64,000 bases of DNA from Anaerovoracaceae bacterium. Its GTDB lineage: Bacteria > Bacillota > Clostridia > Peptostreptococcales > Anaerovoracaceae. Made by a program: the position numbers and the translations under genes. The stretch is taken from the NCBI GenBank assembly GCA_045113935.1, contig JBGUJM010000026.1:3771-67770 (forward strand), read 5' to 3'. The notes under the pieces are model-generated. The model was not told the origin of the DNA and did not search any database. It was given only the letters and a program-made list of their open reading frames with translations. Shown piece by piece: positions 1-64,000 of this stretch. Position 1 is the stretch's first letter. Every line of letters begins with the position of its first letter.

Positions 1-1
1 A

Positions 2-2689
2 GGTTGCGGAATGACAGGTCTGTATATCTATGGCGCGGGACGCCTGAACAGCTCTCCGGAAATAATAGTTAAAGAAGGTCAGCTCTGTACAGATAATGGT
101 GCGACGATAATCTCCGCGCTTGTTGACAAGTATGATCCTGCTCAGGATAAATGGGAATCCGTGATGACGGAAACTGCAGAGGGTTCCGGTGTGAGCAGAT
201 TCGCGATCCCGGAGGGAGTACGTAAGATCGGACCTGAAGCATTCAGTGCCAAGACCATTGATAATCTCCTGATTCCGGCAAGCGTCGAAGAAATAGATGA
301 TAAGGCGTTTTTCGGTGCTTATGTAAGATCTGTCACTCTTGACAGCGGGAACAGCAGTTTTACAGTCATAGAGGGTCAGCTGCTGGAGAAGAATGGATCC
401 GGTAACAATGAAGCTGCATCCGGAGAGGATCTCAGCGAAAATGCAGGCGGATCCGAAGCAACCGGAACGGAGTCCGCAGAATCCCAGACAGGCACGGGCA
501 CGGACAATACCGGAGATACATCAGCAGGAGAGATATCAGATACTTCCGGCAGCGGTGACAGTGGACCGGACGAAAGCAGCAGTGACGGCGGGTCGGACGA
601 AACAGGCAGCGAAAATGCCGGCGGATCTGAAGCAGCCGGCACGGAGCCTGCAGAATCTCAGACAGGCGCGGGTACAGATGATATCGGAGATACTTCAGAA
701 GATGAGACATCAGATGCTTCCGGCAGCGGTGACAGTGGACCGGATGAAAGCATTGGTGATAGCGCAGCAGGCGAAAGCAGCGACGGGACCGGAAGCGATA
801 CCGAAACAGCAGCGACGGAAACGGTGGACTCGCAGGATAACACCGGTTCCGGTAATTCCGGTGATGAACCGGAAGGTCAGAATGATGATACTCGCGGCAT
901 CAATGAAAATGAATCCGGAGATAAGTACAGGCTCATCTGTTTTTTCCCTTTCAAGCTGGAAAACGGCGCTAAAGTCAGAATAACAAGGAAGGGACCTCCT
1001 TCAGATAATCTGATGGGGATAACGAAGTGGATATATGATTTTCCGGATTATATCAATGATATAGCTCCTTATGCATTTTGCGGATCCTATGTGGATGTCA
1101 TAATATCTGAGTCCACTTCACTCACGGGCTTCGGTGAATACTCTTTCGCTAACAGCGGCATAGCAGATCCGCGGAACCCGGATGACCCGATAATCGAAAT
1201 GCTGGGTATGGGAGTGATAACGATTCCGGAAAGCATCATCAATTCTTCCGGCTTTACGATTGCCGACACAGCTTTCGAGGATGCTTATTACGCCTCGTAT
1301 GACTTTGATGATGAAGAACCTCCGGAAGATCTGCCGGAATACAGGCCTGAAACACCGGAAGACCTGGATTTCAACGACAGATTTTCCCGCATCCGCGATG
1401 ACAGACGTGATGATGAGAGCGGAACACTGCCATCCGGAGGAGAGGAGGAACCTGCGGATCCGGTCGTTCAACCGCAGTCTACCGCCGGCAGCAGGAGTCT
1501 GTATTCAGACGAAGCCTACAAGAACTTCAAGGAGATTCCTAACAGTAAATTCATGGACTGGGTCGGTGAGTATCTTGCCTATAACAAAAGCGTAAACGGG
1601 ATCGAATTGAAGCAGGATCTGATGCCGTACACCATGATATATAAAGGCGAATCTCATTATCGCAGCATGGTATGCGTACTCAATGGCGATCAGTATAAGA
1701 GAGAATACTCCATCAAGAATGTAGGTGATGATTTTGAGGCAATGTACCTCATGATGGATCACGGGCTTGAGGCAGAGATCCATCGTGGCGAGGTGCAGGA
1801 TGATATTATCCTGTACAGCGGCATAACAGTTGAGAGGATGGCAGACATAGCCGGAGTATCCGACAAAACACAGAAGCCTACAGAAGAGCAGCTGATCGAT
1901 GCGATCGGCAGGGAGTTTACAGATCCCGCGTTCATGAGCACTACTACCAACCCGGCTACGGCATTCTCATTCTCCAGCTACTCGCAGACGATGGTTATCA
2001 TCTATGCGTCCAAGGAGAGCCTGAGCCAGCTCGGCGCTGTAAATATAGATGCTTTTGCGGGATGGGGAGCAGGAGAATATGAGATACTGTTCAATCTCGG
2101 TGCCCGGTTCAAAGTAATTGACGTAGGCAAACTGTATATAGACGGCTTGGACGAGGAAGGGCGGACTTACATACGTCTGCAGCTGATGGAAGATGAAGAA
2201 ACCTATAAGATCACCTATGATCTGAACGGCGGAAGCTATAACGGCAGCACTGATAATATCGTGGAAGAGCATAAACCAGGTGAGACGATCTCTGTCCATG
2301 AAGCGCCGGTAAGAGAGGGCTATACATTCAGTTACTGGAAAGGTTCTGAATATCAGCCGGGGGATAAATATACGGTAACTGAGGATCATACATTTACTGC
2401 CGTCTGGACAGCTGATGAGGAAGAGATAAAGCCTTCAGATGAAAATGACGGGAATGCTGCGGACGGCACCGGCAATGAGCCGGAACAGGCCGGAGGCAGG
2501 ACGGATAATACGCCTGAACAGGGTGGCGGAAACACCAATAGCGGAAACACCAATAGTGAATCAGAACAAAGTGACAGCAGCAGACCTGTCAGAACAGGCG
2601 ACGACACCAATTTTGCAGGATGGCTTATCCTGATGCTTCTGTCGGCTGCCGGAGCAGGCGGCATAGCATACAGCAGAAGACGCAGATAA
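2..2689 (+). CDS. Cell-wall-anchored surface protein, 5'-partial at the window edge. Contains BspA-type LRR segments, an acidic tandem repeat, an ADP-ribosyltransferase-like domain, an Flg_new repeat and a PxxTG sorting signal.
   Basis: The frame is open from nt 2 to the ATG at 11 and there is no signal peptide, so the N-terminus probably lies upstream. 'FAIPEGVRKIGPEAFSA..LLIPASVEEIDDKAFFG' is BspA/LRR_5-like. 'ILYSG'(S603)...'FMSTT'(S643)...'GEYEILF'(E689/E691) has R-STS-ExE-like spacing. 'YKITYDLNGGSYNG..YTFSYWKG..FTAVWT' is a Listeria-Bacteroides repeat. The C-terminal 'PVRTGD', hydrophobic helix and 'RRRR' form a sortase-type anchor. Confidence 0.8.
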   Translation, partial: GCGMTGLYIYGAGRLNSSPEIIVKEGQLCTDNGATIISALVDKYDPAQDKWESVMTETAEGSGVSRFAIPEGVRKIGPEAFSAKTIDNLLIPASVEEIDDKAFFGAYVRSVTLDSGNSSFTVIEGQLLEKNGSGNNEAASGEDLSENAGGSEATGTESAESQTGTGTDNTGDTSAGEISDTSGSGDSGPDESSSDGGSDETGSENAGGSEAAGTEPAESQTGAGTDDIGDTSEDETSDASGSGDSGPDESIGDSAAGESSDGTGSDTETAATETVDSQDNTGSGNSGDEPEGQNDDTRGINENESGDKYRLICFFPFKLENGAKVRITRKGPPSDNLMGITKWIYDFPDYINDIAPYAFCGSYVDVIISESTSLTGFGEYSFANSGIADPRNPDDPIIEMLGMGVITIPESIINSSGFTIADTAFEDAYYASYDFDDEEPPEDLPEYRPETPEDLDFNDRFSRIRDDRRDDESGTLPSGGEEEPADPVVQPQSTAGSRSLYSDEAYKNFKEIPNSKFMDWVGEYLAYNKSVNGIELKQDLMPYTMIYKGESHYRSMVCVLNGDQYKREYSIKNVGDDFEAMYLMMDHGLEAEIHRGEVQDDIILYSGITVERMADIAGVSDKTQKPTEEQLIDAIGREFTDPAFMSTTTNPATAFSFSSYSQTMVIIYASKESLSQLGAVNIDAFAGWGAGEYEILFNLGARFKVIDVGKLYIDGLDEEGRTYIRLQLMEDEETYKITYDLNGGSYNGSTDNIVEEHKPGETISVHEAPVREGYTFSYWKGSEYQPGDKYTVTEDHTFTAVWTADEEEIKPSDENDGNAADGTGNEPEQAGGRTDNTPEQGGGNTNSGNTNSESEQSDSSRPVRTGDDTNFAGWLILMLLSAAGAGGIAYSRRRR
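434..790 (+). repeat. In-frame tandem duplication, 2 x ~174 nt (58 aa), encoding an acidic Ser/Gly/Asp/Glu/Thr-rich linker
   Basis: 'agcgaaaatgc(a/c)ggcggatc' recurs at 434 and 608. The block 'ttccggcagcggtgacagtggaccgga' is identical in both copies. The protein units are SENAGGSEA(T/A)GTE(S/P)AESQTG..GSGDSGPDES. Confidence 0.85.
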
Positions 2690-2702
2690 GACATAATCAA
2701 AT

Positions 2703-2740
2703 ACGCCCGGCACGGATATGCCGGGCGTGATTTTATTTGT
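2703..2740. terminator. Rho-independent terminator between convergent genes
   Basis: Perfect 10-bp stem acgcccggca / tgccgggcgt (2703-2712 / 2719-2728) with a 6-nt loop, followed by gattttatttg. Confidence 0.8.
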
Positions 2741-2754
2741 AACAGGACTCATTG

Positions 2755-4245
2755 CTACAGATACCTCTCAAGAGTTTCCAGTATTTCTTTGCGTGCGGAT
2801 TCAAGGCCGTCAAGGGCCTCTTCTTTTTTGCTCTTAAACAGTTCTTCAGCATCATTTTTGATGCTGCGGAACTCCTGGCGGGTCTCATAACCGGCTGTGA
2901 TAGCATCGGTAAGTGCTTTGTTGCGTATGGATCTGAGAGACATATCGATATCATCTCTGAGACTGCGGGCGCTTCTGATCAGATCGCGTCTTGCGGCATC
3001 CATCTCACCGAGAGTCTCCATCAGCTCTCCATGAGCTCTGAAGAAGTCATAGTCATAAGGCAGTCTTTTACTGTAATAACCGCTCTTGTATCTGTCGATA
3101 ACGACTTCATACCGGCTGAAGGCATTCGCTACAGCATCCTCCCAGGAAATGTAGATCTCCTGACCGGCTGTCTCGCCGACACGTTTTACCTGATCCGGGC
3201 GGGTCAGGAGGCTGGTCAGCATAGATGCGAGAGATTCTGCGTTTTCATCAATAAGAAAACCGTTCCTGCCGTTAGTGACTCCTTCAGCTGCGCAACTGTC
3301 TTTGATTATGACAGAAGCCGTATTGCTGGCCGCTGCTTCTCTGACCACGAGACCGTTGGTGTCAAATGTAGAAGGGAAGAGGAACAGATCCGCGCGTGTG
3401 TACCAGGCGCGGAGCTTTTTTCTGTCGGAAAGGAGACCGATGAAAAAGACCTTGTCGCCGAGGCCCAGCTCTGCCGCATATGCACGCACTTCCTGCTCAT
3501 CTCCGCCGCCTCCGATAAAGGCCATGCGGAAATCACGGCCGTTTTGCTTCATATGAGCGAGGGCGTCAAGGATGATGCGGAGCCCCTTGTACCACATGAG
3601 CCTGCCGATAAAAAGATAACAAGGGATACCATGCGGCAGATCAAAACCTGATGTTGCTTCGCGGACTTCATCCTCACGGGAAATCTCATGTGGCAGATCT
3701 ACTCCATTAGGCATCACTATATATTCGCCCTCATAGCCGAGCGACCTGAGGTTTTCTCCGGCACCATTGCTTACCGTCCATACTTCATCGCAGGCATTGA
3801 CGTTATTAAGCAGAGCCTGGATCGCAGTCTCCTGCAGAGCCTTGCTCCTGACAGCATTTGCGATATCTATGTCATACTTGGTGTGCCATGTCAGGATCAG
3901 AGGCAGCTGCATGGACTCAGCCAGCTGCCGCGCAAGCAGGCATGATGTGGCAGGGCAGTGGGTATGAAGCAGTTCAACATGTTCTTCTTTGACACGATAG
4001 GCGGCTTCAGGTGAAAAGGGATATCCCGTGACATAGCCCATCAGCTTGCGTGTATCTATGCTCGGATATCTGATAACAGGGAAACTGTAAATGCTGTCAT
4101 CAGCCCCGGGCACTTCCGGAGTCACGACGATGGACCGCCCGTGGTCAGTATCAATGATCCGACCGTAATTGACGACTGCATTCGAGACCCCGTCTATGAT
4201 CGGGGGAAAAGAGTCGTTGAGCAGACAAATAGTATGATTACTCAT
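2755..4245 (-). CDS. GT4-family (GT-B) glycosyltransferase, diacylglycerol glucosyltransferase-like, with a charged C-terminal extension
   Basis: 496-aa ORF. The N-terminus is 'ICLLNDSFPPIIDGVSNAV'. 'FLFPSTFDTNGLVVREAAA' is an EX7E-type motif of retaining GT4 enzymes. The last ~110 aa are rich in R/E/D/L and look coiled-coil-like. Confidence 0.75.
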   Translation of the reverse strand: MSNHTICLLNDSFPPIIDGVSNAVVNYGRIIDTDHGRSIVVTPEVPGADDSIYSFPVIRYPSIDTRKLMGYVTGYPFSPEAAYRVKEEHVELLHTHCPATSCLLARQLAESMQLPLILTWHTKYDIDIANAVRSKALQETAIQALLNNVNACDEVWTVSNGAGENLRSLGYEGEYIVMPNGVDLPHEISREDEVREATSGFDLPHGIPCYLFIGRLMWYKGLRIILDALAHMKQNGRDFRMAFIGGGGDEQEVRAYAAELGLGDKVFFIGLLSDRKKLRAWYTRADLFLFPSTFDTNGLVVREAAASNTASVIIKDSCAAEGVTNGRNGFLIDENAESLASMLTSLLTRPDQVKRVGETAGQEIYISWEDAVANAFSRYEVVIDRYKSGYYSKRLPYDYDFFRAHGELMETLGEMDAARRDLIRSARSLRDDIDMSLRSIRNKALTDAITAGYETRQEFRSIKNDAEELFKSKKEEALDGLESARKEILETLERYL

Positions 4246-4272
4246 GGCTGGCAGACACCTTTTTGCGTATTG

Positions 4273-7152
4273 CTATAACAACTTGATATCGTGTTTCTTA
4301 AATACTTTAAGTACTTCACGATTGACCATGCGGGAAACACTGTTGTAATCATTCTGGTCGCATTCTGTGAGGATGAGGATAGTAGTCTTGTCTCCGTTGA
4401 TAGACTCAATGCCTCTGTACTCAGGTCCGCTGATGATCTTGGATGAGTTCTTGCCGATGGCAGGAAGTTCGTCACGCAGTATGTCTTCCACTTCATCAAG
4501 AGGTATTGACGTAGGGATCGTGAGGGTGAGACCATACCAGGAATTCAATCTTGAGTAGTTGGTCACATCACCAATACTGCTGTTACGGAATGTCCTCACA
4601 TTTTTGCCTCGTCCGACTACGGTGGTGCTTCTCATGCCGAGCCGCGATACTTCGCCGCGAAATCCGCCGATCTCAACGACATCACCAACCTGATAGGTTC
4701 CATCGGTAAGTGTTGTGAAGCCGGCGAGAATATCCGCTATGAAGCCTTGCGCGCCAAGCGTGAGAGCAAGACCTGCAAGGCTGACAGACGTCAGAATCGC
4801 TCTGGTATTGACTCCGAGGAATCCAAGGGCGATGAATACGAAGATAATCAAAGCCGTGTAATGCAGTGTGTTCGTTATCAGGAGACAGATCGTCTGAGTC
4901 CGCTCACTCATGAGACCTGCAAACAACATAGACAGGAACCTCAGCAAAGCAAGAATGGCAATCAGCGCGCAGAATGTGTAAATCACTGCAGCGATTGCAA
5001 ATGAATTTAAGCCATACTCCCATTTGCGCTGCGCGATGAATGCGATCACAGTGTCATTTTTGCTGCCGAGAGCCCTTGTTTTAAACAATGAAACAGTAAT
5101 AAAAACCATACCTGCAAACAGCATCACCTGTATTGTAGTCAGCGCCTTCCGGGCAGGGGAAGAATTTTTGGCGAATATACTGAAAATATCCCACCATGCG
5201 CTTTCCGGATTCTTTTTGTCTGAAGAATTATCTTCAGATGCTTCAACCACGGACAGTTCATCGAATACTTTTTGGTTAAAACCATTGAGCAGTATCATCG
5301 CAAGAAGGATGGTAAGTATCAGGAAGACTATCGTGGATATATAAGCAAATGTCCAGGTATCATCATGCAGTGAGGCTTTGTCTGTTGCGAAATAATAGAT
5401 CAGTTCATCATTCCGGTACTGGGAAGATACACCGTAGTACTCTGTCCCGTCAACATACATAGATCCCATGAATGTGCTTGTAAGAGGGATACCGGACATA
5501 CCAACCTCTTTCATGTTCATACCGGCAAGGGAATTATCGCTGGTTACAACAATATCGCCTGTATCCGGATCGATGCCCAGACAAAGCTCGTTATCACTTG
5601 TAAGTGAAGCAGCAAGCTCACTTTTGTCACTGAAGCCCTGTATAGTTTTAGTATCAGGGTCGACAGCTATAAGCATTGCGCCATAAGCGTTATCATTGGA
5701 ATTGTACCTCAGAGATATACCGTGAAGATCGCGGACAAGACCTGTGACTTCATCTGTGACTGCATCATGTGAGATATACTTCACGCCTCTGAGAAGACGC
5801 CTGAAATCATAGGTAGCGGAAGATTCATCCGTGCCCATTACCATTCCCCTGTAACGGGCATTCGTAACAGTTTCCTTACCATCCGGATCAAATATCATAA
5901 TGTAATCGGCGCCCATGATGTCAGATGCTTCCTGAAGCCATTCGCGGTTCTGGAGATCTCTGTTTTCATCGATCAGGGCTGCAACTCGCCGAGCATTCGT
6001 TTCATACCATTCATTTACGAGTTCCCGCTGCATGTCGGCTGTTTCGTGATCACTGTCCAGTTTGTCATAATAACTTTCGAGCGATGCAGAGGCTGTGCTG
6101 GTATTCAGATAGAGATTTTCAAGTGATTCATAAAAAGCGGTGCTGCAGCAGATGATCAACGCGCCTATGATGATATACAGCGCGACTTTACGCCTGATAT
6201 TCCGGGGATCATATATTTTGCATTCTTCAGGAGTCAGTTTTCTGTCCCGTATTAGCTGGTATATGGATATGATCCATACAAAAAGCGACATCCATATTAT
6301 AAATGTTATGAACAACTGAGCACCCGACTGTTCGAGAGCACGATGCATGACTGCCCTGAGAGGAATCAGCATGACCGCAAAGTAAGGATATCCGTTCTGA
6401 CTCTTAGGAACAAAGCATTTTCCAAGATAGAAACGATTCTTATAATATACAGTAAGCATCTGCCCGCTTCCCAGATCTTTACTGCCAAGGCCTAACTCCT
6501 TGGAGTTTGAGACTTCCTGGAAAACTCCGGTGCCATTGATTATAAATAGGTCGTTTTCGTCATCGCCTTCGGCATTTATCAGAATATAATCGAAGGGGCT
6601 TGAGCCGGCAAGGGTTTCAAGAGTCGTTTCAAGGTTAAATCCATACTGGATTATGTCCTTCACAGTGTTTCCCTCAATGTACTCCATGTAACAATAATTA
6701 CCGGAGATCGTATCAGCGATCAGCCAGTCGCCTTCTTCATTGAGATAGAGCGATGTTGGAAAATCAGCCTCTAATGCCGCGAGAATATCCTCATCAGAAA
6801 ATTGGATTTCAGGAAATCCCTCCGGTCTTCCTGATCCGTCACCTGTAAGCTGGACAATGTAGCCGGCTCCGAAACGGCCGGGCTGCAGTTCTGCTCCTGA
6901 AGCCCTGATAGCAGAAGCTGAGAGCTTTGCAGGAACTACAAGGGCCTCCTGGAAGTTCTGGTCCGCATCGAAGACTCCTGTTACCATATCTTCATAGATA
7001 TCAGTCAGGGACTGGAGTTTCTGAGAGCTGTCATCAAAATCATCATCCAGCTCGAATGCGGCATAGAGAACCATAATGACCATGAATGCAAGAATACCCG
7101 CAGCCAGCATATATAGAATTGTAATAAAGGACTTTCTTTTTATGTGCTTCAT
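4273..7152 (-). CDS. Large MscS-family mechanosensitive channel protein with a ~650-aa N-terminal extracytoplasmic/sensor region
   Basis: The C-terminal 'LGAQGFIADILAGFTTLTDGTYQVGDVVEIGGFRGEVSRLGMRSTTV' is the MscS TM3/beta-domain signature. I placed the start at the ATG at 7152 (MKHIKRKSF.., signal/TM, GGAGA RBS). The 7314 start would overlap the divergent trmO. Confidence 0.8.
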   Translation of the reverse strand: MKHIKRKSFITILYMLAAGILAFMVIMVLYAAFELDDDFDDSSQKLQSLTDIYEDMVTGVFDADQNFQEALVVPAKLSASAIRASGAELQPGRFGAGYIVQLTGDGSGRPEGFPEIQFSDEDILAALEADFPTSLYLNEEGDWLIADTISGNYCYMEYIEGNTVKDIIQYGFNLETTLETLAGSSPFDYILINAEGDDENDLFIINGTGVFQEVSNSKELGLGSKDLGSGQMLTVYYKNRFYLGKCFVPKSQNGYPYFAVMLIPLRAVMHRALEQSGAQLFITFIIWMSLFVWIISIYQLIRDRKLTPEECKIYDPRNIRRKVALYIIIGALIICCSTAFYESLENLYLNTSTASASLESYYDKLDSDHETADMQRELVNEWYETNARRVAALIDENRDLQNREWLQEASDIMGADYIMIFDPDGKETVTNARYRGMVMGTDESSATYDFRRLLRGVKYISHDAVTDEVTGLVRDLHGISLRYNSNDNAYGAMLIAVDPDTKTIQGFSDKSELAASLTSDNELCLGIDPDTGDIVVTSDNSLAGMNMKEVGMSGIPLTSTFMGSMYVDGTEYYGVSSQYRNDELIYYFATDKASLHDDTWTFAYISTIVFLILTILLAMILLNGFNQKVFDELSVVEASEDNSSDKKNPESAWWDIFSIFAKNSSPARKALTTIQVMLFAGMVFITVSLFKTRALGSKNDTVIAFIAQRKWEYGLNSFAIAAVIYTFCALIAILALLRFLSMLFAGLMSERTQTICLLITNTLHYTALIIFVFIALGFLGVNTRAILTSVSLAGLALTLGAQGFIADILAGFTTLTDGTYQVGDVVEIGGFRGEVSRLGMRSTTVVGRGKNVRTFRNSSIGDVTNYSRLNSWYGLTLTIPTSIPLDEVEDILRDELPAIGKNSSKIISGPEYRGIESINGDKTTILILTECDQNDYNSVSRMVNREVLKVFKKHDIKLL

Positions 7153-7312
7153 AATTGATGATCTCCTGCATTTCAGCAGTTTTGACAAGTTAATAAAGCA
7201 TCTAATTATACATAGTAATAATACTTCACGATTCTGATATTGGCAATTTTTCTTATCATAGTTTAATATTAAGGAAGTGAAAGCCGGGACAGTTCCCGGT
7301 GCCCGGGGAGAC

Positions 7313-8059
7313 ATGGACAGATATTCTATAAGACCGGTCGCCTACGTGCGCTCGGACTATAATGAAAAATTCGGTATACCCAAGCAGAGCGGCCTTGTCA
7401 GAGAACTTGAGCAGGCTGTTGTTTTCGAGCCTGAATTCCGCAATATGGACTGTCTGAGAGAGATCGAAGCTTTCGAGTATCTGTGGATGATATGGGGATT
7501 CAGCAAGAGCCGACGCGATGCCCTGACGGGAGATCCTGTATGGGCACCGACAGTCAGACCGCCCAGACTCGGAGGAAACAGACGCGTCGGGGTGTGGGCA
7601 TCGAGATCACCTTACAGACCCAATTCTCTCGGGCTTTCAAGTGTCCGGCTGCTCAGGGTAGAACTTGACGGCAGAGAGGTCAGCAGTGAGGATCTGTCCG
7701 GTCCGGTCAGCGGGGAACTGGCACTCATAATATCCGGAGGGGATATGATGAATGGAACTCCGGTATACGATATCAAGCCGTATCTTCCGTATTCGGATAT
7801 ACACCCGGATGCAGGTGACGGTTATTCAAGAGGCAAGTCAGATCCGCATCTTGAAGTCGTTTTTCCGGATGAACTCCTGCAGAGTATAACTGAGGAGAAG
7901 CGACAGGGCCTCATCCGCCTTCTCAGCCTGGACCCGAGAGATGCTTATGAGAAAAAGGAAGGTCATACCTACGGGCTGTCATTCGCTCAGTGGGATGTAA
8001 GATTTACAGTAGAAGGGAATATTCTGACAGTAACGGACGTATTATGGATAAATGTGTGA
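7313..8059 (+). CDS. trmO: tRNA (N6-threonylcarbamoyladenosine37-N6)-methyltransferase TrmO (TsaA/YaeB family)
   Basis: 'IRPVAYVRSDYNEKFGIPKQSGLV' and 'ASRSPYRPNSLGLSSVRL' are typical of the TsaA-like domain. The ATG at 7313 is preceded by GGGGAG. Confidence 0.75.
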   Translation: MDRYSIRPVAYVRSDYNEKFGIPKQSGLVRELEQAVVFEPEFRNMDCLREIEAFEYLWMIWGFSKSRRDALTGDPVWAPTVRPPRLGGNRRVGVWASRSPYRPNSLGLSSVRLLRVELDGREVSSEDLSGPVSGELALIISGGDMMNGTPVYDIKPYLPYSDIHPDAGDGYSRGKSDPHLEVVFPDELLQSITEEKRQGLIRLLSLDPRDAYEKKEGHTYGLSFAQWDVRFTVEGNILTVTDVLWINV

Positions 8060-8706
8060 TAATCGGCGGCGCGGATATAGGTAATTATGAACATGCCCGA
8101 AGCTTTATTAATGATGATGACTATGTCATATACTGTGATTGCGGCCTGAAGCATATGGTACCGCTCGGAAAGAAGCCTTCTCTTATAATTGGTGATTTCG
8201 ATTCACACAGTGAGCCCGGACTGGATGTAGAGACTATCGTGCTTCCCGTTGCCAAAGATGATACGGACACAATGTACGCAGTCAGGACGGGAATAGAAAG
8301 AGGGTTCCGTGATTTTGTATTGCTGGGAGTCATCGGCGGCAGGACAGATCACACGCTTGTCAATATATACGCGCTCTTCTATCTCGATACACATGGATGC
8401 AAGGCTATTGCGGCAGATGATTATTCTGAAATGGAAGTCATTTCCTCCCGGCGCGGATCTGCAGACGGAGTGCAGACTTGCGTACCGGGGACCGCGTATG
8501 TAACAGAAGAGTATCCGTTTTTCTCGCTCGTCAGCATGACCGGAACAGCCCGGGGAGTCACGATCAGAGGAGCAAAATTCTGTATTGAAGACGCAGAGAT
8601 CACAAGTGAGTACCAGTATGCGACGAGTAATGAGGTTTTACCGGGACACAAGGCAGAAATATCGGTCAGAGACGGCCGGCTGCTTCTGATCAGGGACATA
8701 AAATGA
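8044..8706 (+). CDS. thiN: Thiamine diphosphokinase
   Basis: 'CVIIGGADIG', 'IIGDFDS', 'KDDTDTMYAV' and 'GVIGGRTDHTL' are TPK catalytic-domain motifs. The ATG at 8044 overlaps the trmO end by 16 nt. Confidence 0.8.
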   Translation: MDKCVIIGGADIGNYEHARSFINDDDYVIYCDCGLKHMVPLGKKPSLIIGDFDSHSEPGLDVETIVLPVAKDDTDTMYAVRTGIERGFRDFVLLGVIGGRTDHTLVNIYALFYLDTHGCKAIAADDYSEMEVISSRRGSADGVQTCVPGTAYVTEEYPFFSLVSMTGTARGVTIRGAKFCIEDAEITSEYQYATSNEVLPGHKAEISVRDGRLLLIRDIK

Positions 8707-10514
8707 TGCTGAAAAATGACAGGATGCTGACAAAACTATTCATAAGGCTGCTGCCGGTCCAGGTACTACTGGTCGCGGCTCAGGCACTCAACTCGATCGT
8801 GGACGGTACGGTTGCCGGCAGGTGCATATCTTCCGGCACGGTAGGTATCTTCGGCCTGTACTACTCGATGCTGTGTATTTATGATGCCGTGACGGGCGTG
8901 ATCCTGGGAGGAACTGCAGTGCTGTGCGGGCGAAGCATGGGATGCGGTGACACTGCCCGTACAAGCAGAATTTTTTCGCTCAACATCACGATCACCACTG
9001 CTGCAGGAGCAGTACTGGCGCTTCTGAGTGTTCTGATGCCGGGAACGATAGCGGATATTCTGGGCGCAAGCCCGGAACTGAAAGGGGACCTGTCTGAGTA
9101 CATAAGGTGGTACTCGATAGGCATCATTCCTCTGCTGCTCGGCAAGCAGATATCGGCATTTCTGGAGATGGAAAGGCAGAGCAGAAGGGGGCTTACCGGG
9201 ATATTCTTCATGGCTGCCACTAACTGCACGCTGGATGTCTTTCTGGTATATGTGATGCATATGGGAGTACGGGGACTGGCGCTGGCCACAGCGACCGCTT
9301 CGTGGGTATATCTTCTTATTCTCATACCATATTACTTCACTGACAGAGCTCAGCTGAAATACAGCTGGACGTCGATTGACTGGAGCGATCTGCTGCCAAT
9401 GTTCCGGATCGGAGCTCCGGGAGCGCTGCTTGTTACGTGTCTTGCTTTCAGAGGAATAATAATCAACAGACTGCTGCTGCATTACAGCGGGCAGGATGGG
9501 CTTTCAGCCATGTCCGCTTTCAATCTGCTGGCAGGTCTCTTCCTTGCATATGCAATGGGAGTGGGAGCTGTCGTACGTATGCTCAGCAGCGTGTTCATGG
9601 GAGAGGAAGACCGCGATTCAATAAAAGCTCTGATGAGAATCGCATGGAAAAAGATGGTCCCGGCCTCTGCGGCTCTGACTGTATTCATCATTCTTCTCGC
9701 AAAACCTATCGCGTCGCTTTTTTTCAAGGATACTTCTTCTGAGGTGTTCCGGCTGGCTGTACAGCTCTTCGTGATCTATGCGCTGTGCATCCCTGCGGTG
9801 GTTGCCATCCAGGTGATCGTTAACTATTTTCAGGCCACAGGGCACAATACGATCGTCAACATCATGTCTGTTTTCGACGGCATCATCTCCATGGTCATAC
9901 CTTCGATGATTCTTGCTCCGGTAATGGGAGCGACCGGTGTCTGGCTGGCTAACCCGATAGGAATGGCACTGACACTTCTTCTGGTGCCTGCTTACGCTGT
10001 TTTCCGTTGTAAACACTTCCCGCGTACATCAGATGAGTGGCTCATGCTTCCGGATGACTTCGGTGTGCCTTATGAGGACAGGCTGGATATTACTGTGCAC
10101 GGACTGGATGAAGTTGTGCAGACAGCCGAAAGAGTTCAGACTTTCTGCGAAAAGCACGGCACAGATCCGCGGACTGCCCATTTCTCGGCATTATGTATGG
10201 AGGAGATGTCCGCCAATGTCATCAAACACGGATTCAATAAGGATAATAAGAAGCATGATGTCAATGTCAGGGCTGTCTGGAAGAGCGGAGATGTGATGCT
10301 GCGGATCAAAGATGACTGCGTTCCGTTTGACCCGAAGGAAAGGGCAGAGCAGGTCTGCGGAGATGATCCGGTGAGGAATCTCGGAGTCAGAGTGGTCACC
10401 AGACTGGCCGATGAGATCACATATCAGAATATGCTCGGACTGAATGTGCTGACCATAAGACTATCCGGAAAAAAACAAGAATTCACCGGCAGTCTTCTTG
10501 ACACGGCAGAGTGA
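8703..10514 (+). CDS. MATE-family efflux transporter fused to a C-terminal SpoIIAB/RsbW-like HATPase domain
   Basis: The first ~450 aa are polytopic, with 12 predicted TM and a MATE-like 'LNSIVDGTVAGR' start. The C-terminal ~135 aa read 'CMEEMSANVIKHG...MLRIKDDCVPFDP...NLGVRVVTRLADEITY', an N-box and G-box pattern like anti-sigma-factor kinases. The start overlaps the thiN stop (ATGA). Confidence 0.75.
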   Translation: MMLKNDRMLTKLFIRLLPVQVLLVAAQALNSIVDGTVAGRCISSGTVGIFGLYYSMLCIYDAVTGVILGGTAVLCGRSMGCGDTARTSRIFSLNITITTAAGAVLALLSVLMPGTIADILGASPELKGDLSEYIRWYSIGIIPLLLGKQISAFLEMERQSRRGLTGIFFMAATNCTLDVFLVYVMHMGVRGLALATATASWVYLLILIPYYFTDRAQLKYSWTSIDWSDLLPMFRIGAPGALLVTCLAFRGIIINRLLLHYSGQDGLSAMSAFNLLAGLFLAYAMGVGAVVRMLSSVFMGEEDRDSIKALMRIAWKKMVPASAALTVFIILLAKPIASLFFKDTSSEVFRLAVQLFVIYALCIPAVVAIQVIVNYFQATGHNTIVNIMSVFDGIISMVIPSMILAPVMGATGVWLANPIGMALTLLLVPAYAVFRCKHFPRTSDEWLMLPDDFGVPYEDRLDITVHGLDEVVQTAERVQTFCEKHGTDPRTAHFSALCMEEMSANVIKHGFNKDNKKHDVNVRAVWKSGDVMLRIKDDCVPFDPKERAEQVCGDDPVRNLGVRVVTRLADEITYQNMLGLNVLTIRLSGKKQEFTGSLLDTAE

Positions 10515-10556
10515 TTCTTGTTACCATTTATCGATTGAATTAAAAGGAGTATACGG

Positions 10557-11762
10557 ATGGATAAAAAAATATCATCACGCATAGAATTCAGCCCTACGAT
10601 CGATATAAAACTGCTTCGAGACGCAGGTATTGATTTATCGTCACAGTACACTATTCTTCCCGGTTTTTGCGACGTGCATGTGCACTTCAGAGAGCCGGGT
10701 TTTTCTTATAAGGAAACAATAGCGACAGGAAGCAAAGCGGCGGCTCACGGCGGATACACCGCGGTATGTACAATGCCCAACCTGAATCCGGTGTCAGATA
10801 CTGCGGATCATCTGAATGAACAGATCAGGATCATAGAGAAAGACGCCTGTATTCACGTATATCCTTATGCGGCAATCACAATGGGACAGAAGGGGGAAGA
10901 ACTTGCTGATCTTGATGGCATGGCCGGAAACTGTATCGCTTTCTCAGATGACGGACACGGAGTACAGTCAGATGATATGATGAGGGAGGCGATGATCAGA
11001 GCAAAATCTCTCGGTAAGATCATCACAGCACATTGCGAAGTAAACAGCCTGCTGCGCGGCGGCTATATACATGACGGCCGCTATGCCCGAGAGCATGGAC
11101 ACAGGGGTATCTGCTCAGAGTCTGAATGGGGACAGATAGCAAGAGATCTGAAACTGGCGGCTGAAACAGGCTGCCCGTATCATGTGTGTCATATCTCAAC
11201 GAAGGAGAGCGTTGACATCATCCGCAAGGCGAAGGCTGAGGGAGTGGATGTCACGTGTGAGACTGCACCGCACTATCTGCTGCTCGACGACAGTATGCTT
11301 GAAGAAGACGGTAAGTGGAAAATGAATCCTCCTATCCGAAGTGCGGCTGACAGAGAAGCTTTGATCGAAGGCCTGATCGACGGTACCATTGACTGTATTG
11401 CGACAGATCACGCTCCGCATTCCGCGGAAGAAAAATCCCGCGGCCTCGAAAAGTCAGCTTTCGGGATAGTCGGCATCGAGACAGCATTCCCGCTGCTTTA
11501 TACTTATCTCGTGCAGCCGGGGATCATTACCATGGACAAGCTCGAGGAGCTGCTTGTATACAATCCGAGAAGGAGATTCGGCATCCCGCTGGGCAACGAC
11601 TACTCAGTATGGAACATGGACGCTGAGTGGAACATAACACCGGAACTTGATTTTCTGTCTATGGGCAAAGCAACGCCTTTTGAAGGGTGGAGAGTCAGCG
11701 GTATCAACGTTCTGACTGTCTGCGACGGAAAACCGGTATATACATATAATGATTTAAAATAA
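10557..11762 (+). CDS. pyrC: Dihydroorotase
   Basis: 'FCDVHVHFREPG' (HxH metal site), 'GGYTAVCTMPNLNP' and 'IATDHAPH', within a pyr operon. Confidence 0.9.
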   Translation: MDKKISSRIEFSPTIDIKLLRDAGIDLSSQYTILPGFCDVHVHFREPGFSYKETIATGSKAAAHGGYTAVCTMPNLNPVSDTADHLNEQIRIIEKDACIHVYPYAAITMGQKGEELADLDGMAGNCIAFSDDGHGVQSDDMMREAMIRAKSLGKIITAHCEVNSLLRGGYIHDGRYAREHGHRGICSESEWGQIARDLKLAAETGCPYHVCHISTKESVDIIRKAKAEGVDVTCETAPHYLLLDDSMLEEDGKWKMNPPIRSAADREALIEGLIDGTIDCIATDHAPHSAEEKSRGLEKSAFGIVGIETAFPLLYTYLVQPGIITMDKLEELLVYNPRRRFGIPLGNDYSVWNMDAEWNITPELDFLSMGKATPFEGWRVSGINVLTVCDGKPVYTYNDLK

Positions 11763-11795
11763 CAGGGAAACAGTTATAGGTAAAAAGGGGAAACA

Positions 11796-14700
11796 ATGGC
11801 TAAAAGGAAAGACATCAAGAAGGTTCTTATCATCGGCTCCGGCCCGATCGTCATCGGTCAGGCTGCTGAGTTTGACTACGCGGGCACTCAGGCCTGCCTG
11901 GCGCTCAAGGAAGAAGGCTATGAAGTAATACTCTGCAATTCAAACCCGGCTACGATCATGACAGACACCTCCATTGCAGACAAAGTATACATGGAGCCGC
12001 TTACACTGGAATACATCGCCAAGATCCTGAGATATGAGAGACCGGACGCGATCGTTCCGGGGATCGGCGGTCAGACAGGGCTCAATCTTGCGATGCAGCT
12101 CGAGAAAAAAGGCGTACTCAGGGAGTGCCGTGTTGAATTGCTGGGGACTCCGGGCGAGTCCATCGAAAGAGCCGAGGACAGGGAACTTTTCAAGGAAATG
12201 TGTCAGTCAATAGGCGAGCCTGTCATCCCGAGTGAGATTACATACAGCATAGAAGAGGCGAAAAAAGCTGCTGAGGATATCGGATATCCTGTTGTTCTCA
12301 GACCGGCATTCACTCTTGGAGGCACAGGCGGCGGATTCGCCAATGATGAGAAAGAGCTTGAAGATATAGCTATCAACGCGTTCAATCTCTCGCCGGTGCA
12401 TCAGGTTCTGGTGGAGAAGTCTGTCAAAGGCTATAAGGAAATTGAATTCGAGGTCATGCGTGACGGCACTGATAATGCCATCACTATATGCGGTATGGAG
12501 AATGTTGACCCTGTCGGAGTCCACACAGGAGATTCCATTGTTGTCGCGCCGATCCTGTCACTGAACGATCACGATCTCAAAATGCTCAATGACTCTGCTA
12601 TAAGGATCATCCGTGAACTCAGGATAGAGGGAGGCTGCAATGTTCAGTTCGCGCTGCACCCTGAGACAAGCGAGTACTACCTGATAGAAGTCAATCCGCG
12701 TGTATCGAGATCTTCCGCTCTTGCGTCCAAAGCATCAGGTTACCCGATCGCGCGAGTCACAGCCAAGATCGCAGTGGGCATGACTCTTGAAGAGATCGAA
12801 GTCGCGGGAGGCAAAGCCAGCACTGAACCGAGTCTGGACTATATTGTGGCCAAATTTCCGAGATTCCCGTTTGACAAGTTTGCCGATGCTTCGAACATGC
12901 TGGGCACACAGATGAAGGCTACCGGCGAGGTCATGGGCATAGGCTCGACACTTACCGAGAGTTTTCTCAAATCCATTCGCTCGCTCGAAACCGGAGTATG
13001 CCACCTGCATCTCGATAAGTTCGACGGCATGAGCCGGAACAATCTGAGAGAGTACATCTCAGAATTCAGAGATGACAATATGTATGCGATCGCTGAACTC
13101 CTCAGAAGAGGGATCAGCGTCGAAGAGATCCATAAGGTTACTAAGATCACGGAAATATTCCTCGAAGCTTTCAAGGAAATCATTGACATGGAGAAAACTC
13201 TCAAGGAGAGGGTCAATGATGTGAAAACGCTGAAAGTTGCCAAAATAACCGGCTTCTCTGACAAAGAAATCGCAAGGCTCTGGAACCTCACAGAAGAGGA
13301 AATATACAATAAGAGAAAGAAAAACGGCATCGTTCCTGTGTTCAGGATGGTGGATACCCTGCATACAGGCAAGTACATCGCTTACCTGTACTCCTCATAT
13401 ACGGGCAAGAATGATTCCAGACTTACGGATAAGAAAAAGATCATAGTCCTCGGAGCCGGTCCGATCAGGATCGGACAGGGCGTCGAGTTTGACTACTCGA
13501 CGGTGCACGCTGTGCAGACCATCAAGCGTGCCGGCTACGAAGCCATCATCATCAACAATAACCCTGAGACTGTTTCAACTGATTACACGACAGCAGACAA
13601 GCTGTATTTCGAGCCGCTGACAGTAGAGGACGTTATGGCCATCATCGACTTCGAACAGCCGGAAGGCGTCATTGCGACACTCGGCGGACAGACAGCCATT
13701 AATCTGGCAGAGCCGCTGAGAGACAGAGGCGTCAGACTGATAGGAACAGACTGTGAGGCCATCGACAGGGCAGAGAACAGAGACCGGTTCGAGAAGGTGC
13801 TGGAGGAGCTCGGTATCCCTCAGCCGCCGGGGCGCGCAGTCACCAGAATAGAGGACGGTGTCGCAGCTGCGGCAGAGATTGGGTATCCTGTTCTTGTCAG
13901 ACCTTCATTCGTGCTCGGCGGCAGAGCTATGCAGATCGTAGGAGATGAAGCCCAGCTGAGACATTATCTCAAGACTGCTGTTGAGATAGATGAGGACAAG
14001 CCTGTTCTGGTTGACAAATACATACAGGGTAAGGAAGTTGAGGTCGATGCGATCTGTGATGGCAGAGATGTATTCGTTCCCGGCATTATGGAACTCGTAG
14101 AGAGGACCGGAATACACTCCGGCGACTCTATATCTGTATATCCGACATTCTCTATCAGCAACAAAGTCAAGGGCCTGATTCTCCAGTATGCTAAAAAACT
14201 GGGAGTCGGCATCGGAATAGTGGGGCTTTACAATATCCAGTTTATCGTAGACGAGAACGAGGATGTATATATAATAGAAGTCAACCCAAGATCTTCAAGA
14301 ACAGTACCTTTCCTGTCCAAATCAACAGGCTACAGTCTGGCCGATATCGCGACGGAAGTCATTCTCGGCAAGACACTTAAGGAGCAGGGTCTGTTCGACC
14401 TCTATCCGGAAGAGAAGAAGAGATACTACGTCAAGGTGCCTGTATTCAGTTTCAACAAGATCAAAGGCCTCGATACATATCTCTCACCTGAGATGAAGTC
14501 GACCGGAGAAGCGATAGGCTATGACAACAAACTCAACCGTGCTCTGTACAAAGCTCTGACTGCTTCCGGTACAAAACTGAGAAATTACGGAACTGTATTC
14601 GCGACTCTCGCAGGTGCCGACAAGGCAGAAGCGCTGCCGCTGATCAGAAGATTCTACAATCTGGGATTCAACATTGAGGCAACACCGGGAACTGCGAGAT

Positions 14701-14969
14701 TCCTCAAGGAGAACGGCATCCGTACAAGAGAAATGAAGAAGATAAGCGAAGGCTCTGATGAGATCCTCGAAACGATCAGAAACGGGCACATCGCTTACAT
14801 CCTTAACACAAGGAAAGTCGGCGACCATGTCACCGCAAACGACGGCGCGCTGATCAGACAGTGTGCGAGCGAAAACAACGCGACACTGTTCACTTCGCTC
14901 GATACAGTCAGAGTACTTCTGGATGTGCTCGAAGAAACAACACAGACGATATCCACAATAGACGCATAG
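11796..14969 (+). CDS. carB: Carbamoyl-phosphate synthase large subunit
   Basis: 1057 aa with duplicated ATP-grasp halves: 'VLIIGSGPIVIGQAAEFDYAGTQA' and 'IIVLGAGPIRIGQGVEFDYSTVHA'. There is a C-terminal MGS-like domain. Confidence 0.95.
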   Translation: MAKRKDIKKVLIIGSGPIVIGQAAEFDYAGTQACLALKEEGYEVILCNSNPATIMTDTSIADKVYMEPLTLEYIAKILRYERPDAIVPGIGGQTGLNLAMQLEKKGVLRECRVELLGTPGESIERAEDRELFKEMCQSIGEPVIPSEITYSIEEAKKAAEDIGYPVVLRPAFTLGGTGGGFANDEKELEDIAINAFNLSPVHQVLVEKSVKGYKEIEFEVMRDGTDNAITICGMENVDPVGVHTGDSIVVAPILSLNDHDLKMLNDSAIRIIRELRIEGGCNVQFALHPETSEYYLIEVNPRVSRSSALASKASGYPIARVTAKIAVGMTLEEIEVAGGKASTEPSLDYIVAKFPRFPFDKFADASNMLGTQMKATGEVMGIGSTLTESFLKSIRSLETGVCHLHLDKFDGMSRNNLREYISEFRDDNMYAIAELLRRGISVEEIHKVTKITEIFLEAFKEIIDMEKTLKERVNDVKTLKVAKITGFSDKEIARLWNLTEEEIYNKRKKNGIVPVFRMVDTLHTGKYIAYLYSSYTGKNDSRLTDKKKIIVLGAGPIRIGQGVEFDYSTVHAVQTIKRAGYEAIIINNNPETVSTDYTTADKLYFEPLTVEDVMAIIDFEQPEGVIATLGGQTAINLAEPLRDRGVRLIGTDCEAIDRAENRDRFEKVLEELGIPQPPGRAVTRIEDGVAAAAEIGYPVLVRPSFVLGGRAMQIVGDEAQLRHYLKTAVEIDEDKPVLVDKYIQGKEVEVDAICDGRDVFVPGIMELVERTGIHSGDSISVYPTFSISNKVKGLILQYAKKLGVGIGIVGLYNIQFIVDENEDVYIIEVNPRSSRTVPFLSKSTGYSLADIATEVILGKTLKEQGLFDLYPEEKKRYYVKVPVFSFNKIKGLDTYLSPEMKSTGEAIGYDNKLNRALYKALTASGTKLRNYGTVFATLAGADKAEALPLIRRFYNLGFNIEATPGTARFLKENGIRTREMKKISEGSDEILETIRNGHIAYILNTRKVGDHVTANDGALIRQCASENNATLFTSLDTVRVLLDVLEETTQTISTIDA

Positions 14970-15000
14970 GTGTGAAGGAGAGACCTGTTCCCATTGACAT

Positions 15001-15870
15001 ATGAAACAAGGAATATTTTCGATCAAAGATAATATCGCATTGACACCGACGACTTACTGCATGAGTCTGGAAGGAGATACGAGTGCCATAACGGCTCCGG
15101 GGCAGTTCATCAACATCAGACTTGACGGACATTTTCTCCGCAGGCCGATCAGCGTGCATGATGTCGAGTACCCATCAGAGGACGGTGCTTCTGATGGAAT
15201 CGTTACGATCATATACAAGGTGCTCGGACATGGCACAGAAGATATGACACATTACAGGCCCGGGAGAACACTTGACGTGCTTACCGGACTCGGAAACGGA
15301 TATGATCTGTCAGATGCAGGAGAGCATCCTGTTCTGATTGGCGGCGGCGTAGGCATCCCGCCTCTGTATTTTGCCGCAAAGAGACTCATTACAGGTATTG
15401 ACTGCGCAGAAACAGGAGATACGGGCGTCAGGGACGTAACTGTAATACTCGGATTCAACTCCGCTGAAGAGATGTATTATGTCGAAGAATTTGAAGAACT
15501 GGGATGCAGAGTCATAGTGGCGACTGCCGATGGCAGTGAAGGTATAAAGGGATTCGTTACTGACGCGTTCAGAGCTGCTGCAGGTATGTGTGACTCACCG
15601 TGCCTTGCTGAGGCGGGGCTGGCAGAAGACTCTGATTCGGAGTTTACCCGCTTTACGCACTTCTATACCTGCGGACCGGAGCCTATGCTCAGGGCTTTGT
15701 ATAAAGAGGTGTATAAGGAAGCAGGAATCAGCGGACAGATGAGTTTTGAGGAGCGCATGGGATGTGGTTTCGGAGCCTGCATGGGATGCAGCATCAGGAC
15801 CAGAGACGGATATAAGCGCATCTGTAAAGACGGTCCGGTTCTGCGGACGGAGGAAATACTATGGCAGTGA
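15001..15870 (+). CDS. pyrK: Dihydroorotate dehydrogenase B electron-transfer subunit
   Basis: FAD/NAD-binding fold 'RRPISV' and 'LIGGGVGIPPL'. C-terminal 2Fe-2S ligands 'CGFGACMGCS...C'. It lies immediately upstream of, and overlaps, pyrD. Confidence 0.85.
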   Translation: MKQGIFSIKDNIALTPTTYCMSLEGDTSAITAPGQFINIRLDGHFLRRPISVHDVEYPSEDGASDGIVTIIYKVLGHGTEDMTHYRPGRTLDVLTGLGNGYDLSDAGEHPVLIGGGVGIPPLYFAAKRLITGIDCAETGDTGVRDVTVILGFNSAEEMYYVEEFEELGCRVIVATADGSEGIKGFVTDAFRAAAGMCDSPCLAEAGLAEDSDSEFTRFTHFYTCGPEPMLRALYKEVYKEAGISGQMSFEERMGCGFGACMGCSIRTRDGYKRICKDGPVLRTEEILWQ

Positions 15871-16811
15871 TCAGGACGATAGAAATGGGAAACAGTCTGC
15901 CCGATACAAGAGTGGAACTTTGCGGCATCGGGCTGGACAATCCGGTGATACCGGCTTCGGGTACATTCGGTTACGGCTATGAGTTTGCTGATCTGTATGA
16001 TATCAACTGCCTGGGGACATTCTCATTCAAAGGTACGACCAGAGAGCCGAGATTCGGGAATGAGACACCGAGGATAGCGGAGTGTCCGTCGGGCATGCTC
16101 AATGCCGTAGGCCTGCAGAATCCCGGAGTGGAGAAAGTCATCTCTGAGGAACTGCCGAAACTCGCCAGAGTTTTCAGCAAGCCTGTTATGGCCAATGTCA
16201 GTGGCTTCTCGGTAGAAGACTATGTATATACGACAGAACTGCTGGCTTCTCAGGAGCAGGTCGGGTGGCTCGAGATCAACATAAGCTGTCCGAACGTGCA
16301 CGGCGGCGGCATGTCTTTCGGAACGGATCCATGCATGGCGGCAGATGTAGTGAGCGCTGTCAGGAAGGTGACAGACAAGCCTCTTATTATCAAGCTGTCG
16401 CCGAATGTAACGGATATAGCCGGCATAGCAAAAGCCTGTGAGGACGCAGGTGCGGATGGCATCAGTCTCATCAATACCCTTATGGGAATGAGAATAGATC
16501 TGAAGAAACGGAGACCATTACTCGCCAATACGACAGGTGGATACTCCGGACCTGCTGTTTTACCTGTAGCACTCAGAATGGTATATCAGGTGTATGAAGC
16601 GGTCCGCATTCCGGTCGTGGGAATGGGCGGCATCTCTACTGCAGAGGACGTCCTGGAGATGATGATGGCAGGCGCGGCAGCGGTGGAAGTCGGAGCGGCT
16701 AATCTGATCGATCCTTATGTATCGGCAAATATAGTCAGAGAGCTGCCGTCAGCTATGGCAAAACTGGGTATAGACCGTCTCAGCGATATCATTGGAACTG
16801 CGCACAAGTGA
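15861..16811 (+). CDS. pyrD: Dihydroorotate dehydrogenase B catalytic subunit
   Basis: 'LDNPVIPASGTFGYG', 'NAVGLQNPG', 'LEINISCPNV' (catalytic Cys) and 'GGYSGPA'. An alternative start exists at 15885. Confidence 0.9.
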   Translation: MAVIRTIEMGNSLPDTRVELCGIGLDNPVIPASGTFGYGYEFADLYDINCLGTFSFKGTTREPRFGNETPRIAECPSGMLNAVGLQNPGVEKVISEELPKLARVFSKPVMANVSGFSVEDYVYTTELLASQEQVGWLEINISCPNVHGGGMSFGTDPCMAADVVSAVRKVTDKPLIIKLSPNVTDIAGIAKACEDAGADGISLINTLMGMRIDLKKRRPLLANTTGGYSGPAVLPVALRMVYQVYEAVRIPVVGMGGISTAEDVLEMMMAGAAAVEVGAANLIDPYVSANIVRELPSAMAKLGIDRLSDIIGTAHK

Positions 16812-16889
16812 CAGCTATAGGTTAATAGTGTATACTATCTTTGTGAGATTGTGTGCATTGGAGAAGCATAAAAGCAGTGGAGGACTGAT

Positions 16890-17642
16890 ATGGGTAGAGA
16901 CGTAATAATCGCGTGCGATTTTGCAAGCGCGGAGGAGACGATAAGATTCCTCGATAAATTCAATAAGATACAGTCTGAAGTTGTATCATGCGATCACATC
17001 AGTATCAGCGTCAGCAGGCCGTTTGTCAAGATCGGAATGGAATTGTTTTATGCTGAGGGACCGCAGATCGTTAAGACACTCAAAGAGAGAGGGCACAAAG
17101 TCTTCCTCGATCTCAAACTTCACGATATACCTAATACCGTCAAGAAGGCTATGATAGTGCTCGGCGCCTATGGAGTGGACATGGTAAATGTTCATGCGGC
17201 AGGCGGTATAGATATGATGAAAGCTGCGAAGGAAGGTCTCATGCTCGGAGCAGTCAGATATGCTGACAAGCCGAAGCTTATCGCCGTGACGCAGCTGACG
17301 TCGACAGATGAGAAGACTATGCACGATGAACTGCTGATCGACAGACCCCTTCCTGAGGTAGTCAGACAGTATGCTCTGAATGCGAAGGCTGCCGGACTCG
17401 ACGGAGTCGTATGTTCGGCTATGGAAGCTGCTGATATACATTTGGCGTGCGGATCAGAATTCCTTACAGTAACGCCGGGCATAAGACTGGCAGGCGACAG
17501 TGTCGGAGACCAGAAGAGAGTCATGACACCGGCCGATGCCAGAGAGCAGGGATCAGACTACATCGTAGTCGGCAGATCGATCACCGGTGAGGCGAAGCCA
17601 ATTGACGCATATCAGAAGTGCAGAGAAGATTTTATCGGATAG
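16890..17642 (+). CDS. pyrF: Orotidine-5'-phosphate decarboxylase
   Basis: 'IIACDF', '[14 protein letters not shown]' and 'IVVGRSI' are OMP decarboxylase signature motifs. Confidence 0.9.
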
Positions 17643-17725
17643 CGCACCTGCAATAACAGCATAGATCCACTACTTATGGCAAGGGCTCAGAGCACTTGCC
17701 ATTAATATAATGAGAGGAAAAAGAA

Positions 17726-18373
17726 ATGGACAGAAGAAAAGAGATAGCAAGGCTGATCGCCGGTGATCTGCTCAGCATAAGGGCAGTATTCCTCAGACCT
17801 GAGGAACCTTTTACATGGGCGAGCGGTATCAAAAGCCCGATCTACTGCGATAACAGGCTTACACTGACAGCGCCGGAGGTCAGGACAGATGTTGAGACAT
17901 CTCTGGCTGAGGTGATCAGGAGCGCTTTTCCGGATGCAGAGGTGCTGATGGGAACCGCGACTGCAGGAATAGCGCATGCCGCAATAACGGCTCACCTGAT
18001 GGGGCTTCCTATGGGATATGTCAGGTCAGGAGCCAAGGATCACGGTAGAGGCAATCAGATAGAGGGACGTCTTGAAGCAGGTCAGAAAGTCGTAGTCGTT
18101 GAGGATCTGATCTCGACAGGAGGCAGCTGCATCGAAACAGTCAAGGTGCTTCGTGAGGCAGGAGCCGATGTCCTCGGCGTTATCTCCATCATGACATATG
18201 GCATGAAGAAAGGAATAGACCGGATGGCTGAGGCCGGAATAGAGTGGACATCACTGACTGATTTTGATACGGTCATCGAAGTTGCGGCTGAACAGGATTA
18301 CATCAGCGCAGAAGCGATAGACAGGCTTAAGGCTTTCCGTGATGACCCATCCGATGAGAGCTGGATAAAATAA
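17726..18373 (+). CDS. pyrE: Orotate phosphoribosyltransferase
   Basis: 'FTWASGIKSPIYCDNR' and the PRPP loop 'VVVVEDLISTGGS'. Confidence 0.9.
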   Translation: MDRRKEIARLIAGDLLSIRAVFLRPEEPFTWASGIKSPIYCDNRLTLTAPEVRTDVETSLAEVIRSAFPDAEVLMGTATAGIAHAAITAHLMGLPMGYVRSGAKDHGRGNQIEGRLEAGQKVVVVEDLISTGGSCIETVKVLREAGADVLGVISIMTYGMKKGIDRMAEAGIEWTSLTDFDTVIEVAAEQDYISAEAIDRLKAFRDDPSDESWIK

Positions 18374-18377
18374 CACC

Positions 18378-19352
18378 ATGCTGGCAATTCTGACAGGTAT
18401 TGCGGCCGGAGCAGCCTCTACTGCGCAGGCAAGTGTCAACGGGAGGATAAGGGAGGACTACAGATCGACATATCTGACAGCTGTCCTCAGCTTTATCGTG
18501 GCCATGCTGATACTTATTCTGGCGGTCCTGGCAACTGAACACAATCTGGACATACCTTTCAGAGAGATCGCGGGATATCCGTTCTGGATATGGCTGGGAG
18601 GCTCATGCGGCACAGCGATCATAACGCTCAATGTTGTGTGCCTGCCTTATCTCGGCAGCGCCCGCAATGTCATGATCATATGCTTCGGACAAACGATGTT
18701 CGGGCTCCTGATCGATCACGCAGGATTGCTCGGATCACCGGTGGTCAGGATGTCTCTGTGGAGATTCATCGGAGCCGTCGTGGTTATCATAGGGGCAGCA
18801 CTGGTCAATGGAATAAAGTTCAGGGAGAGTGAAGCTCCCGGCGATGGAAGTTCGGATAATGCAGCCGGTTCAGAGGGAAGAATTCTGCTGTATATGCTGC
18901 TGGCGTTCCTTAACGGCTTTGCCTGCGCGGCACAGGTAGCCATCAACGGCAGTCTGAATACAGTCGTCGGATCAGCAGCTAAAGCTACGCTGATATCCAT
19001 GACTGTGGGACTGCTGACAACAGTTCTGCTGATCTTCCTTATTATCCTGATAAAAGGCAGAATGGCGATCTATGACGCCGGCATCCGGGGAACCGGGCTG
19101 GTTCGAGGTTTCAGACCCTGGATGGCTATAGGCGGTACACTTTCGATCGTAGTGGTGTGCGGCAACGCGATAACCGCTCCGGTGCTGGGAACGGGCATTG
19201 TGACCATCCTCAATCTGATAGGAATGATGGGCGCCGGTCTCATCATTGACGCTATTGGATTCCTTGGCATAGAGAAAAAGCCTGTAACGGCAGCCAAGGT
19301 GACCGGGATGGTGCTGATGACAGCCGGAACAGCAATTATTTCATTAATGTAG
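18378..19352 (+). CDS. DMT-superfamily membrane protein, internally duplicated YdcZ/DUF606-like
   Basis: Two ~140-aa hydrophobic halves each contain an 'AQ(A/V).(V/I)NG.L' motif. They are joined by a polar linker, 'RESEAPGDGSSDNAAGSEG'. Confidence 0.6.
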   Translation: MLAILTGIAAGAASTAQASVNGRIREDYRSTYLTAVLSFIVAMLILILAVLATEHNLDIPFREIAGYPFWIWLGGSCGTAIITLNVVCLPYLGSARNVMIICFGQTMFGLLIDHAGLLGSPVVRMSLWRFIGAVVVIIGAALVNGIKFRESEAPGDGSSDNAAGSEGRILLYMLLAFLNGFACAAQVAINGSLNTVVGSAAKATLISMTVGLLTTVLLIFLIILIKGRMAIYDAGIRGTGLVRGFRPWMAIGGTLSIVVVCGNAITAPVLGTGIVTILNLIGMMGAGLIIDAIGFLGIEKKPVTAAKVTGMVLMTAGTAIISLM

Positions 19353-19382
19353 TATACAGGGGTTTGGCAAAAGGAGATACTT

Positions 19383-20216
19383 ATGAACAAGATAAAAATA
19401 GCAAGTCTGCAGCTTAAGGTGAAGCAGGACAAGTATGAGAACATCGAAAGGCTGGCAGAGATACTAGCCGGCGGCGAGACGGATGGTGCTGATTTCATCA
19501 GTCTGCCGGAAATGTGGAGCTGCCCGTATGTTACGGAACTGTTTCCGGAGTATGCCGAGCCGGAGGGGGAAGGTGATACATGGCTCGCGATGTCAACACT
19601 TGCCAGAAAACACAAAGTATATCTGATCGGCGGATCTATCCCTGAGTGTGACAGTGAGGGAAGGACATACAATACGAGCTATGTTTTTGACCGTGAAGGC
19701 AGGCAGATCGGCAAGCACCGCAAGGTGCATCTGTTTGATATATACGCACATGGTCAGCAGGTATTCAAAGAGTCCGACACTCTGACCGGAGGAGACAACT
19801 TTACGGTATTTGACACGGAATTCTGTAAGATGGCGGTCAATATATGTTTTGACATAAGGTTTCCTGAGAGTTCCAGACTGCCTGCGCTCGCGGGAGCCAG
19901 AGTAATATTCAATCCCGCGGCGTTCAACATGACGACCGGTCCGGTTCACTGGGAACTCGGATTCCGTCAGAGAGCTATAGAGAATCAGATCTACATGATA
20001 GGAACTTCAACAGCAAGGAATCCTGAGGCATCCTATAAAGCATGGGGCCATTCCATTATCACTGATCCATGGGGAACCGTTGTAATGCAGATGGATGAAA
20101 AACCGGGAGTGAATGTGACAGAGATAGATCTTGATTATATAGATGAGATTAGAGCAAAACTGCCTCTGATGTCTGCCCGCAGGACAGATGTATATGAACT
20201 GAAGGAAGTAAAATAA
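19383..20216 (+). CDS. Carbon-nitrogen hydrolase family protein (omega-amidase/nitrilase-like)
   Basis: E-K-C triad contexts: 'SLPEMW', 'HRKVHLFD' and 'VNICFDIRFPE'. Confidence 0.8.
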   Translation: MNKIKIASLQLKVKQDKYENIERLAEILAGGETDGADFISLPEMWSCPYVTELFPEYAEPEGEGDTWLAMSTLARKHKVYLIGGSIPECDSEGRTYNTSYVFDREGRQIGKHRKVHLFDIYAHGQQVFKESDTLTGGDNFTVFDTEFCKMAVNICFDIRFPESSRLPALAGARVIFNPAAFNMTTGPVHWELGFRQRAIENQIYMIGTSTARNPEASYKAWGHSIITDPWGTVVMQMDEKPGVNVTEIDLDYIDEIRAKLPLMSARRTDVYELKEVK

Positions 20217-20328
20217 AATACATATTTATTGCGCGAAAACGTTTTAGGTGATATTATACAGCTTGAGAAGACAGAACTGTTTTCTCAGACAAGGTATCTG
20301 CGTCATGCAGCAGAGAGGAGGAAAGGGT

Positions 20329-20610
20329 ATGGCAACCAACAAATCAGGAATGAGACCGGGCATGTCAGGCGGCAAGCCGAATGCGGATCTCGGTCAGGCA
20401 TTGCTTGCAGTGATCGGGATAGGACTGGCGGGAGGAATCGCTCTTGTCGGCGGTGCTGTCAAGCTTGGAGAGAAGATGCTGGACCTTCAGGTCAAGGCAT
20501 ATGAAAAGATCGAAAGCGAGCGTGAAGCTCACAGGGAACTTGTGAGACAGGCGACAGCGAATGAATTGGAGTTCGGAGTTGATCCGGACGCATCCGAGAA
20601 GGAGGAATAA
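20329..20610 (+). CDS. Small membrane protein with a glycine-zipper TM, hypothetical
   Basis: The ATG at 20329 follows GAGGAGGAAAGGGT. 'ALLAVIGIGLAGGIALVGGAV' is a TM segment followed by a charged tail. It is tightly linked to the next gene. Confidence 0.55.
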   Translation: MATNKSGMRPGMSGGKPNADLGQALLAVIGIGLAGGIALVGGAVKLGEKMLDLQVKAYEKIESEREAHRELVRQATANELEFGVDPDASEKEE

Positions 20611-20612
20611 CA

Positions 20613-21224
20613 ATGTTCGATTCAATTATGACAATGGTGCAGGAAACCCAGAACACCAGCGTATCCTATACTGCTGATATCATGGGCATAGCAGCCATCG
20701 TGGGAATGTGGAAGATGTTTGAGAAGGCCGGAGAACCGGGCTGGCCGGCTCTTATCCCTTTCTATAACATGTATAAGTTCTGCGGGATCGTAATGGGCAA
20801 CCCATGGTACTGGGTCAGATTCTTTGTTTTTGTGATCCCGATCGTCGGCTGGATTGCAGGTATCTACTTCTTGTGGCAGATGTGCAAAGCTACTGCCCTG
20901 GCATATGGCAAGCCGGACAGCTGGGCATGGGGCTATCTGTTCCTGAGCGGTGTTTTCTACTGTATTACCGGATTTGACCAGTCAGTTTACTACGGCCCGA
21001 TGGGTGCGGGGGATCACAGGACTGCAACAGCCAAAGAGTCGAAGACAGTCAATTTCGATGTGGTCAGAAACCAGCCTGACGTTCAGGCGCGTCCTGTAGA
21101 AGTTGAACCGGCATCCGAGTTCCGGAGCTTCCAGGACTACAGCCAGCAGACCAAGGTCGACGCGTCGCAGAAACCCGCTGAAGAAGAGACTGTAGATTTC
21201 ATTTTCGATCAGCCGGAAGAATAG
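20613..21224 (+). CDS. DUF5684-like membrane protein
   Basis: 'WKMFEKAGEPGWPALIPFYNMYKF' resembles the DUF5684 signature. There are 3-4 TM segments and an acidic C-terminal tail. Confidence 0.6.
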   Translation: MFDSIMTMVQETQNTSVSYTADIMGIAAIVGMWKMFEKAGEPGWPALIPFYNMYKFCGIVMGNPWYWVRFFVFVIPIVGWIAGIYFLWQMCKATALAYGKPDSWAWGYLFLSGVFYCITGFDQSVYYGPMGAGDHRTATAKESKTVNFDVVRNQPDVQARPVEVEPASEFRSFQDYSQQTKVDASQKPAEEETVDFIFDQPEE

Positions 21225-21242
21225 AATAACGAGCAAAGCCGG

Positions 21243-21270
21243 AAAAGACCCCGCTGCTGCGGGGTCTTTT
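21243..21270. terminator. Bidirectional rho-independent terminator
   Basis: aaaa-gaccccgc-tgct-gcggggtc-tttt has a perfect 8-bp GC-rich stem flanked by A and T tracts. It lies between convergent genes. Confidence 0.85.
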
Positions 21271-21271
21271 G

Positions 21272-21670
21272 TTACTCATCTTCGTAATTATCGATCTTGA
21301 TATCCGATTTCTCATTGACATGCTTGCATATGGCAACATATGTATCATGTGAGATTACATGTTCTATCTTGCAGGCGTCTTCTTCAGCCTGTTCGGGATC
21401 CACACCCAGCAGTTCCAGGAATGTCCTGAGAGCTTTGTGCCTCTGATAGATACGGTTCGCTATCTTGCGGCCCGGAGGAGCCAGAGTAATAGGTCCGTTG
21501 GCTTCCATGTTGATATAGCCGCTCTCTCTGAGCCGTTTGACGGCATATGAAACGCTCGGCTTGGTGACTCCAAGGTGTTTTGCTATATCTATGGAACGTA
21601 TATAGCCGTACTTCTCCTCGAGGATTAGCATAGTCTCGAGATAATCTTCTGCTGACTGGTGTATCTTCAT
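21272..21670 (-). CDS. DtxR/MntR-family metal-dependent transcriptional regulator, short form without an SH3 domain
   Basis: 'SAEDYLETMLILEEKYGYIRSIDIAKHLGVTKPSVSYAVKRL' is a winged HTH. 'HKALRTFL..LGV...AEEDACKIEHVIS' is a metal-binding/dimerisation helix pattern. Confidence 0.8.
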   Translation of the reverse strand: MKIHQSAEDYLETMLILEEKYGYIRSIDIAKHLGVTKPSVSYAVKRLRESGYINMEANGPITLAPPGRKIANRIYQRHKALRTFLELLGVDPEQAEEDACKIEHVISHDTYVAICKHVNEKSDIKIDNYEDE

Positions 21671-21972
21671 ATCATTGTCCTTGTTTTTTCCCGGAATCCT
21701 ATCGAATAATCATAACATATCATAATGCAGGAATATAAGCAAGACAGGCAGATCCGGTGCAGTCTCATCATCTTCGCAAAGTGGTTTTCTGTCATTGTTT
21801 TGGACTGCCTTGTACTAACTGATACAGCCATCTTGCAAGTCATCAAAAGAGTGTGGTACACTCGTTTTTGTACAGATTGCGCAGCGTAGGTGCGCCCGTT
21901 ATTTATATACCGGGGACCGGGAAGGTGTACGGCGCAGCGTGTATTATTTCAAAGAAGAGAGGAGTAATTATT

Positions 21973-22515
21973 ATGGCAAAATGGGTATGTAGCGTATGCG
22001 GATATGTTCATGAAGGCGACACACCACCGGAAAGATGTCCACAGTGCAAGGTTCCTGCAGAGAAGTTCATCAAGCAGGAGAGCGAGATGACATGGGCAGC
22101 TGAGCATGTTGTAGGAGTAGCACAGGGGGTTGATCCTGAGATCATCGAGGATCTGAGAGCTAACTTCAACGGTGAGTGCTCAGAGGTAGGTATGTATCTT
22201 GCAATGTCAAGAGTTGCTTACAGAGAAGGTTATCCTGAGATCGGCGAGTACTGGAAGACAGCTGCTTTCGAAGAAGCTGAGCACGCAGCTAAGTTCGCGG
22301 AGCTTCTCGGCGAGGTCGTAACAGACAGCACCAAGAAGAATCTTGAGATGAGAGTAGAGGCTGAGAACGGCGCTACACTCGGCAAGACAATGCTTGCTAA
22401 GAAGGCTAAAGAGCAGGGACTCGACGCTATCCATGACACAGTTCACGAGATGGCAAGAGACGAGGCAAGACACGGCAAGGCATTTGCAGGACTTCTGAAG
22501 AGATACTTCGGCTAA
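21973..22515 (+). CDS. rbr: Reverse rubrerythrin (N-terminal rubredoxin-like Cys4 domain plus diiron four-helix bundle)
   Basis: '[25 protein letters not shown]' followed by the ExxH diiron motifs 'EEAEHAAKF' and '[11 protein letters not shown]'. The ATG at 21973 follows AGAGGAG. Confidence 0.85.
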
Positions 22516-22782
22516 GCAACAAGGGGGACCGCCTGCGCAGCAGGTGGTGGATGCCTTATTGCAACAACTAATCAGAAAGGCTGAAATACTGACAATCTGA
22601 AACGATTGGAATAGAGGTTGGGGATTAAACTCTGACCTCTTTTCTTATGTGAGAATGTCACTGACAGCAGTGGTGCGGCAGCAGGGAACGTTTTTACCGC
22701 AAGGATAATGGAACGGTCTCCTGCCTTGTGATAAACTTGTAACATTAACAAAGAAGGCACACTGCCTGAGAAAGGAGAAAAC

Positions 22783-23169
22783 ATGGCAAATTCAGATCTG
22801 GCAAAATTCCGTGAATTACTTAATACAGATGCAGAATTTCAGGAAAAACTGAGAGAGGCTGCAGCGTCATACACAGGAGAACCGGATGAAAGGGCGGTCT
22901 TTGATAACCTGCTTGTACCGCTGGCGAAAGAATACGGACTTTCGGCAACGTTCGAAGAGTTTGCAGAATACCTGGGAACTTTCATGAGCGGCGGAGAGAT
23001 GGAACTTTCTGAAGATGAGCTGGCAATGGTTGCCGGAGGAAAAGGGGCCTGCCTCGTTGTCGGAGGAAGTGACGGGCCTGAAGTTGACGCAAATACCTAT
23101 TCCGAAGGTGGAGAAGCGCATGCCTGCTATTATATCGGAGTCGGTATTGCAATACCGTTTGGTGATTAA
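22783..23169 (+). CDS. Nif11-type leader peptide precursor with a double-glycine cleavage motif (RiPP/bacteriocin precursor candidate)
   Basis: 'MANSDLAKFRELLNTDAEFQEKLREAA...AKEYGLSATFEEFAEYL...ELSEDELAMVAGG' follows the Nif11-leader pattern (TIGR03798-like). A 42-aa core follows: 'KGACLVVGGSDGPEVDANTYSEGGEAHACYYIGVGIAIPFGD'. The RBS is AAAGGAGAAAAC-ATG. Confidence 0.7.
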   Translation: MANSDLAKFRELLNTDAEFQEKLREAAASYTGEPDERAVFDNLLVPLAKEYGLSATFEEFAEYLGTFMSGGEMELSEDELAMVAGGKGACLVVGGSDGPEVDANTYSEGGEAHACYYIGVGIAIPFGD

Positions 23170-23358
23170 CAAGAAAAGCGGTGTGTAAAAGCGCCCTTTG
23201 GAGATGTATTAATGGCTGAAATATCAGCAATCTGAAAGACACATTGTGGTATCAAAGACTTTATAAAGTGGTACCAAAGATGATGAAAAGACGTAATAAA
23301 GATGTTATAATGATGCTTGAAAGTAGCTATAGTTTTCAAAGGGAAAAAGGACTCAAAT

Positions 23359-23481
23359 ATGAAGAATAACAAAGATTTTCCACTGATGGCATTTACTTTC
23401 TTTTATGCTGTTGCCATCTATACCATGTGTATAGGGTTTTATTTTTGGGATAAAAACAACACTTTAAAAAAAGAAAAGTAG
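23359..23481 (+). CDS. 40-aa single-TM small ORF, possible immunity or accessory peptide (hypothetical)
   Basis: It is below the ORF-track length cutoff. The peptide is MKNNKDFPLMAFTFFYAVAIYTMCIGFYFWDKNNTLKKEK. AAAGGA lies 7 nt upstream, an extended -10 TGTTATAAT sits at 23303-23311, and a terminator follows at 23540. Confidence 0.35.
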   Translation: MKNNKDFPLMAFTFFYAVAIYTMCIGFYFWDKNNTLKKEK

Positions 23482-23539
23482 AGACACAAAGAGGCGTTTG
23501 CCGGTCTGCTCACACTCACTGAGTATCAAGGGTAAAGGA

Positions 23540-23575
23540 AGAGACTATCAACACCACGATAGTCTCTTTTCTTGT
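23540..23575 (+). terminator. Rho-independent terminator
   Basis: 11-bp stem aagagactatc / gatagtctctt with an 8-nt loop, followed by a T-rich tract (ttcttgt). Confidence 0.75.
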
Positions 23576-23679
23576 ATAAGGTTTTTTGGTGATGCAGAAT
23601 ATATCCGGGCGGTGTTATAATCGCAAAAGAAAGGAGTACATCTCTTATGCCGGGCATTGCTTAGGAGACACTACGGTTA

Positions 23680-24183
23680 ATGAAAGATATTTTTTACTCG
23701 GTTTTGTTCCTGATCATTGAGGTAGGGGCTTTTATGTTCTTCGGGACGCATCATGCGCTGACCGGAGGTTTCACCATCATTTTGCTGATTCTGATTGCCA
23801 AAAACATATTCGTTCTGTATACCTCATTGAAAAAGGATAAGCCTCAGGAGGCTGAAATACAGCAGGCTGCCGGTACACCTTCTGCCGGAGCACCGTTATC
23901 TGATCAGACTGCTTTTTCTGATGGATCCCTGGCGAGAATAGAAAGAGCGCTTGCCGAAGCGACCATAGCCAATCCACTGTTTCGGTACACAGCTTCCGCA
24001 GAAAGGCTCACCGCAAGCTATGGATATGGCGAAGGAATGGATGTTTACTCAGACGGAACGCTTTACATCTGTGAATATCACAGAGAACGTTCGAATGACT
24101 TGAAATATGAGGACAGCGAAGAAGCTGCAGTCAGCCGTTTTATAAGAGGATGTCAGGTCGGGATGGTCAGGATGACCAGATGA
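23680..24183 (+). CDS. Hypothetical membrane protein with two N-terminal TM segments
   Basis: 167-aa ORF, 'VLFLIIEVGAFMFFG' / 'FTIILLILIAKNIFVLY', with no recognisable family. An extended -10 TGTTATAAT lies at 23613-23621. Confidence 0.5.
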   Translation: MKDIFYSVLFLIIEVGAFMFFGTHHALTGGFTIILLILIAKNIFVLYTSLKKDKPQEAEIQQAAGTPSAGAPLSDQTAFSDGSLARIERALAEATIANPLFRYTASAERLTASYGYGEGMDVYSDGTLYICEYHRERSNDLKYEDSEEAAVSRFIRGCQVGMVRMTR

Positions 24184-24405
24184 ATACCGGCCAACTGTCC
24201 AAGTATTTATCCCTTTTTAAATCGCTCCATAATTACCTGTAATTGTCAGATTCTTAACGGGCAAAAAAACGCCAAAATACTTCATTGTGACGATATTGTG
24301 ATTAAAAATATGCTATAATGAGACCAATAATTTATGAATGGGATCTGAGTCTTGAGATCCTGTCATATTGTGTATTGATAGGTTAATGCAGAAGGGAAGG
24401 AAGTT

Positions 24406-25680
24406 ATGACGAAAGGAATGAAAAAATTATTATCTCCTATCCTGCTGATCAGTCTTTTGGTTGGGTTGATGCTGGTGCTTACCACAACATTCTCGCTTGC
24501 AGAATCCGAAGCTGATAAAAAGGCTGTGAATGGCGTGGAGAACAGCAGTGATGAATCTACCGAAGTGAATGATCAGATATCTGAGGATGAAGAGATTCAG
24601 CTGGAAAAGGTAGCTAAAGAAGCAAAAAATGTAGTGTCAGATGATGAAGACTATATACGTCTCTCTTCTCCGGCTCCTAATTCTATACATTATATTGGAG
24701 ACTACATTTATTTTAAGTTTCAGTGCTATGATACTTGGCAAAGTTATTACACCACCCCAACGATCGTTATTACTGATAGCAGCGGGGATATTATAGATTC
24801 CTTAAAAAGTAATACCGTTGTTTCTGTCAATGCCTGGAGTTCATTTAACTGGAAAATGGAATTATCTTCTTATGACTACAGTCCGGGAACATATTACGTT
24901 TACCTGTTTAATATTCCAAGCAGCAGCAGCGGAACATATGTAGATGGCTGGTCCGATTGGGATGTACCGGCGGTTAGAGTTCCGATCAGTGTCAGGAGGA
25001 ATACTTCTCCTCTTGGTGTAAAATCATTATGGGCATCAAAACATATGACCGGAAAAGTATTATTCAAGTGGTCAGCAAAAGATAACAGGGCGCCTAAGGG
25101 ATGGAGAATCAAGTACAGAACTCGAGTGATCGGCGGATCCGGCAGCTGGGGTTACTGGAAGTATGGTTCTACTGCCGGCGACGTAATGCAGGCAGAGATT
25201 TCTGTATGGACCAATAGTCCGAATGGCGCAGTAGTTGAGGTGCATGCTCAGGCAGAAGGTGACAGTACCTGGTCCACAGGAATCATCACTTGCCCTGCAG
25301 GCTGCAAGTATCAGGCTATGAAGACGACCCATGTTTATAATGTGGCTGCTAAGAAGAGATTTGCGGAGAGGACTGTAAGCGGCAGCGCAGTAAAACATAT
25401 TACGATCAACATGAAGGTCGGTCAGAAGTTAAAGGTCAAACCTAGCTATGATTATCCTGTAAAGAATTATGTGAGCAGGCCGAGACTTTATCCTACCCAT
25501 ATGCTGTATGATATCGGCAACAAATCAATGATATCCATTTATAAGCCTAATGGAGCAAAATATTCAGGCGGTATCATCGACGGAACTGCTACTATCAAAG
25601 CAACCAAGAGAGGAAAGACAACGATCATCTTCAGGTCTCCGAACGGAAGAACCGTGATTGGAGATGTAACAATCAGATAA
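24406..25680 (+). CDS. Secreted protein with FN3-like and C-terminal Big_2-like Ig domains (hypothetical)
   Basis: The signal peptide is 'KKLLSPILLISLLVGLMLVLTTTFSLAES'. 'LFKWSAKDNRAPKGWRIKY' is FN3-like, and 'GTATIKATKRGKTTIIF..GDVTI' is Big_2-like. The RBS is GAAGGGAAGGAAG. Confidence 0.6.
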   Translation: MTKGMKKLLSPILLISLLVGLMLVLTTTFSLAESEADKKAVNGVENSSDESTEVNDQISEDEEIQLEKVAKEAKNVVSDDEDYIRLSSPAPNSIHYIGDYIYFKFQCYDTWQSYYTTPTIVITDSSGDIIDSLKSNTVVSVNAWSSFNWKMELSSYDYSPGTYYVYLFNIPSSSSGTYVDGWSDWDVPAVRVPISVRRNTSPLGVKSLWASKHMTGKVLFKWSAKDNRAPKGWRIKYRTRVIGGSGSWGYWKYGSTAGDVMQAEISVWTNSPNGAVVEVHAQAEGDSTWSTGIITCPAGCKYQAMKTTHVYNVAAKKRFAERTVSGSAVKHITINMKVGQKLKVKPSYDYPVKNYVSRPRLYPTHMLYDIGNKSMISIYKPNGAKYSGGIIDGTATIKATKRGKTTIIFRSPNGRTVIGDVTIR

Positions 25681-25737
25681 CGCAGATACAGGCGTTCAGA
25701 TCCTGCAAAACAAGAACCCTCCTTTATAAACCTGAGT

Positions 25738-25935
25738 TTATAGAGGAGGGTCTTCGTTTATCTTGTCAGCGGTGTTTTCCTCACTGGTATCTCCGGCATC
25801 CTTTGGCTTTTTAGAATATTTACGGACCTGATATTCATGGAGGATGATGACTCCGATGAGCAGCAGTAAAAGTTTCCACCAGTTATGTGCGATCCATGTA
25901 ATTATTAATGTTGCTAAAAGGACTAACATTGTCAC
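25738..25935 (-). CDS. Small membrane protein (hypothetical)
   Basis: 65 aa with two hydrophobic helices and an acidic tail. It has a strong RBS (AAGGTGGTG) and a TTACTA-17-TATAAT promoter-like element upstream on the minus strand. Confidence 0.5.
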   Translation of the reverse strand: MTMLVLLATLIITWIAHNWWKLLLLLIGVIILHEYQVRKYSKKPKDAGDTSEENTADKINEDPPL

Positions 25936-26003
25936 ACCACCTTATCTTTTTTGTAATTATACTATATCAGTGTGTCCTTAGTAATCTTTTCAGTTCATTT
26001 TAT

Positions 26004-26053
26004 CTTGACTTCATTTATATAAGGTGATATAAAAATGATATCATAATGATATC
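26004..26053 (+). promoter_or_regulatory. Sigma-70-type promoter (TTGACT-17-TGnTATAAA) overlapped by TGATAT(CA) operator-like repeats
   Basis: TTGACT lies at 26004-26009 and TATAAA at 26027-26032, preceded by TG. TGATAT starts at 26024, 26035 and 26046, an 11-bp phasing. The last two copies are the full 8-bp palindrome TGATATCA. Confidence 0.6.
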
Positions 26054-26122
26054 ACAATCAACTGGCGTGATCAGAATTGAACATGCCGATTGCGAGCCTT
26101 ATATTATACGGAGGAAAATACA

Positions 26123-27148
26123 ATGGAAAGGGAATACGTTAATGTTGAGCAGAAGGTGCTCAATCCGCCGAGCGGCATACTGATGCTGGCCATACTGATC
26201 CTGGCAAGCATTTTCTCTCTTGTCGGGTTCGTCATCGGACTCGCGGCAGGGAGCTTTGGTCTGATCCTTATATGCATTTTGCTGTGGATCATACTGCCGT
26301 TTATGTTTGCCGGACTCAGAAGTGTCAGACCGAATGAAGCGCTTGTGCTTACGCTTTTCGGCAAGTATTACGGCACTATCATGAAGCCGGGATATTTCTT
26401 TGTGAACCCGTTTGCAAGATACAACAATCCGGCTTATGAAGCACAGGCAGCTGCGGAAGTCGCTGAGAAGGCAGAGATGCTTACGGACTCATCCAAAGTC
26501 AAGTTCAGATCCGGCAAGTCAACAGCGAACAGGGCAAGGAAGACTGTCTCACTCAAGCGCTCAACGCTTGATAACGGAACACAGAAAGTCAATGACGCAC
26601 TCGGTAATCCTGTCATCATCGGAGCTGTTGTCCTCTGGCATGTGGAAGACCCGACCAAAGCTGTATTCAATGTCGAGAATTATACAGAATTCCTGTCGAT
26701 CCAGACAGATTCGACGATCAGAAATACCGCAAGGCTGTACCCGTACGATGTATTCGATGACGATGAGGAAGAGAATGACGGCAAGGCAGAGCAGACACTG
26801 AGAGGCAGTTCCCAGGAGATCGCAGCGAAGATGAAAGTCGAGCTGGCTGAGAAGGTCGCTTTTGCAGGTCTCGTGATTGAGGAAGTACGCATCACGCATC
26901 TTTCCTACGCGGAAGAGATCGCTGCCGCAATGCTTCAGAGGCAGCAGGCTTCAGCGATCATCGCCGCGAGAACCAAGATCGTTGATGGAGCTGTCAGCAT
27001 GGTCAAGATGGCGATCGACAAACTGGGTGAGGATGATATAGTTATGCTCGATGAGGAGCGCAAAGCGCAGATGGTATCCAATCTTCTCGTAGTTCTCTGC
27101 GGCAATAAGGATGCGCAGCCTGTAGTTAACAGCGGATCGGTATATTAG
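26123..27148 (+). CDS. SPFH/Band-7 domain membrane protein
   Basis: N-terminal TM hairpin followed by 'RPNEALVLTLFGKY..PGYFFVNPF' and 'VEEVRITHLSYAEEIAAAMLQRQQA', which is the SPFH core plus coiled coil. The ATG at 26123 follows GGAGGAAAA. Confidence 0.8.
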   Translation: MEREYVNVEQKVLNPPSGILMLAILILASIFSLVGFVIGLAAGSFGLILICILLWIILPFMFAGLRSVRPNEALVLTLFGKYYGTIMKPGYFFVNPFARYNNPAYEAQAAAEVAEKAEMLTDSSKVKFRSGKSTANRARKTVSLKRSTLDNGTQKVNDALGNPVIIGAVVLWHVEDPTKAVFNVENYTEFLSIQTDSTIRNTARLYPYDVFDDDEEENDGKAEQTLRGSSQEIAAKMKVELAEKVAFAGLVIEEVRITHLSYAEEIAAAMLQRQQASAIIAARTKIVDGAVSMVKMAIDKLGEDDIVMLDEERKAQMVSNLLVVLCGNKDAQPVVNSGSVY

Positions 27149-27150
27149 AA

Positions 27151-27459
27151 ATGAGCAGCGAACCCGGACTGACAAAACCGAATAAGACTGAAGAACAGCT
27201 TCTCAGAAGAGAAGAGCAGCTTCTGGAACGCAAGGCGAAGCTGGACGCACTTGAGCAGCAGCTTCGTGAGAAGGAGAAGGAACTCAAGGCACGGGATGCA
27301 AAACGCAAGCAGATCATCCTCAGGCTGCCCGAGTCGCTTTGGCGTGACATTGCCAGATGGGCGGATGAAGATTTCAGATCCATCAACAGTCAGATCGAAT
27401 ACATTCTCACGAAAAACGTAAGAGAAAAATACAGAAAAGAAGGAAACAGCAATAAATGA
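27151..27459 (+). CDS. Arc/MetJ-type ribbon-helix-helix DNA-binding protein with an N-terminal coiled coil
   Basis: The C-terminal 'KQIILRLPESLWRDIARWADEDFRSINSQIEYILTKNV' fits the RHH (Arc) pattern. It starts 3 nt after the SPFH stop and overlaps the arginase start (ATGA). Confidence 0.65.
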   Translation: MSSEPGLTKPNKTEEQLLRREEQLLERKAKLDALEQQLREKEKELKARDAKRKQIILRLPESLWRDIARWADEDFRSINSQIEYILTKNVREKYRKEGNSNK

Positions 27460-28370
27460 GCAATCTGAATGATAAGAGAAACATAGACATTATCGGTGTA
27501 CAGATCGACTTCGGGGCATCACAGAAAGGAGTAGCGATGGGACCGCTTGCCATCAGGTATGCCGGGCTCAAAGCTTCACTGAGACAGATGGGATACAGCG
27601 TCCGGGATAAGGGAGATATCGTACCTCCTGAAGACGGAATGAGCCTTCGTAATATGATCCGGTTCGAGCAGGTCAACGCGACCAACAGACGGCTCTATGA
27701 GGAAGTGACAGAGACTCTCAGCGAAGGACATTTTCCGCTGGTGCTGGGAGGAGACCACAGTATCGCAGCCGGAAGTGTCTCAGCGATCGCCAAGCACTAT
27801 GAAGATCAGGGCGAGATCGGGATCATATGGATCGATGCTCACGGCGACTGGAATGATGACAAATCAACGATCAGCGGCAACATGCACGGCATGCCTTACT
27901 CGGCAGTCTGCGGCTGGGGTCCTTCAAGCATGGTGGATTTCGGGCAGACACCGCACTTTGTTCCGACCTCACACTGTGTCCAGGTGGCAGGTCATGACTT
28001 TGACATGGCGGAAGCTGCAAGAATGAAAAAGGCAGGTATGACCGTTTTCCCGATGGGTGAAGTGGACAGACGGGGCATGCATGATGTGATGCAGGATGCC
28101 ATACGCATTGCGAGTGAAGGAACTGTAGGGATACATTTGAGTTTTGATGTCGATGCGATCACGCCGGAATACGCTCCCGGCACGGGCACACCTGTACCGA
28201 ACGGTATCACGGCGAGGGAAGCCTTCCTGGCCGTTGAGATGGTAGCGGCTTCGGGCAAACTCATCAGCATGGATCTTGTGGAAGTAAACCCTATTCTGGA
28301 TGAGAGAAACAAGACGGGGCATCTGGCATCAGACCTGATCCAGCTGGCTCTGGGTAAGAAGGTGTATTGA
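27456..28370 (+). CDS. rocF: Arginase
   Basis: Ureohydrolase Mn-site motifs 'LVLGGDHSIA', 'IWIDAHGDWN' and 'HLSFDVDAI'. 'VEVNPILDERNKTG' closely parallels Bacillus RocF. Confidence 0.85.
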   Translation: MSNLNDKRNIDIIGVQIDFGASQKGVAMGPLAIRYAGLKASLRQMGYSVRDKGDIVPPEDGMSLRNMIRFEQVNATNRRLYEEVTETLSEGHFPLVLGGDHSIAAGSVSAIAKHYEDQGEIGIIWIDAHGDWNDDKSTISGNMHGMPYSAVCGWGPSSMVDFGQTPHFVPTSHCVQVAGHDFDMAEAARMKKAGMTVFPMGEVDRRGMHDVMQDAIRIASEGTVGIHLSFDVDAITPEYAPGTGTPVPNGITAREAFLAVEMVAASGKLISMDLVEVNPILDERNKTGHLASDLIQLALGKKVY

Positions 28371-28420
28371 GTACATCTGAAGGTAAATACCTTAACATAG
28401 TTAGAACTATCTAAGCGCCT

Positions 28421-28458
28421 CCGGCGGCTGAAAGCCTTGAATGGGGGCGCTTTTTGCG
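28421..28458 (+). terminator. Probable rho-independent terminator after rocF
   Basis: agcgcc...ggcgct stem followed by ttttt at ~28451-28455. The stem is imperfect. Confidence 0.5.
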
Positions 28459-28509
28459 GTAACAATTTATCCGTAAATACAGAAACGCCGTTTTCCTGAA
28501 CATCGTAAA

Positions 28510-28599
28510 ACACTATATATAGTGGTCAAAAAAGAAAAATCTTAAAATTTGTAACAATATATTGACATGACGCAGACCCAAGACTACAATATGTAGTGT
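28510..28599 (+). promoter_or_regulatory. nrdD promoter (TTGACA-17-TACAAT) with three NrdR-box-like palindromes
   Basis: ACACTATATATAGTGG lies at 28510-28525, TAACAATATATTGACA at 28552-28567 and CTACAATATGTAGTGT at 28584-28599. The consensus is acaCwAtATaTwGtgt. The two proximal boxes are 32 bp centre to centre and overlap the -35 (28562-28567) and the -10 (28585-28590). Confidence 0.75.
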
Positions 28600-28746
28600 T
28601 CGTAGCGGACGGAAGTTTGATGCGCTCAATTGCGTCGGCGGACAAGCCGGTGCCGGTCGGATCAGATATCAGGATCCAGGGAGCAGGTCCGCTTATAATA
28701 CAGACTAGGGATAAGTAAAAAAGAAACAGAGAAGGAAGAACGAAAC

Positions 28747-31023
28747 ATGAATACGATCATCAAGAGAGACGGAAAGGAAGCCCCATTTGACGAATCTAAG
28801 ATCTTCAATGCCATCTATGCAGCCAACAAGGCTGTAGACGGTGAGAAGATGACAAGCATCGATTTTACCTATCTTACCAAGAAAGTAATCGAGAAGCTCG
28901 ACGGCGAGACCTGCACGGTTGAGCAGGTACAGGATATCGTTGAGCAGATGCTCATCAAATATGACTATGAGAAGACTGCCAAAGCATACATTCTCTATCG
29001 TGCTGAGCATGCCAAGATCAGAGAGGCAGAGTCCGATCTGATGAATATCTACAATGAACTGACCTATTCCTATTCAAAGGATGCCGATATCAAGAGAGAG
29101 AATGCGAACATCGACGGAGACACATCGATGGGAACAATGCTCAAGTACGGTTCCGAAGGTGCCAAGTATTTCGTAGATAATTACGTTCTTCCTAAGGATA
29201 TCGCCAAGGCACACATAAATGGCGACATTCATATCCATGACAAGGATTTCTACATGCTCACTGAGACATGCTGCCAGATCGACCTTATCAAACTGTTCAA
29301 GGATGGTTTCTGTACAGGTCACGGATATCTGAGAGAGCCGCAGTCGATCATGAGCTATGCTTCACTGGCATGTATCGCGATCCAGGCCAACCAGAACGAA
29401 ATGCACGGCGGACAGTCCGTACCTAATTTTGACTATTCCATGGCTCCGGGAGTTGCAAGAACTTACATCAAGGAGTATTTCTCGGCACTGACAGAGATCA
29501 TCGCTGCCAAGATGGATGTTCCTTACTCCAGCGCTAAGGGTATTTCCGAAAAGATCAAGGCTGAGGCTCCGTCTCCGACAATCAGCAATACGAGGACTTT
29601 CGGCGAAGAACTCGGCAAGTGGTATGACGCGGCTGACAACACTTTCGGTATTGACAGAGACATACTGATCCGCTGCAACGAGCAGGCAGGAGAGGCTGCA
29701 TGGGCAAGGACCGACAAGATGACTTATCAGGCCATGGAGGCACTGATCCACAACCTCAACACCATGAACTCGAGAGCAGGAGCGCAGGTTCCGTTCAGCT
29801 CGGTCAACTTCGGAACGGATACCAGTCCGGAAGGCCGCATGGTCATCAAGAACTTCCTTCTCGCTACAGAAGCCGGACTCGGAAACGGTGAGACACCGAT
29901 CTTCCCGGTATCGATCTTCAAGGTAAAAGAAGGCATCAATTACAACGAGGGAGATCCTAACTACGATCTCTTCAAGCTGGCGATCAGATGCAGTGCCAAG
30001 AGGCTGTTCCCTAATTTCAGCTTCCTGGACGCTCCGTTCAACAAGAAGTTCTTCAGAGAAGGCGACTACAATTCAGAGGTCGCTTACATGGGATGCCGTA
30101 CCAGAGTCATGGCCAACAACTACGATCCGACCAAGGCTGTCGTTTGCGGAAGAGGCAACCTCTCTTTCACCTCGATCAATCTGCCGAGGCTGGGTATCGA
30201 GGCTAACAGAGACTTCGACGTATTCTATAAGAAGCTCGACACAATGCTCGATCTGGTAGCAAGACAGCTGCTTCACAGATTCCGCATCCAGTGCTCCAAG
30301 AAGGGCCGTAACTATCCGTTCCTGATGGGTCAGGGTATCTGGATCGATTCCGACAATATCGGACCGGACGACAGTGTAGCCGAGATCCTCAAGAACGGAA
30401 CTCTTTCGATCGGATTCATCGGACTGGCTGAGACCATGAAGGCTCTGACCGGCAAGCATCATGCTGAGGATGAGGAAGTCAGAAAGAAAGCTTTCGAGGT
30501 CATCAAGCACATGAGAGATTACTGTGACAGAAAGAGTGCTGAAACGGGGCTCAACTTTACACTCCTCGCAACACCTGCTGAGGGTCTGTCAGGCAGATTT
30601 GTCAAGATCGACAGAGAGAAGTACGGTAAGATCGAAGGAGTTACTGACAGGAACTACTACACAAACTCATTCCACGTGCCTGTATATTTCCCGATCGGCG
30701 CTTTCGAGAAGATTTCCATCGAGGCACCTTATCATGATCTGACGAATGCAGGTCACATCAGCTATGTCGAACTCGACGGTGATACAGCCAAGAACCCTGA
30801 GGCATTTGAATCAGTCATCAGATTTATGAAGGAAGCCGGTGTAGGATATGGTTCGGTCAACCATCCTGTTGACAGAGACCCAGTCTGCGGATACACAGGA
30901 GTCATCGACGATGTATGTCCGAGATGCGGAAGACGTGAGGGCGAGCCGGTTTCCATCGAGAGACTCAATGAGCTCAGGATGAAGTATCCGAGCGTTCCGG
31001 TTCCTTGCGACTGCATACACTAG
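28747..31023 (+). CDS. nrdD: Anaerobic ribonucleoside-triphosphate reductase large polypeptide, lacking the C-terminal glycyl-radical segment
   Basis: N-terminal ATP-cone 'IIKRDGKEAPFDESKIFNAI', class III core 'LTETCCQIDL' and 'NFGTDTSPEGR', and Zn-ribbon 'PVCGYTG..CPRCG'. The ORF ends '..KYPSVPVPCDCIH*' with no RxxGY motif. Confidence 0.9.
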   Translation: MNTIIKRDGKEAPFDESKIFNAIYAANKAVDGEKMTSIDFTYLTKKVIEKLDGETCTVEQVQDIVEQMLIKYDYEKTAKAYILYRAEHAKIREAESDLMNIYNELTYSYSKDADIKRENANIDGDTSMGTMLKYGSEGAKYFVDNYVLPKDIAKAHINGDIHIHDKDFYMLTETCCQIDLIKLFKDGFCTGHGYLREPQSIMSYASLACIAIQANQNEMHGGQSVPNFDYSMAPGVARTYIKEYFSALTEIIAAKMDVPYSSAKGISEKIKAEAPSPTISNTRTFGEELGKWYDAADNTFGIDRDILIRCNEQAGEAAWARTDKMTYQAMEALIHNLNTMNSRAGAQVPFSSVNFGTDTSPEGRMVIKNFLLATEAGLGNGETPIFPVSIFKVKEGINYNEGDPNYDLFKLAIRCSAKRLFPNFSFLDAPFNKKFFREGDYNSEVAYMGCRTRVMANNYDPTKAVVCGRGNLSFTSINLPRLGIEANRDFDVFYKKLDTMLDLVARQLLHRFRIQCSKKGRNYPFLMGQGIWIDSDNIGPDDSVAEILKNGTLSIGFIGLAETMKALTGKHHAEDEEVRKKAFEVIKHMRDYCDRKSAETGLNFTLLATPAEGLSGRFVKIDREKYGKIEGVTDRNYYTNSFHVPVYFPIGAFEKISIEAPYHDLTNAGHISYVELDGDTAKNPEAFESVIRFMKEAGVGYGSVNHPVDRDPVCGYTGVIDDVCPRCGRREGEPVSIERLNELRMKYPSVPVPCDCIH

Positions 31024-31113
31024 ATATTAGTTGACGAAAAACATGTTTTTTTACAAAAACACAACATGCGGTGTTTTGTGCAAAAAAGAAACAACTAGAT
31101 ATATAAATAACAC

Positions 31114-31142
31114 TTCACAACGGAAGCTTGCGCAGATATAAT
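31114..31142 (+). promoter_or_regulatory. Promoter-like element upstream of the small glycyl-radical ORF
   Basis: TTCACA (31114-31119), a 17-nt spacer and TATAAT (31137-31142). GGAGG lies at 31158-31162. Confidence 0.45.
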
Positions 31143-31169
31143 GATTGGTAGCGATATGGAGGTACAGAG

Positions 31170-31331
31170 ATGAATAATAAAGTAGTCAAGAACGTGAATG
31201 GTCAGGTAGGTGAAGGAGTCGGATTCGAGAGGATCAGAAGGATCACAGGTTATCTTGTAGGAACCCTTGACAGATTCAATAACGGCAAGAGAGCTGAGGT
31301 TCAGGACAGAGTAAAGCACGGACTCAGATAA
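31170..31331 (+). CDS. Stand-alone NrdD C-terminal glycyl-radical peptide (53 aa)
   Basis: It is below the ORF-track cutoff. The peptide is MNNKVVKNVNGQVGEGVGFERIRRITGYLVGTLDRFNNGKRAEVQDRVKHGLR. 'RRITGYLVG...GK..E...RVKH' is the canonical class III RNR glycyl-radical tail. GGAGG lies 7 nt upstream of the ATG. Confidence 0.75.
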   Translation: MNNKVVKNVNGQVGEGVGFERIRRITGYLVGTLDRFNNGKRAEVQDRVKHGLR

Positions 31332-31351
31332 TCATTCAGACTATCATGGTT

Positions 31352-31384
31352 GTGTGGGCAGCAGCTGCCCACACTCTTTTTTTA
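31352..31384 (+). terminator. Rho-independent terminator
   Basis: gtgtgggcagc-a-gctgcccacac is a perfect 11-bp stem, followed by tcttttttt. Confidence 0.9.
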
Positions 31385-31420
31385 CAGAACTGAATCCGGA
31401 GGGGCACAGGGAACCGGCAT

Positions 31421-32539
31421 ATGACAGAGGACAGGAGAGATATTTCGTATAACAGGAAAGATCCGGCCTTTTTTTCATGGAATAAGGTCGGATGGGCAAT
31501 TATGCCGGTGTTTCTTTCACTGATTGTGCTGGGAGTGCTGATCCTATTCAGACCGCATGTTACGGTCACATATTCTCTGTATCCGTATCTTCCTGATGTT
31601 GATTACTACAGAGCGATCATTGAAGAAGAGTGGGACCGGATCCATCCGGATGTTGATCTGATATACAGCGACTATAACTGCTACTATGACGGAGCCCCTG
31701 AAGGTATAGACGTCATTATGTATGATTCGCTGCTCGAGCAGTCCATGATCAGTGACGGTTATCTCAGGCCGGTGGAGCAGCAGGATATAGACGGAAAGGA
31801 AGGCTTTTTCGAATTCACCATGATACCGGCGCAGGGACAGAGCTCCCTGTATGGAGTGCCTGTATTGCTCTGTGCTGACTTTCTTATCTATGACCGCAAT
31901 GATCCGGTCCTGGCATCTGCAGATTCTGTGACAGATATCGCAGCAAGCGGGGAGGATCTCCTGATCAGATATAATGCTGCTTCAGAAGCAATCTACAGAC
32001 TGGATGCTGCCGCGGATATCAGTCAGGACGCTTCGGTGATACAGAAGGAGTCGGCTTTCGACCGCATAGACACCGGAGAGAGTATCGGAGCAATCGAAGA
32101 AGTACTCATCAGCAAATACGTGAGCGAAAGCAACTATGAACTTGCCCGGCTGTATGATGAGGGCATGGCAGATGGATTTCTCGGATATTCGGAAAATCTG
32201 ACGGCAATTGATAACCGTTTTGATGATACAGGGATCAAATTGATAAGCTTCAGTAATACCGACAATATTCCGTTGTTTTTCTGTGATATGGCCGGAATAT
32301 CTGCCAAAGTATCTGAAAACAAAACAGATCTCTGTATGGATCTTGTCAATCTGATGGCGGATCCGTCAGTTCTGGAACGCCTGACCGTTAAGGACGGTGA
32401 GCCACTGTACCTGCTGCCGGCAAGGCGTTCTTCCTACGATACAATAAAAGAAAAATACCCGCTGTATGGAAAACTGCAGGAGATGATCGAAAGCGGCGAC
32501 GCTGTCATCTTCCGCGCATATAAGGAGTTTGATTACTGA
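31421..32539 (+). CDS. Membrane-anchored periplasmic-binding-protein-fold protein, thiaminase I (thiamine pyridinylase)-like
   Basis: N-terminal TM 'WAIMPVFLSLIVLGVLILF'. 'YSLYPYLPDVDYY..EEWDRIHPDVDL..SDY' and 'LYGVPVLLCADFLIY' recall the thiaminase I family, including a Cys at the position of the nucleophile. This alignment is from memory only. The stop lies 2 nt before the nrdG ATG. Confidence 0.4.
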   Translation: MTEDRRDISYNRKDPAFFSWNKVGWAIMPVFLSLIVLGVLILFRPHVTVTYSLYPYLPDVDYYRAIIEEEWDRIHPDVDLIYSDYNCYYDGAPEGIDVIMYDSLLEQSMISDGYLRPVEQQDIDGKEGFFEFTMIPAQGQSSLYGVPVLLCADFLIYDRNDPVLASADSVTDIAASGEDLLIRYNAASEAIYRLDAAADISQDASVIQKESAFDRIDTGESIGAIEEVLISKYVSESNYELARLYDEGMADGFLGYSENLTAIDNRFDDTGIKLISFSNTDNIPLFFCDMAGISAKVSENKTDLCMDLVNLMADPSVLERLTVKDGEPLYLLPARRSSYDTIKEKYPLYGKLQEMIESGDAVIFRAYKEFDY

Positions 32540-32540
32540 A

Positions 32541-33116
32541 ATGGAAGAACACATCAGAAAACAGGAGAGTGAAGATCCTCTGATCCGAGTGTGCGGGGTC
32601 GAACCCGAATCGATCGTGGACGGACCGGGGTTCAGGTATGTCCTTTTCGTGCAGGGATGCCCGCATCACTGCAAAGGCTGCCATAATCCTGAATCATGGG
32701 ATCCGGCGGCGGGTTTTGACATGAAGGCAAGCGAGGTCTTTAAAGAGATCCGGGAGAATACGCATCTGCGGGGAGTGACTTTTTCCGGAGGGGAGCCTTT
32801 TGAGCAGGTCAGCGCGCTCATACCGCTTGCGCGCATGATCAGAGACGCCGGCCTTACTCTTATGAGTTACAGTGGATACACACTCGATGAGCTGGAGGCG
32901 AGAAGGGATCCGGAGACAGATGAACTCCTCGGAATGCTTGATATACTGGTAGATGGCAGATACGATGAGAAACTGCGCAACCTGACACTGATCTACTGCG
33001 GATCAGAGAATCAGCGTGTCATAGATATGAGGAAGACGCGGGAGGCAAGGGCCGCAGGTGATGAGGGGATCGTGATCCCATACAAGTCGGATTTTGATAT
33101 AGATATTGTGATATGA
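32541..33116 (+). CDS. nrdG: Anaerobic ribonucleotide reductase activating protein (radical SAM)
   Basis: 'SIVDGPGFRYVLFVQGCPHHCKGCHNPESW' carries the CxxxCxxC cluster. 'GVTFSGGEP' and 'LVDGRY' are also present. An upstream TTG at 32529 is possible but sits too close to the GGAG. Confidence 0.9.
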   Translation: MEEHIRKQESEDPLIRVCGVEPESIVDGPGFRYVLFVQGCPHHCKGCHNPESWDPAAGFDMKASEVFKEIRENTHLRGVTFSGGEPFEQVSALIPLARMIRDAGLTLMSYSGYTLDELEARRDPETDELLGMLDILVDGRYDEKLRNLTLIYCGSENQRVIDMRKTREARAAGDEGIVIPYKSDFDIDIVI

Positions 33117-34297
33117 AACTGGAACTGGTTGCAACGGCGACATTCGGTCTCGAAGCAGTTGTCAGGCGCGAGATCGAGGCTCTGGGATACAGGGTGATCA
33201 GGACGGAGGACGGCCGCGTCACATATATGGGCGATGAGAGAGCCATCGTAAGATCAAATCTGTGGCTGAGATCCGCAGACAGGGTCTATCTTCGCATGGG
33301 CGAATTCAAAGCGGTGACATTCGAGGAACTGTTCCAGCAGACCAGCGCGATCTCCTGGGAGGATATCATTCCGGCGGACGGGAATTTTCCTGTGGTGGGA
33401 GGTTCAGTCAAGTCGGCTCTGCACAGCGTTCCGGCATGCCAGAGCATCATCAAGAAGGCTGTTGCTAACAGGCTTTCAGAGTTCTACTGCAGGGAAATCA
33501 TGCCGGAGACGGGAGCTGAGTACCGTATCCGGTTCATCGCGCACAAGGATAATTTCCTGCTGCTTGTGGATACCAGCGGCGCCGGACTTCACAAAAGAGG
33601 CTACAGAGTGAAAGATGTAGCTGCGCCGATCAAGGAGACACTGGCTGCTGCACTGGTGCAGCTGAGTTTCTACCGCAAGGACAGGGTTCTTGTGGATACA
33701 TGCTGCGGTTCAGGGACTATTCCTGTAGAGGCGGCGATGATTGCCCGCAATTTAGCACCCGGACTCAGCAGGGATTTTGCATCCATGGAATGGGATCTGG
33801 TCCCGCAGGAGATATGGAAGGAGGAAAAACGTCTGGCATATGAGGCGGCAGACTTCGATGCGGAGCTCTCTATAACGGGCATGGACATAGACAGGCGCGC
33901 GGTCAGCGCGGCTGCAGCCAATGCGGAGGAAGCAGGCGTCTCTGATGATATCGACTTTGTCTGCATGGACATGACCTCGTGGGAACCCGGCGCAGGCATA
34001 CCGAGAGGCGTTACGGCAGGCGAGCACGGCATCGTCATTTCGAACCTGCCTTACGGACAGCGTATCGGGTCTTCGGAGGACAACCTCAGGATATACAGAC
34101 ATTTTGCCCGTCTGATGAAGGAATGTCCGGAATGGTCGTTCTTCCTGATCACCTCGGACAAAGAACTTGAGAAAGAGATAGAGCGTCAGACGGGACGCAG
34201 AGCAGACCGCAGGCGCAAGCTGTATAACGGGCAGATCGAGACACAGTTTTACCAGTATCACGGTGTCAGGCCCGCGAAGAAGAATGTATCCGAATGA
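33113..34297 (+). CDS. THUMP-domain class I SAM-dependent RNA methyltransferase (RlmL/YpsC-like)
   Basis: N-terminal THUMP 'ATATFGLEAVVRREIE', 'LHKRGYR', SAM motif 'LVDTCCGSGTI' and catalytic 'VISNLPYG'. Confidence 0.8.
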   Translation: MKLELVATATFGLEAVVRREIEALGYRVIRTEDGRVTYMGDERAIVRSNLWLRSADRVYLRMGEFKAVTFEELFQQTSAISWEDIIPADGNFPVVGGSVKSALHSVPACQSIIKKAVANRLSEFYCREIMPETGAEYRIRFIAHKDNFLLLVDTSGAGLHKRGYRVKDVAAPIKETLAAALVQLSFYRKDRVLVDTCCGSGTIPVEAAMIARNLAPGLSRDFASMEWDLVPQEIWKEEKRLAYEAADFDAELSITGMDIDRRAVSAAAANAEEAGVSDDIDFVCMDMTSWEPGAGIPRGVTAGEHGIVISNLPYGQRIGSSEDNLRIYRHFARLMKECPEWSFFLITSDKELEKEIERQTGRRADRRRKLYNGQIETQFYQYHGVRPAKKNVSE

Positions 34298-34388
34298 TCA
34301 CTGAGGGGATGATAATTCCCTCAAAAGCGTGTACAATATATAGCAGCAGCTGAGAGAGCGGGACGCGGTCCGCAGAGGGGGATAAGAT

Positions 34389-35327
34389 ATGAACAAGAAA
34401 GATTTCTACTATCCGTCGGTAGACGGCAAAACAACGATTCATGCCATCAGGTGGGAACCTGACGGTGAGCCCAGGGCGGTACTGCAGATCATCCACGGCA
34501 TGGTCGAATTCATAGACAGGTATGACGATTTTGCGCGTTATCTGACAGAACATGGTTTTCTGGTTGTCGGTGAGGATCACCTCGGACATGGCGCGTCGGT
34601 ACAGTCGGATGAACACCACGGATTCTTCGGACGGGATGGGAATGCATGGGTCATCTCGGATATCCATCAGCTGAGGATCATGATACATGAGGAGTATCCG
34701 GATCTCCCGTATCTGATGCTCGGACACAGCATGGGATCTTTCCTCATCCGTCAGTATATCACTGAGAAGGACGGAAGATATGCGGAAGGGCTCAAGGGTG
34801 TCGTAGTCATGGGTACCGGCTGGCAGCCGGGCGCTGTTCTTGCAGCTGGCAAAGCTGTCGCGAGGTCTCTTGGTATCAATAAGATCGGCAAATCAGCCAA
34901 GACGCTCGATATGATGTCGTTCGGCAGCTATCTCAAGAAGATCCCTAATCCGAGAACGATCTCTGACTGGCTGACCAAGGACGAGAAGATCGTCGACTGG
35001 TACAGAGCGCAGCCTTGGTGCACGTTCCACTTCACACCGAACGGATACTACCATATGTTCAGCGGCATGCAGAAAGCTCATGATATCAAGCGTATGAAGA
35101 ACCTCCCTGAAGGTCTTCCGATCCTCTTTACATCCGGTGCAGAGGATCCTGTCGGAAACTGGGGCGAGGGTGTACGCAAAGCATACATGGTATATTCTGA
35201 GAATACTTCATGTGAGGTCAGCATCAAGCTCTATGATGATGACAGACACGAGATCCTCAACGAAACAGATAAGGATGTCGTTTACGCCGACCTGCTCGAT
35301 TTCTTCGAGTACTGTCTGGAGAAATAA
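34389..35327 (+). CDS. Alpha/beta hydrolase (lysophospholipase/monoacylglycerol lipase-like)
   Basis: 'QIIHGMVEF..RY', nucleophile elbow 'MLGHSMGS', and a C-terminal 'DDDRHEILNE' containing the catalytic His context. Confidence 0.75.
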   Translation: MNKKDFYYPSVDGKTTIHAIRWEPDGEPRAVLQIIHGMVEFIDRYDDFARYLTEHGFLVVGEDHLGHGASVQSDEHHGFFGRDGNAWVISDIHQLRIMIHEEYPDLPYLMLGHSMGSFLIRQYITEKDGRYAEGLKGVVVMGTGWQPGAVLAAGKAVARSLGINKIGKSAKTLDMMSFGSYLKKIPNPRTISDWLTKDEKIVDWYRAQPWCTFHFTPNGYYHMFSGMQKAHDIKRMKNLPEGLPILFTSGAEDPVGNWGEGVRKAYMVYSENTSCEVSIKLYDDDRHEILNETDKDVVYADLLDFFEYCLEK

Positions 35328-35371
35328 TCAATACAGATACAGAAGCTTCACCTGCCGGGAGGCACTGAGAT

Positions 35372-36136
35372 ATGACATATTCAGCAAATATAATACTTCG
35401 AATCGTGATTGCCATAATGCTGGCCGTTTTCTTCGGGAACGGCAGTGTTGTGGCATTCAATCATATTCGGCCAAAATGGTTCGAGGACTATGACGAGAAT
35501 GATCCTGCCGCGAAGATAACCGGAACACCGAGACGCGTCCTCCCTCCTGATCTGGTAGCCGCTGATAACGAGGGAAGACAGCGGCTGCCGAGCACACCGT
35601 GGAAGTACGCTTTCACCGGGTATTTTGCCATCTGCGGTATATATCTGGCTGTGAGGGGCGGCGGTGCCGCATTTGAGATCGCTGTGCTCTGTGTGCTCTT
35701 TGTGGTGCTCGAGATGGCCGTTTCCGACCAGCTGTACAAAGTTGTTCCGGACCAGTTCAGTATCTGTCTGGCGGTAATGTCAGTCGCGTTCATCAACTAT
35801 CATGAGAACTGGTGGGAGCCGCTGGCAGGGGCAGGGCTCGGCCTTGCCATCTCACTTGCCATTCTGGGTCTGGGGTTGCTGCTGTTCAGGTCCGGTTCGA
35901 TCGGCGGCGCGGATATCAAATTCTTCACCTGCATGGGTTTTATAGCGGGCAGGCAGGGAATAGTGATAATATACATACTGACGACACTGCTGTTCGCGGC
36001 GCTGTCGGTATTCAGGATAGCAGCAAAGCGGGGAAGCATCAGGGACAGCAATCCGATGATGCCGGCTGCCTGCGCGGCAGTGACGGTGTACTTTCTGTTC
36101 CTGTGGAACATAGAGGATATACTGATTACGTTGTAA
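35372..36136 (+). CDS. A24-family prepilin peptidase-like membrane protein
   Basis: Polytopic membrane protein. The two Asp motifs are 'AVSDQLYKVVPD' and 'IGGADIKFFTCMGF' (GxGDxK-like). Confidence 0.6.
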   Translation: MTYSANIILRIVIAIMLAVFFGNGSVVAFNHIRPKWFEDYDENDPAAKITGTPRRVLPPDLVAADNEGRQRLPSTPWKYAFTGYFAICGIYLAVRGGGAAFEIAVLCVLFVVLEMAVSDQLYKVVPDQFSICLAVMSVAFINYHENWWEPLAGAGLGLAISLAILGLGLLLFRSGSIGGADIKFFTCMGFIAGRQGIVIIYILTTLLFAALSVFRIAAKRGSIRDSNPMMPAACAAVTVYFLFLWNIEDILITL

Positions 36137-36167
36137 TACCAGGCTATTGCATACCTTTGAGAGATAT

Positions 36168-36962
36168 ATGGGCAAAAATGTACTGATCAGAATTGAATAT
36201 GACGGCACGAATTTCTCCGGCTGGCAGATCCAGCCGCGTCAGAGAACTGTTCAGGGAGAGATAGAGCATGTCCTCAAATACATCGCGATGGAGGATGTGC
36301 ATATACACGGAACAAGCCGCACGGATGCAGGAGTACACGCTCTGGGACAGTGCGCCAGTTTTGAGTGGAACTCGAATATGCCTGTGGAGAAACTCCCTGA
36401 AGTCATGAACAGGAGATTCGGCGCGGGCGGCACGGGACGTTCGGGTGCTCCGGGCGATATACGTATTCTTTCGGCCCAGGTGATGGATGATGATTTTCAC
36501 GCAAGATATTCATGCAAGGGCAAGACGTACAGATACGTTATCGACAGGACCGGTGATATATTCAGACGGAATATGGCCTTCCAGTATCCCGAGGCAGACA
36601 GTCTTGATACAGAAGCGATGAGAGCTGCGGCATCTCACATCGTCGGAACACACGATTTCAAGTGTTTTGAGACGGCGGGAGGGACTCCGAGAGAGTCGAC
36701 AGTCAGAACTGTTTCGGCGCTTGAGATAACAGAGAATGAAGACAGCATCATGATCGAGATCACCGGAGACGGTTTTCTCTATAACATGGTGAGGATAATA
36801 GTCGGGACACTCGTGGAGGTCGGATCCGGACGGAAAACGGCTGACGAGCTGCCGGGCATAATAGAGAGCCGCAGCAGAGGCAAGGCGGGATTCACCGCGC
36901 CTCCGCAAGGGCTGTATCTGAAAGAGATATATTTTGACCGCCCCCTGACACAGAAGGAGTAG
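36168..36962 (+). CDS. truA: tRNA pseudouridine(38-40) synthase
   Basis: 'IRIEYDGTNFSGWQIQP', catalytic 'GTSRTDAGVHA' and 'GDGFLYNMVRIIVGTL'. An upstream TTG at 36147 is possible. Confidence 0.9.
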   Translation: MGKNVLIRIEYDGTNFSGWQIQPRQRTVQGEIEHVLKYIAMEDVHIHGTSRTDAGVHALGQCASFEWNSNMPVEKLPEVMNRRFGAGGTGRSGAPGDIRILSAQVMDDDFHARYSCKGKTYRYVIDRTGDIFRRNMAFQYPEADSLDTEAMRAAASHIVGTHDFKCFETAGGTPRESTVRTVSALEITENEDSIMIEITGDGFLYNMVRIIVGTLVEVGSGRKTADELPGIIESRSRGKAGFTAPPQGLYLKEIYFDRPLTQKE

Positions 36963-36966
36963 TGAA

Positions 36967-37740
36967 TTGTATAAAGTAAGGATCGACAAATTCGAAGGTC
37001 CGTTCGACCTCCTGGTGTATCTGCTTGAGAACGCCAGGATGGATATCTATGATATCCGGGTCTCCGAGATCACAGAACAGTATATAGATTATCTCAAAGA
37101 GATGGAGGAACTCAGCATTGAGGTGGATACCGAGTTTATTGTGCTCGCGGCTGTTCTCATCAGGCTCAAGTCACACATGCTCCTGCCGAGAGTTACAGAG
37201 AGCGGCGACATCCTGATAGAGGAGGATCCGAGAGAGGAACTCCGAGGCCGCCTGCTTGAGTATGTCCGTACCAAGAAAATCGCGGAGATGCTCGCCGAAC
37301 GCGAAGAGTATTTTCTGGCAGTTCATGAGAAACCCGCAGAGGACATGTCGGTGTATCTGGAAAATCCTGATGAAATACTGCAGGTGTCTGACGAGCAGAT
37401 GGTGAACGCGTTCATACTCTTCCTCACCCGCAAGAAAAAGGTCGAAGAAGTCTCCAGACGATACCAGCGGACAAGAGACCGCAGGGAGACAATAGAGGCC
37501 CGTATTGCTTTCATGACTGACCGGCTTGAACGGAAACTTAATGAAGGGAACGGCAAGGTGCTTTTCACTGAGCTGCTGCCGGAAAAACCTGACAGATTCG
37601 ATGTCACGCTGTCATTCATGTCTCTGCTGTCGATGATCAGGAGTCAGGGATATGACGCAGAGCAGAAAGAAAACTTCGGCGAGATAACCGTCAGAAGGAA
37701 AGAAAACGCTGTGACCGGAAAGGAGCAGATGGATGTATAG
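36967..37740 (+). CDS. scpA: Segregation and condensation protein A
   Basis: 'KFEGPFDLLVYLLENARMDIYDIRVSEITEQYIDYL' is the ScpA N-terminal signature. It has a TTG start and overlaps scpB. Confidence 0.85.
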   Translation: MYKVRIDKFEGPFDLLVYLLENARMDIYDIRVSEITEQYIDYLKEMEELSIEVDTEFIVLAAVLIRLKSHMLLPRVTESGDILIEEDPREELRGRLLEYVRTKKIAEMLAEREEYFLAVHEKPAEDMSVYLENPDEILQVSDEQMVNAFILFLTRKKKVEEVSRRYQRTRDRRETIEARIAFMTDRLERKLNEGNGKVLFTELLPEKPDRFDVTLSFMSLLSMIRSQGYDAEQKENFGEITVRRKENAVTGKEQMDV

Positions 37741-38323
37741 CAGAAAAACGATGAAATCAGCACTCGAGACGATGATGTTCATGTGGGGTGAGCCTCTGGA
37801 AGTCAGGGACGCAGCGGTGATACTTGAGGCAGACAAGGATATTGTACGTGAACTGTTTCTTGAACTCATGACTGAGTATGAGCAGGAGGGAAGAGGTATC
37901 AGGATCCGCGAGGCAGGCGATGCTTTCGGATTCGTCACGCATGCTGAGAACGATATATTTGTGAAGAAGCTCTGCACCCCTGTCAGGGTCAGGCGACTAT
38001 CACAGGCAGCTCTGGAAGTGCTTGCTATCATTGCTTACAGGCAGCCGGTCACCAGGTCTGAGATAGATTCGATCCGGGGGATCAAGAGCGAGCGGGTCAT
38101 AGACGGACTCATCGACAAAGGGCTGATAGAGGTCAGCGGCAGATCGGAAGGAGTCGGCAGACCGCTGATATATGTAACTACAAGAGAGTTTCTCAAGAAA
38201 TTCGGATTCGCTTCACTCAAAGATCTGCCGGAGGTACCGGAGTATGAAGAGCTGAGGCGGCAGCCGGAGGAAGAAGCAGGTTATGGTCAGATGATGATAG
38301 ATTTTGATGAGAGGGAAGTATGA
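37733..38323 (+). CDS. scpB: Segregation and condensation protein B
   Basis: 'ALETMMFMWGEPL', 'LSQAALEVLAIIAYRQPVTRSEIDSIRG' and 'GRPLIYVTTREFLKKFG'. Confidence 0.9.
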   Translation: MYSRKTMKSALETMMFMWGEPLEVRDAAVILEADKDIVRELFLELMTEYEQEGRGIRIREAGDAFGFVTHAENDIFVKKLCTPVRVRRLSQAALEVLAIIAYRQPVTRSEIDSIRGIKSERVIDGLIDKGLIEVSGRSEGVGRPLIYVTTREFLKKFGFASLKDLPEVPEYEELRRQPEEEAGYGQMMIDFDEREV

Positions 38324-39021
38324 GAATCAACCAGTATATAGCATCTGCGGGCATCACCAGCAGACGTAAAGCAGAAGAAATGATCGCTGAAGGCAGAGTC
38401 AGGGTAAACGGCGAAGTGCTGACAGGACAGGGCTATCATGTGCAGGACGGCGATATAGTGGAAGTGGACGGAGTCCGTATAGAACCGGAACAGAAGAAAG
38501 TATACTATCTGCTCAACAAACCGGCAGGGTATGTGACTTCAACAGCTGACAATGAGGGACGTCCGGTCGTAACAGATCTGGTACCGGACAGCGTCAGAGT
38601 GTTCCCGGTGGGCAGACTGGATCTTAATACTACGGGGCTGCTGATACTCACCAATGACGGTGAGCTGTCCAACAAGCTGATGCATCCGTCTCATGGATTC
38701 GACAAGAAGTACCTCGTCAGAGCTGCGGGAATAGTGACGATTGCCGAAGCCAGAAAGCTCGAAGAAGGTGTGGATATCGGAGGTTTTATCACATCACCGG
38801 CAGAAGTCAGTCTTATCAGACATGACCGCAATTCCACGATTGCGGAAATCATAATTCACGAAGGCAAAAACCGTCAGGTGCGTCGTATGTTCAAAGCTAT
38901 AGGTCATCCTGTTCTGGAACTGAACAGAACAGGTCTTGGCAATTTAAGCATTGGCAGACTTGCGCCGGGACAGTGCCGCAAACTGAGTCCTGCTGAAGTC
39001 GATTATCTGAAAAGGATATAG
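38320..39021 (+). CDS. rluB: RsuA/RluB-family pseudouridine synthase with an S4 domain
   Basis: S4 domain 'RINQYIASAGITSRRKAEEMIAEGRVRVNG', catalytic 'VGRLDLNTTGLLILTNDG' and 'GKNRQVRRMF'. Confidence 0.85.
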   Translation: MRINQYIASAGITSRRKAEEMIAEGRVRVNGEVLTGQGYHVQDGDIVEVDGVRIEPEQKKVYYLLNKPAGYVTSTADNEGRPVVTDLVPDSVRVFPVGRLDLNTTGLLILTNDGELSNKLMHPSHGFDKKYLVRAAGIVTIAEARKLEEGVDIGGFITSPAEVSLIRHDRNSTIAEIIIHEGKNRQVRRMFKAIGHPVLELNRTGLGNLSIGRLAPGQCRKLSPAEVDYLKRI

Positions 39022-39023
39022 GT

Positions 39024-40316
39024 ATGGGATTCAGCATTATAGAAGGCAGACTGTCAGACAGATATAATCATTTTGCCGAATATGACTTTGTATCCTGCCA
39101 GGCGACCGAAACGAGGCTGATGGGAGTTGTCGCTTTCAAGGTAACATGGCGGGGCAAAGACAAAAAAAGAGCGAGATATTATCAGGTGATACATCTGGAC
39201 TATTCCGAGTACGGTATAGACGAGTATCTTGAGTTTGACTGCATGCCCGGGACTGAGTCATACAGCCAGAACAAAGAAGATATGGATTACCGCTGGAAGC
39301 ATTTCACGGGAGTCATGGGCGGCAACGTGATCAGCATACCTCCGTCAGTTCTGCTGCGTCTGGTGGAAATGGCACTGCCTCTTGCGGGCAAGGACGTGGA
39401 CCGCGAATATGATGACAAGGATAATGAGAATTTCCGCGAGTACGCGGTCATGCGCCTGAACATGATGAAAGAGGCGCTGGCGGCAGAAGGTGTGACAGCG
39501 GATATGGTCAGTCCGGAGGACGCAATGCAGGCGGTATCTGAGAAAAGACTGGGTTCGTGTGCAGTCATCAACTATTTCATCATGAGGGTGGTAGACAGGG
39601 ACTTTGACGCAGCCTGTATGCTGACTTCCATTGCAAGAGAAGAAATTGAATCATGCGAACTGGCAGAGCCTGGTATACAGACACTGATCAGGAGTTCGAT
39701 CAAAAGGAGCAACAGCAGATCGGATTCGCCGGCAGACGGGATATCTCATCCGTACAGGGTGAAGATCACAACACTAGGACGAAAGGGATACTATCACTCT
39801 TCTTTCGTCATTTACCTTGATGACGATTACAGGTCCAGAGATGCTAAGGTCACTCAGCTGGAAATCGGATCAATGATGAAACTGTCAGATTACGAGTCAG
39901 CTATTCAGATAGCGCGGAGGGAATATCTGACTGTACTGCAGTGTCCTGATGAGATCCTTGATGGATTTGACGGCAGATATATTGCGCCGCTTGCTGAAGT
40001 AGACCCGTCAGTGGTGCCGAACGGCTGGCTGTATACCGTCTACAACAAAGACAATTCACATGTCAACAGGACAGAGTACCGGATAGGCGACGATGTATAC
40101 GGTTATGCTCTTCTGACCATAGGAGGAGAGCTGGTACTTATGAGTAATGAGCTGACGCGGATCAATATGCTCGACAAGTCAGCGATGATGTCTATGTATG
40201 CGCCGTATTTTACGCTCAAAGGCAGATATCTGATCGAGACGCCGGTGTTTCATACACTGTGCCAGGCGAGTGGGGCATACTTTTCAGATCTGATCGAACC
40301 GTCACCGGGAAACTGA
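39024..40316 (+). CDS. Hypothetical cytoplasmic protein (430 aa), last gene of the scpAB-rluB transcription unit
   Basis: Long ORF starting 3 nt after rluB, with normal codon and composition character. I recognise no motif. Confidence 0.6.
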   Translation: MGFSIIEGRLSDRYNHFAEYDFVSCQATETRLMGVVAFKVTWRGKDKKRARYYQVIHLDYSEYGIDEYLEFDCMPGTESYSQNKEDMDYRWKHFTGVMGGNVISIPPSVLLRLVEMALPLAGKDVDREYDDKDNENFREYAVMRLNMMKEALAAEGVTADMVSPEDAMQAVSEKRLGSCAVINYFIMRVVDRDFDAACMLTSIAREEIESCELAEPGIQTLIRSSIKRSNSRSDSPADGISHPYRVKITTLGRKGYYHSSFVIYLDDDYRSRDAKVTQLEIGSMMKLSDYESAIQIARREYLTVLQCPDEILDGFDGRYIAPLAEVDPSVVPNGWLYTVYNKDNSHVNRTEYRIGDDVYGYALLTIGGELVLMSNELTRINMLDKSAMMSMYAPYFTLKGRYLIETPVFHTLCQASGAYFSDLIEPSPGN

Positions 40317-40436
40317 TCGTTGAGCGTCTGGTAATTAAAAAAGAAACAATTTAAGTTTGGAGATCACGAGTTTGTTCTTTTTTTCAAAGGATTTTTTCAA
40401 CACGACTCAAAGTGCTCAAATTGCAACAATTCGGGG

Positions 40437-40568
40437 TTTTTCCACAAAGTTTTCAAAAATCGTATACATTTTTATCCACGTTGGTATGTGGATAACTTCA
40501 ACCTCTGAAACGTTGAAATTTCAACGCTGAACGAGCTTTTGGCAGGATGTCAACAGGATTTATCCACA
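40437..40568. promoter_or_regulatory. Cluster of four DnaA-box-like 9-mers
   Basis: TTTTCCACA lies at 40437-40445, TTATCCACG at 40472-40480, TGTGGATAA (TTATCCACA on the minus strand) at 40487-40495 and TTATCCACA at 40560-40568. A 20-nt near-palindrome, aacgttgaaatttcaacgct, lies at 40509-40528. Confidence 0.6.
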
Positions 40569-40655
40569 ATTTTTGAAACATGCGGAACGGCGATTTTGTT
40601 CGATTTTGTGAAACGTTCCCAAAACTCCGTGAAACATGCAGAAAGCAGGCATTTT

Positions 40656-41885
40656 ATGACTACAGAGAGAATTTACAGGACTGATCAGTATGAGACTGAA
40701 TGCAGGGCAATTGTCAGTGAAGTGCGGACAAAAGACGGCCGTGATATCATCGCGTGTGATACCTCGGTATTCTATCCGGAAGGCGGCGGCCAGCCCTCGG
40801 ACACAGGCACGGTCGCGCTGGGAGATAAGCTGTATGAAGTGATCTCAGCCCACGATGAGAGTCTTGAAGGCCCGGTATGGCATTACACTGACGCGCCCGA
40901 GGGGACTTTTGCCTCCGGAGATGAGGTCACCCTGACCATTGACTGGGACCTGAGGTTCCGCAATATGCAGAGGCATCTTGGTGAACACATGCTGAGCGGA
41001 ACGATGTACAGCCTGTTTGAGGGAACCAATAAAGGTTTCCATATGGGTGAGGACTATATCACTATAGATATTGACCTCGGCGGCAGGATGCTGACAGAGG
41101 AGGAGCTCGATCTTGCCGAGCTGACCGTCAATGAGGCGATCTGGTCGGATCTTCCGGTGACGGTAAAATGGTTCGGGGATTATGAGGCTTCACGGGTGAT
41201 GCCGGTACGCAAAGCAGTTCCGCATGACGGCAGAGTTTCTGTTGTGACTGTAGGTGATACGGAAGACCCGTACGACTGCATAGCGTGCTGCGGTACGCAT
41301 CCTTCTTCAAGCGGACAAGTCGGCCTTTTATCTATCTATAAATGTGAGCCGAACAAGGGTATGAACCGCGTCTATTTCGACTGCGGCAAAGCGGCACTTG
41401 ATCACCTCAGTGAGGAGTCAAAAATACTGGCCGAGATCGCCAGAAAGCATTCATGCAAAACCAGAGATCTTCTTCAGCGGCTTGACAAGGAAGCCGAGAA
41501 TAACAGAGAGATCAGAGGAAGACTCTCGGATCTGGCGTCTTACGCTGCAGACAGGGAGAAGGCTGCGATTCTTTCGGAAGTGGCTGCTTCCGGCTCTTCT
41601 GTATATACATATACTTCAGAACTGTTCAGTCCTGACGAGCTGCTCAAGCTGGGCTTCGCTGCAGCGGCGGAGGTTAAGGGCATGCTCTTTATAATGATGC
41701 AGCCGGCAACCGGTACATGCCTGCTGGTATCATCAGGAGAGGCAAAATGCGGGCGTCTGGTCAAGGAAAACGCGCCGGCTTACAACGGCAGAGGCGGAGG
41801 CAGAGATGACAACGCGCGGGCGATGTTCAGCGATGTCAATGACATGAAGGCCTTTGCCAGCGCACTGACAGAAATGGTACAATAA
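40656..41885 (+). CDS. alaX: Alanyl-tRNA editing protein, AlaX-L type
   Basis: 'FYPEGGGQPSDTG', Zn motifs 'HLGEHMLSG' (HxxxH) and 'CCGTH' (CxxxH), and a C-terminal DHHA1-like 'YNGRGGGRDDNA'. I placed the start at the ATG at 40656. The track's 40539 start has no support. Confidence 0.8.
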   Translation: MTTERIYRTDQYETECRAIVSEVRTKDGRDIIACDTSVFYPEGGGQPSDTGTVALGDKLYEVISAHDESLEGPVWHYTDAPEGTFASGDEVTLTIDWDLRFRNMQRHLGEHMLSGTMYSLFEGTNKGFHMGEDYITIDIDLGGRMLTEEELDLAELTVNEAIWSDLPVTVKWFGDYEASRVMPVRKAVPHDGRVSVVTVGDTEDPYDCIACCGTHPSSSGQVGLLSIYKCEPNKGMNRVYFDCGKAALDHLSEESKILAEIARKHSCKTRDLLQRLDKEAENNREIRGRLSDLASYAADREKAAILSEVAASGSSVYTYTSELFSPDELLKLGFAAAAEVKGMLFIMMQPATGTCLLVSSGEAKCGRLVKENAPAYNGRGGGRDDNARAMFSDVNDMKAFASALTEMVQ

Positions 41886-41927
41886 TACAGGAAAAAATGA
41901 AGACCGGGAGCATCTGGAGGTTGAGAG

Positions 41928-42590
41928 ATGGGAGACAGGACAGACAAGATCATCGTAACGATAGACAGAGAATTCGGAAGCGGCGGACATGAGGTCGGCA
42001 GGAGACTTGCAGACAGACTCGGTATCAAGCTGTACGATGAGGAACTTATCGCCAGGGCGGCAGCCAATACCGGCTATCATGAGGAATACATCAAGGAAAA
42101 CGACGAGAAGGCTCCTGACTATTCCGTATCAGCACTCTTTACAGGGGTCGACATGTTCCAGACTTCACCTTTCGCGCGCATTCAGGAAGAGGAGTTCAGG
42201 ATCATAAGAGAGATCGCCGCTGCGGAAAGCTGTGTCATCATAGGCCGTGCTGCCGACTATATCCTCAGCGCGGAGAGACATGTCAGTATTTTCATCTTTG
42301 CCCCTATCGAAGACAGGGTGAAGAGGAACCTCGCTGTCGCGGCCACAAGATTCCCTGACGAGAACCTCGATGAATACAGCATGGAGAAGAAGGTCAAACA
42401 GGTCGATAAGCAACGACGCAGGTATTACGAATTCTACACTGACAATAAATGGGGCGGACGGGATGTCTATGATCTGCTGATCAATACCAGCCGCGCAGGT
42501 GTCGAAGGAGCAGTAGATATCATCGAGGCATATATCAAAGGAGGTAAGGACAAAGATCTTCTGTCGGATATATCTGACTTGTCCGAATAA
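41928..42590 (+). CDS. Cytidylate kinase-like family protein (Cytidylate_kin2-type P-loop NTPase)
   Basis: 'IIVTIDREFGSGGHEVGRRLADRLGIKLYDEELI' and 'CVIIGRAADYIL' are typical of this family. The RBS is GGAGG. Confidence 0.7.
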   Translation: MGDRTDKIIVTIDREFGSGGHEVGRRLADRLGIKLYDEELIARAAANTGYHEEYIKENDEKAPDYSVSALFTGVDMFQTSPFARIQEEEFRIIREIAAAESCVIIGRAADYILSAERHVSIFIFAPIEDRVKRNLAVAATRFPDENLDEYSMEKKVKQVDKQRRRYYEFYTDNKWGGRDVYDLLINTSRAGVEGAVDIIEAYIKGGKDKDLLSDISDLSE

Positions 42591-42619
42591 TGCAGACAGA
42601 GAATAAATACTGTCCATGG

Positions 42620-42645
42620 GAGGCGGACACTCCGCCTCTTTTTTG
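42620..42645 (+). terminator. Rho-independent terminator
   Basis: gaggcgga-cac-tccgcctc is a perfect 8-bp stem, followed by tttttt. Confidence 0.85.
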
Positions 42646-42750
42646 TAAAAAAGAACCAAAAACCATTACAATATATTGGAATCTGTCCGTAGTTTGTGTA
42701 CAATTCGTGTATAGGTTTGTTTCGATATTTAACTAGTATGGAGGTTAAAA

Positions 42751-43929
42751 ATGAAGAAATTTCTGGCTCTGACACTCACACTGCTCATGGTGCTGACATT
42801 CTGTGTCGGATGCGGCGGCGGTGACTCCGGCTCCGGCGGAGATACTATCAAGATCGGAGTATTTGAGCCTGCTTCGGGAGACAACGGCCCGGGCGGCAAG
42901 CAGGAGACTCTCGGTATCCAGTATGCCAATGAGCAGCAGCCGACTGTTGAAATTGATGGCAAGGAGTACAAAGTGGAACTCGTTGTCGTAGACAATGAGT
43001 CCGACAACGCAAAGGCTGTTACAGCTGCTCAGAACCTCGTTTCCCAGAATGTATCTATCGTTCTCGGATCCTATGGTTCCGGCGTATCGATCGCTGCTGC
43101 CGATGTCTTCACTGACGCTGGCGTACCTGCAATCGGTGTGTCGTGCACTAACCCTCAGGTAACTGCTGACTGTGAAGAGTACTTCAGGATCTGCTTCCTG
43201 GATCCGTTCCAGGGCGCGGTGCTTGCACAGATCGCTTATGACAACGGTGCAAGAAAGGCTTACTGCCTCTCTAAGCTCGGCGATGACTATTCTGTAGGTC
43301 TTGTAAACTACTTCTCCGAGTCATTCAAGGGACTTGGCGGTGAAGTCGTTGAGGAGCAGTTCCCTGACAAGAACTCTGACTTCACTTCATATGTAGCAAA
43401 TGCCAAGAAGGCCGGCTGTGATGTATTCTTCAGCCCGACTTCGATCGAGGCAGCTGCACTGATCATCGACCAGGCTGAGGCTCAGTCACTCGGAATGCCT
43501 ATCCTCGCTGGAGATACATGGGATTCCAACGTGATCACAGGTGCCGCAAAGGGCAAAAATGTTGATGTTACATGCACTACATTCTACCCTGAAGGCAACA
43601 GCCCTGAATTCGACGAAGGTATCAAGGCATGGCTCGAGGAAAACGCTGAATATAAGACAAACAACGGCGGAAACACCGATATCGCTGCTGTAACAGCTCT
43701 CGGATATGATGCTTATCAGGTAGCGATCGAGGCAATCAAGAAAGCCGGATCCGCAGACCCTGCTGACATTCTTGCAGCTCTTCCGGACCTCGAAGTATCG
43801 GATGGTCTTGTATGCGGTGCTGTAAAGTTCAACGAGACAGGTGATGCAGATAAGACTGAAGTATTCGTAAAGAAGTGCAATACAGAAAGTGGTACCTGGG
43901 ATCTTGTGAAGGTACAGGTTGCCGAATAA
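42751..43929 (+). CDS. Branched-chain amino-acid ABC transporter substrate-binding lipoprotein (LivJ/K-like)
   Basis: Lipobox 'LTFCVGCGG' and type I PBP motifs 'IKIGVFEPASG' and 'VLGSYGSG'. It heads the liv-type operon. Confidence 0.85.
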   Translation: MKKFLALTLTLLMVLTFCVGCGGGDSGSGGDTIKIGVFEPASGDNGPGGKQETLGIQYANEQQPTVEIDGKEYKVELVVVDNESDNAKAVTAAQNLVSQNVSIVLGSYGSGVSIAAADVFTDAGVPAIGVSCTNPQVTADCEEYFRICFLDPFQGAVLAQIAYDNGARKAYCLSKLGDDYSVGLVNYFSESFKGLGGEVVEEQFPDKNSDFTSYVANAKKAGCDVFFSPTSIEAAALIIDQAEAQSLGMPILAGDTWDSNVITGAAKGKNVDVTCTTFYPEGNSPEFDEGIKAWLEENAEYKTNNGGNTDIAAVTALGYDAYQVAIEAIKKAGSADPADILAALPDLEVSDGLVCGAVKFNETGDADKTEVFVKKCNTESGTWDLVKVQVAE

Positions 43930-43961
43930 TACTGACTTGATATTGTAGGATCAGAATACGG

Positions 43962-43995
43962 CAGCGGGAAGCCGCGAGGCTTCTCGCTGCTTTTG
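43962..43995 (+). terminator. Intra-operon hairpin/attenuator between the binding-protein and permease genes
   Basis: cagcgggaagcc-gcga-ggcttctcgctg is a 12-bp stem with one G-U pair, followed by cttttg. Confidence 0.65.
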
Positions 43996-44014
43996 TAAAA
44001 AAGGATAAACTATT

Positions 44015-44893
44015 ATGTTTCAGACCTGGTTACCATACATACTCGCCGGCATAGCAGTCGGCGGACAATATGCGTTGATAGCCATAGGATACACGATGGT
44101 CTACGGTATTCTCAGGCTCATCAACTTCGCGCACGGCGACGTATTCATGTGGTCAGGACTTATCATGGTCTACCTCATAACCGTGCTCCCGCTGTGGCTA
44201 TCGGTTATTCTGGTAATAATCTTTGCGATAGTCCTTGGCACAAGCATAGAGAAAGTCGCATACAGGCCTCTTCGTTCTGCTCCCCGTATGTCGATCATGA
44301 TCTCAGCGATCGGCGTCTCCTATCTGCTGCAGAACTTCGCGCTATACATAACCGGAGGCCTCACAAAGACATATCCGGAGATCGGATTCCTTCAGAGGAC
44401 TGTAAACATTGGTACAGCATCCACCAAGATGGTCACGCTCATCACGCCGGTGCTCACCATAGTGCTTGTCTTTCTTTTGGTCATGCTCATTCAGCATACC
44501 AAGATAGGAATGGCGATGCGCGCTGTTTCACGTGACTTTGAGACGAGTTCTCTCATGGGTATTGACATCAACAGAGTCATAACAGTCACGTTCGTGATCG
44601 GCTGTGGACTTGCCGCGATAGGCTCGGTTCTCTACTTCTCGAACTATACGGGCATCAATCCGATGTCGGGAGCTATGCCGGGTCTCAAGGCATTTGTCGC
44701 TGCCGTATTCGGAGGCATTGGATCCGTTCCGGGCGCCGTTGTAGGTGCGTTCGTTATAGGCGTATGCGAGAACCTCATCAAGGGCGCCGGCTGGACTACA
44801 TTCTCGGATGCTTTTACTTTTGTGCTCCTCATCGTCATCCTGATGGTCAAACCTACGGGACTCTTCGGTGAGAAGAATATAGATAAGGTATAG
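44015..44893 (+). CDS. livH: Branched-chain amino-acid ABC transporter permease (LivH-like)
   Basis: 'GGQYALIAIGYTMVYGILRLINFAHGD' is the LivH signature. Confidence 0.85.
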   Translation: MFQTWLPYILAGIAVGGQYALIAIGYTMVYGILRLINFAHGDVFMWSGLIMVYLITVLPLWLSVILVIIFAIVLGTSIEKVAYRPLRSAPRMSIMISAIGVSYLLQNFALYITGGLTKTYPEIGFLQRTVNIGTASTKMVTLITPVLTIVLVFLLVMLIQHTKIGMAMRAVSRDFETSSLMGIDINRVITVTFVIGCGLAAIGSVLYFSNYTGINPMSGAMPGLKAFVAAVFGGIGSVPGAVVGAFVIGVCENLIKGAGWTTFSDAFTFVLLIVILMVKPTGLFGEKNIDKV

Positions 44894-44902
44894 GAGGGCG
44901 CC

Positions 44903-46210
44903 ATGGGAACATCATTGAGTAAAAAGACCAGACTTGCGCTTTCCGTAGCAGCGATTGCGCTGTTCCTGATACTTGTCTATGTGGGAGACGCGAATATTTC
45001 TGCCGGATCCAGCTGGAAGATGATGATCACGGTGATAGAAAAAGGCTCCATTTTCGCGCTCGTTGCAGCATCGATGAACCTGCTGAACGGCTTCACGGGA
45101 TTGTTCTCGCTGGGCCAGGCCGGTTTTATGCTGATCGGCGCATATACGTACGCTATTTTCACCATACCGGCAAAGTCACATGAAGCTGTCTATCAGTACT
45201 TCGACGGCGGAGTGATCAAATGGTCGCTGGTCGAGATCCTCGAAGACAAAATGGGTCTGCTGGGGCATTATCTTGGTATGTTCATTCCTATGATCGGTGC
45301 GGGTCTTGTTGTCGCGGTCATCGCTTTTCTTATCGGTATCCCGGTGCTGAGACTCAAGTCCGATTATCTGGCTATCGCGACTCTCGGTTTTGCCGAGATA
45401 CTCAGAGCGTTTTTCCAGTGGAACACTCTCGGACCGGTTACCAACGGATCAAACGTACTGCGCAAGTACACTACATATGGCAACGCTATATTCCCGGTGC
45501 TTATTTCAGGTATATGCATAGCCATCATTTTGCTTCTGATCAACTCGACCTACGGACGGGCTTTCCGGGCCATCAGGGACGATGAGATAGCGGCGGAGGC
45601 CATGGGCATCAATCTGTTTAAACACAAGGAGATATCATTCGTTATTTCCTCATTCTTTGCGGGCATCAGCGGCGCGCTGCTGGCTATGTTCCAGACAACG
45701 ATCAACGCCACACCGTTCAACACGGTAATGACTTACGAGATCCTTCTCATAGTCGTTATCGGAGGTATCGGCTCCATTACGGGCTCTGTGATCGGAGCAT
45801 TCCTGTTCACTGCAGCATCCGAATGGTGGCTGAGAGGACTTGATGCCGGAAGATGGCTCGGCATTTCAGCCAGCTTCATGAGGCCTGGTTTCCGTAAAGT
45901 TGTTTTCGCAGTGCTCATCATGCTGATCGTGCTCTTCTATGCACAGGGCATTATGGGCAGCAGTGAGTTCAGCTGGGACGGATTCCTGACCTGGTGGAAG
46001 AAACTGCCATCTAACATCAAGGCATGGCCTGAAAAGCGCCGCGCTGCGAGAGCTGCAAAGAAAGAAGAAAGAGCAGTCAAGGCAGCTGCCAAAGCCAAGG
46101 CCAGAGAAGCAAAGCAAAACAACGAAGCCAGAAAGGCTGCGGGGGAAGCGCTGTTCACACCTCTGCCTATGTCTGACTCTATAGTGGTATTTGAGAAGGA
46201 GGGCAAGTAA
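44903..46210 (+). CDS. livM: Branched-chain amino-acid ABC transporter permease (LivM-like) with a Lys/Ala-rich C-terminal tail
   Basis: 'NLLNGFTGLFSLGQAGFMLIGAY' and 'LRLKSDYLAIATLGFAEI'. The ~70-aa tail reads 'EKRRAARAAKKEERAVKAAAKAKAREAKQ..'. Confidence 0.85.
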   Translation: MGTSLSKKTRLALSVAAIALFLILVYVGDANISAGSSWKMMITVIEKGSIFALVAASMNLLNGFTGLFSLGQAGFMLIGAYTYAIFTIPAKSHEAVYQYFDGGVIKWSLVEILEDKMGLLGHYLGMFIPMIGAGLVVAVIAFLIGIPVLRLKSDYLAIATLGFAEILRAFFQWNTLGPVTNGSNVLRKYTTYGNAIFPVLISGICIAIILLLINSTYGRAFRAIRDDEIAAEAMGINLFKHKEISFVISSFFAGISGALLAMFQTTINATPFNTVMTYEILLIVVIGGIGSITGSVIGAFLFTAASEWWLRGLDAGRWLGISASFMRPGFRKVVFAVLIMLIVLFYAQGIMGSSEFSWDGFLTWWKKLPSNIKAWPEKRRAARAAKKEERAVKAAAKAKAREAKQNNEARKAAGEALFTPLPMSDSIVVFEKEGK

Positions 46211-47058
46211 TGGACAACAGAGAAGTAGTACTCCGGCTCTCCGATATCACGATGCAGTTCGGCGGTGTTGTCGCTGTCGACAACCTTGATCTGGTCGTGC
46301 ACAAGAATGAGATCGTCGGTCTCATCGGACCTAACGGGGCGGGCAAAACGACCGCTTTCAACTGCATCACAGGTGTATACGAACCGACCAACGGGTCAAT
46401 CGAGATCAACGGCAAGACAGTAATAGAGAATTATCCTCAGGGTAAGATGAAAGAGGCCTACAAAGGCCGCAACATGGGCAAGTACACCAAAGCGCTGACA
46501 ATGCTGCCTGATAAAGTCACCAAGCTCGGGGTTGCCCGCACTTTCCAGAACATCAGACTCTTCAAGGGCATGACCGTGCTTGAAAATGTCATGGTTGCCA
46601 TGCACATGAACCAGACTGAATCTGTATTCGGTGCTACGTTCAGAAGCAAGAAAGCCCGCGAGGAAGAAAAGGCTATGAGAGAAGAGGCTCTGGAGCTACT
46701 GAAGAAAGTGGATCTGTATGATAACAGGAATGACATGTCCACTTCACTGCCGTACGGCAAACAGAGACATCTTGAGATCGCGCGAGCTCTTGCTACTCAT
46801 CCGACGATCCTTCTCCTTGACGAGCCTGCCGCCGGAATGAATCCGCAGGAGTCCGACGATCTGATGAAGTTCATCGGCCGCATCCGAGATGAGTTCGATC
46901 TCTCGATCCTCATGATCGAGCATCACATGCAGGTTATCATGGGCATCTGCGAACATATTTACGTTCTTAACTACGGCGGACAGATCGCCGACGGAACGCC
47001 GGAAGAGATCCAGGCTAATCCGGCTGTAATTGAAGCTTATCTGGGAGGCGATGAATAA
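46210..47058 (+). CDS. livG: Branched-chain amino-acid ABC transporter ATP-binding protein (LivG-like)
   Basis: Walker A 'GPNGAGKTT', signature 'LPYGKQRHLEIARAL', Walker B 'LLLDEPAAG' and C-terminal 'NPAVIEAYLG'. Confidence 0.9.
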   Translation: MDNREVVLRLSDITMQFGGVVAVDNLDLVVHKNEIVGLIGPNGAGKTTAFNCITGVYEPTNGSIEINGKTVIENYPQGKMKEAYKGRNMGKYTKALTMLPDKVTKLGVARTFQNIRLFKGMTVLENVMVAMHMNQTESVFGATFRSKKAREEEKAMREEALELLKKVDLYDNRNDMSTSLPYGKQRHLEIARALATHPTILLLDEPAAGMNPQESDDLMKFIGRIRDEFDLSILMIEHHMQVIMGICEHIYVLNYGGQIADGTPEEIQANPAVIEAYLGGDE

Positions 47059-47762
47059 TGCTGGCAATAAGAAATCTCAACGTACATTATGGCGGTATCC
47101 ACGCTCTCAGAGGTATAGACATCGATGTGCCTGACGGGAAGATCATCTCACTTATCGGAGCCAACGGTGCCGGCAAATCCACGACCCTCAAGTCCGTAAT
47201 GGGACTGGTTCCCAAGAGTGACGGACATGTCTACTGGGACGATACAGAGATCACTTCTCTCAAAACCAAGGATATCGTAGGGGAGGGAATCATTCTGTGC
47301 CCTGAAGGCAGACGTATTTTCCCTGACCTGACAGTAGACGAGAACATCGCCGCCGGCGCATATCTGCGCAAAGACAAAGAAGGCATTGCGAAAGACAGAG
47401 AATGGGTGTACAGCCTGTTCCCTAGAATCGCAGAGAGAACATGGCAGCTTGGCGCGACTCTGTCCGGAGGAGAGCAGCAGATGCTTGCCGTGGCAAGATC
47501 GCTGATGTCCAAGCCAAAACTCCTCATGCTTGATGAACCATCACTCGGACTGGCGCCTCTTGTTATCAAGGATATTTTCGCCGTCATCAAGAAGATCAGT
47601 GATGAGGGAGTCAATGTCCTGCTGATAGAGCAGAACGCCAAGGCAGCTCTCGACATTTCTGATTATGCATATGTAATGGAAACCGGTGTCATCACGATGG
47701 CAGGACCGGGCAAAGCATTGCTGAATGATCCGAGAGTACAGCAGGCATATCTGGGAGAGTAG
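47058..47762 (+). CDS. livF: Branched-chain amino-acid ABC transporter ATP-binding protein (LivF-like)
   Basis: Walker A 'GANGAGKST', 'LSGGEQQMLAVARSL', 'LMLDEPSLGL' and 'DPRVQQAYLG'. Confidence 0.9.
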   Translation: MLAIRNLNVHYGGIHALRGIDIDVPDGKIISLIGANGAGKSTTLKSVMGLVPKSDGHVYWDDTEITSLKTKDIVGEGIILCPEGRRIFPDLTVDENIAAGAYLRKDKEGIAKDREWVYSLFPRIAERTWQLGATLSGGEQQMLAVARSLMSKPKLLMLDEPSLGLAPLVIKDIFAVIKKISDEGVNVLLIEQNAKAALDISDYAYVMETGVITMAGPGKALLNDPRVQQAYLGE

Positions 47763-47883
47763 ATGCGGGACTCCATATCTATTCTGCCGCAAGGGTACGT
47801 ATACGATCTACGTGATCGGCAAAAACGGCACCTGAAAAGCAGTTAAAGTCACAGTCAGATAATCGACTGCATCATAAGGGGTG

Positions 47884-47927
47884 GACGTGTCCGCAGGCTA
47901 AACAAGAGTCAGCGGGCATGTCTTTTG
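47884..47927 (+). terminator. Probable rho-independent terminator after livF
   Basis: gacgtgtccgc (47884-47894) pairs with gcgggcatgtc (47912-47922) over 11 bp including two G-U pairs, followed by ttttgtt. Confidence 0.6.
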
Positions 47928-47957
47928 TTCGTTTATAAAATAACTTGCCCGAATGGA

Positions 47958-47985
47958 TTGACTTTGCGAAAAGTGCAGCTATAAT
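47958..47985 (+). promoter_or_regulatory. metK promoter
   Basis: TTGACT (47958-47963), a 16-nt spacer and TATAAT (47980-47985). Confidence 0.7.
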
Positions 47986-47993
47986 AGTATCAG

Positions 47994-48145
47994 CCTTATT
48001 AAGAGCGAGGGAGGGAATGGGCCCGGTGATCTCGCGGCAACCTCACCAGGGGGTGAAGGTGCCAATTCCCACGGGGAGCAGCCATTCCCCGGCAGATGAG
48101 GTCCACGGTGTCTCTCTGCGTGCGGCAGGGGGCATTTTTTATGGC
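47994..48145 (+). promoter_or_regulatory. SAM-I (S-box) riboswitch leader of metK
   Basis: 'CCTTATTAAGAGCGAGGGAGGGAATGGGCCCGGTGATCTCGCGGCAACC...GGTGCCAATTCCCAC...GGCAGATGAGG' matches the conserved SAM-I core (TTATCAAGAG..GGAGGGA.TGGCCC..GCAACC..GTGCCAATTCC..AGATGAG). It lies directly upstream of metK. Confidence 0.88.
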
Positions 48146-48167
48146 TGAGAAAGAGAGAAGAAGATAA

Positions 48168-49364
48168 ATGAAAAGATTATTTACATCGGAATCGGTCACT
48201 GAAGGTCATCCGGATAAGCTGTGCGATCAGGTATCAGATGCGGTTCTTGACGCAATACTTGCGCAGGATCCTAAGGCACATGTCGCATGCGAGTGCGCAG
48301 TCAAGACGGGGTTGCTGCTGATATTCGGAGAAGCATCAGGCAATTTTGATGTGGATTATGAAGCTATCGCACGCAAAACGATCTGTGAGATCGGATATGA
48401 CTCCGAGGATGTATGTTTTGACGGCAACACCTGTGAGATCATGGTCCGCATGGAAGAGCAGTCTGCGGATATCGCTATGGGCGTCAATGAATCCTATGAG
48501 GTCAAGGCAGGCGGAGACAAAGCTGAAGATGCTCTGATCGGAGCCGGAGACCAGGGAATGATGTTCGGATATGCCTGCTCAGAAACTGAAGAGCTTATGC
48601 CTATGTCACTGATGCTTTCCCACCGGCTGGCTAAGAGGCTTGCTGAGGTCCGCAAGGACGGAACGCTGCCATATCTCGGCCCGGATGGCAAGACTCAGGT
48701 CACTGTGGAATATGATGACGGGAAAATAACCCGTATCGACACGATCGTTGTTTCGACACAGCATTCAGACTCTGTCAGCCTCGATCAGGTCAGAACTGAC
48801 ATGGTAATGCACGTGATCAATCCTATCGTTCCCGCAGAGCTGATTGACGGGGCAACTAATATCTTCATCAATCCGACCGGAAGATTCGTCATAGGCGGCC
48901 CTATGGGTGACTCAGGACTGACAGGACGCAAGATCATAGTCGATACTTACGGAGGACATTCTGCTCACGGCGGCGGTGCTTTTTCCGGAAAGGACCCTAC
49001 CAAGGTCGACAGATCCGGTGCGTATATGGCCAGATATATCGCCAAGAACATCGTAGCGGCAGGCATTGCTGAACTCTGTGAGGTGCAGCTTGCCTATGCG
49101 ATAGGAGTCGCAGAACCGGTATCGGTCAGCGTCGATACTTATGGAACCGGGATCGTTGACAATGAGAAAATCGTGATCATCGTCAGAGAACTGTTCGATA
49201 TGAGACCGGCTGCCATAATCCGCAAGCTCGAACTGGACAAGCCGCAGTACAGGAAGCTGGCTGCGTATGGACACATGGGCAGAACGGACCTCGATGTGAA
49301 ATGGGAGAAGACTGATATGGCTGATGCGATCAGGATGGCGATCGGAGGCGCAGATAACAGATAA
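48168..49364 (+). CDS. metK: S-adenosylmethionine synthase
   Basis: '[25 protein letters not shown]', '[12 protein letters not shown]' and '[16 protein letters not shown]'. Confidence 0.95.
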
Positions 49365-49365
49365 T

Positions 49366-49869
49366 ATGTCTCATTTTGAGAAAGTATCCTATGAACAGTG
49401 GAAGGCGGACTGCGGTATCAAAGGTCTGCCGGACAAAAATCTGAGAGAGTGGTATGACGCGATCAGGATGCCTCGTCAGGCAACGGCTGCGTCAGCCGGA
49501 GTCGATTTCTTCATGCCTTTCAATCTCAATTTTGAAGCAGGGAGCAGGTTTCGGATCGCGACAGGCATGCGCTGGGTCACCGGAGGAGAGGATGACAGAG
49601 GCAGAGTCCTTCTCATCGTTCCGAGGAGCGGGCTCGGGTTCAGATACGGCATCAGGCTGTCCAACACCGTTGGTGTGATCGATGCGGATTACTGCGATTC
49701 GGATAATGAAGGACATATCATCATAAGCCTCGAGAACCCTTCAGAAACCACGATCGAACTTCCGGAGGGAAAGGCTTTTGCGCAGGGCATAGTGGTGAGA
49801 TATGAGATCCCGGAAGGGGCAGAGTCTGAAGCATCAAGATCCGGAGGTTTCGGCAGTACGGACAGATAG
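49366..49869 (+). CDS. dut: dUTP diphosphatase
   Basis: 'SAGVDFF', 'IVPRSGLG', 'GVIDADY' and C-terminal motif V 'RSGGFGST'. The ATG lies 1 nt after the metK stop. Confidence 0.8.
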   Translation: MSHFEKVSYEQWKADCGIKGLPDKNLREWYDAIRMPRQATAASAGVDFFMPFNLNFEAGSRFRIATGMRWVTGGEDDRGRVLLIVPRSGLGFRYGIRLSNTVGVIDADYCDSDNEGHIIISLENPSETTIELPEGKAFAQGIVVRYEIPEGAESEASRSGGFGSTDR

Positions 49870-49885
49870 TATTCGGGAAGAAAAC

Positions 49886-51193
49886 ATGGCAGCAGATACA
49901 GTAAAAGAATTCAGCGATGTGGTCATAGTGGGCGGCGGGGCCTCGGGTCTCGCAGCGGCAGCCGGGCTCAGAATGAGCTCGCCTGAGCTTGGCGTGACTG
50001 TTATCGAGAAAATGAGTGAGCCGGGCCGCAAGCTCAGGGCCACCGGCAGCGGCCGCTGCAACATCACCAACACTGCTGCAGATGGCTACATCGAAATAAT
50101 GAAATTCTTCTCACGCATCGGTCTTGTGACAAGAGCATATGATAACGGTCTCGTCTATCCTTACTCTGAGTCGGCTGCAGATGTTGCGGATCTGCTGACT
50201 GCAAGAGCAGAGGAACTTGGAGTACAGATAATAACAGATGCGGCGGTAACAGACGTTACAGCTGCTCTGCCGGACAGAAAATCTGATAGAGATGACCGGA
50301 CAGGCGCTGTGAGGTTTGAGACCGGATATACAGTCAAAGGATCTGTGAAAAAGATTGGATCAACGTTCGTCATCCTTGCCTGCGGCGGCAAAGCAGGACC
50401 GGCATTCGGAACCACAGGTGACGGATACAGGATCGCCAGAGAACTCGGCCATACGATCGTGACACCGGTCCCTGTGCTGACCTCTATAGAATGCGGAGAA
50501 TGGGAACCATCCCACAGACCTTGCGCCGTGAGCCTGGCAGGCACAAGAACCAGAGGCGTGGTAATACTGTATAAATACCCGCCCGGGAGTTCCGCGGAAG
50601 GAACAGAGCTGTTCAGAGAGAACGGAGAGATACAGTTTACCAGATACGGACTGTCAGGTATCTGCATCTTCAATATGACGAGGCAGATGAGATATGACAG
50701 GAGCGCGGGGGAGAGTCTGTCAGATTTCCTGATCATGGCGGACCTCTATCCGGACGGAGACATAGAGACATTTCTGCGCGAGAGGCGCGGCAATGCTTTC
50801 CCGGGAGAACTGACAGATGATGTTCTAAGGACGGTGCTCAAAGAAAACATAGCTGCTTACGTGCTGGAATCAGCGTCTTCACATCATGCTCATGTCGATG
50901 GAAAGCCTGTCGGAGATCTGACAGACAAGGATATAAGCGCAATAGGCCGCGCGGTCCATGGTCTGGTTTTCCATCCTGAGAGACTGAGAGGGTGGAAGGA
51001 TGCGCAGGCGACTTCGGGAGGCGTCAGCCTTAACGAGATCGACTCCGTGACATGCGAGTCGCTTATCACGGAAGGTCTCTATATAACCGGTGAGCTGGCT
51101 GACAGAGACTTCCCGTGCGGAGGATTCAACCTGAGCAACGCATGGCTTACAGGTCTTGCGGCAGCAGAAAGCATTACAGCAAAGAACCGCTGA
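49886..51193 (+). CDS. HI0933/BaiN-family FAD-dependent oxidoreductase
   Basis: Dinucleotide fold 'VVIVGGGASGLAAA', 'GSGRCNITN', 'TSGGVSLNEI' and 'LYITGELAD'. Confidence 0.75.
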   Translation: MAADTVKEFSDVVIVGGGASGLAAAAGLRMSSPELGVTVIEKMSEPGRKLRATGSGRCNITNTAADGYIEIMKFFSRIGLVTRAYDNGLVYPYSESAADVADLLTARAEELGVQIITDAAVTDVTAALPDRKSDRDDRTGAVRFETGYTVKGSVKKIGSTFVILACGGKAGPAFGTTGDGYRIARELGHTIVTPVPVLTSIECGEWEPSHRPCAVSLAGTRTRGVVILYKYPPGSSAEGTELFRENGEIQFTRYGLSGICIFNMTRQMRYDRSAGESLSDFLIMADLYPDGDIETFLRERRGNAFPGELTDDVLRTVLKENIAAYVLESASSHHAHVDGKPVGDLTDKDISAIGRAVHGLVFHPERLRGWKDAQATSGGVSLNEIDSVTCESLITEGLYITGELADRDFPCGGFNLSNAWLTGLAAAESITAKNR

Positions 51194-51256
51194 ATTTAAG
51201 AATAAGATATCCGGACCAGGCTTTTGATCCAGCCTGGTTTTCGTTATAATCAGAAT

Positions 51257-52867
51257 ATGTACAGATACAGACTCAATGAGATCAAGACTGAAATAGATGT
51301 TCCGATGAGGGACCTGCCGAAGCTGATCGCCCGCAAGACGGGCATCAGGCCGGACGATATCAGATGGTGGGAGGTCAGGCGCAAGTCCATCGACTCGAGA
51401 AAAAAGCCGCATATACTTCTTGTATATACGGCCGATTTCACTACGGAAAAACCGGTCCGCAACGCGTCGAAGATCCGCGGACTCACGGAGGTCGACCCTG
51501 ACAGTGAGAAACTGACACCACCGGTATCCGGCAGCGCAAAACTTTCAGGAAGACCGGTGGTAGTCGGCATGGGACCGGCAGGTCTGTTTGCCGGGCTTGA
51601 GCTTGCCCGTAACGGATACCGCCCGATAGTGATCGAACGCGGGCCTGCAATGGAAGATCGCGTTGAAGCTGTGGAGAAATTCATGCGCGACCGTGTGCTC
51701 GATCCGGAGGCCAATATGCTGTTCGGCGAGGGCGGTGCCGGGACTTTCTCTGACGGCAAGATAGGAACCGGTATCAAAGACGGACTTATCAGGCAGGTGC
51801 TGTCTGAGTTCAGAGATGCCGGAGCAGGCGAAGAGATCATGTATCTGGCCAAGCCTCATATAGGTACAGATATACTCCGTACTGTCATAGTCAATATGCG
51901 TAACAAGATACAGGAACTCGGCGGAGAAGTGGTATTCGGGACCAGACTGGAAGCGCTGCAGATCAGTGACGGCTCTCTTGAAAGAATAGTCATCCGGAAA
52001 GGGAAGTTCGGCGGCTGGCTTGAGACGAATGCGCTGGTCCTGGCGATAGGGCACAGCGCGAGAGATACTTTCGCAATGATAGACCGGGCCGGCATCGAGA
52101 TGCAGCAGAAACCATTCTCGATCGGTGTCAGAATGGAGCATCCTCAATCTGTGATCGATGCCTCCCAGTATGGGGAGGAGAATATGGACAGGCTGGCGGG
52201 GGATGCAGTGTCTGCCGGGGAGCATCCGGGAATGCTGCCGCCCGCTGACTATAAGATCAACTACAAGGCTTCAAACGGACGTGGCGTGTACTCATTCTGC
52301 ATGTGCCCGGGCGGCGAGGTCGTGGTGTGCAGCACTGCTGACGGCGAGCTCTGTGTCAACGGCATGAGTAACAGGAAAAGGGACAGCGGAACAGCAAACA
52401 GCGGCATACTCTGCGACGTCCGTACGGAAGACTTCGGAGCAGATGATGTGCTTGCCGGGGTGAGGTTTCAGGAGAAGTATGAGCGGATAGCTTTTGAGAA
52501 CGGCGGAGGAAACTTTGATCCTCCTCGTTGCAGCATGGGGGAATTCCTTGCGGAACAGCCTGATGATCACGCGGAAAGGATCATCCGTTCACTGCCGGAT
52601 TTCGCGGCTGACGCGATACGCGAAGCGGTACCGCATTTTGCCCGCAGGATCAAAGGCTATGACGACCCTGAAGCGGTAGTCACGGCGGTAGAGACACGAA
52701 GCTCTTCACCGGTGAGGATCGTGAGAGACCGGAACGGTGAAAGCAATATACGCGGCATATACCCGGCCGGCGAAGGCGCGGGATACGCAGGCGGCATCAC
52801 TTCGGCTGCCTGCGACGGTATCAGAGCCGCATGGCATATAATGGAAAAATTTGCAAAACCGATATGA
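51257..52867 (+). CDS. FAD-dependent protein (COG2509-type NAD(FAD)-utilizing dehydrogenase)
   Basis: 'VVVGMGPAGLFAGLELARNGYRPIVIERG', 'FGEGGAGTFSDGK' and C-terminal 'IYPAGEGAGYAGGITSAACDG'. Confidence 0.75.
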   Translation: MYRYRLNEIKTEIDVPMRDLPKLIARKTGIRPDDIRWWEVRRKSIDSRKKPHILLVYTADFTTEKPVRNASKIRGLTEVDPDSEKLTPPVSGSAKLSGRPVVVGMGPAGLFAGLELARNGYRPIVIERGPAMEDRVEAVEKFMRDRVLDPEANMLFGEGGAGTFSDGKIGTGIKDGLIRQVLSEFRDAGAGEEIMYLAKPHIGTDILRTVIVNMRNKIQELGGEVVFGTRLEALQISDGSLERIVIRKGKFGGWLETNALVLAIGHSARDTFAMIDRAGIEMQQKPFSIGVRMEHPQSVIDASQYGEENMDRLAGDAVSAGEHPGMLPPADYKINYKASNGRGVYSFCMCPGGEVVVCSTADGELCVNGMSNRKRDSGTANSGILCDVRTEDFGADDVLAGVRFQEKYERIAFENGGGNFDPPRCSMGEFLAEQPDDHAERIIRSLPDFAADAIREAVPHFARRIKGYDDPEAVVTAVETRSSSPVRIVRDRNGESNIRGIYPAGEGAGYAGGITSAACDGIRAAWHIMEKFAKPI

Positions 52868-52890
52868 TCACATGAAAGGAGTACGCAAAA

Positions 52891-53088
52891 ATGGCAACAG
52901 TAGAAGAACTCGTAAAACAATATGACACAGATCCTGAACTCCGCAAGGAAGTTGACGCGATTCTTGAGGATGGAAAGATCACAATGAAGGAGTTCCTGAC
53001 TTTCGCGGGAAAACATGATGTGGATGTCTCACTCAAAGAACTGCCTAAGATCATCTCTGAGGCGAAAAAACTCGGTTTGGTCAAATAG
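52891..53088 (+). CDS. Small Nif11-domain-like protein (65 aa) with no core peptide or GG site
   Basis: 'MATVEELVKQYDTDPELRKEVDAILEDGKITMKEFLTFAGKHDVDVSLKEL' follows the Nif11 N-terminal helix pattern. The RBS is AAAGGAG. Confidence 0.55.
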   Translation: MATVEELVKQYDTDPELRKEVDAILEDGKITMKEFLTFAGKHDVDVSLKELPKIISEAKKLGLVK

Positions 53089-53090
53089 GA

Positions 53091-53891
53091 TCATAAACCC
53101 ATGGATTCTCTGATTCCGTAGAGGCCGACCGGCTTGTCAGCCATCCATATGCATGCGTTGACAGCGCCTTTGGCACAGCCTTTCCAGTTGAGACAGTGAT
53201 GTGTGATCTCAAGTCTCTCGCCTTCACCGAAGAAGAATACGGTATGGCTCGAAGGTGTGTCACCGCCGCGGATCGCATGGAAGGTTACTTTGCCTTCTTC
53301 GCGAGGGTGTCTGCCCAGAGGGCGTCCGTAAACTGCGTCACTGACAAGATCCCGTCCGACTGCTTCACCCATGCTCTCGATGAGTTCTCTTGCAGTACCG
53401 CTCGGAGCATCAAGCTTAGTGTTATCATGCATGTCGATGATCTCTATATCGGTCTCGCCGTAGAGTTCTTTTGCTGCATCCATGAGTAGTTTTCTCATGA
53501 CATTGACCATTCTGTCCGTGTTGGCAGCGATCAGCACCGGAATCTCTTCAGCAGCTGCTTCGAGCCTGGCGTGCTGTTCAGAATTGAAGCCCGTTGTGCC
53601 TATCACAAGGGCTTTTTTGTGTCTGATACATGCATCGAGGACTTCCATGCCAAGTTCGACAGTGGAAAAGTCGCAGACAACATCAGCCTGATCGATGACA
53701 GACTCAAGGTCATCAACTACAGGTGCTCCGACAACGGAACCGGTCATGGCGACCTCACCGATATCCTTTCCGATGTAATCTCTCCCTGCCGGACCAATGC
53801 CTGCAACTATTTCAACATCATTTCTCTTTGCTGCGTCTGCAACGATAAGACTTGCCATTTTGCCTCTCGGGGCTGTGATAATCAGTTTCAT
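53091..53891 (-). CDS. dapB: 4-hydroxy-tetrahydrodipicolinate reductase
   Basis: 'VIGTTGF' and 'IEIIDMHDNTKLDAPSGTA', where His and Lys align with E. coli H159 and K163. 'HAIRGGD..SHTV.F' is also present. The RBS is AAGGAG. Confidence 0.8.
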   Translation of the reverse strand: MKLIITAPRGKMASLIVADAAKRNDVEIVAGIGPAGRDYIGKDIGEVAMTGSVVGAPVVDDLESVIDQADVVCDFSTVELGMEVLDACIRHKKALVIGTTGFNSEQHARLEAAAEEIPVLIAANTDRMVNVMRKLLMDAAKELYGETDIEIIDMHDNTKLDAPSGTARELIESMGEAVGRDLVSDAVYGRPLGRHPREEGKVTFHAIRGGDTPSSHTVFFFGEGERLEITHHCLNWKGCAKGAVNACIWMADKPVGLYGIRESMGL

Positions 53892-53915
53892 TTTGATCTC
53901 CTTACCTGATCCTTA

Positions 53916-54404
53916 TCATATGTTCTCAACCCGGAAGTCGAGGGTGATCTCTTCGATCTCAGGCTTGAATACTCTGAGCTTGACACCTGCCGCGCTGAGC
54001 ATCATTTTGGAGGCTTTGGTGCCCGGAGTGTCGGCATACTTGTCCGAGAGATAAACTATCTCAGATATACCGGACTGGATGATGGCTTTGGCGCATTCAT
54101 TGCAAGGGAAGAGATCCACATACAGTGTGGAACCTCGAAGGGATTTGCCCGAGGCATTGAGTATCGCGTTCAGTTCTGCATGCACTACAAACGGGTACTT
54201 GGTGATCTCGCCTTCACGTTCCCAGGGAAATACGTCATCCGAGCAGCCCTGCGGAAAACCATTATATCCTGTTGTAAGGATAACGTTGTTTCGGTCCACT
54301 ATACATGCTCCGACCTGAGTGTTAGGGTCTTTGCTCCTCTTGGCGGCAAGAAGGGCGACTCCCATAAAATATTCGTCCCAAGAAATATAGTCCTGTCTCT
54401 TCAT
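53916..54404 (-). CDS. comEB: Deoxycytidylate (dCMP) deaminase, ComEB-like
   Basis: 'WDEYFMGVALLAAKRSKDP', Zn motifs 'VHAELNAI' and 'PCNECAKAI'. Confidence 0.85.
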   Translation of the reverse strand: MKRQDYISWDEYFMGVALLAAKRSKDPNTQVGACIVDRNNVILTTGYNGFPQGCSDDVFPWEREGEITKYPFVVHAELNAILNASGKSLRGSTLYVDLFPCNECAKAIIQSGISEIVYLSDKYADTPGTKASKMMLSAAGVKLRVFKPEIEEITLDFRVENI

Positions 54405-54471
54405 ATCAATACCGCTTTCTCATTCATATATAAGTTGTGATGTCTTCAGTCAGATTTTACACTTCGCAGAG

Positions 54472-54505
54472 GTTGTCTTTCAATACCTGCAAGTGTTGTC
54501 TTTCA
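54472..54505. repeat. 11-bp direct repeat GTTGTCTTTCA x2 in a divergent promoter region
   Basis: Identical copies lie at 54472-54482 and 54495-54505, with starts 23 bp apart. They sit between comEB (-) and the DUF2207 gene (+). Confidence 0.5.
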
Positions 54506-54632
54506 CTGACTGTATTCATTGAATTGATCTGTATTTTGTTGTAAAATATATTGTCTATGCGTTTTCAGCACTCCGGACGGATGAAAGTCCTTGACGGAGC
54601 AGCAATATATACATACATTAACGGGAATAATA

Positions 54633-56513
54633 ATGATATCTGATAAGTTACACAATTTAAAAAATAGGATCTCAGTACCGGCTGCGGTGATTCTTGCTAT
54701 GCTGATACTGATCTGCACCGGAGCAGTCGTACTCGCTCTGGAAGGATATACACCGTCAGACCAGCCCGGCAGCACTGCCGGAATTACCGGCGGAGCGTAC
54801 GAGGTTACAGAATATGATTTTAAGGCGGCCGTCAGTAAGGAACACACTTATGACGTCACTGAGAAGATATCTGTCAATATACCTGACACCCTCAGAAAGA
54901 TAGAATTCGCGATTCCGTCCGGTAATTTCAGATACAGAGGCATCGAAGTGGACGGAGTGGCATGTACTGTCAGAACTTCGACTGACGGAAGCGCAGTTAT
55001 CATTGAAGATCCGGCTGCTCTGTCGACTGGTATACACGAATACACAATCAGGTACAAGATCCTTGAGTTCGCGGACAGGGATGACAGCAGAGACATTCTG
55101 TATTTCAACGTTCTGCCGTCCCAGTGGAAGAATCCTATAGCCAAAATGTCGGCAGAGATCTCTTTTCCGGACGATTTCCCGCTCGAAGACATCCAGTGCT
55201 ACTCCGGCCAGTATGGTGTGCAGGACGCAGAGAACAGGATCAGTCTCAAAGCCGATAAGGCTTCAGACATAGTCACGATCGAAGGAAAGTCCATCCCTGA
55301 GAACTACAGTGTCACTCTCAAGGCAGATATCAGCGGCAAATACTGGGAGGGCGCGCTTGACGGCATCTGGGCGGTCTTCGCCATGATACTGGTCATGGGA
55401 TCAGTGGTGCTGGTGCTTCTCATAATGTGGATCATAGGCGGCAGAGACCCGAGGATCAGGCGCATCAAACAGACTAAGCCGGTAGAAGGAATCTCTCCTG
55501 TTGAACTGGGGTATGCTTTCAACAACAATTTCAGCGTCAGGGACCTGGTCAGACTTATCATCTGGTTCGGGACAAGAGGATATCTCAGGATCAGTGAGTA
55601 TGAGCCGAAACGCTACAGGATCTACAGACTGAAGGATCCCGAAGGCGAGGAAAAACTCATACGCAACGCTTACAGTATTCTGTTCGAAGATGTGTATAAG
55701 AACAGAGCCCTCGAGATGGACGATATCGGAGAGAGACTGCAGAGAATGGAAAATGCCATCAGGGATGATGTCATGGCGGGTTTCTCCTCCAAAGAAATGC
55801 AGGCTTATACACCGCTGTCAAAAGCTTTCCGGATCGCCGGTCTGGTATTGCTGGGCATAGGTGTTGCTGCTGCCAACGGTCTGAAATACAGCTATCAGTA
55901 TTTAAGTATCAATTACATCGAGTCAGCCCTGTACGGTATCATCATTGCCGGACTCACAGCGGCTTTGTTTACAGCGATCGACAGAAGAGACTCTTCATCG
56001 GGTGAGATCGGCAGGACTATGGAACTGATCATCGGCGCTGTGCTGGCAGGTGTAGTTATATACATGTCGGTAGGGATCACAAGAGCAACAGGACACATTC
56101 TTGCCGGACTGATCATTCTGGCCCTGATATGCACCGCGGTTTTCCTGATCATCATCATGCGAGCCAGGGGTAAAGGCAATGCCGCGCTGATGATGAGGTT
56201 CAGGCAGCTCAGGAGATTCATATCTCATCCTACGCCTAAGGATATTCTGGAGAACTATCTGGCTGATCCGCAGTATTACTATGACATGATGATATACGCG
56301 CTGACTTTCGGAGCTGAAGAGTCGTGGGCAATCTCGTTCCTCACACTCGATGTCCCTGCGCCGGAATGGTACAGTGACGATACAGAAGGACATGCTTTTT
56401 CCAATCTGAGAGAAGAGCCGACAACGGTTGATTATGCGAGGGACATCAGGTCTTTCGTCAGGATTGTCGAGGGCGGCTATGAAGAGATGCAGAGGCGTGT
56501 CCGCAGGAGGTAG
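54633..56513 (+). CDS. DUF2207-like membrane protein
   Basis: N-terminal signal/TM, an extracytoplasmic beta-rich domain 'YTIRYKI..YFNVLPSQW', 'GGRDP', and multiple C-terminal TM segments. The ATG at 54633 is preferred over the TTG at 54591. Confidence 0.65.
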   Translation: MISDKLHNLKNRISVPAAVILAMLILICTGAVVLALEGYTPSDQPGSTAGITGGAYEVTEYDFKAAVSKEHTYDVTEKISVNIPDTLRKIEFAIPSGNFRYRGIEVDGVACTVRTSTDGSAVIIEDPAALSTGIHEYTIRYKILEFADRDDSRDILYFNVLPSQWKNPIAKMSAEISFPDDFPLEDIQCYSGQYGVQDAENRISLKADKASDIVTIEGKSIPENYSVTLKADISGKYWEGALDGIWAVFAMILVMGSVVLVLLIMWIIGGRDPRIRRIKQTKPVEGISPVELGYAFNNNFSVRDLVRLIIWFGTRGYLRISEYEPKRYRIYRLKDPEGEEKLIRNAYSILFEDVYKNRALEMDDIGERLQRMENAIRDDVMAGFSSKEMQAYTPLSKAFRIAGLVLLGIGVAAANGLKYSYQYLSINYIESALYGIIIAGLTAALFTAIDRRDSSSGEIGRTMELIIGAVLAGVVIYMSVGITRATGHILAGLIILALICTAVFLIIIMRARGKGNAALMMRFRQLRRFISHPTPKDILENYLADPQYYYDMMIYALTFGAEESWAISFLTLDVPAPEWYSDDTEGHAFSNLREEPTTVDYARDIRSFVRIVEGGYEEMQRRVRRR

Positions 56514-56524
56514 AAATAACAATT

Positions 56525-58408
56525 ATGGCAGACAATCAGAAGATCATAAATATAGCAGTCATCGCGCATGTAGACGCCGGCAAATCCACGCTGGTGGATG
56601 CTTTGCTTGCGCAGTCGCACGTGTTCCGCGATAATGAGCAGGTGGTAGACTGCGTGATGGATTCGGACGCGATCGAGAGGGAGAGGGGCATCACGATTTA
56701 CTCCAAGAACTGCTCGATCATGTATAAGGACTACAAGATCAATATTGTCGATACACCCGGACATGCTGATTTCAGTTCGGAAGTCGAGCGTATCATGAAA
56801 ACCGTGGATACCGTTATCCTGCTCGTGGATTCGAGTGAAGGCCCTATGCCTCAGACGAGATTCGTTCTCAACAAGTCCCTGCAGCAGGGCATCAATCCTA
56901 TTCTTTTCATCAACAAGATAGACAAGAAAGACGCCAGAATAGATGAGGTCGTGGATGAGACATATGAGCTCTTCATGGATCTCGAAGCGAATGACGACCA
57001 GCTGGATTTCCCTATCCTGTACGGGATAGCGCGTCAGGGCATCGCGGTCAATGATCCGGATGAAGTCCTCGGGATCACGATCGGGGACGGGCAGTCCAAG
57101 ATCAAGAAGACTCCTAAGGGCTATGGCGGTTTTACGATCGAGCCATTGCTCGAGTGCATAGTGAATCACTGTGACCCGTACCCTGCGAGAGATGAGGAGC
57201 CTCTGCAGCTGCAGGTTTCCACTCTGGCATATGATGACTATATCGGCAGACTGGGCATCGGCAGGATCACGAGGGGAACCATCAGGGAGGCGCAGATGGT
57301 ATCCGTCACCAAGGAAGACGGATCTGTCAGCAGGAACAAGATCAATCAGGTCTTCGTATACAGAGGCCTCAGCAGAGTACCTGTCAGCGAAGCGCGCAGC
57401 GGAGACATCGTAGTGGTCTCGGGTATCTCTGATATCTCCATCGGAGAGACGATCTGTGATCCGGACAATCCGGAGTCACTCGGTACGATACACATTGAGG
57501 AGCCGACACTGTCCATGAACTTCATGGTCAATTCTTCACCTTTTGCAGGCAAAGCCGGCAAGTATGTCACCTCAAGACATATCAAGGAGAGACTTGAGAA
57601 GGAACTTGAGGTCAACGTGGGACTCCTCGTAGAGCCTACAGATACAACAGATTCCTTCAAGGTATCAGGCAGAGGAGAACTGCACCTGTCGATCCTTATC
57701 GAGAATATGAGGAGAGAGGGCTATGAGCTGGCTGTCTCCAAGCCGGAGGTCGTAGTCAAGAGGGGAGAAAACGGCGAGAAACTCGAACCGGTTGAGGAAG
57801 TAGTAGTCAGCGTTCCTGATGAATATACAGGTCCGGTCATCAGCAAGCTCAACCTCCGCAAAGGTCTTATGAAGCAGATGTATTCAGAGGGCAACGGGTA
57901 TTCAAGAATAGTTTATACTGCTCCTACAAGGGGGCTTATGGGGTACAGGACAGAGTTCATCAACGATACTCATGGTGAAGGAACGATGGTCCGCAGGTTC
58001 GAGGGGTTTGAACCGTGGAAGGGTGATATCCCTGACAGGATCAACGGTGTTGCAGTAGCTCAGGAAGAAGGACATTGCACTGCTTATGCCATCTTCACCA
58101 TCCAGGAGAGGGTTCAGATGTTCGTTAAGCCGCAGGATCATGTCTATGAGGGACAGATCGTGGGCATGAATGCCAGACAGGACGACATGGTAGTCAACCC
58201 ATGCAGAGCCAAAAAGGCGACGAACATGAGAGCGGCAGGCAGCGACGATACCATCAAGCTGACGCCGCCGAGAGTATTCTCTCTGGAAGAAGCCCTCGAA
58301 TTCATCAGTGATGACGAGCTTGTCGAGGTGACACCGACAGACATCAGGCTTCGCAAGAAGCTCCTGACAGAACTCGAGAGACGCAAATACAACAACCGCA
58401 ACAGATAA
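56525..58408 (+). CDS. typA: Translational GTPase TypA/BipA
   Basis: '[20 protein letters not shown]', 'DTPGHADF' and 'NKID'. Length and domain order are like EF-G but without domain IV. Confidence 0.92.
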
Positions 58409-58514
58409 TTAGAACATGCAGATACATATTGCATGAAGTATAATTATTGAGGTATGGGTAATGTGACAGGAGAACCGTCCCTATTGTCATGTACTGAAAG
58501 GAGCAATTAATCAA

Positions 58515-59585
58515 ATGAAAAAGATTCTTGTTATCAACCCGGGCGCTACTTCGACCAAGATCTGTGTTTTTGAAGATGACAAAGAGGTCATGCGTGTAGG
58601 CATAGATCATGATGCAGCTGAGATCGCTAAGTATCCTCATGTAGTCGATCAGGCTCCGTTCAGGAGGGAAGCGATCCTCAGAACAATAGAAGAGAAGGGC
58701 TACAAGCTCGAGGATTTCGATGCAGTATGCGGCAGAGGCGGTCTTTTCAAGCATATTCCGTCCGGGACATACAAAGTCAATGACGCTGTCATCCGTGATA
58801 TCAAGAATCCTCCTTACGGCGAGCATGCTGCCAATCTCGGAGCGTACATCTCCAAAGAACTTGCTGATACCGTCGGTATCCCTGCTTTCTTCGTAGACCC
58901 GGTCTGCGTGGATGAGCTCGAGCCACTTGCAAGGTATTCCGGACTCGGACTTCCGGGTTTTGAGAGACAGTCATTCTTCCATCCGCTCAACCACAAGTCC
59001 GTTGCGCGCAAAGCAGCAAAGCAGCTCGGAAGGGCATATGAAGATCTGAATCTGGTAATCTGCCACCTCGGCGGCGGTGTATCCGTGGCAGCTCACAAGA
59101 AGGGCAAGGTAGTGGACGTCAACAATGTCAAGGATGACGGTGCTATGGGAATGGACAGAGGCGGCGCTCTTCCTGCCAATGCTCTTGTCAACCTCTGCTT
59201 CCAGGAGGGCATGACCAAGGCCGACGTCAAGAGAATCATCGGACAGGAAGCCGGAATCTATTCATACACAGGCACCAAAGACTTCAGAGTAGTTGAGAAC
59301 GCTGCTTTTGAGGACGGTGACGAGAAGATGCTGATGGCATTCAAGGCGATCGCATATCAGCTTGCCAAGGATATCGGAGCTATGTCTGCAGTTCTCAGAT
59401 TCAATGTTGACGCTATCATTTTCACCGGCGGCATGGCATATTCAGACAGATTCTGTGAAGAGATCAGCTCCTATGTCAGCAAGATCGCTCCTATCCTGAG
59501 ATTCCCGGGCGAGGAAGAGATGAAGGCTCTCGCAGAGGGAGCTCTGAGGGCGCTCGAGACAGACAAATGGGAGATCTACGAATAA
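58515..59585 (+). CDS. buk: Butyrate kinase
   Basis: 'ILVINPGATSTKICVFED', 'VCGRGG', 'ICHLGGGVSVAAH' and 'GGMAYS' (ASKHA fold, Buk type). Confidence 0.88.
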   Translation: MKKILVINPGATSTKICVFEDDKEVMRVGIDHDAAEIAKYPHVVDQAPFRREAILRTIEEKGYKLEDFDAVCGRGGLFKHIPSGTYKVNDAVIRDIKNPPYGEHAANLGAYISKELADTVGIPAFFVDPVCVDELEPLARYSGLGLPGFERQSFFHPLNHKSVARKAAKQLGRAYEDLNLVICHLGGGVSVAAHKKGKVVDVNNVKDDGAMGMDRGGALPANALVNLCFQEGMTKADVKRIIGQEAGIYSYTGTKDFRVVENAAFEDGDEKMLMAFKAIAYQLAKDIGAMSAVLRFNVDAIIFTGGMAYSDRFCEEISSYVSKIAPILRFPGEEEMKALAEGALRALETDKWEIYE

Positions 59586-59691
59586 TCAGCGCGCAGATAG
59601 TTACAATTTGACTGTATACGTGAAGAGACACATAAGAAGTGAAAAAATTGCGGATGACGTGCAGGTTGTCCGCATATTTTTCTAAGGAGAA

Positions 59692-61416
59692 ATGATGCTC
59701 AGATCACTGTTTCAATTTTTTAAACCGCATAAAAAGCTGTTTATGATCGATATGTTCTGTGCTGTTATGGTAGCAGCCATAGACCTCGCATTTCCTCTCG
59801 TATCAAGGCATGCGATGTATGATATGCTGCCTGACAAGGCATACGGCCCGTTTTTCGCGCTGATGCTGTGCGTGGCATGCTTTTACGTGCTGCGTTCTAT
59901 AGGCCAGTATCTGATGACATATATCGGGCATCTGTTCGGCGTATATGTAGAGGCGGATATAAGGGCGGCATTGTTCAGGCATCTGCAGGAACTGGACTTT
60001 GAATTCTATGACAAGAACCGTACAGGCAAGCTTATGAGCAGACTGACAGGCGATCTGTTTGAGATCACTGAACTCGCTCACCATGGTCCGGAAGATCTGC
60101 TGATATCCGTTCTGACCATAACCGGCTCTCTCTGCTTCATGTTTTATATGGAGTGGAGACTCGCGCTCGTCGTTGCAGTCCTCATACCGGTATTCGTTCT
60201 TGTTGTAATGAAGAGGCGCAGGAGCATGTCTTCCGCATCGACAGAGGTCAAGAGAAAACTCGCGGGCATCAACGCGGATATCGAGACGAGTCTCAGCGGA
60301 ATGAAGACCTCCAAGGCTTTTGCCAATGAAGAGGTCGAGCAGGACAGATTCACACATTCCAATGACTCCTATATTGAAGCCAGAAGGGTCTATTTCAAGG
60401 CAATGGGCACTTTCTTCGCCACCCAGGAATTCTTCATGTGTATCATGCCTGTCGTAGTGATTGCGTTCGGCGGATACCTGATCATGAAGGGGACACTCAA
60501 CTATATTGATCTGATCACTTTTATGCTGTTCGTCAACGCGTTCGTATCGCCGGTCCGCAAACTTGCACAGTTCGCAGAGATCTTTACGAACGGTATGGCG
60601 GGACTGCGAAGGTTCAACGAGATTATGGACATGGATCCTGTTGTCGTTGAAGATCCGGATGCAAAACCGATACAGGTGACACGCGGAGACATAGATGTCA
60701 ATGATATATCTTTTTCATATGATGAGAGTGCAGAGGTCATCGATCATCTGGATCTTCACATAGCGGCTGGCGAGACTGTGGCGATCGTCGGCCCGTCCGG
60801 AGGGGGCAAAAGCACCCTGTGTCAGCTGATTCCGAGATTTTATGATGTGACTGACGGCAGCATCCTTATAGACGGACAGGATATCAGGCACGTGACCAAG
60901 ACATCCATCAGGGAAAACATCGGCATTGTCCAGCAGGATGTATTCATTTTCGCCGACTCCATACTTGAGAATATACGCTATGGCAGACCGGGCGCGACAT
61001 ATGATGATGTAGTTGAAGCAGCCAGAAAGGCAGAGATCTATGACGATATCATGGCGCTGCCGGATCAGTTCAGCACTTATGTAGGCGAGCGCGGTGCCAA
61101 GCTGTCGGGAGGGCAGAAGCAGCGCCTCTCCATAGCAAGAATATTCCTCAAAGATCCTAAGATCCTGATACTCGATGAAGCGACTTCGGCTCTCGATACG
61201 GTCACGGAACAGCGAATACAGAGCAGTTTTGACGAACTGGCACGGGGCAGGACATCTCTGGTCATCGCTCACAGGCTGGCCACAGTCAGGAATGCCGACA
61301 GGATAATAGTGATCGAAGACGGAAGGATAACCGAGTCGGGTACACACGAAGAACTGCTCGCAAAAGGCGGTGAGTACGCGAAACTATATAAAACACAGAA
61401 GCTCAGCGGCGAATAA
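59692..61416 (+). CDS. ABC exporter, fused permease/ATPase (MsbA/type-1 exporter-like)
   Basis: Six N-terminal TM segments, Walker A 'GPSGGGKST', 'LSGGQKQRLSIAR' and 'ILILDEATSALD'. There is no N-terminal C39 peptidase domain. Confidence 0.88.
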   Translation: MMLRSLFQFFKPHKKLFMIDMFCAVMVAAIDLAFPLVSRHAMYDMLPDKAYGPFFALMLCVACFYVLRSIGQYLMTYIGHLFGVYVEADIRAALFRHLQELDFEFYDKNRTGKLMSRLTGDLFEITELAHHGPEDLLISVLTITGSLCFMFYMEWRLALVVAVLIPVFVLVVMKRRRSMSSASTEVKRKLAGINADIETSLSGMKTSKAFANEEVEQDRFTHSNDSYIEARRVYFKAMGTFFATQEFFMCIMPVVVIAFGGYLIMKGTLNYIDLITFMLFVNAFVSPVRKLAQFAEIFTNGMAGLRRFNEIMDMDPVVVEDPDAKPIQVTRGDIDVNDISFSYDESAEVIDHLDLHIAAGETVAIVGPSGGGKSTLCQLIPRFYDVTDGSILIDGQDIRHVTKTSIRENIGIVQQDVFIFADSILENIRYGRPGATYDDVVEAARKAEIYDDIMALPDQFSTYVGERGAKLSGGQKQRLSIARIFLKDPKILILDEATSALDTVTEQRIQSSFDELARGRTSLVIAHRLATVRNADRIIVIEDGRITESGTHEELLAKGGEYAKLYKTQKLSGE

Positions 61417-61424
61417 CTGAAAAA

Positions 61425-61470
61425 GGACGATCCCTTCGAAAACATCTGAAAGGATCGTCCATCGTTTTTA
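61425..61470. terminator. Bidirectional terminator between convergent genes
   Basis: ggacgatcc (61425-61433) and ggatcgtcc (61452-61460) form a perfect 9-bp stem. An A-tract precedes it and cgttttt follows. Confidence 0.75.
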
Positions 61471-61480
61471 AGTTATATTA

Positions 61481-63814
61481 TCAGCTGCAGATGAGGTATA
61501 TCACGACTGCTGCCAGCCAGGCTATCAGGCATTGCCATATAACGACCAGAACAGCCCATCTTGCCCCCATCTCTCTGCGGATAGAGGCAATAGCGGCCAC
61601 ACATGGCGTATACAGCAGTGAGAACACAAGCAATGCCGCGGCGCTTGCTGCCGATATCGCTGTACTGACGCTTCGCCCGAACAGAATACCGAGTGTAGAG
61701 ACGACACTTTCCTTGGCCATGAAGCCGGATATGAGAGCCGTGCATATACGCCAGTCACCAAGACCGGCCGGTTTCATAAGAGGAGCAAGCACGCCTGCGA
61801 TCGTAGCCAGAATGCTGTCCTGCTGATCCGCTACCAGACTGAATCTGAAATCAAAGCTCTGCAGGATCCAGACAACTACAGTCGCGATCAGAATGACTGA
61901 GAATGCCCGCTGCAGGAAGTCCTTGGCTTTTTCCCAGAGGAGCTGGCATACATTTCTGGCACCCGGCAGACGGTAATTCGGCAGTTCCATTACGAACGGT
62001 ACAGCTTCGCCCTTGAAGAGAATGCCTCTGTACAGAATGGCTACAAGTATACCAATGAGTATGCCCAGCACATACAGACCGACCATTATGAGGCCGCCCC
62101 GTCCCGGGAAGAATGCGTTCACGAAGAAAGCATATATCGGCAGTTTAGCAGAGCAGCTCATGAAAGGTGTCAGGAGGATCGTCATCCTGCGGTCTCTCTC
62201 GCTCGGGAGCGTACGCGTAGCCATAACAGCAGGTACCGTGCAGCCGAATCCGATCAGCATCGGCACAATACTGCGGCCGGAAAGACCGATACGTCTCAGC
62301 AGTCTGTCCATTACGAAAGCGACTCTGGCGATATATCCTGAATCCTCAAGTAACGACAGGAAGAAGAACATCGTCACAATGATAGGCAGAAAACTCAGAA
62401 CGCTGCCCACTCCTTCAAATATACCGTTGATGATCAATCCGTGTACTGCTTCATTGACATTGCCTGCAGTGAGGGCAGCGTCAACAGCCCCGGAGAGAGC
62501 ACCGATCCCTGTTTCAAGGAGTCCCTGGAGCCATGCGCCGATCACATTGAACGTGAGGTAGAAGACTATTCCCATGATCACGATGAAGGCCGGGATGGCA
62601 GTATACTTGCCCGTAAGGAACCGGTCAATCTTCTCGCTGCGGACGCGTTCCTTGCTTTCGTGAGGCTTACGGACAGTCTCGTCACAAAGCTTCTGGATAA
62701 ATGCAAAACGCATATCCGCTATCGCTGCGCTCCGGTCAAGTCCGCGCTCATCTTCCATCTGGAGAACGATATGTTCTATGGTCTCTTTCTCATTCTGGTC
62801 GAGATCAAGACTTACCGTGACAAGAGGGTCGCCCTCGATCACTTTGGTCGCTGCAAACCTCAGCGGCAGGCCGGAATTGGCAGCATGATCCTCGATCAGA
62901 TGCGACGCGGCATGTATACACCGGTGAACGGCACCTCCATGATCATTCTGATCACAGAAATCATTGCGCGCAGGCTTCTCCTGATATTTTGCTATATGTA
63001 TCGCGTGGTCGACCAGCTCGTCGATACCCTGATTCTTGGCGGCAGAGATAGGTACGACAGGTGTTCCGAGGATACTTTCCATATTGTTGACATCTATCGT
63101 TCCGCCATTGGCAGTCATCTCATCCATCATGTTGAGCGCGACAACGACCGGTACGTCCATTTCAAGCAGCTGCATGGTCAGATACATATTGCGCTCGATG
63201 TTGGTTGCGTCAACGATGTTGATGATGGCATGCGGCTTGTCGTTCAGGACGAAATTCCGGGAAACGATCTCCTCACTGCTGTATGGAGACATGGAGTATA
63301 TGCCCGGAAGGTCCGTAACAAGTGTGTCCGGATGGCCCTTGATCGGACCATCTTTGCGGTCAACGGTGACTCCCGGGAAATTGCCCACATGCTGGTTGGA
63401 ACCGGTGAGCTGGTTGAAGAGGGTGGTCTTGCCGCTGTTCTGATTGCCCACAAGAGCAAAAGTCAGGACCGTGCCATCAGGAAGAGGATCTCCTGTCCCC
63501 TTGGGATGGAATTTGCCGCCCTCACCGAGACCGGGATGTTCAGATCTGACTTTCCTTTCTTCAGATTCCTCGGATTCAGAAGTGCTTGGAGATGTTTTTT
63601 GTATTTCTATTTTTGCGGCGTCATCGAGTCTCAGTGTCAGTTCATAGCCATGGATCTTGATCTCGACAGGATCGCCCATCGGGGCGAACTTGATAACCAT
63701 GACTTCAGCACCGGGAATGACGCCCATATCAAGAAAATGCTGCCGCAGGGCACCAGTGCCACCGACAGACTGTATTGTACCGGATTCACCGACCTTAAGT
63801 TCTCTTAGTGTCAT
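61481..63814 (-). CDS. feoB: Ferrous iron transporter, FeoA-FeoB fusion
   Basis: N-terminal FeoA SH3-like 'LRELKVGESGTIQSV..LDMGVIPGAEV', G-domain 'FALVGNQNSGKTTLFNQLTG', and the polytopic FeoB permease with 'GFGCTVPAVMATR'. Confidence 0.92.
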   Translation of the reverse strand: MTLRELKVGESGTIQSVGGTGALRQHFLDMGVIPGAEVMVIKFAPMGDPVEIKIHGYELTLRLDDAAKIEIQKTSPSTSESEESEERKVRSEHPGLGEGGKFHPKGTGDPLPDGTVLTFALVGNQNSGKTTLFNQLTGSNQHVGNFPGVTVDRKDGPIKGHPDTLVTDLPGIYSMSPYSSEEIVSRNFVLNDKPHAIINIVDATNIERNMYLTMQLLEMDVPVVVALNMMDEMTANGGTIDVNNMESILGTPVVPISAAKNQGIDELVDHAIHIAKYQEKPARNDFCDQNDHGGAVHRCIHAASHLIEDHAANSGLPLRFAATKVIEGDPLVTVSLDLDQNEKETIEHIVLQMEDERGLDRSAAIADMRFAFIQKLCDETVRKPHESKERVRSEKIDRFLTGKYTAIPAFIVIMGIVFYLTFNVIGAWLQGLLETGIGALSGAVDAALTAGNVNEAVHGLIINGIFEGVGSVLSFLPIIVTMFFFLSLLEDSGYIARVAFVMDRLLRRIGLSGRSIVPMLIGFGCTVPAVMATRTLPSERDRRMTILLTPFMSCSAKLPIYAFFVNAFFPGRGGLIMVGLYVLGILIGILVAILYRGILFKGEAVPFVMELPNYRLPGARNVCQLLWEKAKDFLQRAFSVILIATVVVWILQSFDFRFSLVADQQDSILATIAGVLAPLMKPAGLGDWRICTALISGFMAKESVVSTLGILFGRSVSTAISAASAAALLVFSLLYTPCVAAIASIRREMGARWAVLVVIWQCLIAWLAAVVIYLICS

Positions 63815-63842
63815 AATAAAAGCCGCCTTGATTGTTATTTAT

Positions 63843-63862
63843 GAGTTAACTATTGTTAACTC
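63843..63862. promoter_or_regulatory. Perfect inverted repeat (operator candidate) upstream of feoAB
   Basis: GAGTTAAC-tatt-GTTAACTC has 8-bp arms. It lies 29-48 nt upstream of the feoAB start codon, in an AT-rich promoter region. Confidence 0.5.
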
Positions 63863-64000
63863 GTTAATAATAACACATCCGCGGCTGTAAAACTATATCT
63901 GAAACCATAGAGGACAGATTATTCAGGTGAATTCATTATGTTTCAAGATGGTTGGTGAGAAGGTAGTGAACATAGCCCGCGCTGTTGAAAGCGGCGAATT

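Follow-up and report, generated by a model that had tools for sequence, protein, structure and literature searches.

The precursor gene and its surroundings

We analyzed a 64-kb stretch of DNA (the window) from a Mogibacterium-like member of the Anaerovoracaceae, the TypA protein of which shares 91% identity with Mogibacterium sp. MAG proteins. On its + strand, at positions 22783-23169, lies a 128-aa ORF with an ATG start, the letters of which match those quoted in an earlier note on this DNA. This ORF is a real and fairly ordinary gene for a secreted-peptide precursor, and it is followed by the gene of a small membrane protein. The features of the locus are:

22576..22602, + strand: left copy of a 27-nt direct repeat bracketing the precursor gene (repeat family D2, 81% identity)
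22613..22640, + strand: terminator hairpin of the upstream rubrerythrin gene (terminator scan; fold -18.4 kcal/mol, z = -4.4)
22729..22737, + strand: extended -10 element TGaTAAACT, approximately 45 nt 5' of the start codon (consensus match; putative promoter role)
22783..23040, + strand: leader peptide, helical Nif11-like domain and, at its end, the double-glycine recognition and cleavage motif ELSEDELAMVAGG (TIGR03798 alignment, 28 homologues, AF2 helices)
23041..23169, + strand: core peptide KGACLVVGGSDGPEVDANTYSEGGEAHACYYIGVGIAIPFGD, residues 87-128, and stop codon (divergence, motif enrichment)
23211..23237, + strand: right copy of the 27-nt direct repeat (repeat family D2; the 94% DNA identity between the window and the related strain L025 stops at 23237)
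23283..23311, + strand: sigma-70-like promoter ATGAAA-17-TGtTATAAT with an extended -10, 5' of the mini-ORF (promoter scan, 10/12 matches, TG present)
23359..23481, + strand: gene of a 40-aa single-TM small protein, MKNNKDFPLMAFTFFYAVAIYTMCIGFYFWDKNNTLKKEK, a syntenic neighbour (at the corresponding position, L025 has a called gene of 41 aa)
23538..23575, + strand: intrinsic terminator at the end of the unit formed by precursor and mini-ORF (12-bp stem and U-tract, -18.2 kcal/mol, z = -4.78)

The rubrerythrin terminator is the upstream limit of the precursor's own transcription unit. The start codon is preceded by a Shine-Dalgarno sequence (AAGGAG, 22772-22777), and an alignment of the upstream regions of 12 family loci showed that a TGnTAnAAT-like block is kept at the -10 position, with a conserved GGAAC-n-GTCTC block (22710-22721) just 5' of the extended -10. 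The precursor is probably transcribed from this promoter of its own.

Residues 1-86 form the leader, which terminates in the canonical double-glycine site ELSEDELAMVAGG, the predicted cut falling between this motif and the following KG. Its tail reads L(-12)SEDEL(-7)AMV(-4)AGG, so that the hydrophobic residues V at -4, L at -7 and L at -12 reproduce the pattern of canonical double-glycine leaders behind a helical Nif11-like domain. In the AF2 model of the precursor (mean pLDDT 53), helices are predicted in the leader at residues 2-15, 17-29, 36-50, 57-69 and 77-83. The comparison with TIGR03798 (leader_Nif11), which the earlier note had proposed as a check, gave an alignment over the full profile (positions 1-68 of 68, E = 4.9e-6) at 26.7 bits, below the curated cut-off of 32.3 bits; Pfam Nif11 gave 19.4 bits (cut-off 23.8). 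The resemblance to Nif11 is therefore significant, although neither score reaches its cut-off. Because homologous relatives exceed the TIGR03798 cut-off (L016, 37.8 bits; L017:7909, 35.5; L052:1160, 34.4), the window subgroup is a divergent branch just under the operational threshold. With this alignment, the GG site, a conserved leader and a faster-diverging core, the description of the ORF as a Nif11-type double-glycine precursor was borne out.

The core is, as had been described, a Gly-rich peptide of 42 aa with 2 Cys and an internal GG. AF2 predicted no fold for it (pLDDT approximately 33). It shares 27-39% amino-acid identity with its homologues, compared with 64-69% for the leader, and DNA similarity to distant paralogues ends at 23045, right after the GG-KG codons. 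In comparisons with 2 relatives of 71-79% identity, the ratios of synonymous to nonsynonymous codon changes were 15:18 and 20:19 in the leader and 8:20 and 5:21 in the core; judged by these codon changes, the leader is under purifying selection, and in the core nonsynonymous changes far exceed synonymous ones. The window core contains 2 C-x3-G-x-G modules (CLVVGGS and CYYIGVG). This motif, a signature of the family that the earlier note had not mentioned, occurs 205 times in 139 family cores versus 20.8 +/- 4.4 times in shuffled sequences, an approximately tenfold enrichment. The Cys count is 2 in the window subgroup and 3 in most of the family.

Since Pfam Nif11 proteins of unknown function exist, and both the Pfam and the TIGR matches are sub-threshold, the ORF could instead encode an intracellular protein in which a Nif11 domain is joined to a folded C-terminal domain and which is not secreted. 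This reading, already disfavoured, is scarcely credible: the GG motif hardly varies whereas the core is divergent, disorder is predicted for the core, and relatives of the gene are physically linked to PCAT exporters and radical SAM maturases, as described below.

Pfam scans of 44 window ORFs, among them all non-nested ORFs of at least 300 aa, returned housekeeping functions only, and the precursor gene is thus an orphan within 64 kb. The sole full ABC exporter in the window (59692-61416) has no C39 domain. When the proteins of a relative were used as tblastn queries against the window, its PCAT and second ABC subunit matched generic ABC genes only, and its HlyD and the radical SAM/SPASM maturase gave no match. 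Modification and export genes are accordingly absent from the 64-kb window, as had been claimed. A second Nif11 or GG-leader ORF was not found in the window by tblastn and a six-frame motif scan, and the neighbouring 424-aa and 167-aa proteins have no Pfam or NCBIfam match.

The downstream membrane-protein gene and the flanking repeat

The 40-codon single-TM ORF reported downstream of the precursor was confirmed with its expression signals: a Shine-Dalgarno sequence (AAGGA, 7 nt upstream), the promoter-like site with an extended -10 and the strong terminator hairpin. No match to Pfam or NCBIfam was obtained for its product. Its counterpart in L025 shares 66% amino-acid identity, the DNA being too diverged for blastn, and the differing codons comprise 12 synonymous and 14 nonsynonymous changes. 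On this evidence, the mini-ORF is a genuine, conserved small membrane-protein gene of the host locus.

The earlier note had also proposed that this protein may be the immunity partner of a bacteriocin, in which case it would protect the producer from the mature peptide. The gene is indeed real, conserved, single-TM and directly downstream of the precursor, with no terminator found between the two by terminator scan and folding, and the duplicate of the precursor's upstream region that precedes the mini-ORF in L025 could give co-regulation. However, no mini-ORF homologue was found beside other family members in loci L001-L026, which indicates that the mini-ORF tracks the chromosomal locus and not the precursor family, and no comparable small ORF lies 3' of the precursor in the 13 loci inspected, L009 having only an unrelated 48-aa TM ORF. 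Moreover, a promoter-like site of its own precedes the mini-ORF in the window, and in L025 the mini-ORF lies directly upstream of a conserved 167/177-aa membrane-protein gene. As the mini-ORF is conserved in the syntenic locus of one related strain and has no homologue beside the other family copies examined, the immunity claim is unsupported, and we consider such a pair quite improbable.

The arrangement of the repeats also argues against the pair. The precursor is bracketed by the 2 repeat copies, and in L025 the whole upstream intergenic region, including the terminator and promoter area, is duplicated 3' of the precursor. The flanking repeat suggests that the precursor was inserted 5' of a pre-existing mini-ORF.

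A dispersed precursor family with linked exporters and radical SAM/SPASM enzymes

A profile search for the family yielded 531 cluster representatives, and for 180 the E-value was below 1e-10. The leader is nearly invariant among 27-28 close homologues, and AGG is kept in at least 90% of the family sequences. Among the matches listed in a scan of a genome collection, relatives have at most 58% identity, and genomes or MAGs hold from 2 to about 8 copies, some in tandem arrays of 2-4. The family thus combines a conserved leader and a divergent core with paralogous expansion in genomes, the window itself having one copy. The window ORF is one dispersed paralogue of a multi-copy Nif11-leader family in rumen and gut anaerobes. 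We found no description of this family in the literature on Nif11 in the rumen and on Nif11 with radical SAM/SPASM enzymes.

The absence of partner genes in 64 kb, together with the resemblance of the gene to an insertion bracketed by a repeat, could mean that the orphan copy is a non-functional relic, no longer processed after the exporter and maturase were lost from the genome. We regard this as very improbable, as the ORF, its Shine-Dalgarno sequence and its promoter block are intact, the leader appears to be under purifying selection, and dispersed copies are the norm for the family. In addition, the identical protein occurs in 3 independent metagenome assemblies and a 98% variant in another strain.

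The export cluster of the TIGR03794/03796/03797 type that is absent from the 64-kb window was found beside relatives at 2 loci. In an Anaerovoracaceae MAG (L009), the gene order is HlyD, PCAT, ABC2, ECF sigma factor, DUF7005 and precursor, and the exporter proteins matched TIGR03794 (HlyD, 244 bits vs cut-off 156), TIGR03796 (PCAT, 988 bits vs 853; C39 E = 6.5e-38) and TIGR03797 (ABC2, 811 bits vs 709). Thus, one paralogue adjoins a complete exporter, while 3 further precursor copies of the same MAG lie on another contig (L007), and the use of a distant PCAT, which had been raised as a possibility, is the most likely route. At the second locus (L017, Selenomonadaceae), an exporter of this type is encoded with a TolC-like protein, 2 family copies and approximately nine short-leader GG cargo proteins that are apparently unmodified. 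DUF7005, which adjoins the L009 precursor, was considered as a tailoring enzyme and rejected: it has no NCBIfam match and no mention in the literature, and it is absent from all other loci.

A second association, which the earlier note did not contain, is the repeated link of the family to a dedicated radical SAM/SPASM maturase. Orthologous genes with 49-55% mutual identity adjoin family precursors in 3 lineages: in Selenomonadaceae (L016, L037 and L038), in a group whose leaders are 54-65% identical to that of the window (L049, L052 and L053), and in Eggerthellaceae (L056 and L057). L052 carries 4 tandem precursors; L052 and L053 also encode a B12-radical SAM protein matching TIGR03975 at 474 bits, and L049 an orthologous B12-binding radical SAM protein. 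A homologue of the maturase at L054/L055 has no precursor within 10 kb. The maturase has a CX2CX5CX3C auxiliary-cluster motif and an N-terminal extension, and its nearest solved structure is SkfB (E = 5e-17), the best match to a curated peptide maturase being StsB. It falls far short of the cut-offs of all curated families (99 bits vs 625, 81 vs 725 and 54 vs 340), and none of the 1070 homologues of its clade at E<1e-20 reaches a curated family cut-off. MAG RUG12289 has its maturase locus (L016) on one contig and its exporter locus (L017) on another, so that the 3 components are unlinked in one genome bin, with the caveat that MAG bins can mix genomes.

These associations bear on whether the product is modified. 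The earlier note had offered either a distant PCAT or an unmodified disulfide peptide; the first part stands, and the second becomes the weaker option because the family is repeatedly linked to the radical SAM/SPASM maturase. The peptide would then be a linear or single-disulfide product resembling class II bacteriocins or microcins, which a distant PCAT only cleaves and exports and in which the 2 Cys form a disulfide outside the cell. For this speak the family members at L009 and L017, where no radical SAM gene or other tailoring enzyme lies within the DNA fetched, and the apparently unmodified cargo proteins of L017, as well as the Gly-rich hydrophobic core, which resembles pore-forming peptides of the GxxxG type. 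Just downstream of the L009 precursor are genes for a membrane ResA-like thiol-disulfide oxidoreductase and a NapH-like ferredoxin protein, and the former, at a locus without a radical SAM gene, is consistent with an unmodified or disulfide product. However, one radical SAM/SPASM family recurs directly beside precursors in 3 distant lineages, including the clade with the leaders closest to that of the window. Furthermore, a long structured leader of the Nif11 type is a usual feature of RiPP precursors that enzymes recognise, and the family leader is conserved far beyond the GG box, suggesting a second binding partner, whereas the PCAT protease that cleaves Nif11 leaders at the GG requires no more than about the final 13 residues of the leader (Bobeica et al. 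2019; PMC6363468). We therefore regard an unmodified product as unlikely.

Probable processing in trans and comparison with known systems

The reading that we favour, with a probability of roughly 70%, is that the gene is a dispersed paralogue of a Nif11-leader double-glycine RiPP/bacteriocin precursor family and that its product is processed in trans, being exported by a PCAT and probably crosslinked by a radical SAM enzyme, both encoded at a distance. The helical Nif11-like leader would give enzymes encoded at other genomic sites a handle for recognition in trans. By analogy with the relatives, the family-specific radical SAM/SPASM maturase would probably crosslink the Cys of the 2 C-x3-G-x-G modules; thioether crosslinks are likely by analogy, because the nearest characterised relatives are sactipeptide synthases. 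An NHLP/Nif11-type exporter, consisting of a C39-peptidase ABC subunit, a second ABC subunit and an HlyD-like adaptor, would act after the maturase, cut after Gly86 and secrete the Gly-rich peptide of 42 aa, which is presumably antimicrobial or serves in competition. Observed directly are the gene anatomy, the homology to the family, the contrast between conserved leader and divergent core, the orphan position in the window and the physical linkage of relatives to the exporter and the radical SAM/SPASM enzyme; the processing steps are inferred. Points that run counter to this reading are that the evidence for exporter and maturase comes from relatives, about 64-70 kb of the window's own genome being available, that the TIGR03798 and Pfam Nif11 scores are sub-threshold, that the core has 2 Cys in place of the usual 3 of the family, that there are exporter loci without a radical SAM gene in the DNA fetched, that the maturase homologue at L054/L055 lacks a nearby precursor, and that the maturase itself falls below every curated cut-off.

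More tentatively, and at less than even odds, the ORF may belong to the substrates of an uncharacterised radical SAM/SPASM class of RiPPs in Clostridia, Negativicutes and Coriobacteriia of gut and rumen, the hallmark of which would be a Nif11 leader followed by repeats of the C-x3-G-x-G module. In each genome, a single maturase and a single exporter would handle numerous dispersed precursors, a prochlorosin-style combinatorial logic with radical chemistry and possibly a new type of crosslink. The link of the family to a large radical SAM/SPASM clade and the core signature provide a precursor-enzyme pair that is specific enough to be tested, from anaerobes of the rumen and gut, in communities where peptide-mediated competition is poorly charted. 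An isolated small ORF among housekeeping genes that is a genuine secreted-peptide precursor is also of the kind that cluster miners such as antiSMASH or BAGEL would miss.

Among the closest parallels are prochlorosins and the LahA peptides of Lachnospiraceae C6A11, Nif11-leader class II lanthipeptides in which one enzyme or PCAT serves many precursors. Like the family, they have numerous precursors, scattered or in arrays, whose Nif11 leaders are nearly identical and which are processed in trans. Cleavage at the GG by a PCAT protease, as proposed for the family, has been demonstrated for LahT150 (PMC6363468). Unlike in these systems, the linked enzyme of the family is a radical SAM/SPASM protein, and a LanM-like gene is present at none of the family loci examined. 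Because no LanM-sized or LanM-like ORF was found in the window or in the annotated or scanned flanks of relatives, a lanthipeptide reading was rejected.

Precursors of the family resemble N11P precursors (TIGR03798; PMC2887384) in that a long leader of the Nif11 type and a box for GG cleavage precede a variable core; in N11P systems, too, large paralogous families have copies far from the enzymes, and the exporter that adjoins the relatives passes all 3 curated N11P-associated cut-offs (TIGR03794/03796/03797). Haft et al. 2010 (PMC2887384) described Nif11-derived precursors as paralogous, often far from their enzymes and linked to TIGR03794/6/7, and since dispersed Nif11 precursors have been known from that time, the window gene alone would not surprise a RiPP specialist. 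The differences are that the window protein scores below the TIGR03798 cut-off, that the hosts of the family are non-photosynthetic rumen and gut anaerobes and not cyanobacteria or nitrogen fixers, and that the family cores are built on a C-x3-G-x-G scaffold and are not Cys/Ser/Thr-rich.

With sactipeptides (SkfB, StsB), ranthipeptides (PapB, CteB) and nif11-class maturases (e.g., TIGR04103), the relatives have in common a radical SAM/SPASM enzyme encoded beside Cys-containing precursors. In contrast to the sactipeptide and ranthipeptide enzymes, the maturase of the relatives belongs to an uncharacterised clade under every curated cut-off, and in contrast to their loci, the window holds no radical SAM/SPASM enzyme, although one is present for relatives in 3 lineages. 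Class II microcins and bacteriocins (PF10439, TIGR01193 exporters) resemble the family in the coupling of ABC export to cleavage at the GG, in mature peptides that are hydrophobic, rich in Gly and equipped with one or two Cys pairs and, in diderm hosts, in an HlyD and a TolC-like adaptor (as at L017). The window leader, however, is structured and approximately 86 aa long, versus 15-25 aa in class II bacteriocins, and PF10439 (Bacteriocin_IIc) matched the window protein at 13.5 bits, covering only the GG box (residues 73-95), versus a gathering threshold of 27.1. A TOMM/LAP product does not fit either: there is no YcaO in the window, and the core is rich in Gly and not in heterocyclisable residues. 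The YcaO gene present at L052 adjoins a different Nif11 peptide.

The precursor gene and its surroundings

The 128-aa ORF described in the earlier note was recovered with its quoted sequence matching exactly; the gene is intact and has a good ribosome-binding site. The features of the gene are:

22783-23169, + strand: precursor ORF (leader, residues 1-86; core, residues 87-128)
5 nt 5' of the precursor ATG, + strand: Shine-Dalgarno AAGGAG, read from the sequence
22729-22737, + strand: extended -10 block TGaTAAACT, kept at the same position in the upstream regions of paralogues

The observation of an ORF with a Nif11-type leader was confirmed, with the one caveat of a score below threshold. When the precursor was searched with TIGR03798 (NCBIfam, Nif11-like leader peptide family RiPP precursor), as the earlier note had advised, the alignment spanned the whole profile (1-68) on residues 1-86 with E=4.9e-6, and its 26.7 bits are under the curated cut-off of 32.3 bits. 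Pfam Nif11 gave 19.4 bits (cut-off 23.8), and bacteriocin models of Pfam and NCBIfam matched at the GG box only. Compared with the TIGR03798 set, the precursor represents a divergent branch that scores slightly below the curated threshold; by function and homology it is of the same kind as the Nif11-derived double-glycine precursors defined in 2010. The leader ends in ELSEDELAMVAGG, with hydrophobic residues at -4, -7 and -12 forming the classical double-glycine recognition pattern, and is followed by a Gly-rich core of 42 aa with 2 Cys. A lanthipeptide was ruled out, there being no LanM in the window or in the examined flanks of relatives, and a TOMM substrate and a short-leader class II bacteriocin were also rejected. 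The identical protein is present in 3 independent metagenome assemblies, and a 98% variant in another strain.

The absence of export and modification genes noted earlier holds across the window. Pfam scans of 44 ORFs, including every non-nested ORF of at least 300 aa, returned housekeeping functions only (a pyrimidine operon, carbamoyl-phosphate synthase, rubrerythrin, a DtxR-type repressor, a Band-7 protein, arginase, NrdD with an NrdG-like activase, ScpA, a branched-chain amino-acid ABC importer, MetK, TypA and FeoB). The sole full ABC exporter in the window (59692-61416) has its membrane domain at the very start and no C39 peptidase by Pfam. In tblastn against the window, a relative's C39-peptidase ABC exporter (PCAT) and second ABC subunit (ABC2) found generic ABC genes only, and neither its HlyD nor the radical SAM maturase with SPASM motif (rSAM/SPASM) found a match. 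There is no second GG-leader ORF in the window. Within the DNA available, the precursor gene is truly an orphan and, taken alone, the expected type of orphan paralogue. TypA of the window is 91% identical to Mogibacterium sp. MAG proteins and 85% to that of Mobilibacterium timonense, which places the organism in the Anaerovoracaceae; its contig has a length of about 70 kb.

Two other window proteins were observed. An 892-aa protein (11-2689) has BspA-type leucine-rich repeats, a Listeria-Bacteroides repeat and a weak match to an ADP-ribosyltransferase exoenzyme, and could be toxin-like, either at the surface or secreted. A 603-aa protein (8703-10514) is an unusual fusion of a MatE (MATE efflux) membrane domain with a C-terminal HATPase_c_2 (anti-sigma kinase-like) domain.

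Conserved leaders and divergent cores

A word-indexed search returned 27 homologues of the precursor (50-98% identity), and an exhaustive profile search 531 cluster representatives, with E<1e-10 for 180. Among the matches listed in the genome scan, family members occur in two Anaerovoracaceae MAGs, one Selenomonadaceae MAG, one Lachnospiraceae MAG, Anaerovibrio lipolyticus and Anaerovibrio sp. RM50, usually as several copies per genome spread over different contigs; tandem arrays of 2-4 precursors are common among the loci.

The aligned leader is nearly invariant (P46, Y51-G-L-S54, E59, F60, E79 and L80 are invariant), AGG84-86 is kept in at least 90% of the sequences, and divergence starts past GG-K. 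Identity to the window protein is 64-69% in the leader and 27-39% in the core, and synonymous to nonsynonymous codon changes in relatives at 71-79% are 15:18 and 20:19 in the leader, as against 8:20 and 5:21 in the core. These figures show a leader under purifying selection and a core that evolves much faster. A folded intracellular Nif11 protein was rejected on this leader-core difference, on the end of DNA similarity to distant paralogues at 23045, right past the GG-KG codons, and on AlphaFold2 run with the family alignment, which placed helices over residues 2-83 (pLDDT about 70) and left residues 87-128 without structure (pLDDT about 33).

Motif content sets the family cores apart from random sequence. 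Together, 139 cores contain 205 copies of C-x3-G-x-G, compared with 20.8 +/- 4.4 in composition-preserving shuffles; the motif is present in 83% of these cores, and a majority of the cores contain 3 Cys. In the window core it appears twice, as CLVVGGS and CYYIGVG, and the patterns C[LI]xxGGS[DN]GP and AC[AY][FY][LI]G[VI]G are also found in an Anaerovibrio subgroup in reversed order.

Work on LahT150 (PMC6363468) showed that Nif11 leaders are substrates of PCAT proteases, for which about 13 residues at the C-terminal end of the leader suffice. The conserved region of the family is far longer, which argues for a second enzyme that would bind the leader.

Candidate maturases and exporters

The family seems to comprise the substrates of an rSAM/SPASM clade not yet characterised. 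At L016, a 522-aa radical SAM protein with the SPASM motif CX2CX5CX3C lies 14 nt past the last of three tandem family precursors, and L037 and L038 share this arrangement with rSAMs 84-88% identical to that of L016. On the contig of homologue P0023, an orthologue (51% identity, full length) likewise accompanies a family precursor and has a B12-binding rSAM beside it. At L052 and L053, the precursors form a tandem array of four, and their leaders are 54-65% identical to that of the window protein. On one side of the array are YcaO and a separate Nif11 peptide, and on the other are a B12-rSAM (TIGR03975 RiPP C-methyltransferase, 474 bits, cut-off 282), an rSAM/SPASM, an ACP-like protein and an acyl-AMP ligase. 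From this gene content, some family members may be methylated and possibly acylated. The cluster (L052 1160-11482, and L053) looks hybrid and includes an acetyltransferase-like protein. In the Eggerthellaceae L056 and L057, the gene directly after a 49%-identical rSAM orthologue encodes a 134-aa precursor that resembles the family and shares its Gly/Cys style of core; the orthologue of L054/L055 has no precursor within 10 kb. The strongest evidence for a functional link between precursor and maturase is that members of these two families are neighbors again and again, in 3 distant lineages.

The rSAM/SPASM family comprises 1070 proteins at E<1e-20 and reaches no curated NCBIfam cut-off (StsB sactipeptide maturase, 99 bits, cut-off 625; nif11-class rSAM maturase 3, 81 bits, cut-off 725; PapB, 54 bits, cut-off 340). 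Among solved structures, the closest to it is that of the sactipeptide synthase SkfB (E=5e-17). The 544-aa homologue P0117 has a precomputed Pfam Nif11 domain, which reflects either a natural fusion of precursor with maturase or two genes merged during gene calling; whichever its origin, it is independent support for the link of Nif11 precursors with this rSAM family. The L016 enzyme (1760-3328) has 522 aa, compared with 462 aa in orthologues, the extra length being in-frame repeated inserts (TRTEALVRAQAQEAP twice just past CX3CX2C, and a related insert near SPASM) that may represent an intragenic repeat or a mobile insert.

Among the matches listed, 2 of 17 genome-scan loci, L009 (Anaerovoracaceae) and L017 (Selenomonadaceae RUG12289), are surrounded by an exporter locus, and none was found at the other fetched loci. 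The order at L009 is:

Gene 1: HlyD-like (TIGR03794, 244 bits, cut-off 156)
Gene 2: PCAT (TIGR03796, 988 bits, cut-off 853; Peptidase_C39, E=6.5e-38)
Gene 3: ABC2 (TIGR03797, 811 bits, cut-off 709)
Genes 4-6: ECF sigma factor, DUF7005 protein, precursor

The exporter loci correspond exactly to the transport cluster of three genes linked by Haft et al. 2010 (PMC2887384) to NHLP and Nif11-derived precursors, in a study that also described large paralogous families and precursors far from their own enzymes. The L009 MAG has 3 further family copies on a separate contig (L007). At L017, the end of ABC1, ABC2, a sigma factor and a TolC-like gene precede about nine short-leader GG cargo genes, a Nif11/CFI-box protein and 2 family members. 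The cargo genes (5959-9769) lie directly 3' of the NHLP-type exporter, sigma factor and TolC-like gene. Their products are roughly 100 aa long, have short double-glycine leaders (e.g. MANELMDKRMTEDELDNVVGG) and can be grouped into two or three sets of paralogues; the region is a large island of PCAT cargo in a diderm Firmicute. One MAG contains both L016 and L017, on separate contigs, which shows that maturase, exporter and other precursors can be unlinked within one genome, subject to the caveat of MAG binning. An ECF sigma factor is encoded at the exporter loci, and the dispersed precursors might therefore be its regulon. Besides the extended -10, a conserved block (G/C)AAC-n-GTC(T/G)C stands at the -35 position of several family promoters (window 22710-22737, the syntenic related-strain locus L025, L022, L026, L007 and L001).

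In the processing that we propose, the helical leader would be bound in trans by the rSAM/SPASM maturase, which would crosslink the two Cys-containing core modules, most likely as thioethers because of the enzyme's nearest relatives; a TIGR03796-type PCAT with ABC2 and HlyD partners would then cut past Gly86 and export the 42-aa peptide. Chief among the rival readings is a bacteriocin that is unmodified or disulfide-bonded, kept in contention by the lack of an rSAM in the fetched DNA of L009 and L017, by a ResA-like thiol-disulfide oxidoreductase near the L009 exporter, and by the 2 Cys of the window subgroup cores; the long conserved leader and the recurrent rSAM neighbors speak for the maturase. 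A new radical-SAM RiPP class with a prochlorosin-like 'one enzyme, many scattered precursors' logic is tentative, with a probability of about 0.35. The clade and its substrate family are of moderate interest for RiPP discovery.

Downstream of the L009 precursor (9054-12656) are a 48-aa TM ORF, a NapH-like ferredoxin membrane protein and the ResA-like protein. Together with the DUF7005 protein, which has no NCBIfam match and of which we found no mention in the literature, these could have accessory redox or immunity functions.

The 40-aa ORF and rearrangement of the locus

The short ORF, its extended -10 site and the terminator reported downstream of the precursor are all present:

22576-22602 and 23211-23237: 27-nt repeat, remnant of a duplication
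23283-23311, + strand: extended -10 promoter-like site of the ORF (promoter scan)
23359-23481: 40-codon single-TM ORF
About 23538-23575, + strand: terminator (-18.2 kcal/mol, z = -4.8)

The short ORF is a genuine gene: L025 has a called 41-aa gene at this position with 66% amino-acid identity, each version is preceded by a Shine-Dalgarno, and synonymous changes account for 12 of the 26 codons that differ, the DNA being too diverged for blastn alignment. Its suggested role as immunity partner is not supported and is an unlikely option. It is confined to one chromosomal locus, just 5' of a conserved 167/177-aa membrane protein gene, with no homologue beside other family copies in L001-L026 and no comparable ORF 3' of the precursor in 13 loci inspected.

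In L025, the whole upstream intergenic region (terminator and promoter block) is duplicated 3' of the precursor, and window-L025 identity is 94% over 22201-23237, ending exactly at 23237. A recombination or insertion breakpoint lies directly beside the precursor. The locus is most simply explained by insertion of the precursor cassette 5' of a short ORF already present. There is no terminator between the two genes, and with the promoter region duplicated in L025 a slight possibility of their co-regulation remains. Beyond 23237 (23238-27460 compared) identity is about 70-76%. About 3 kb between the 167-aa gene and arginase, missing from L025, encode a 424-aa secreted protein with no family match, a Band-7/SPFH protein and a 102-aa protein; GC is low in part of this stretch (0.416 at 24-26 kb).
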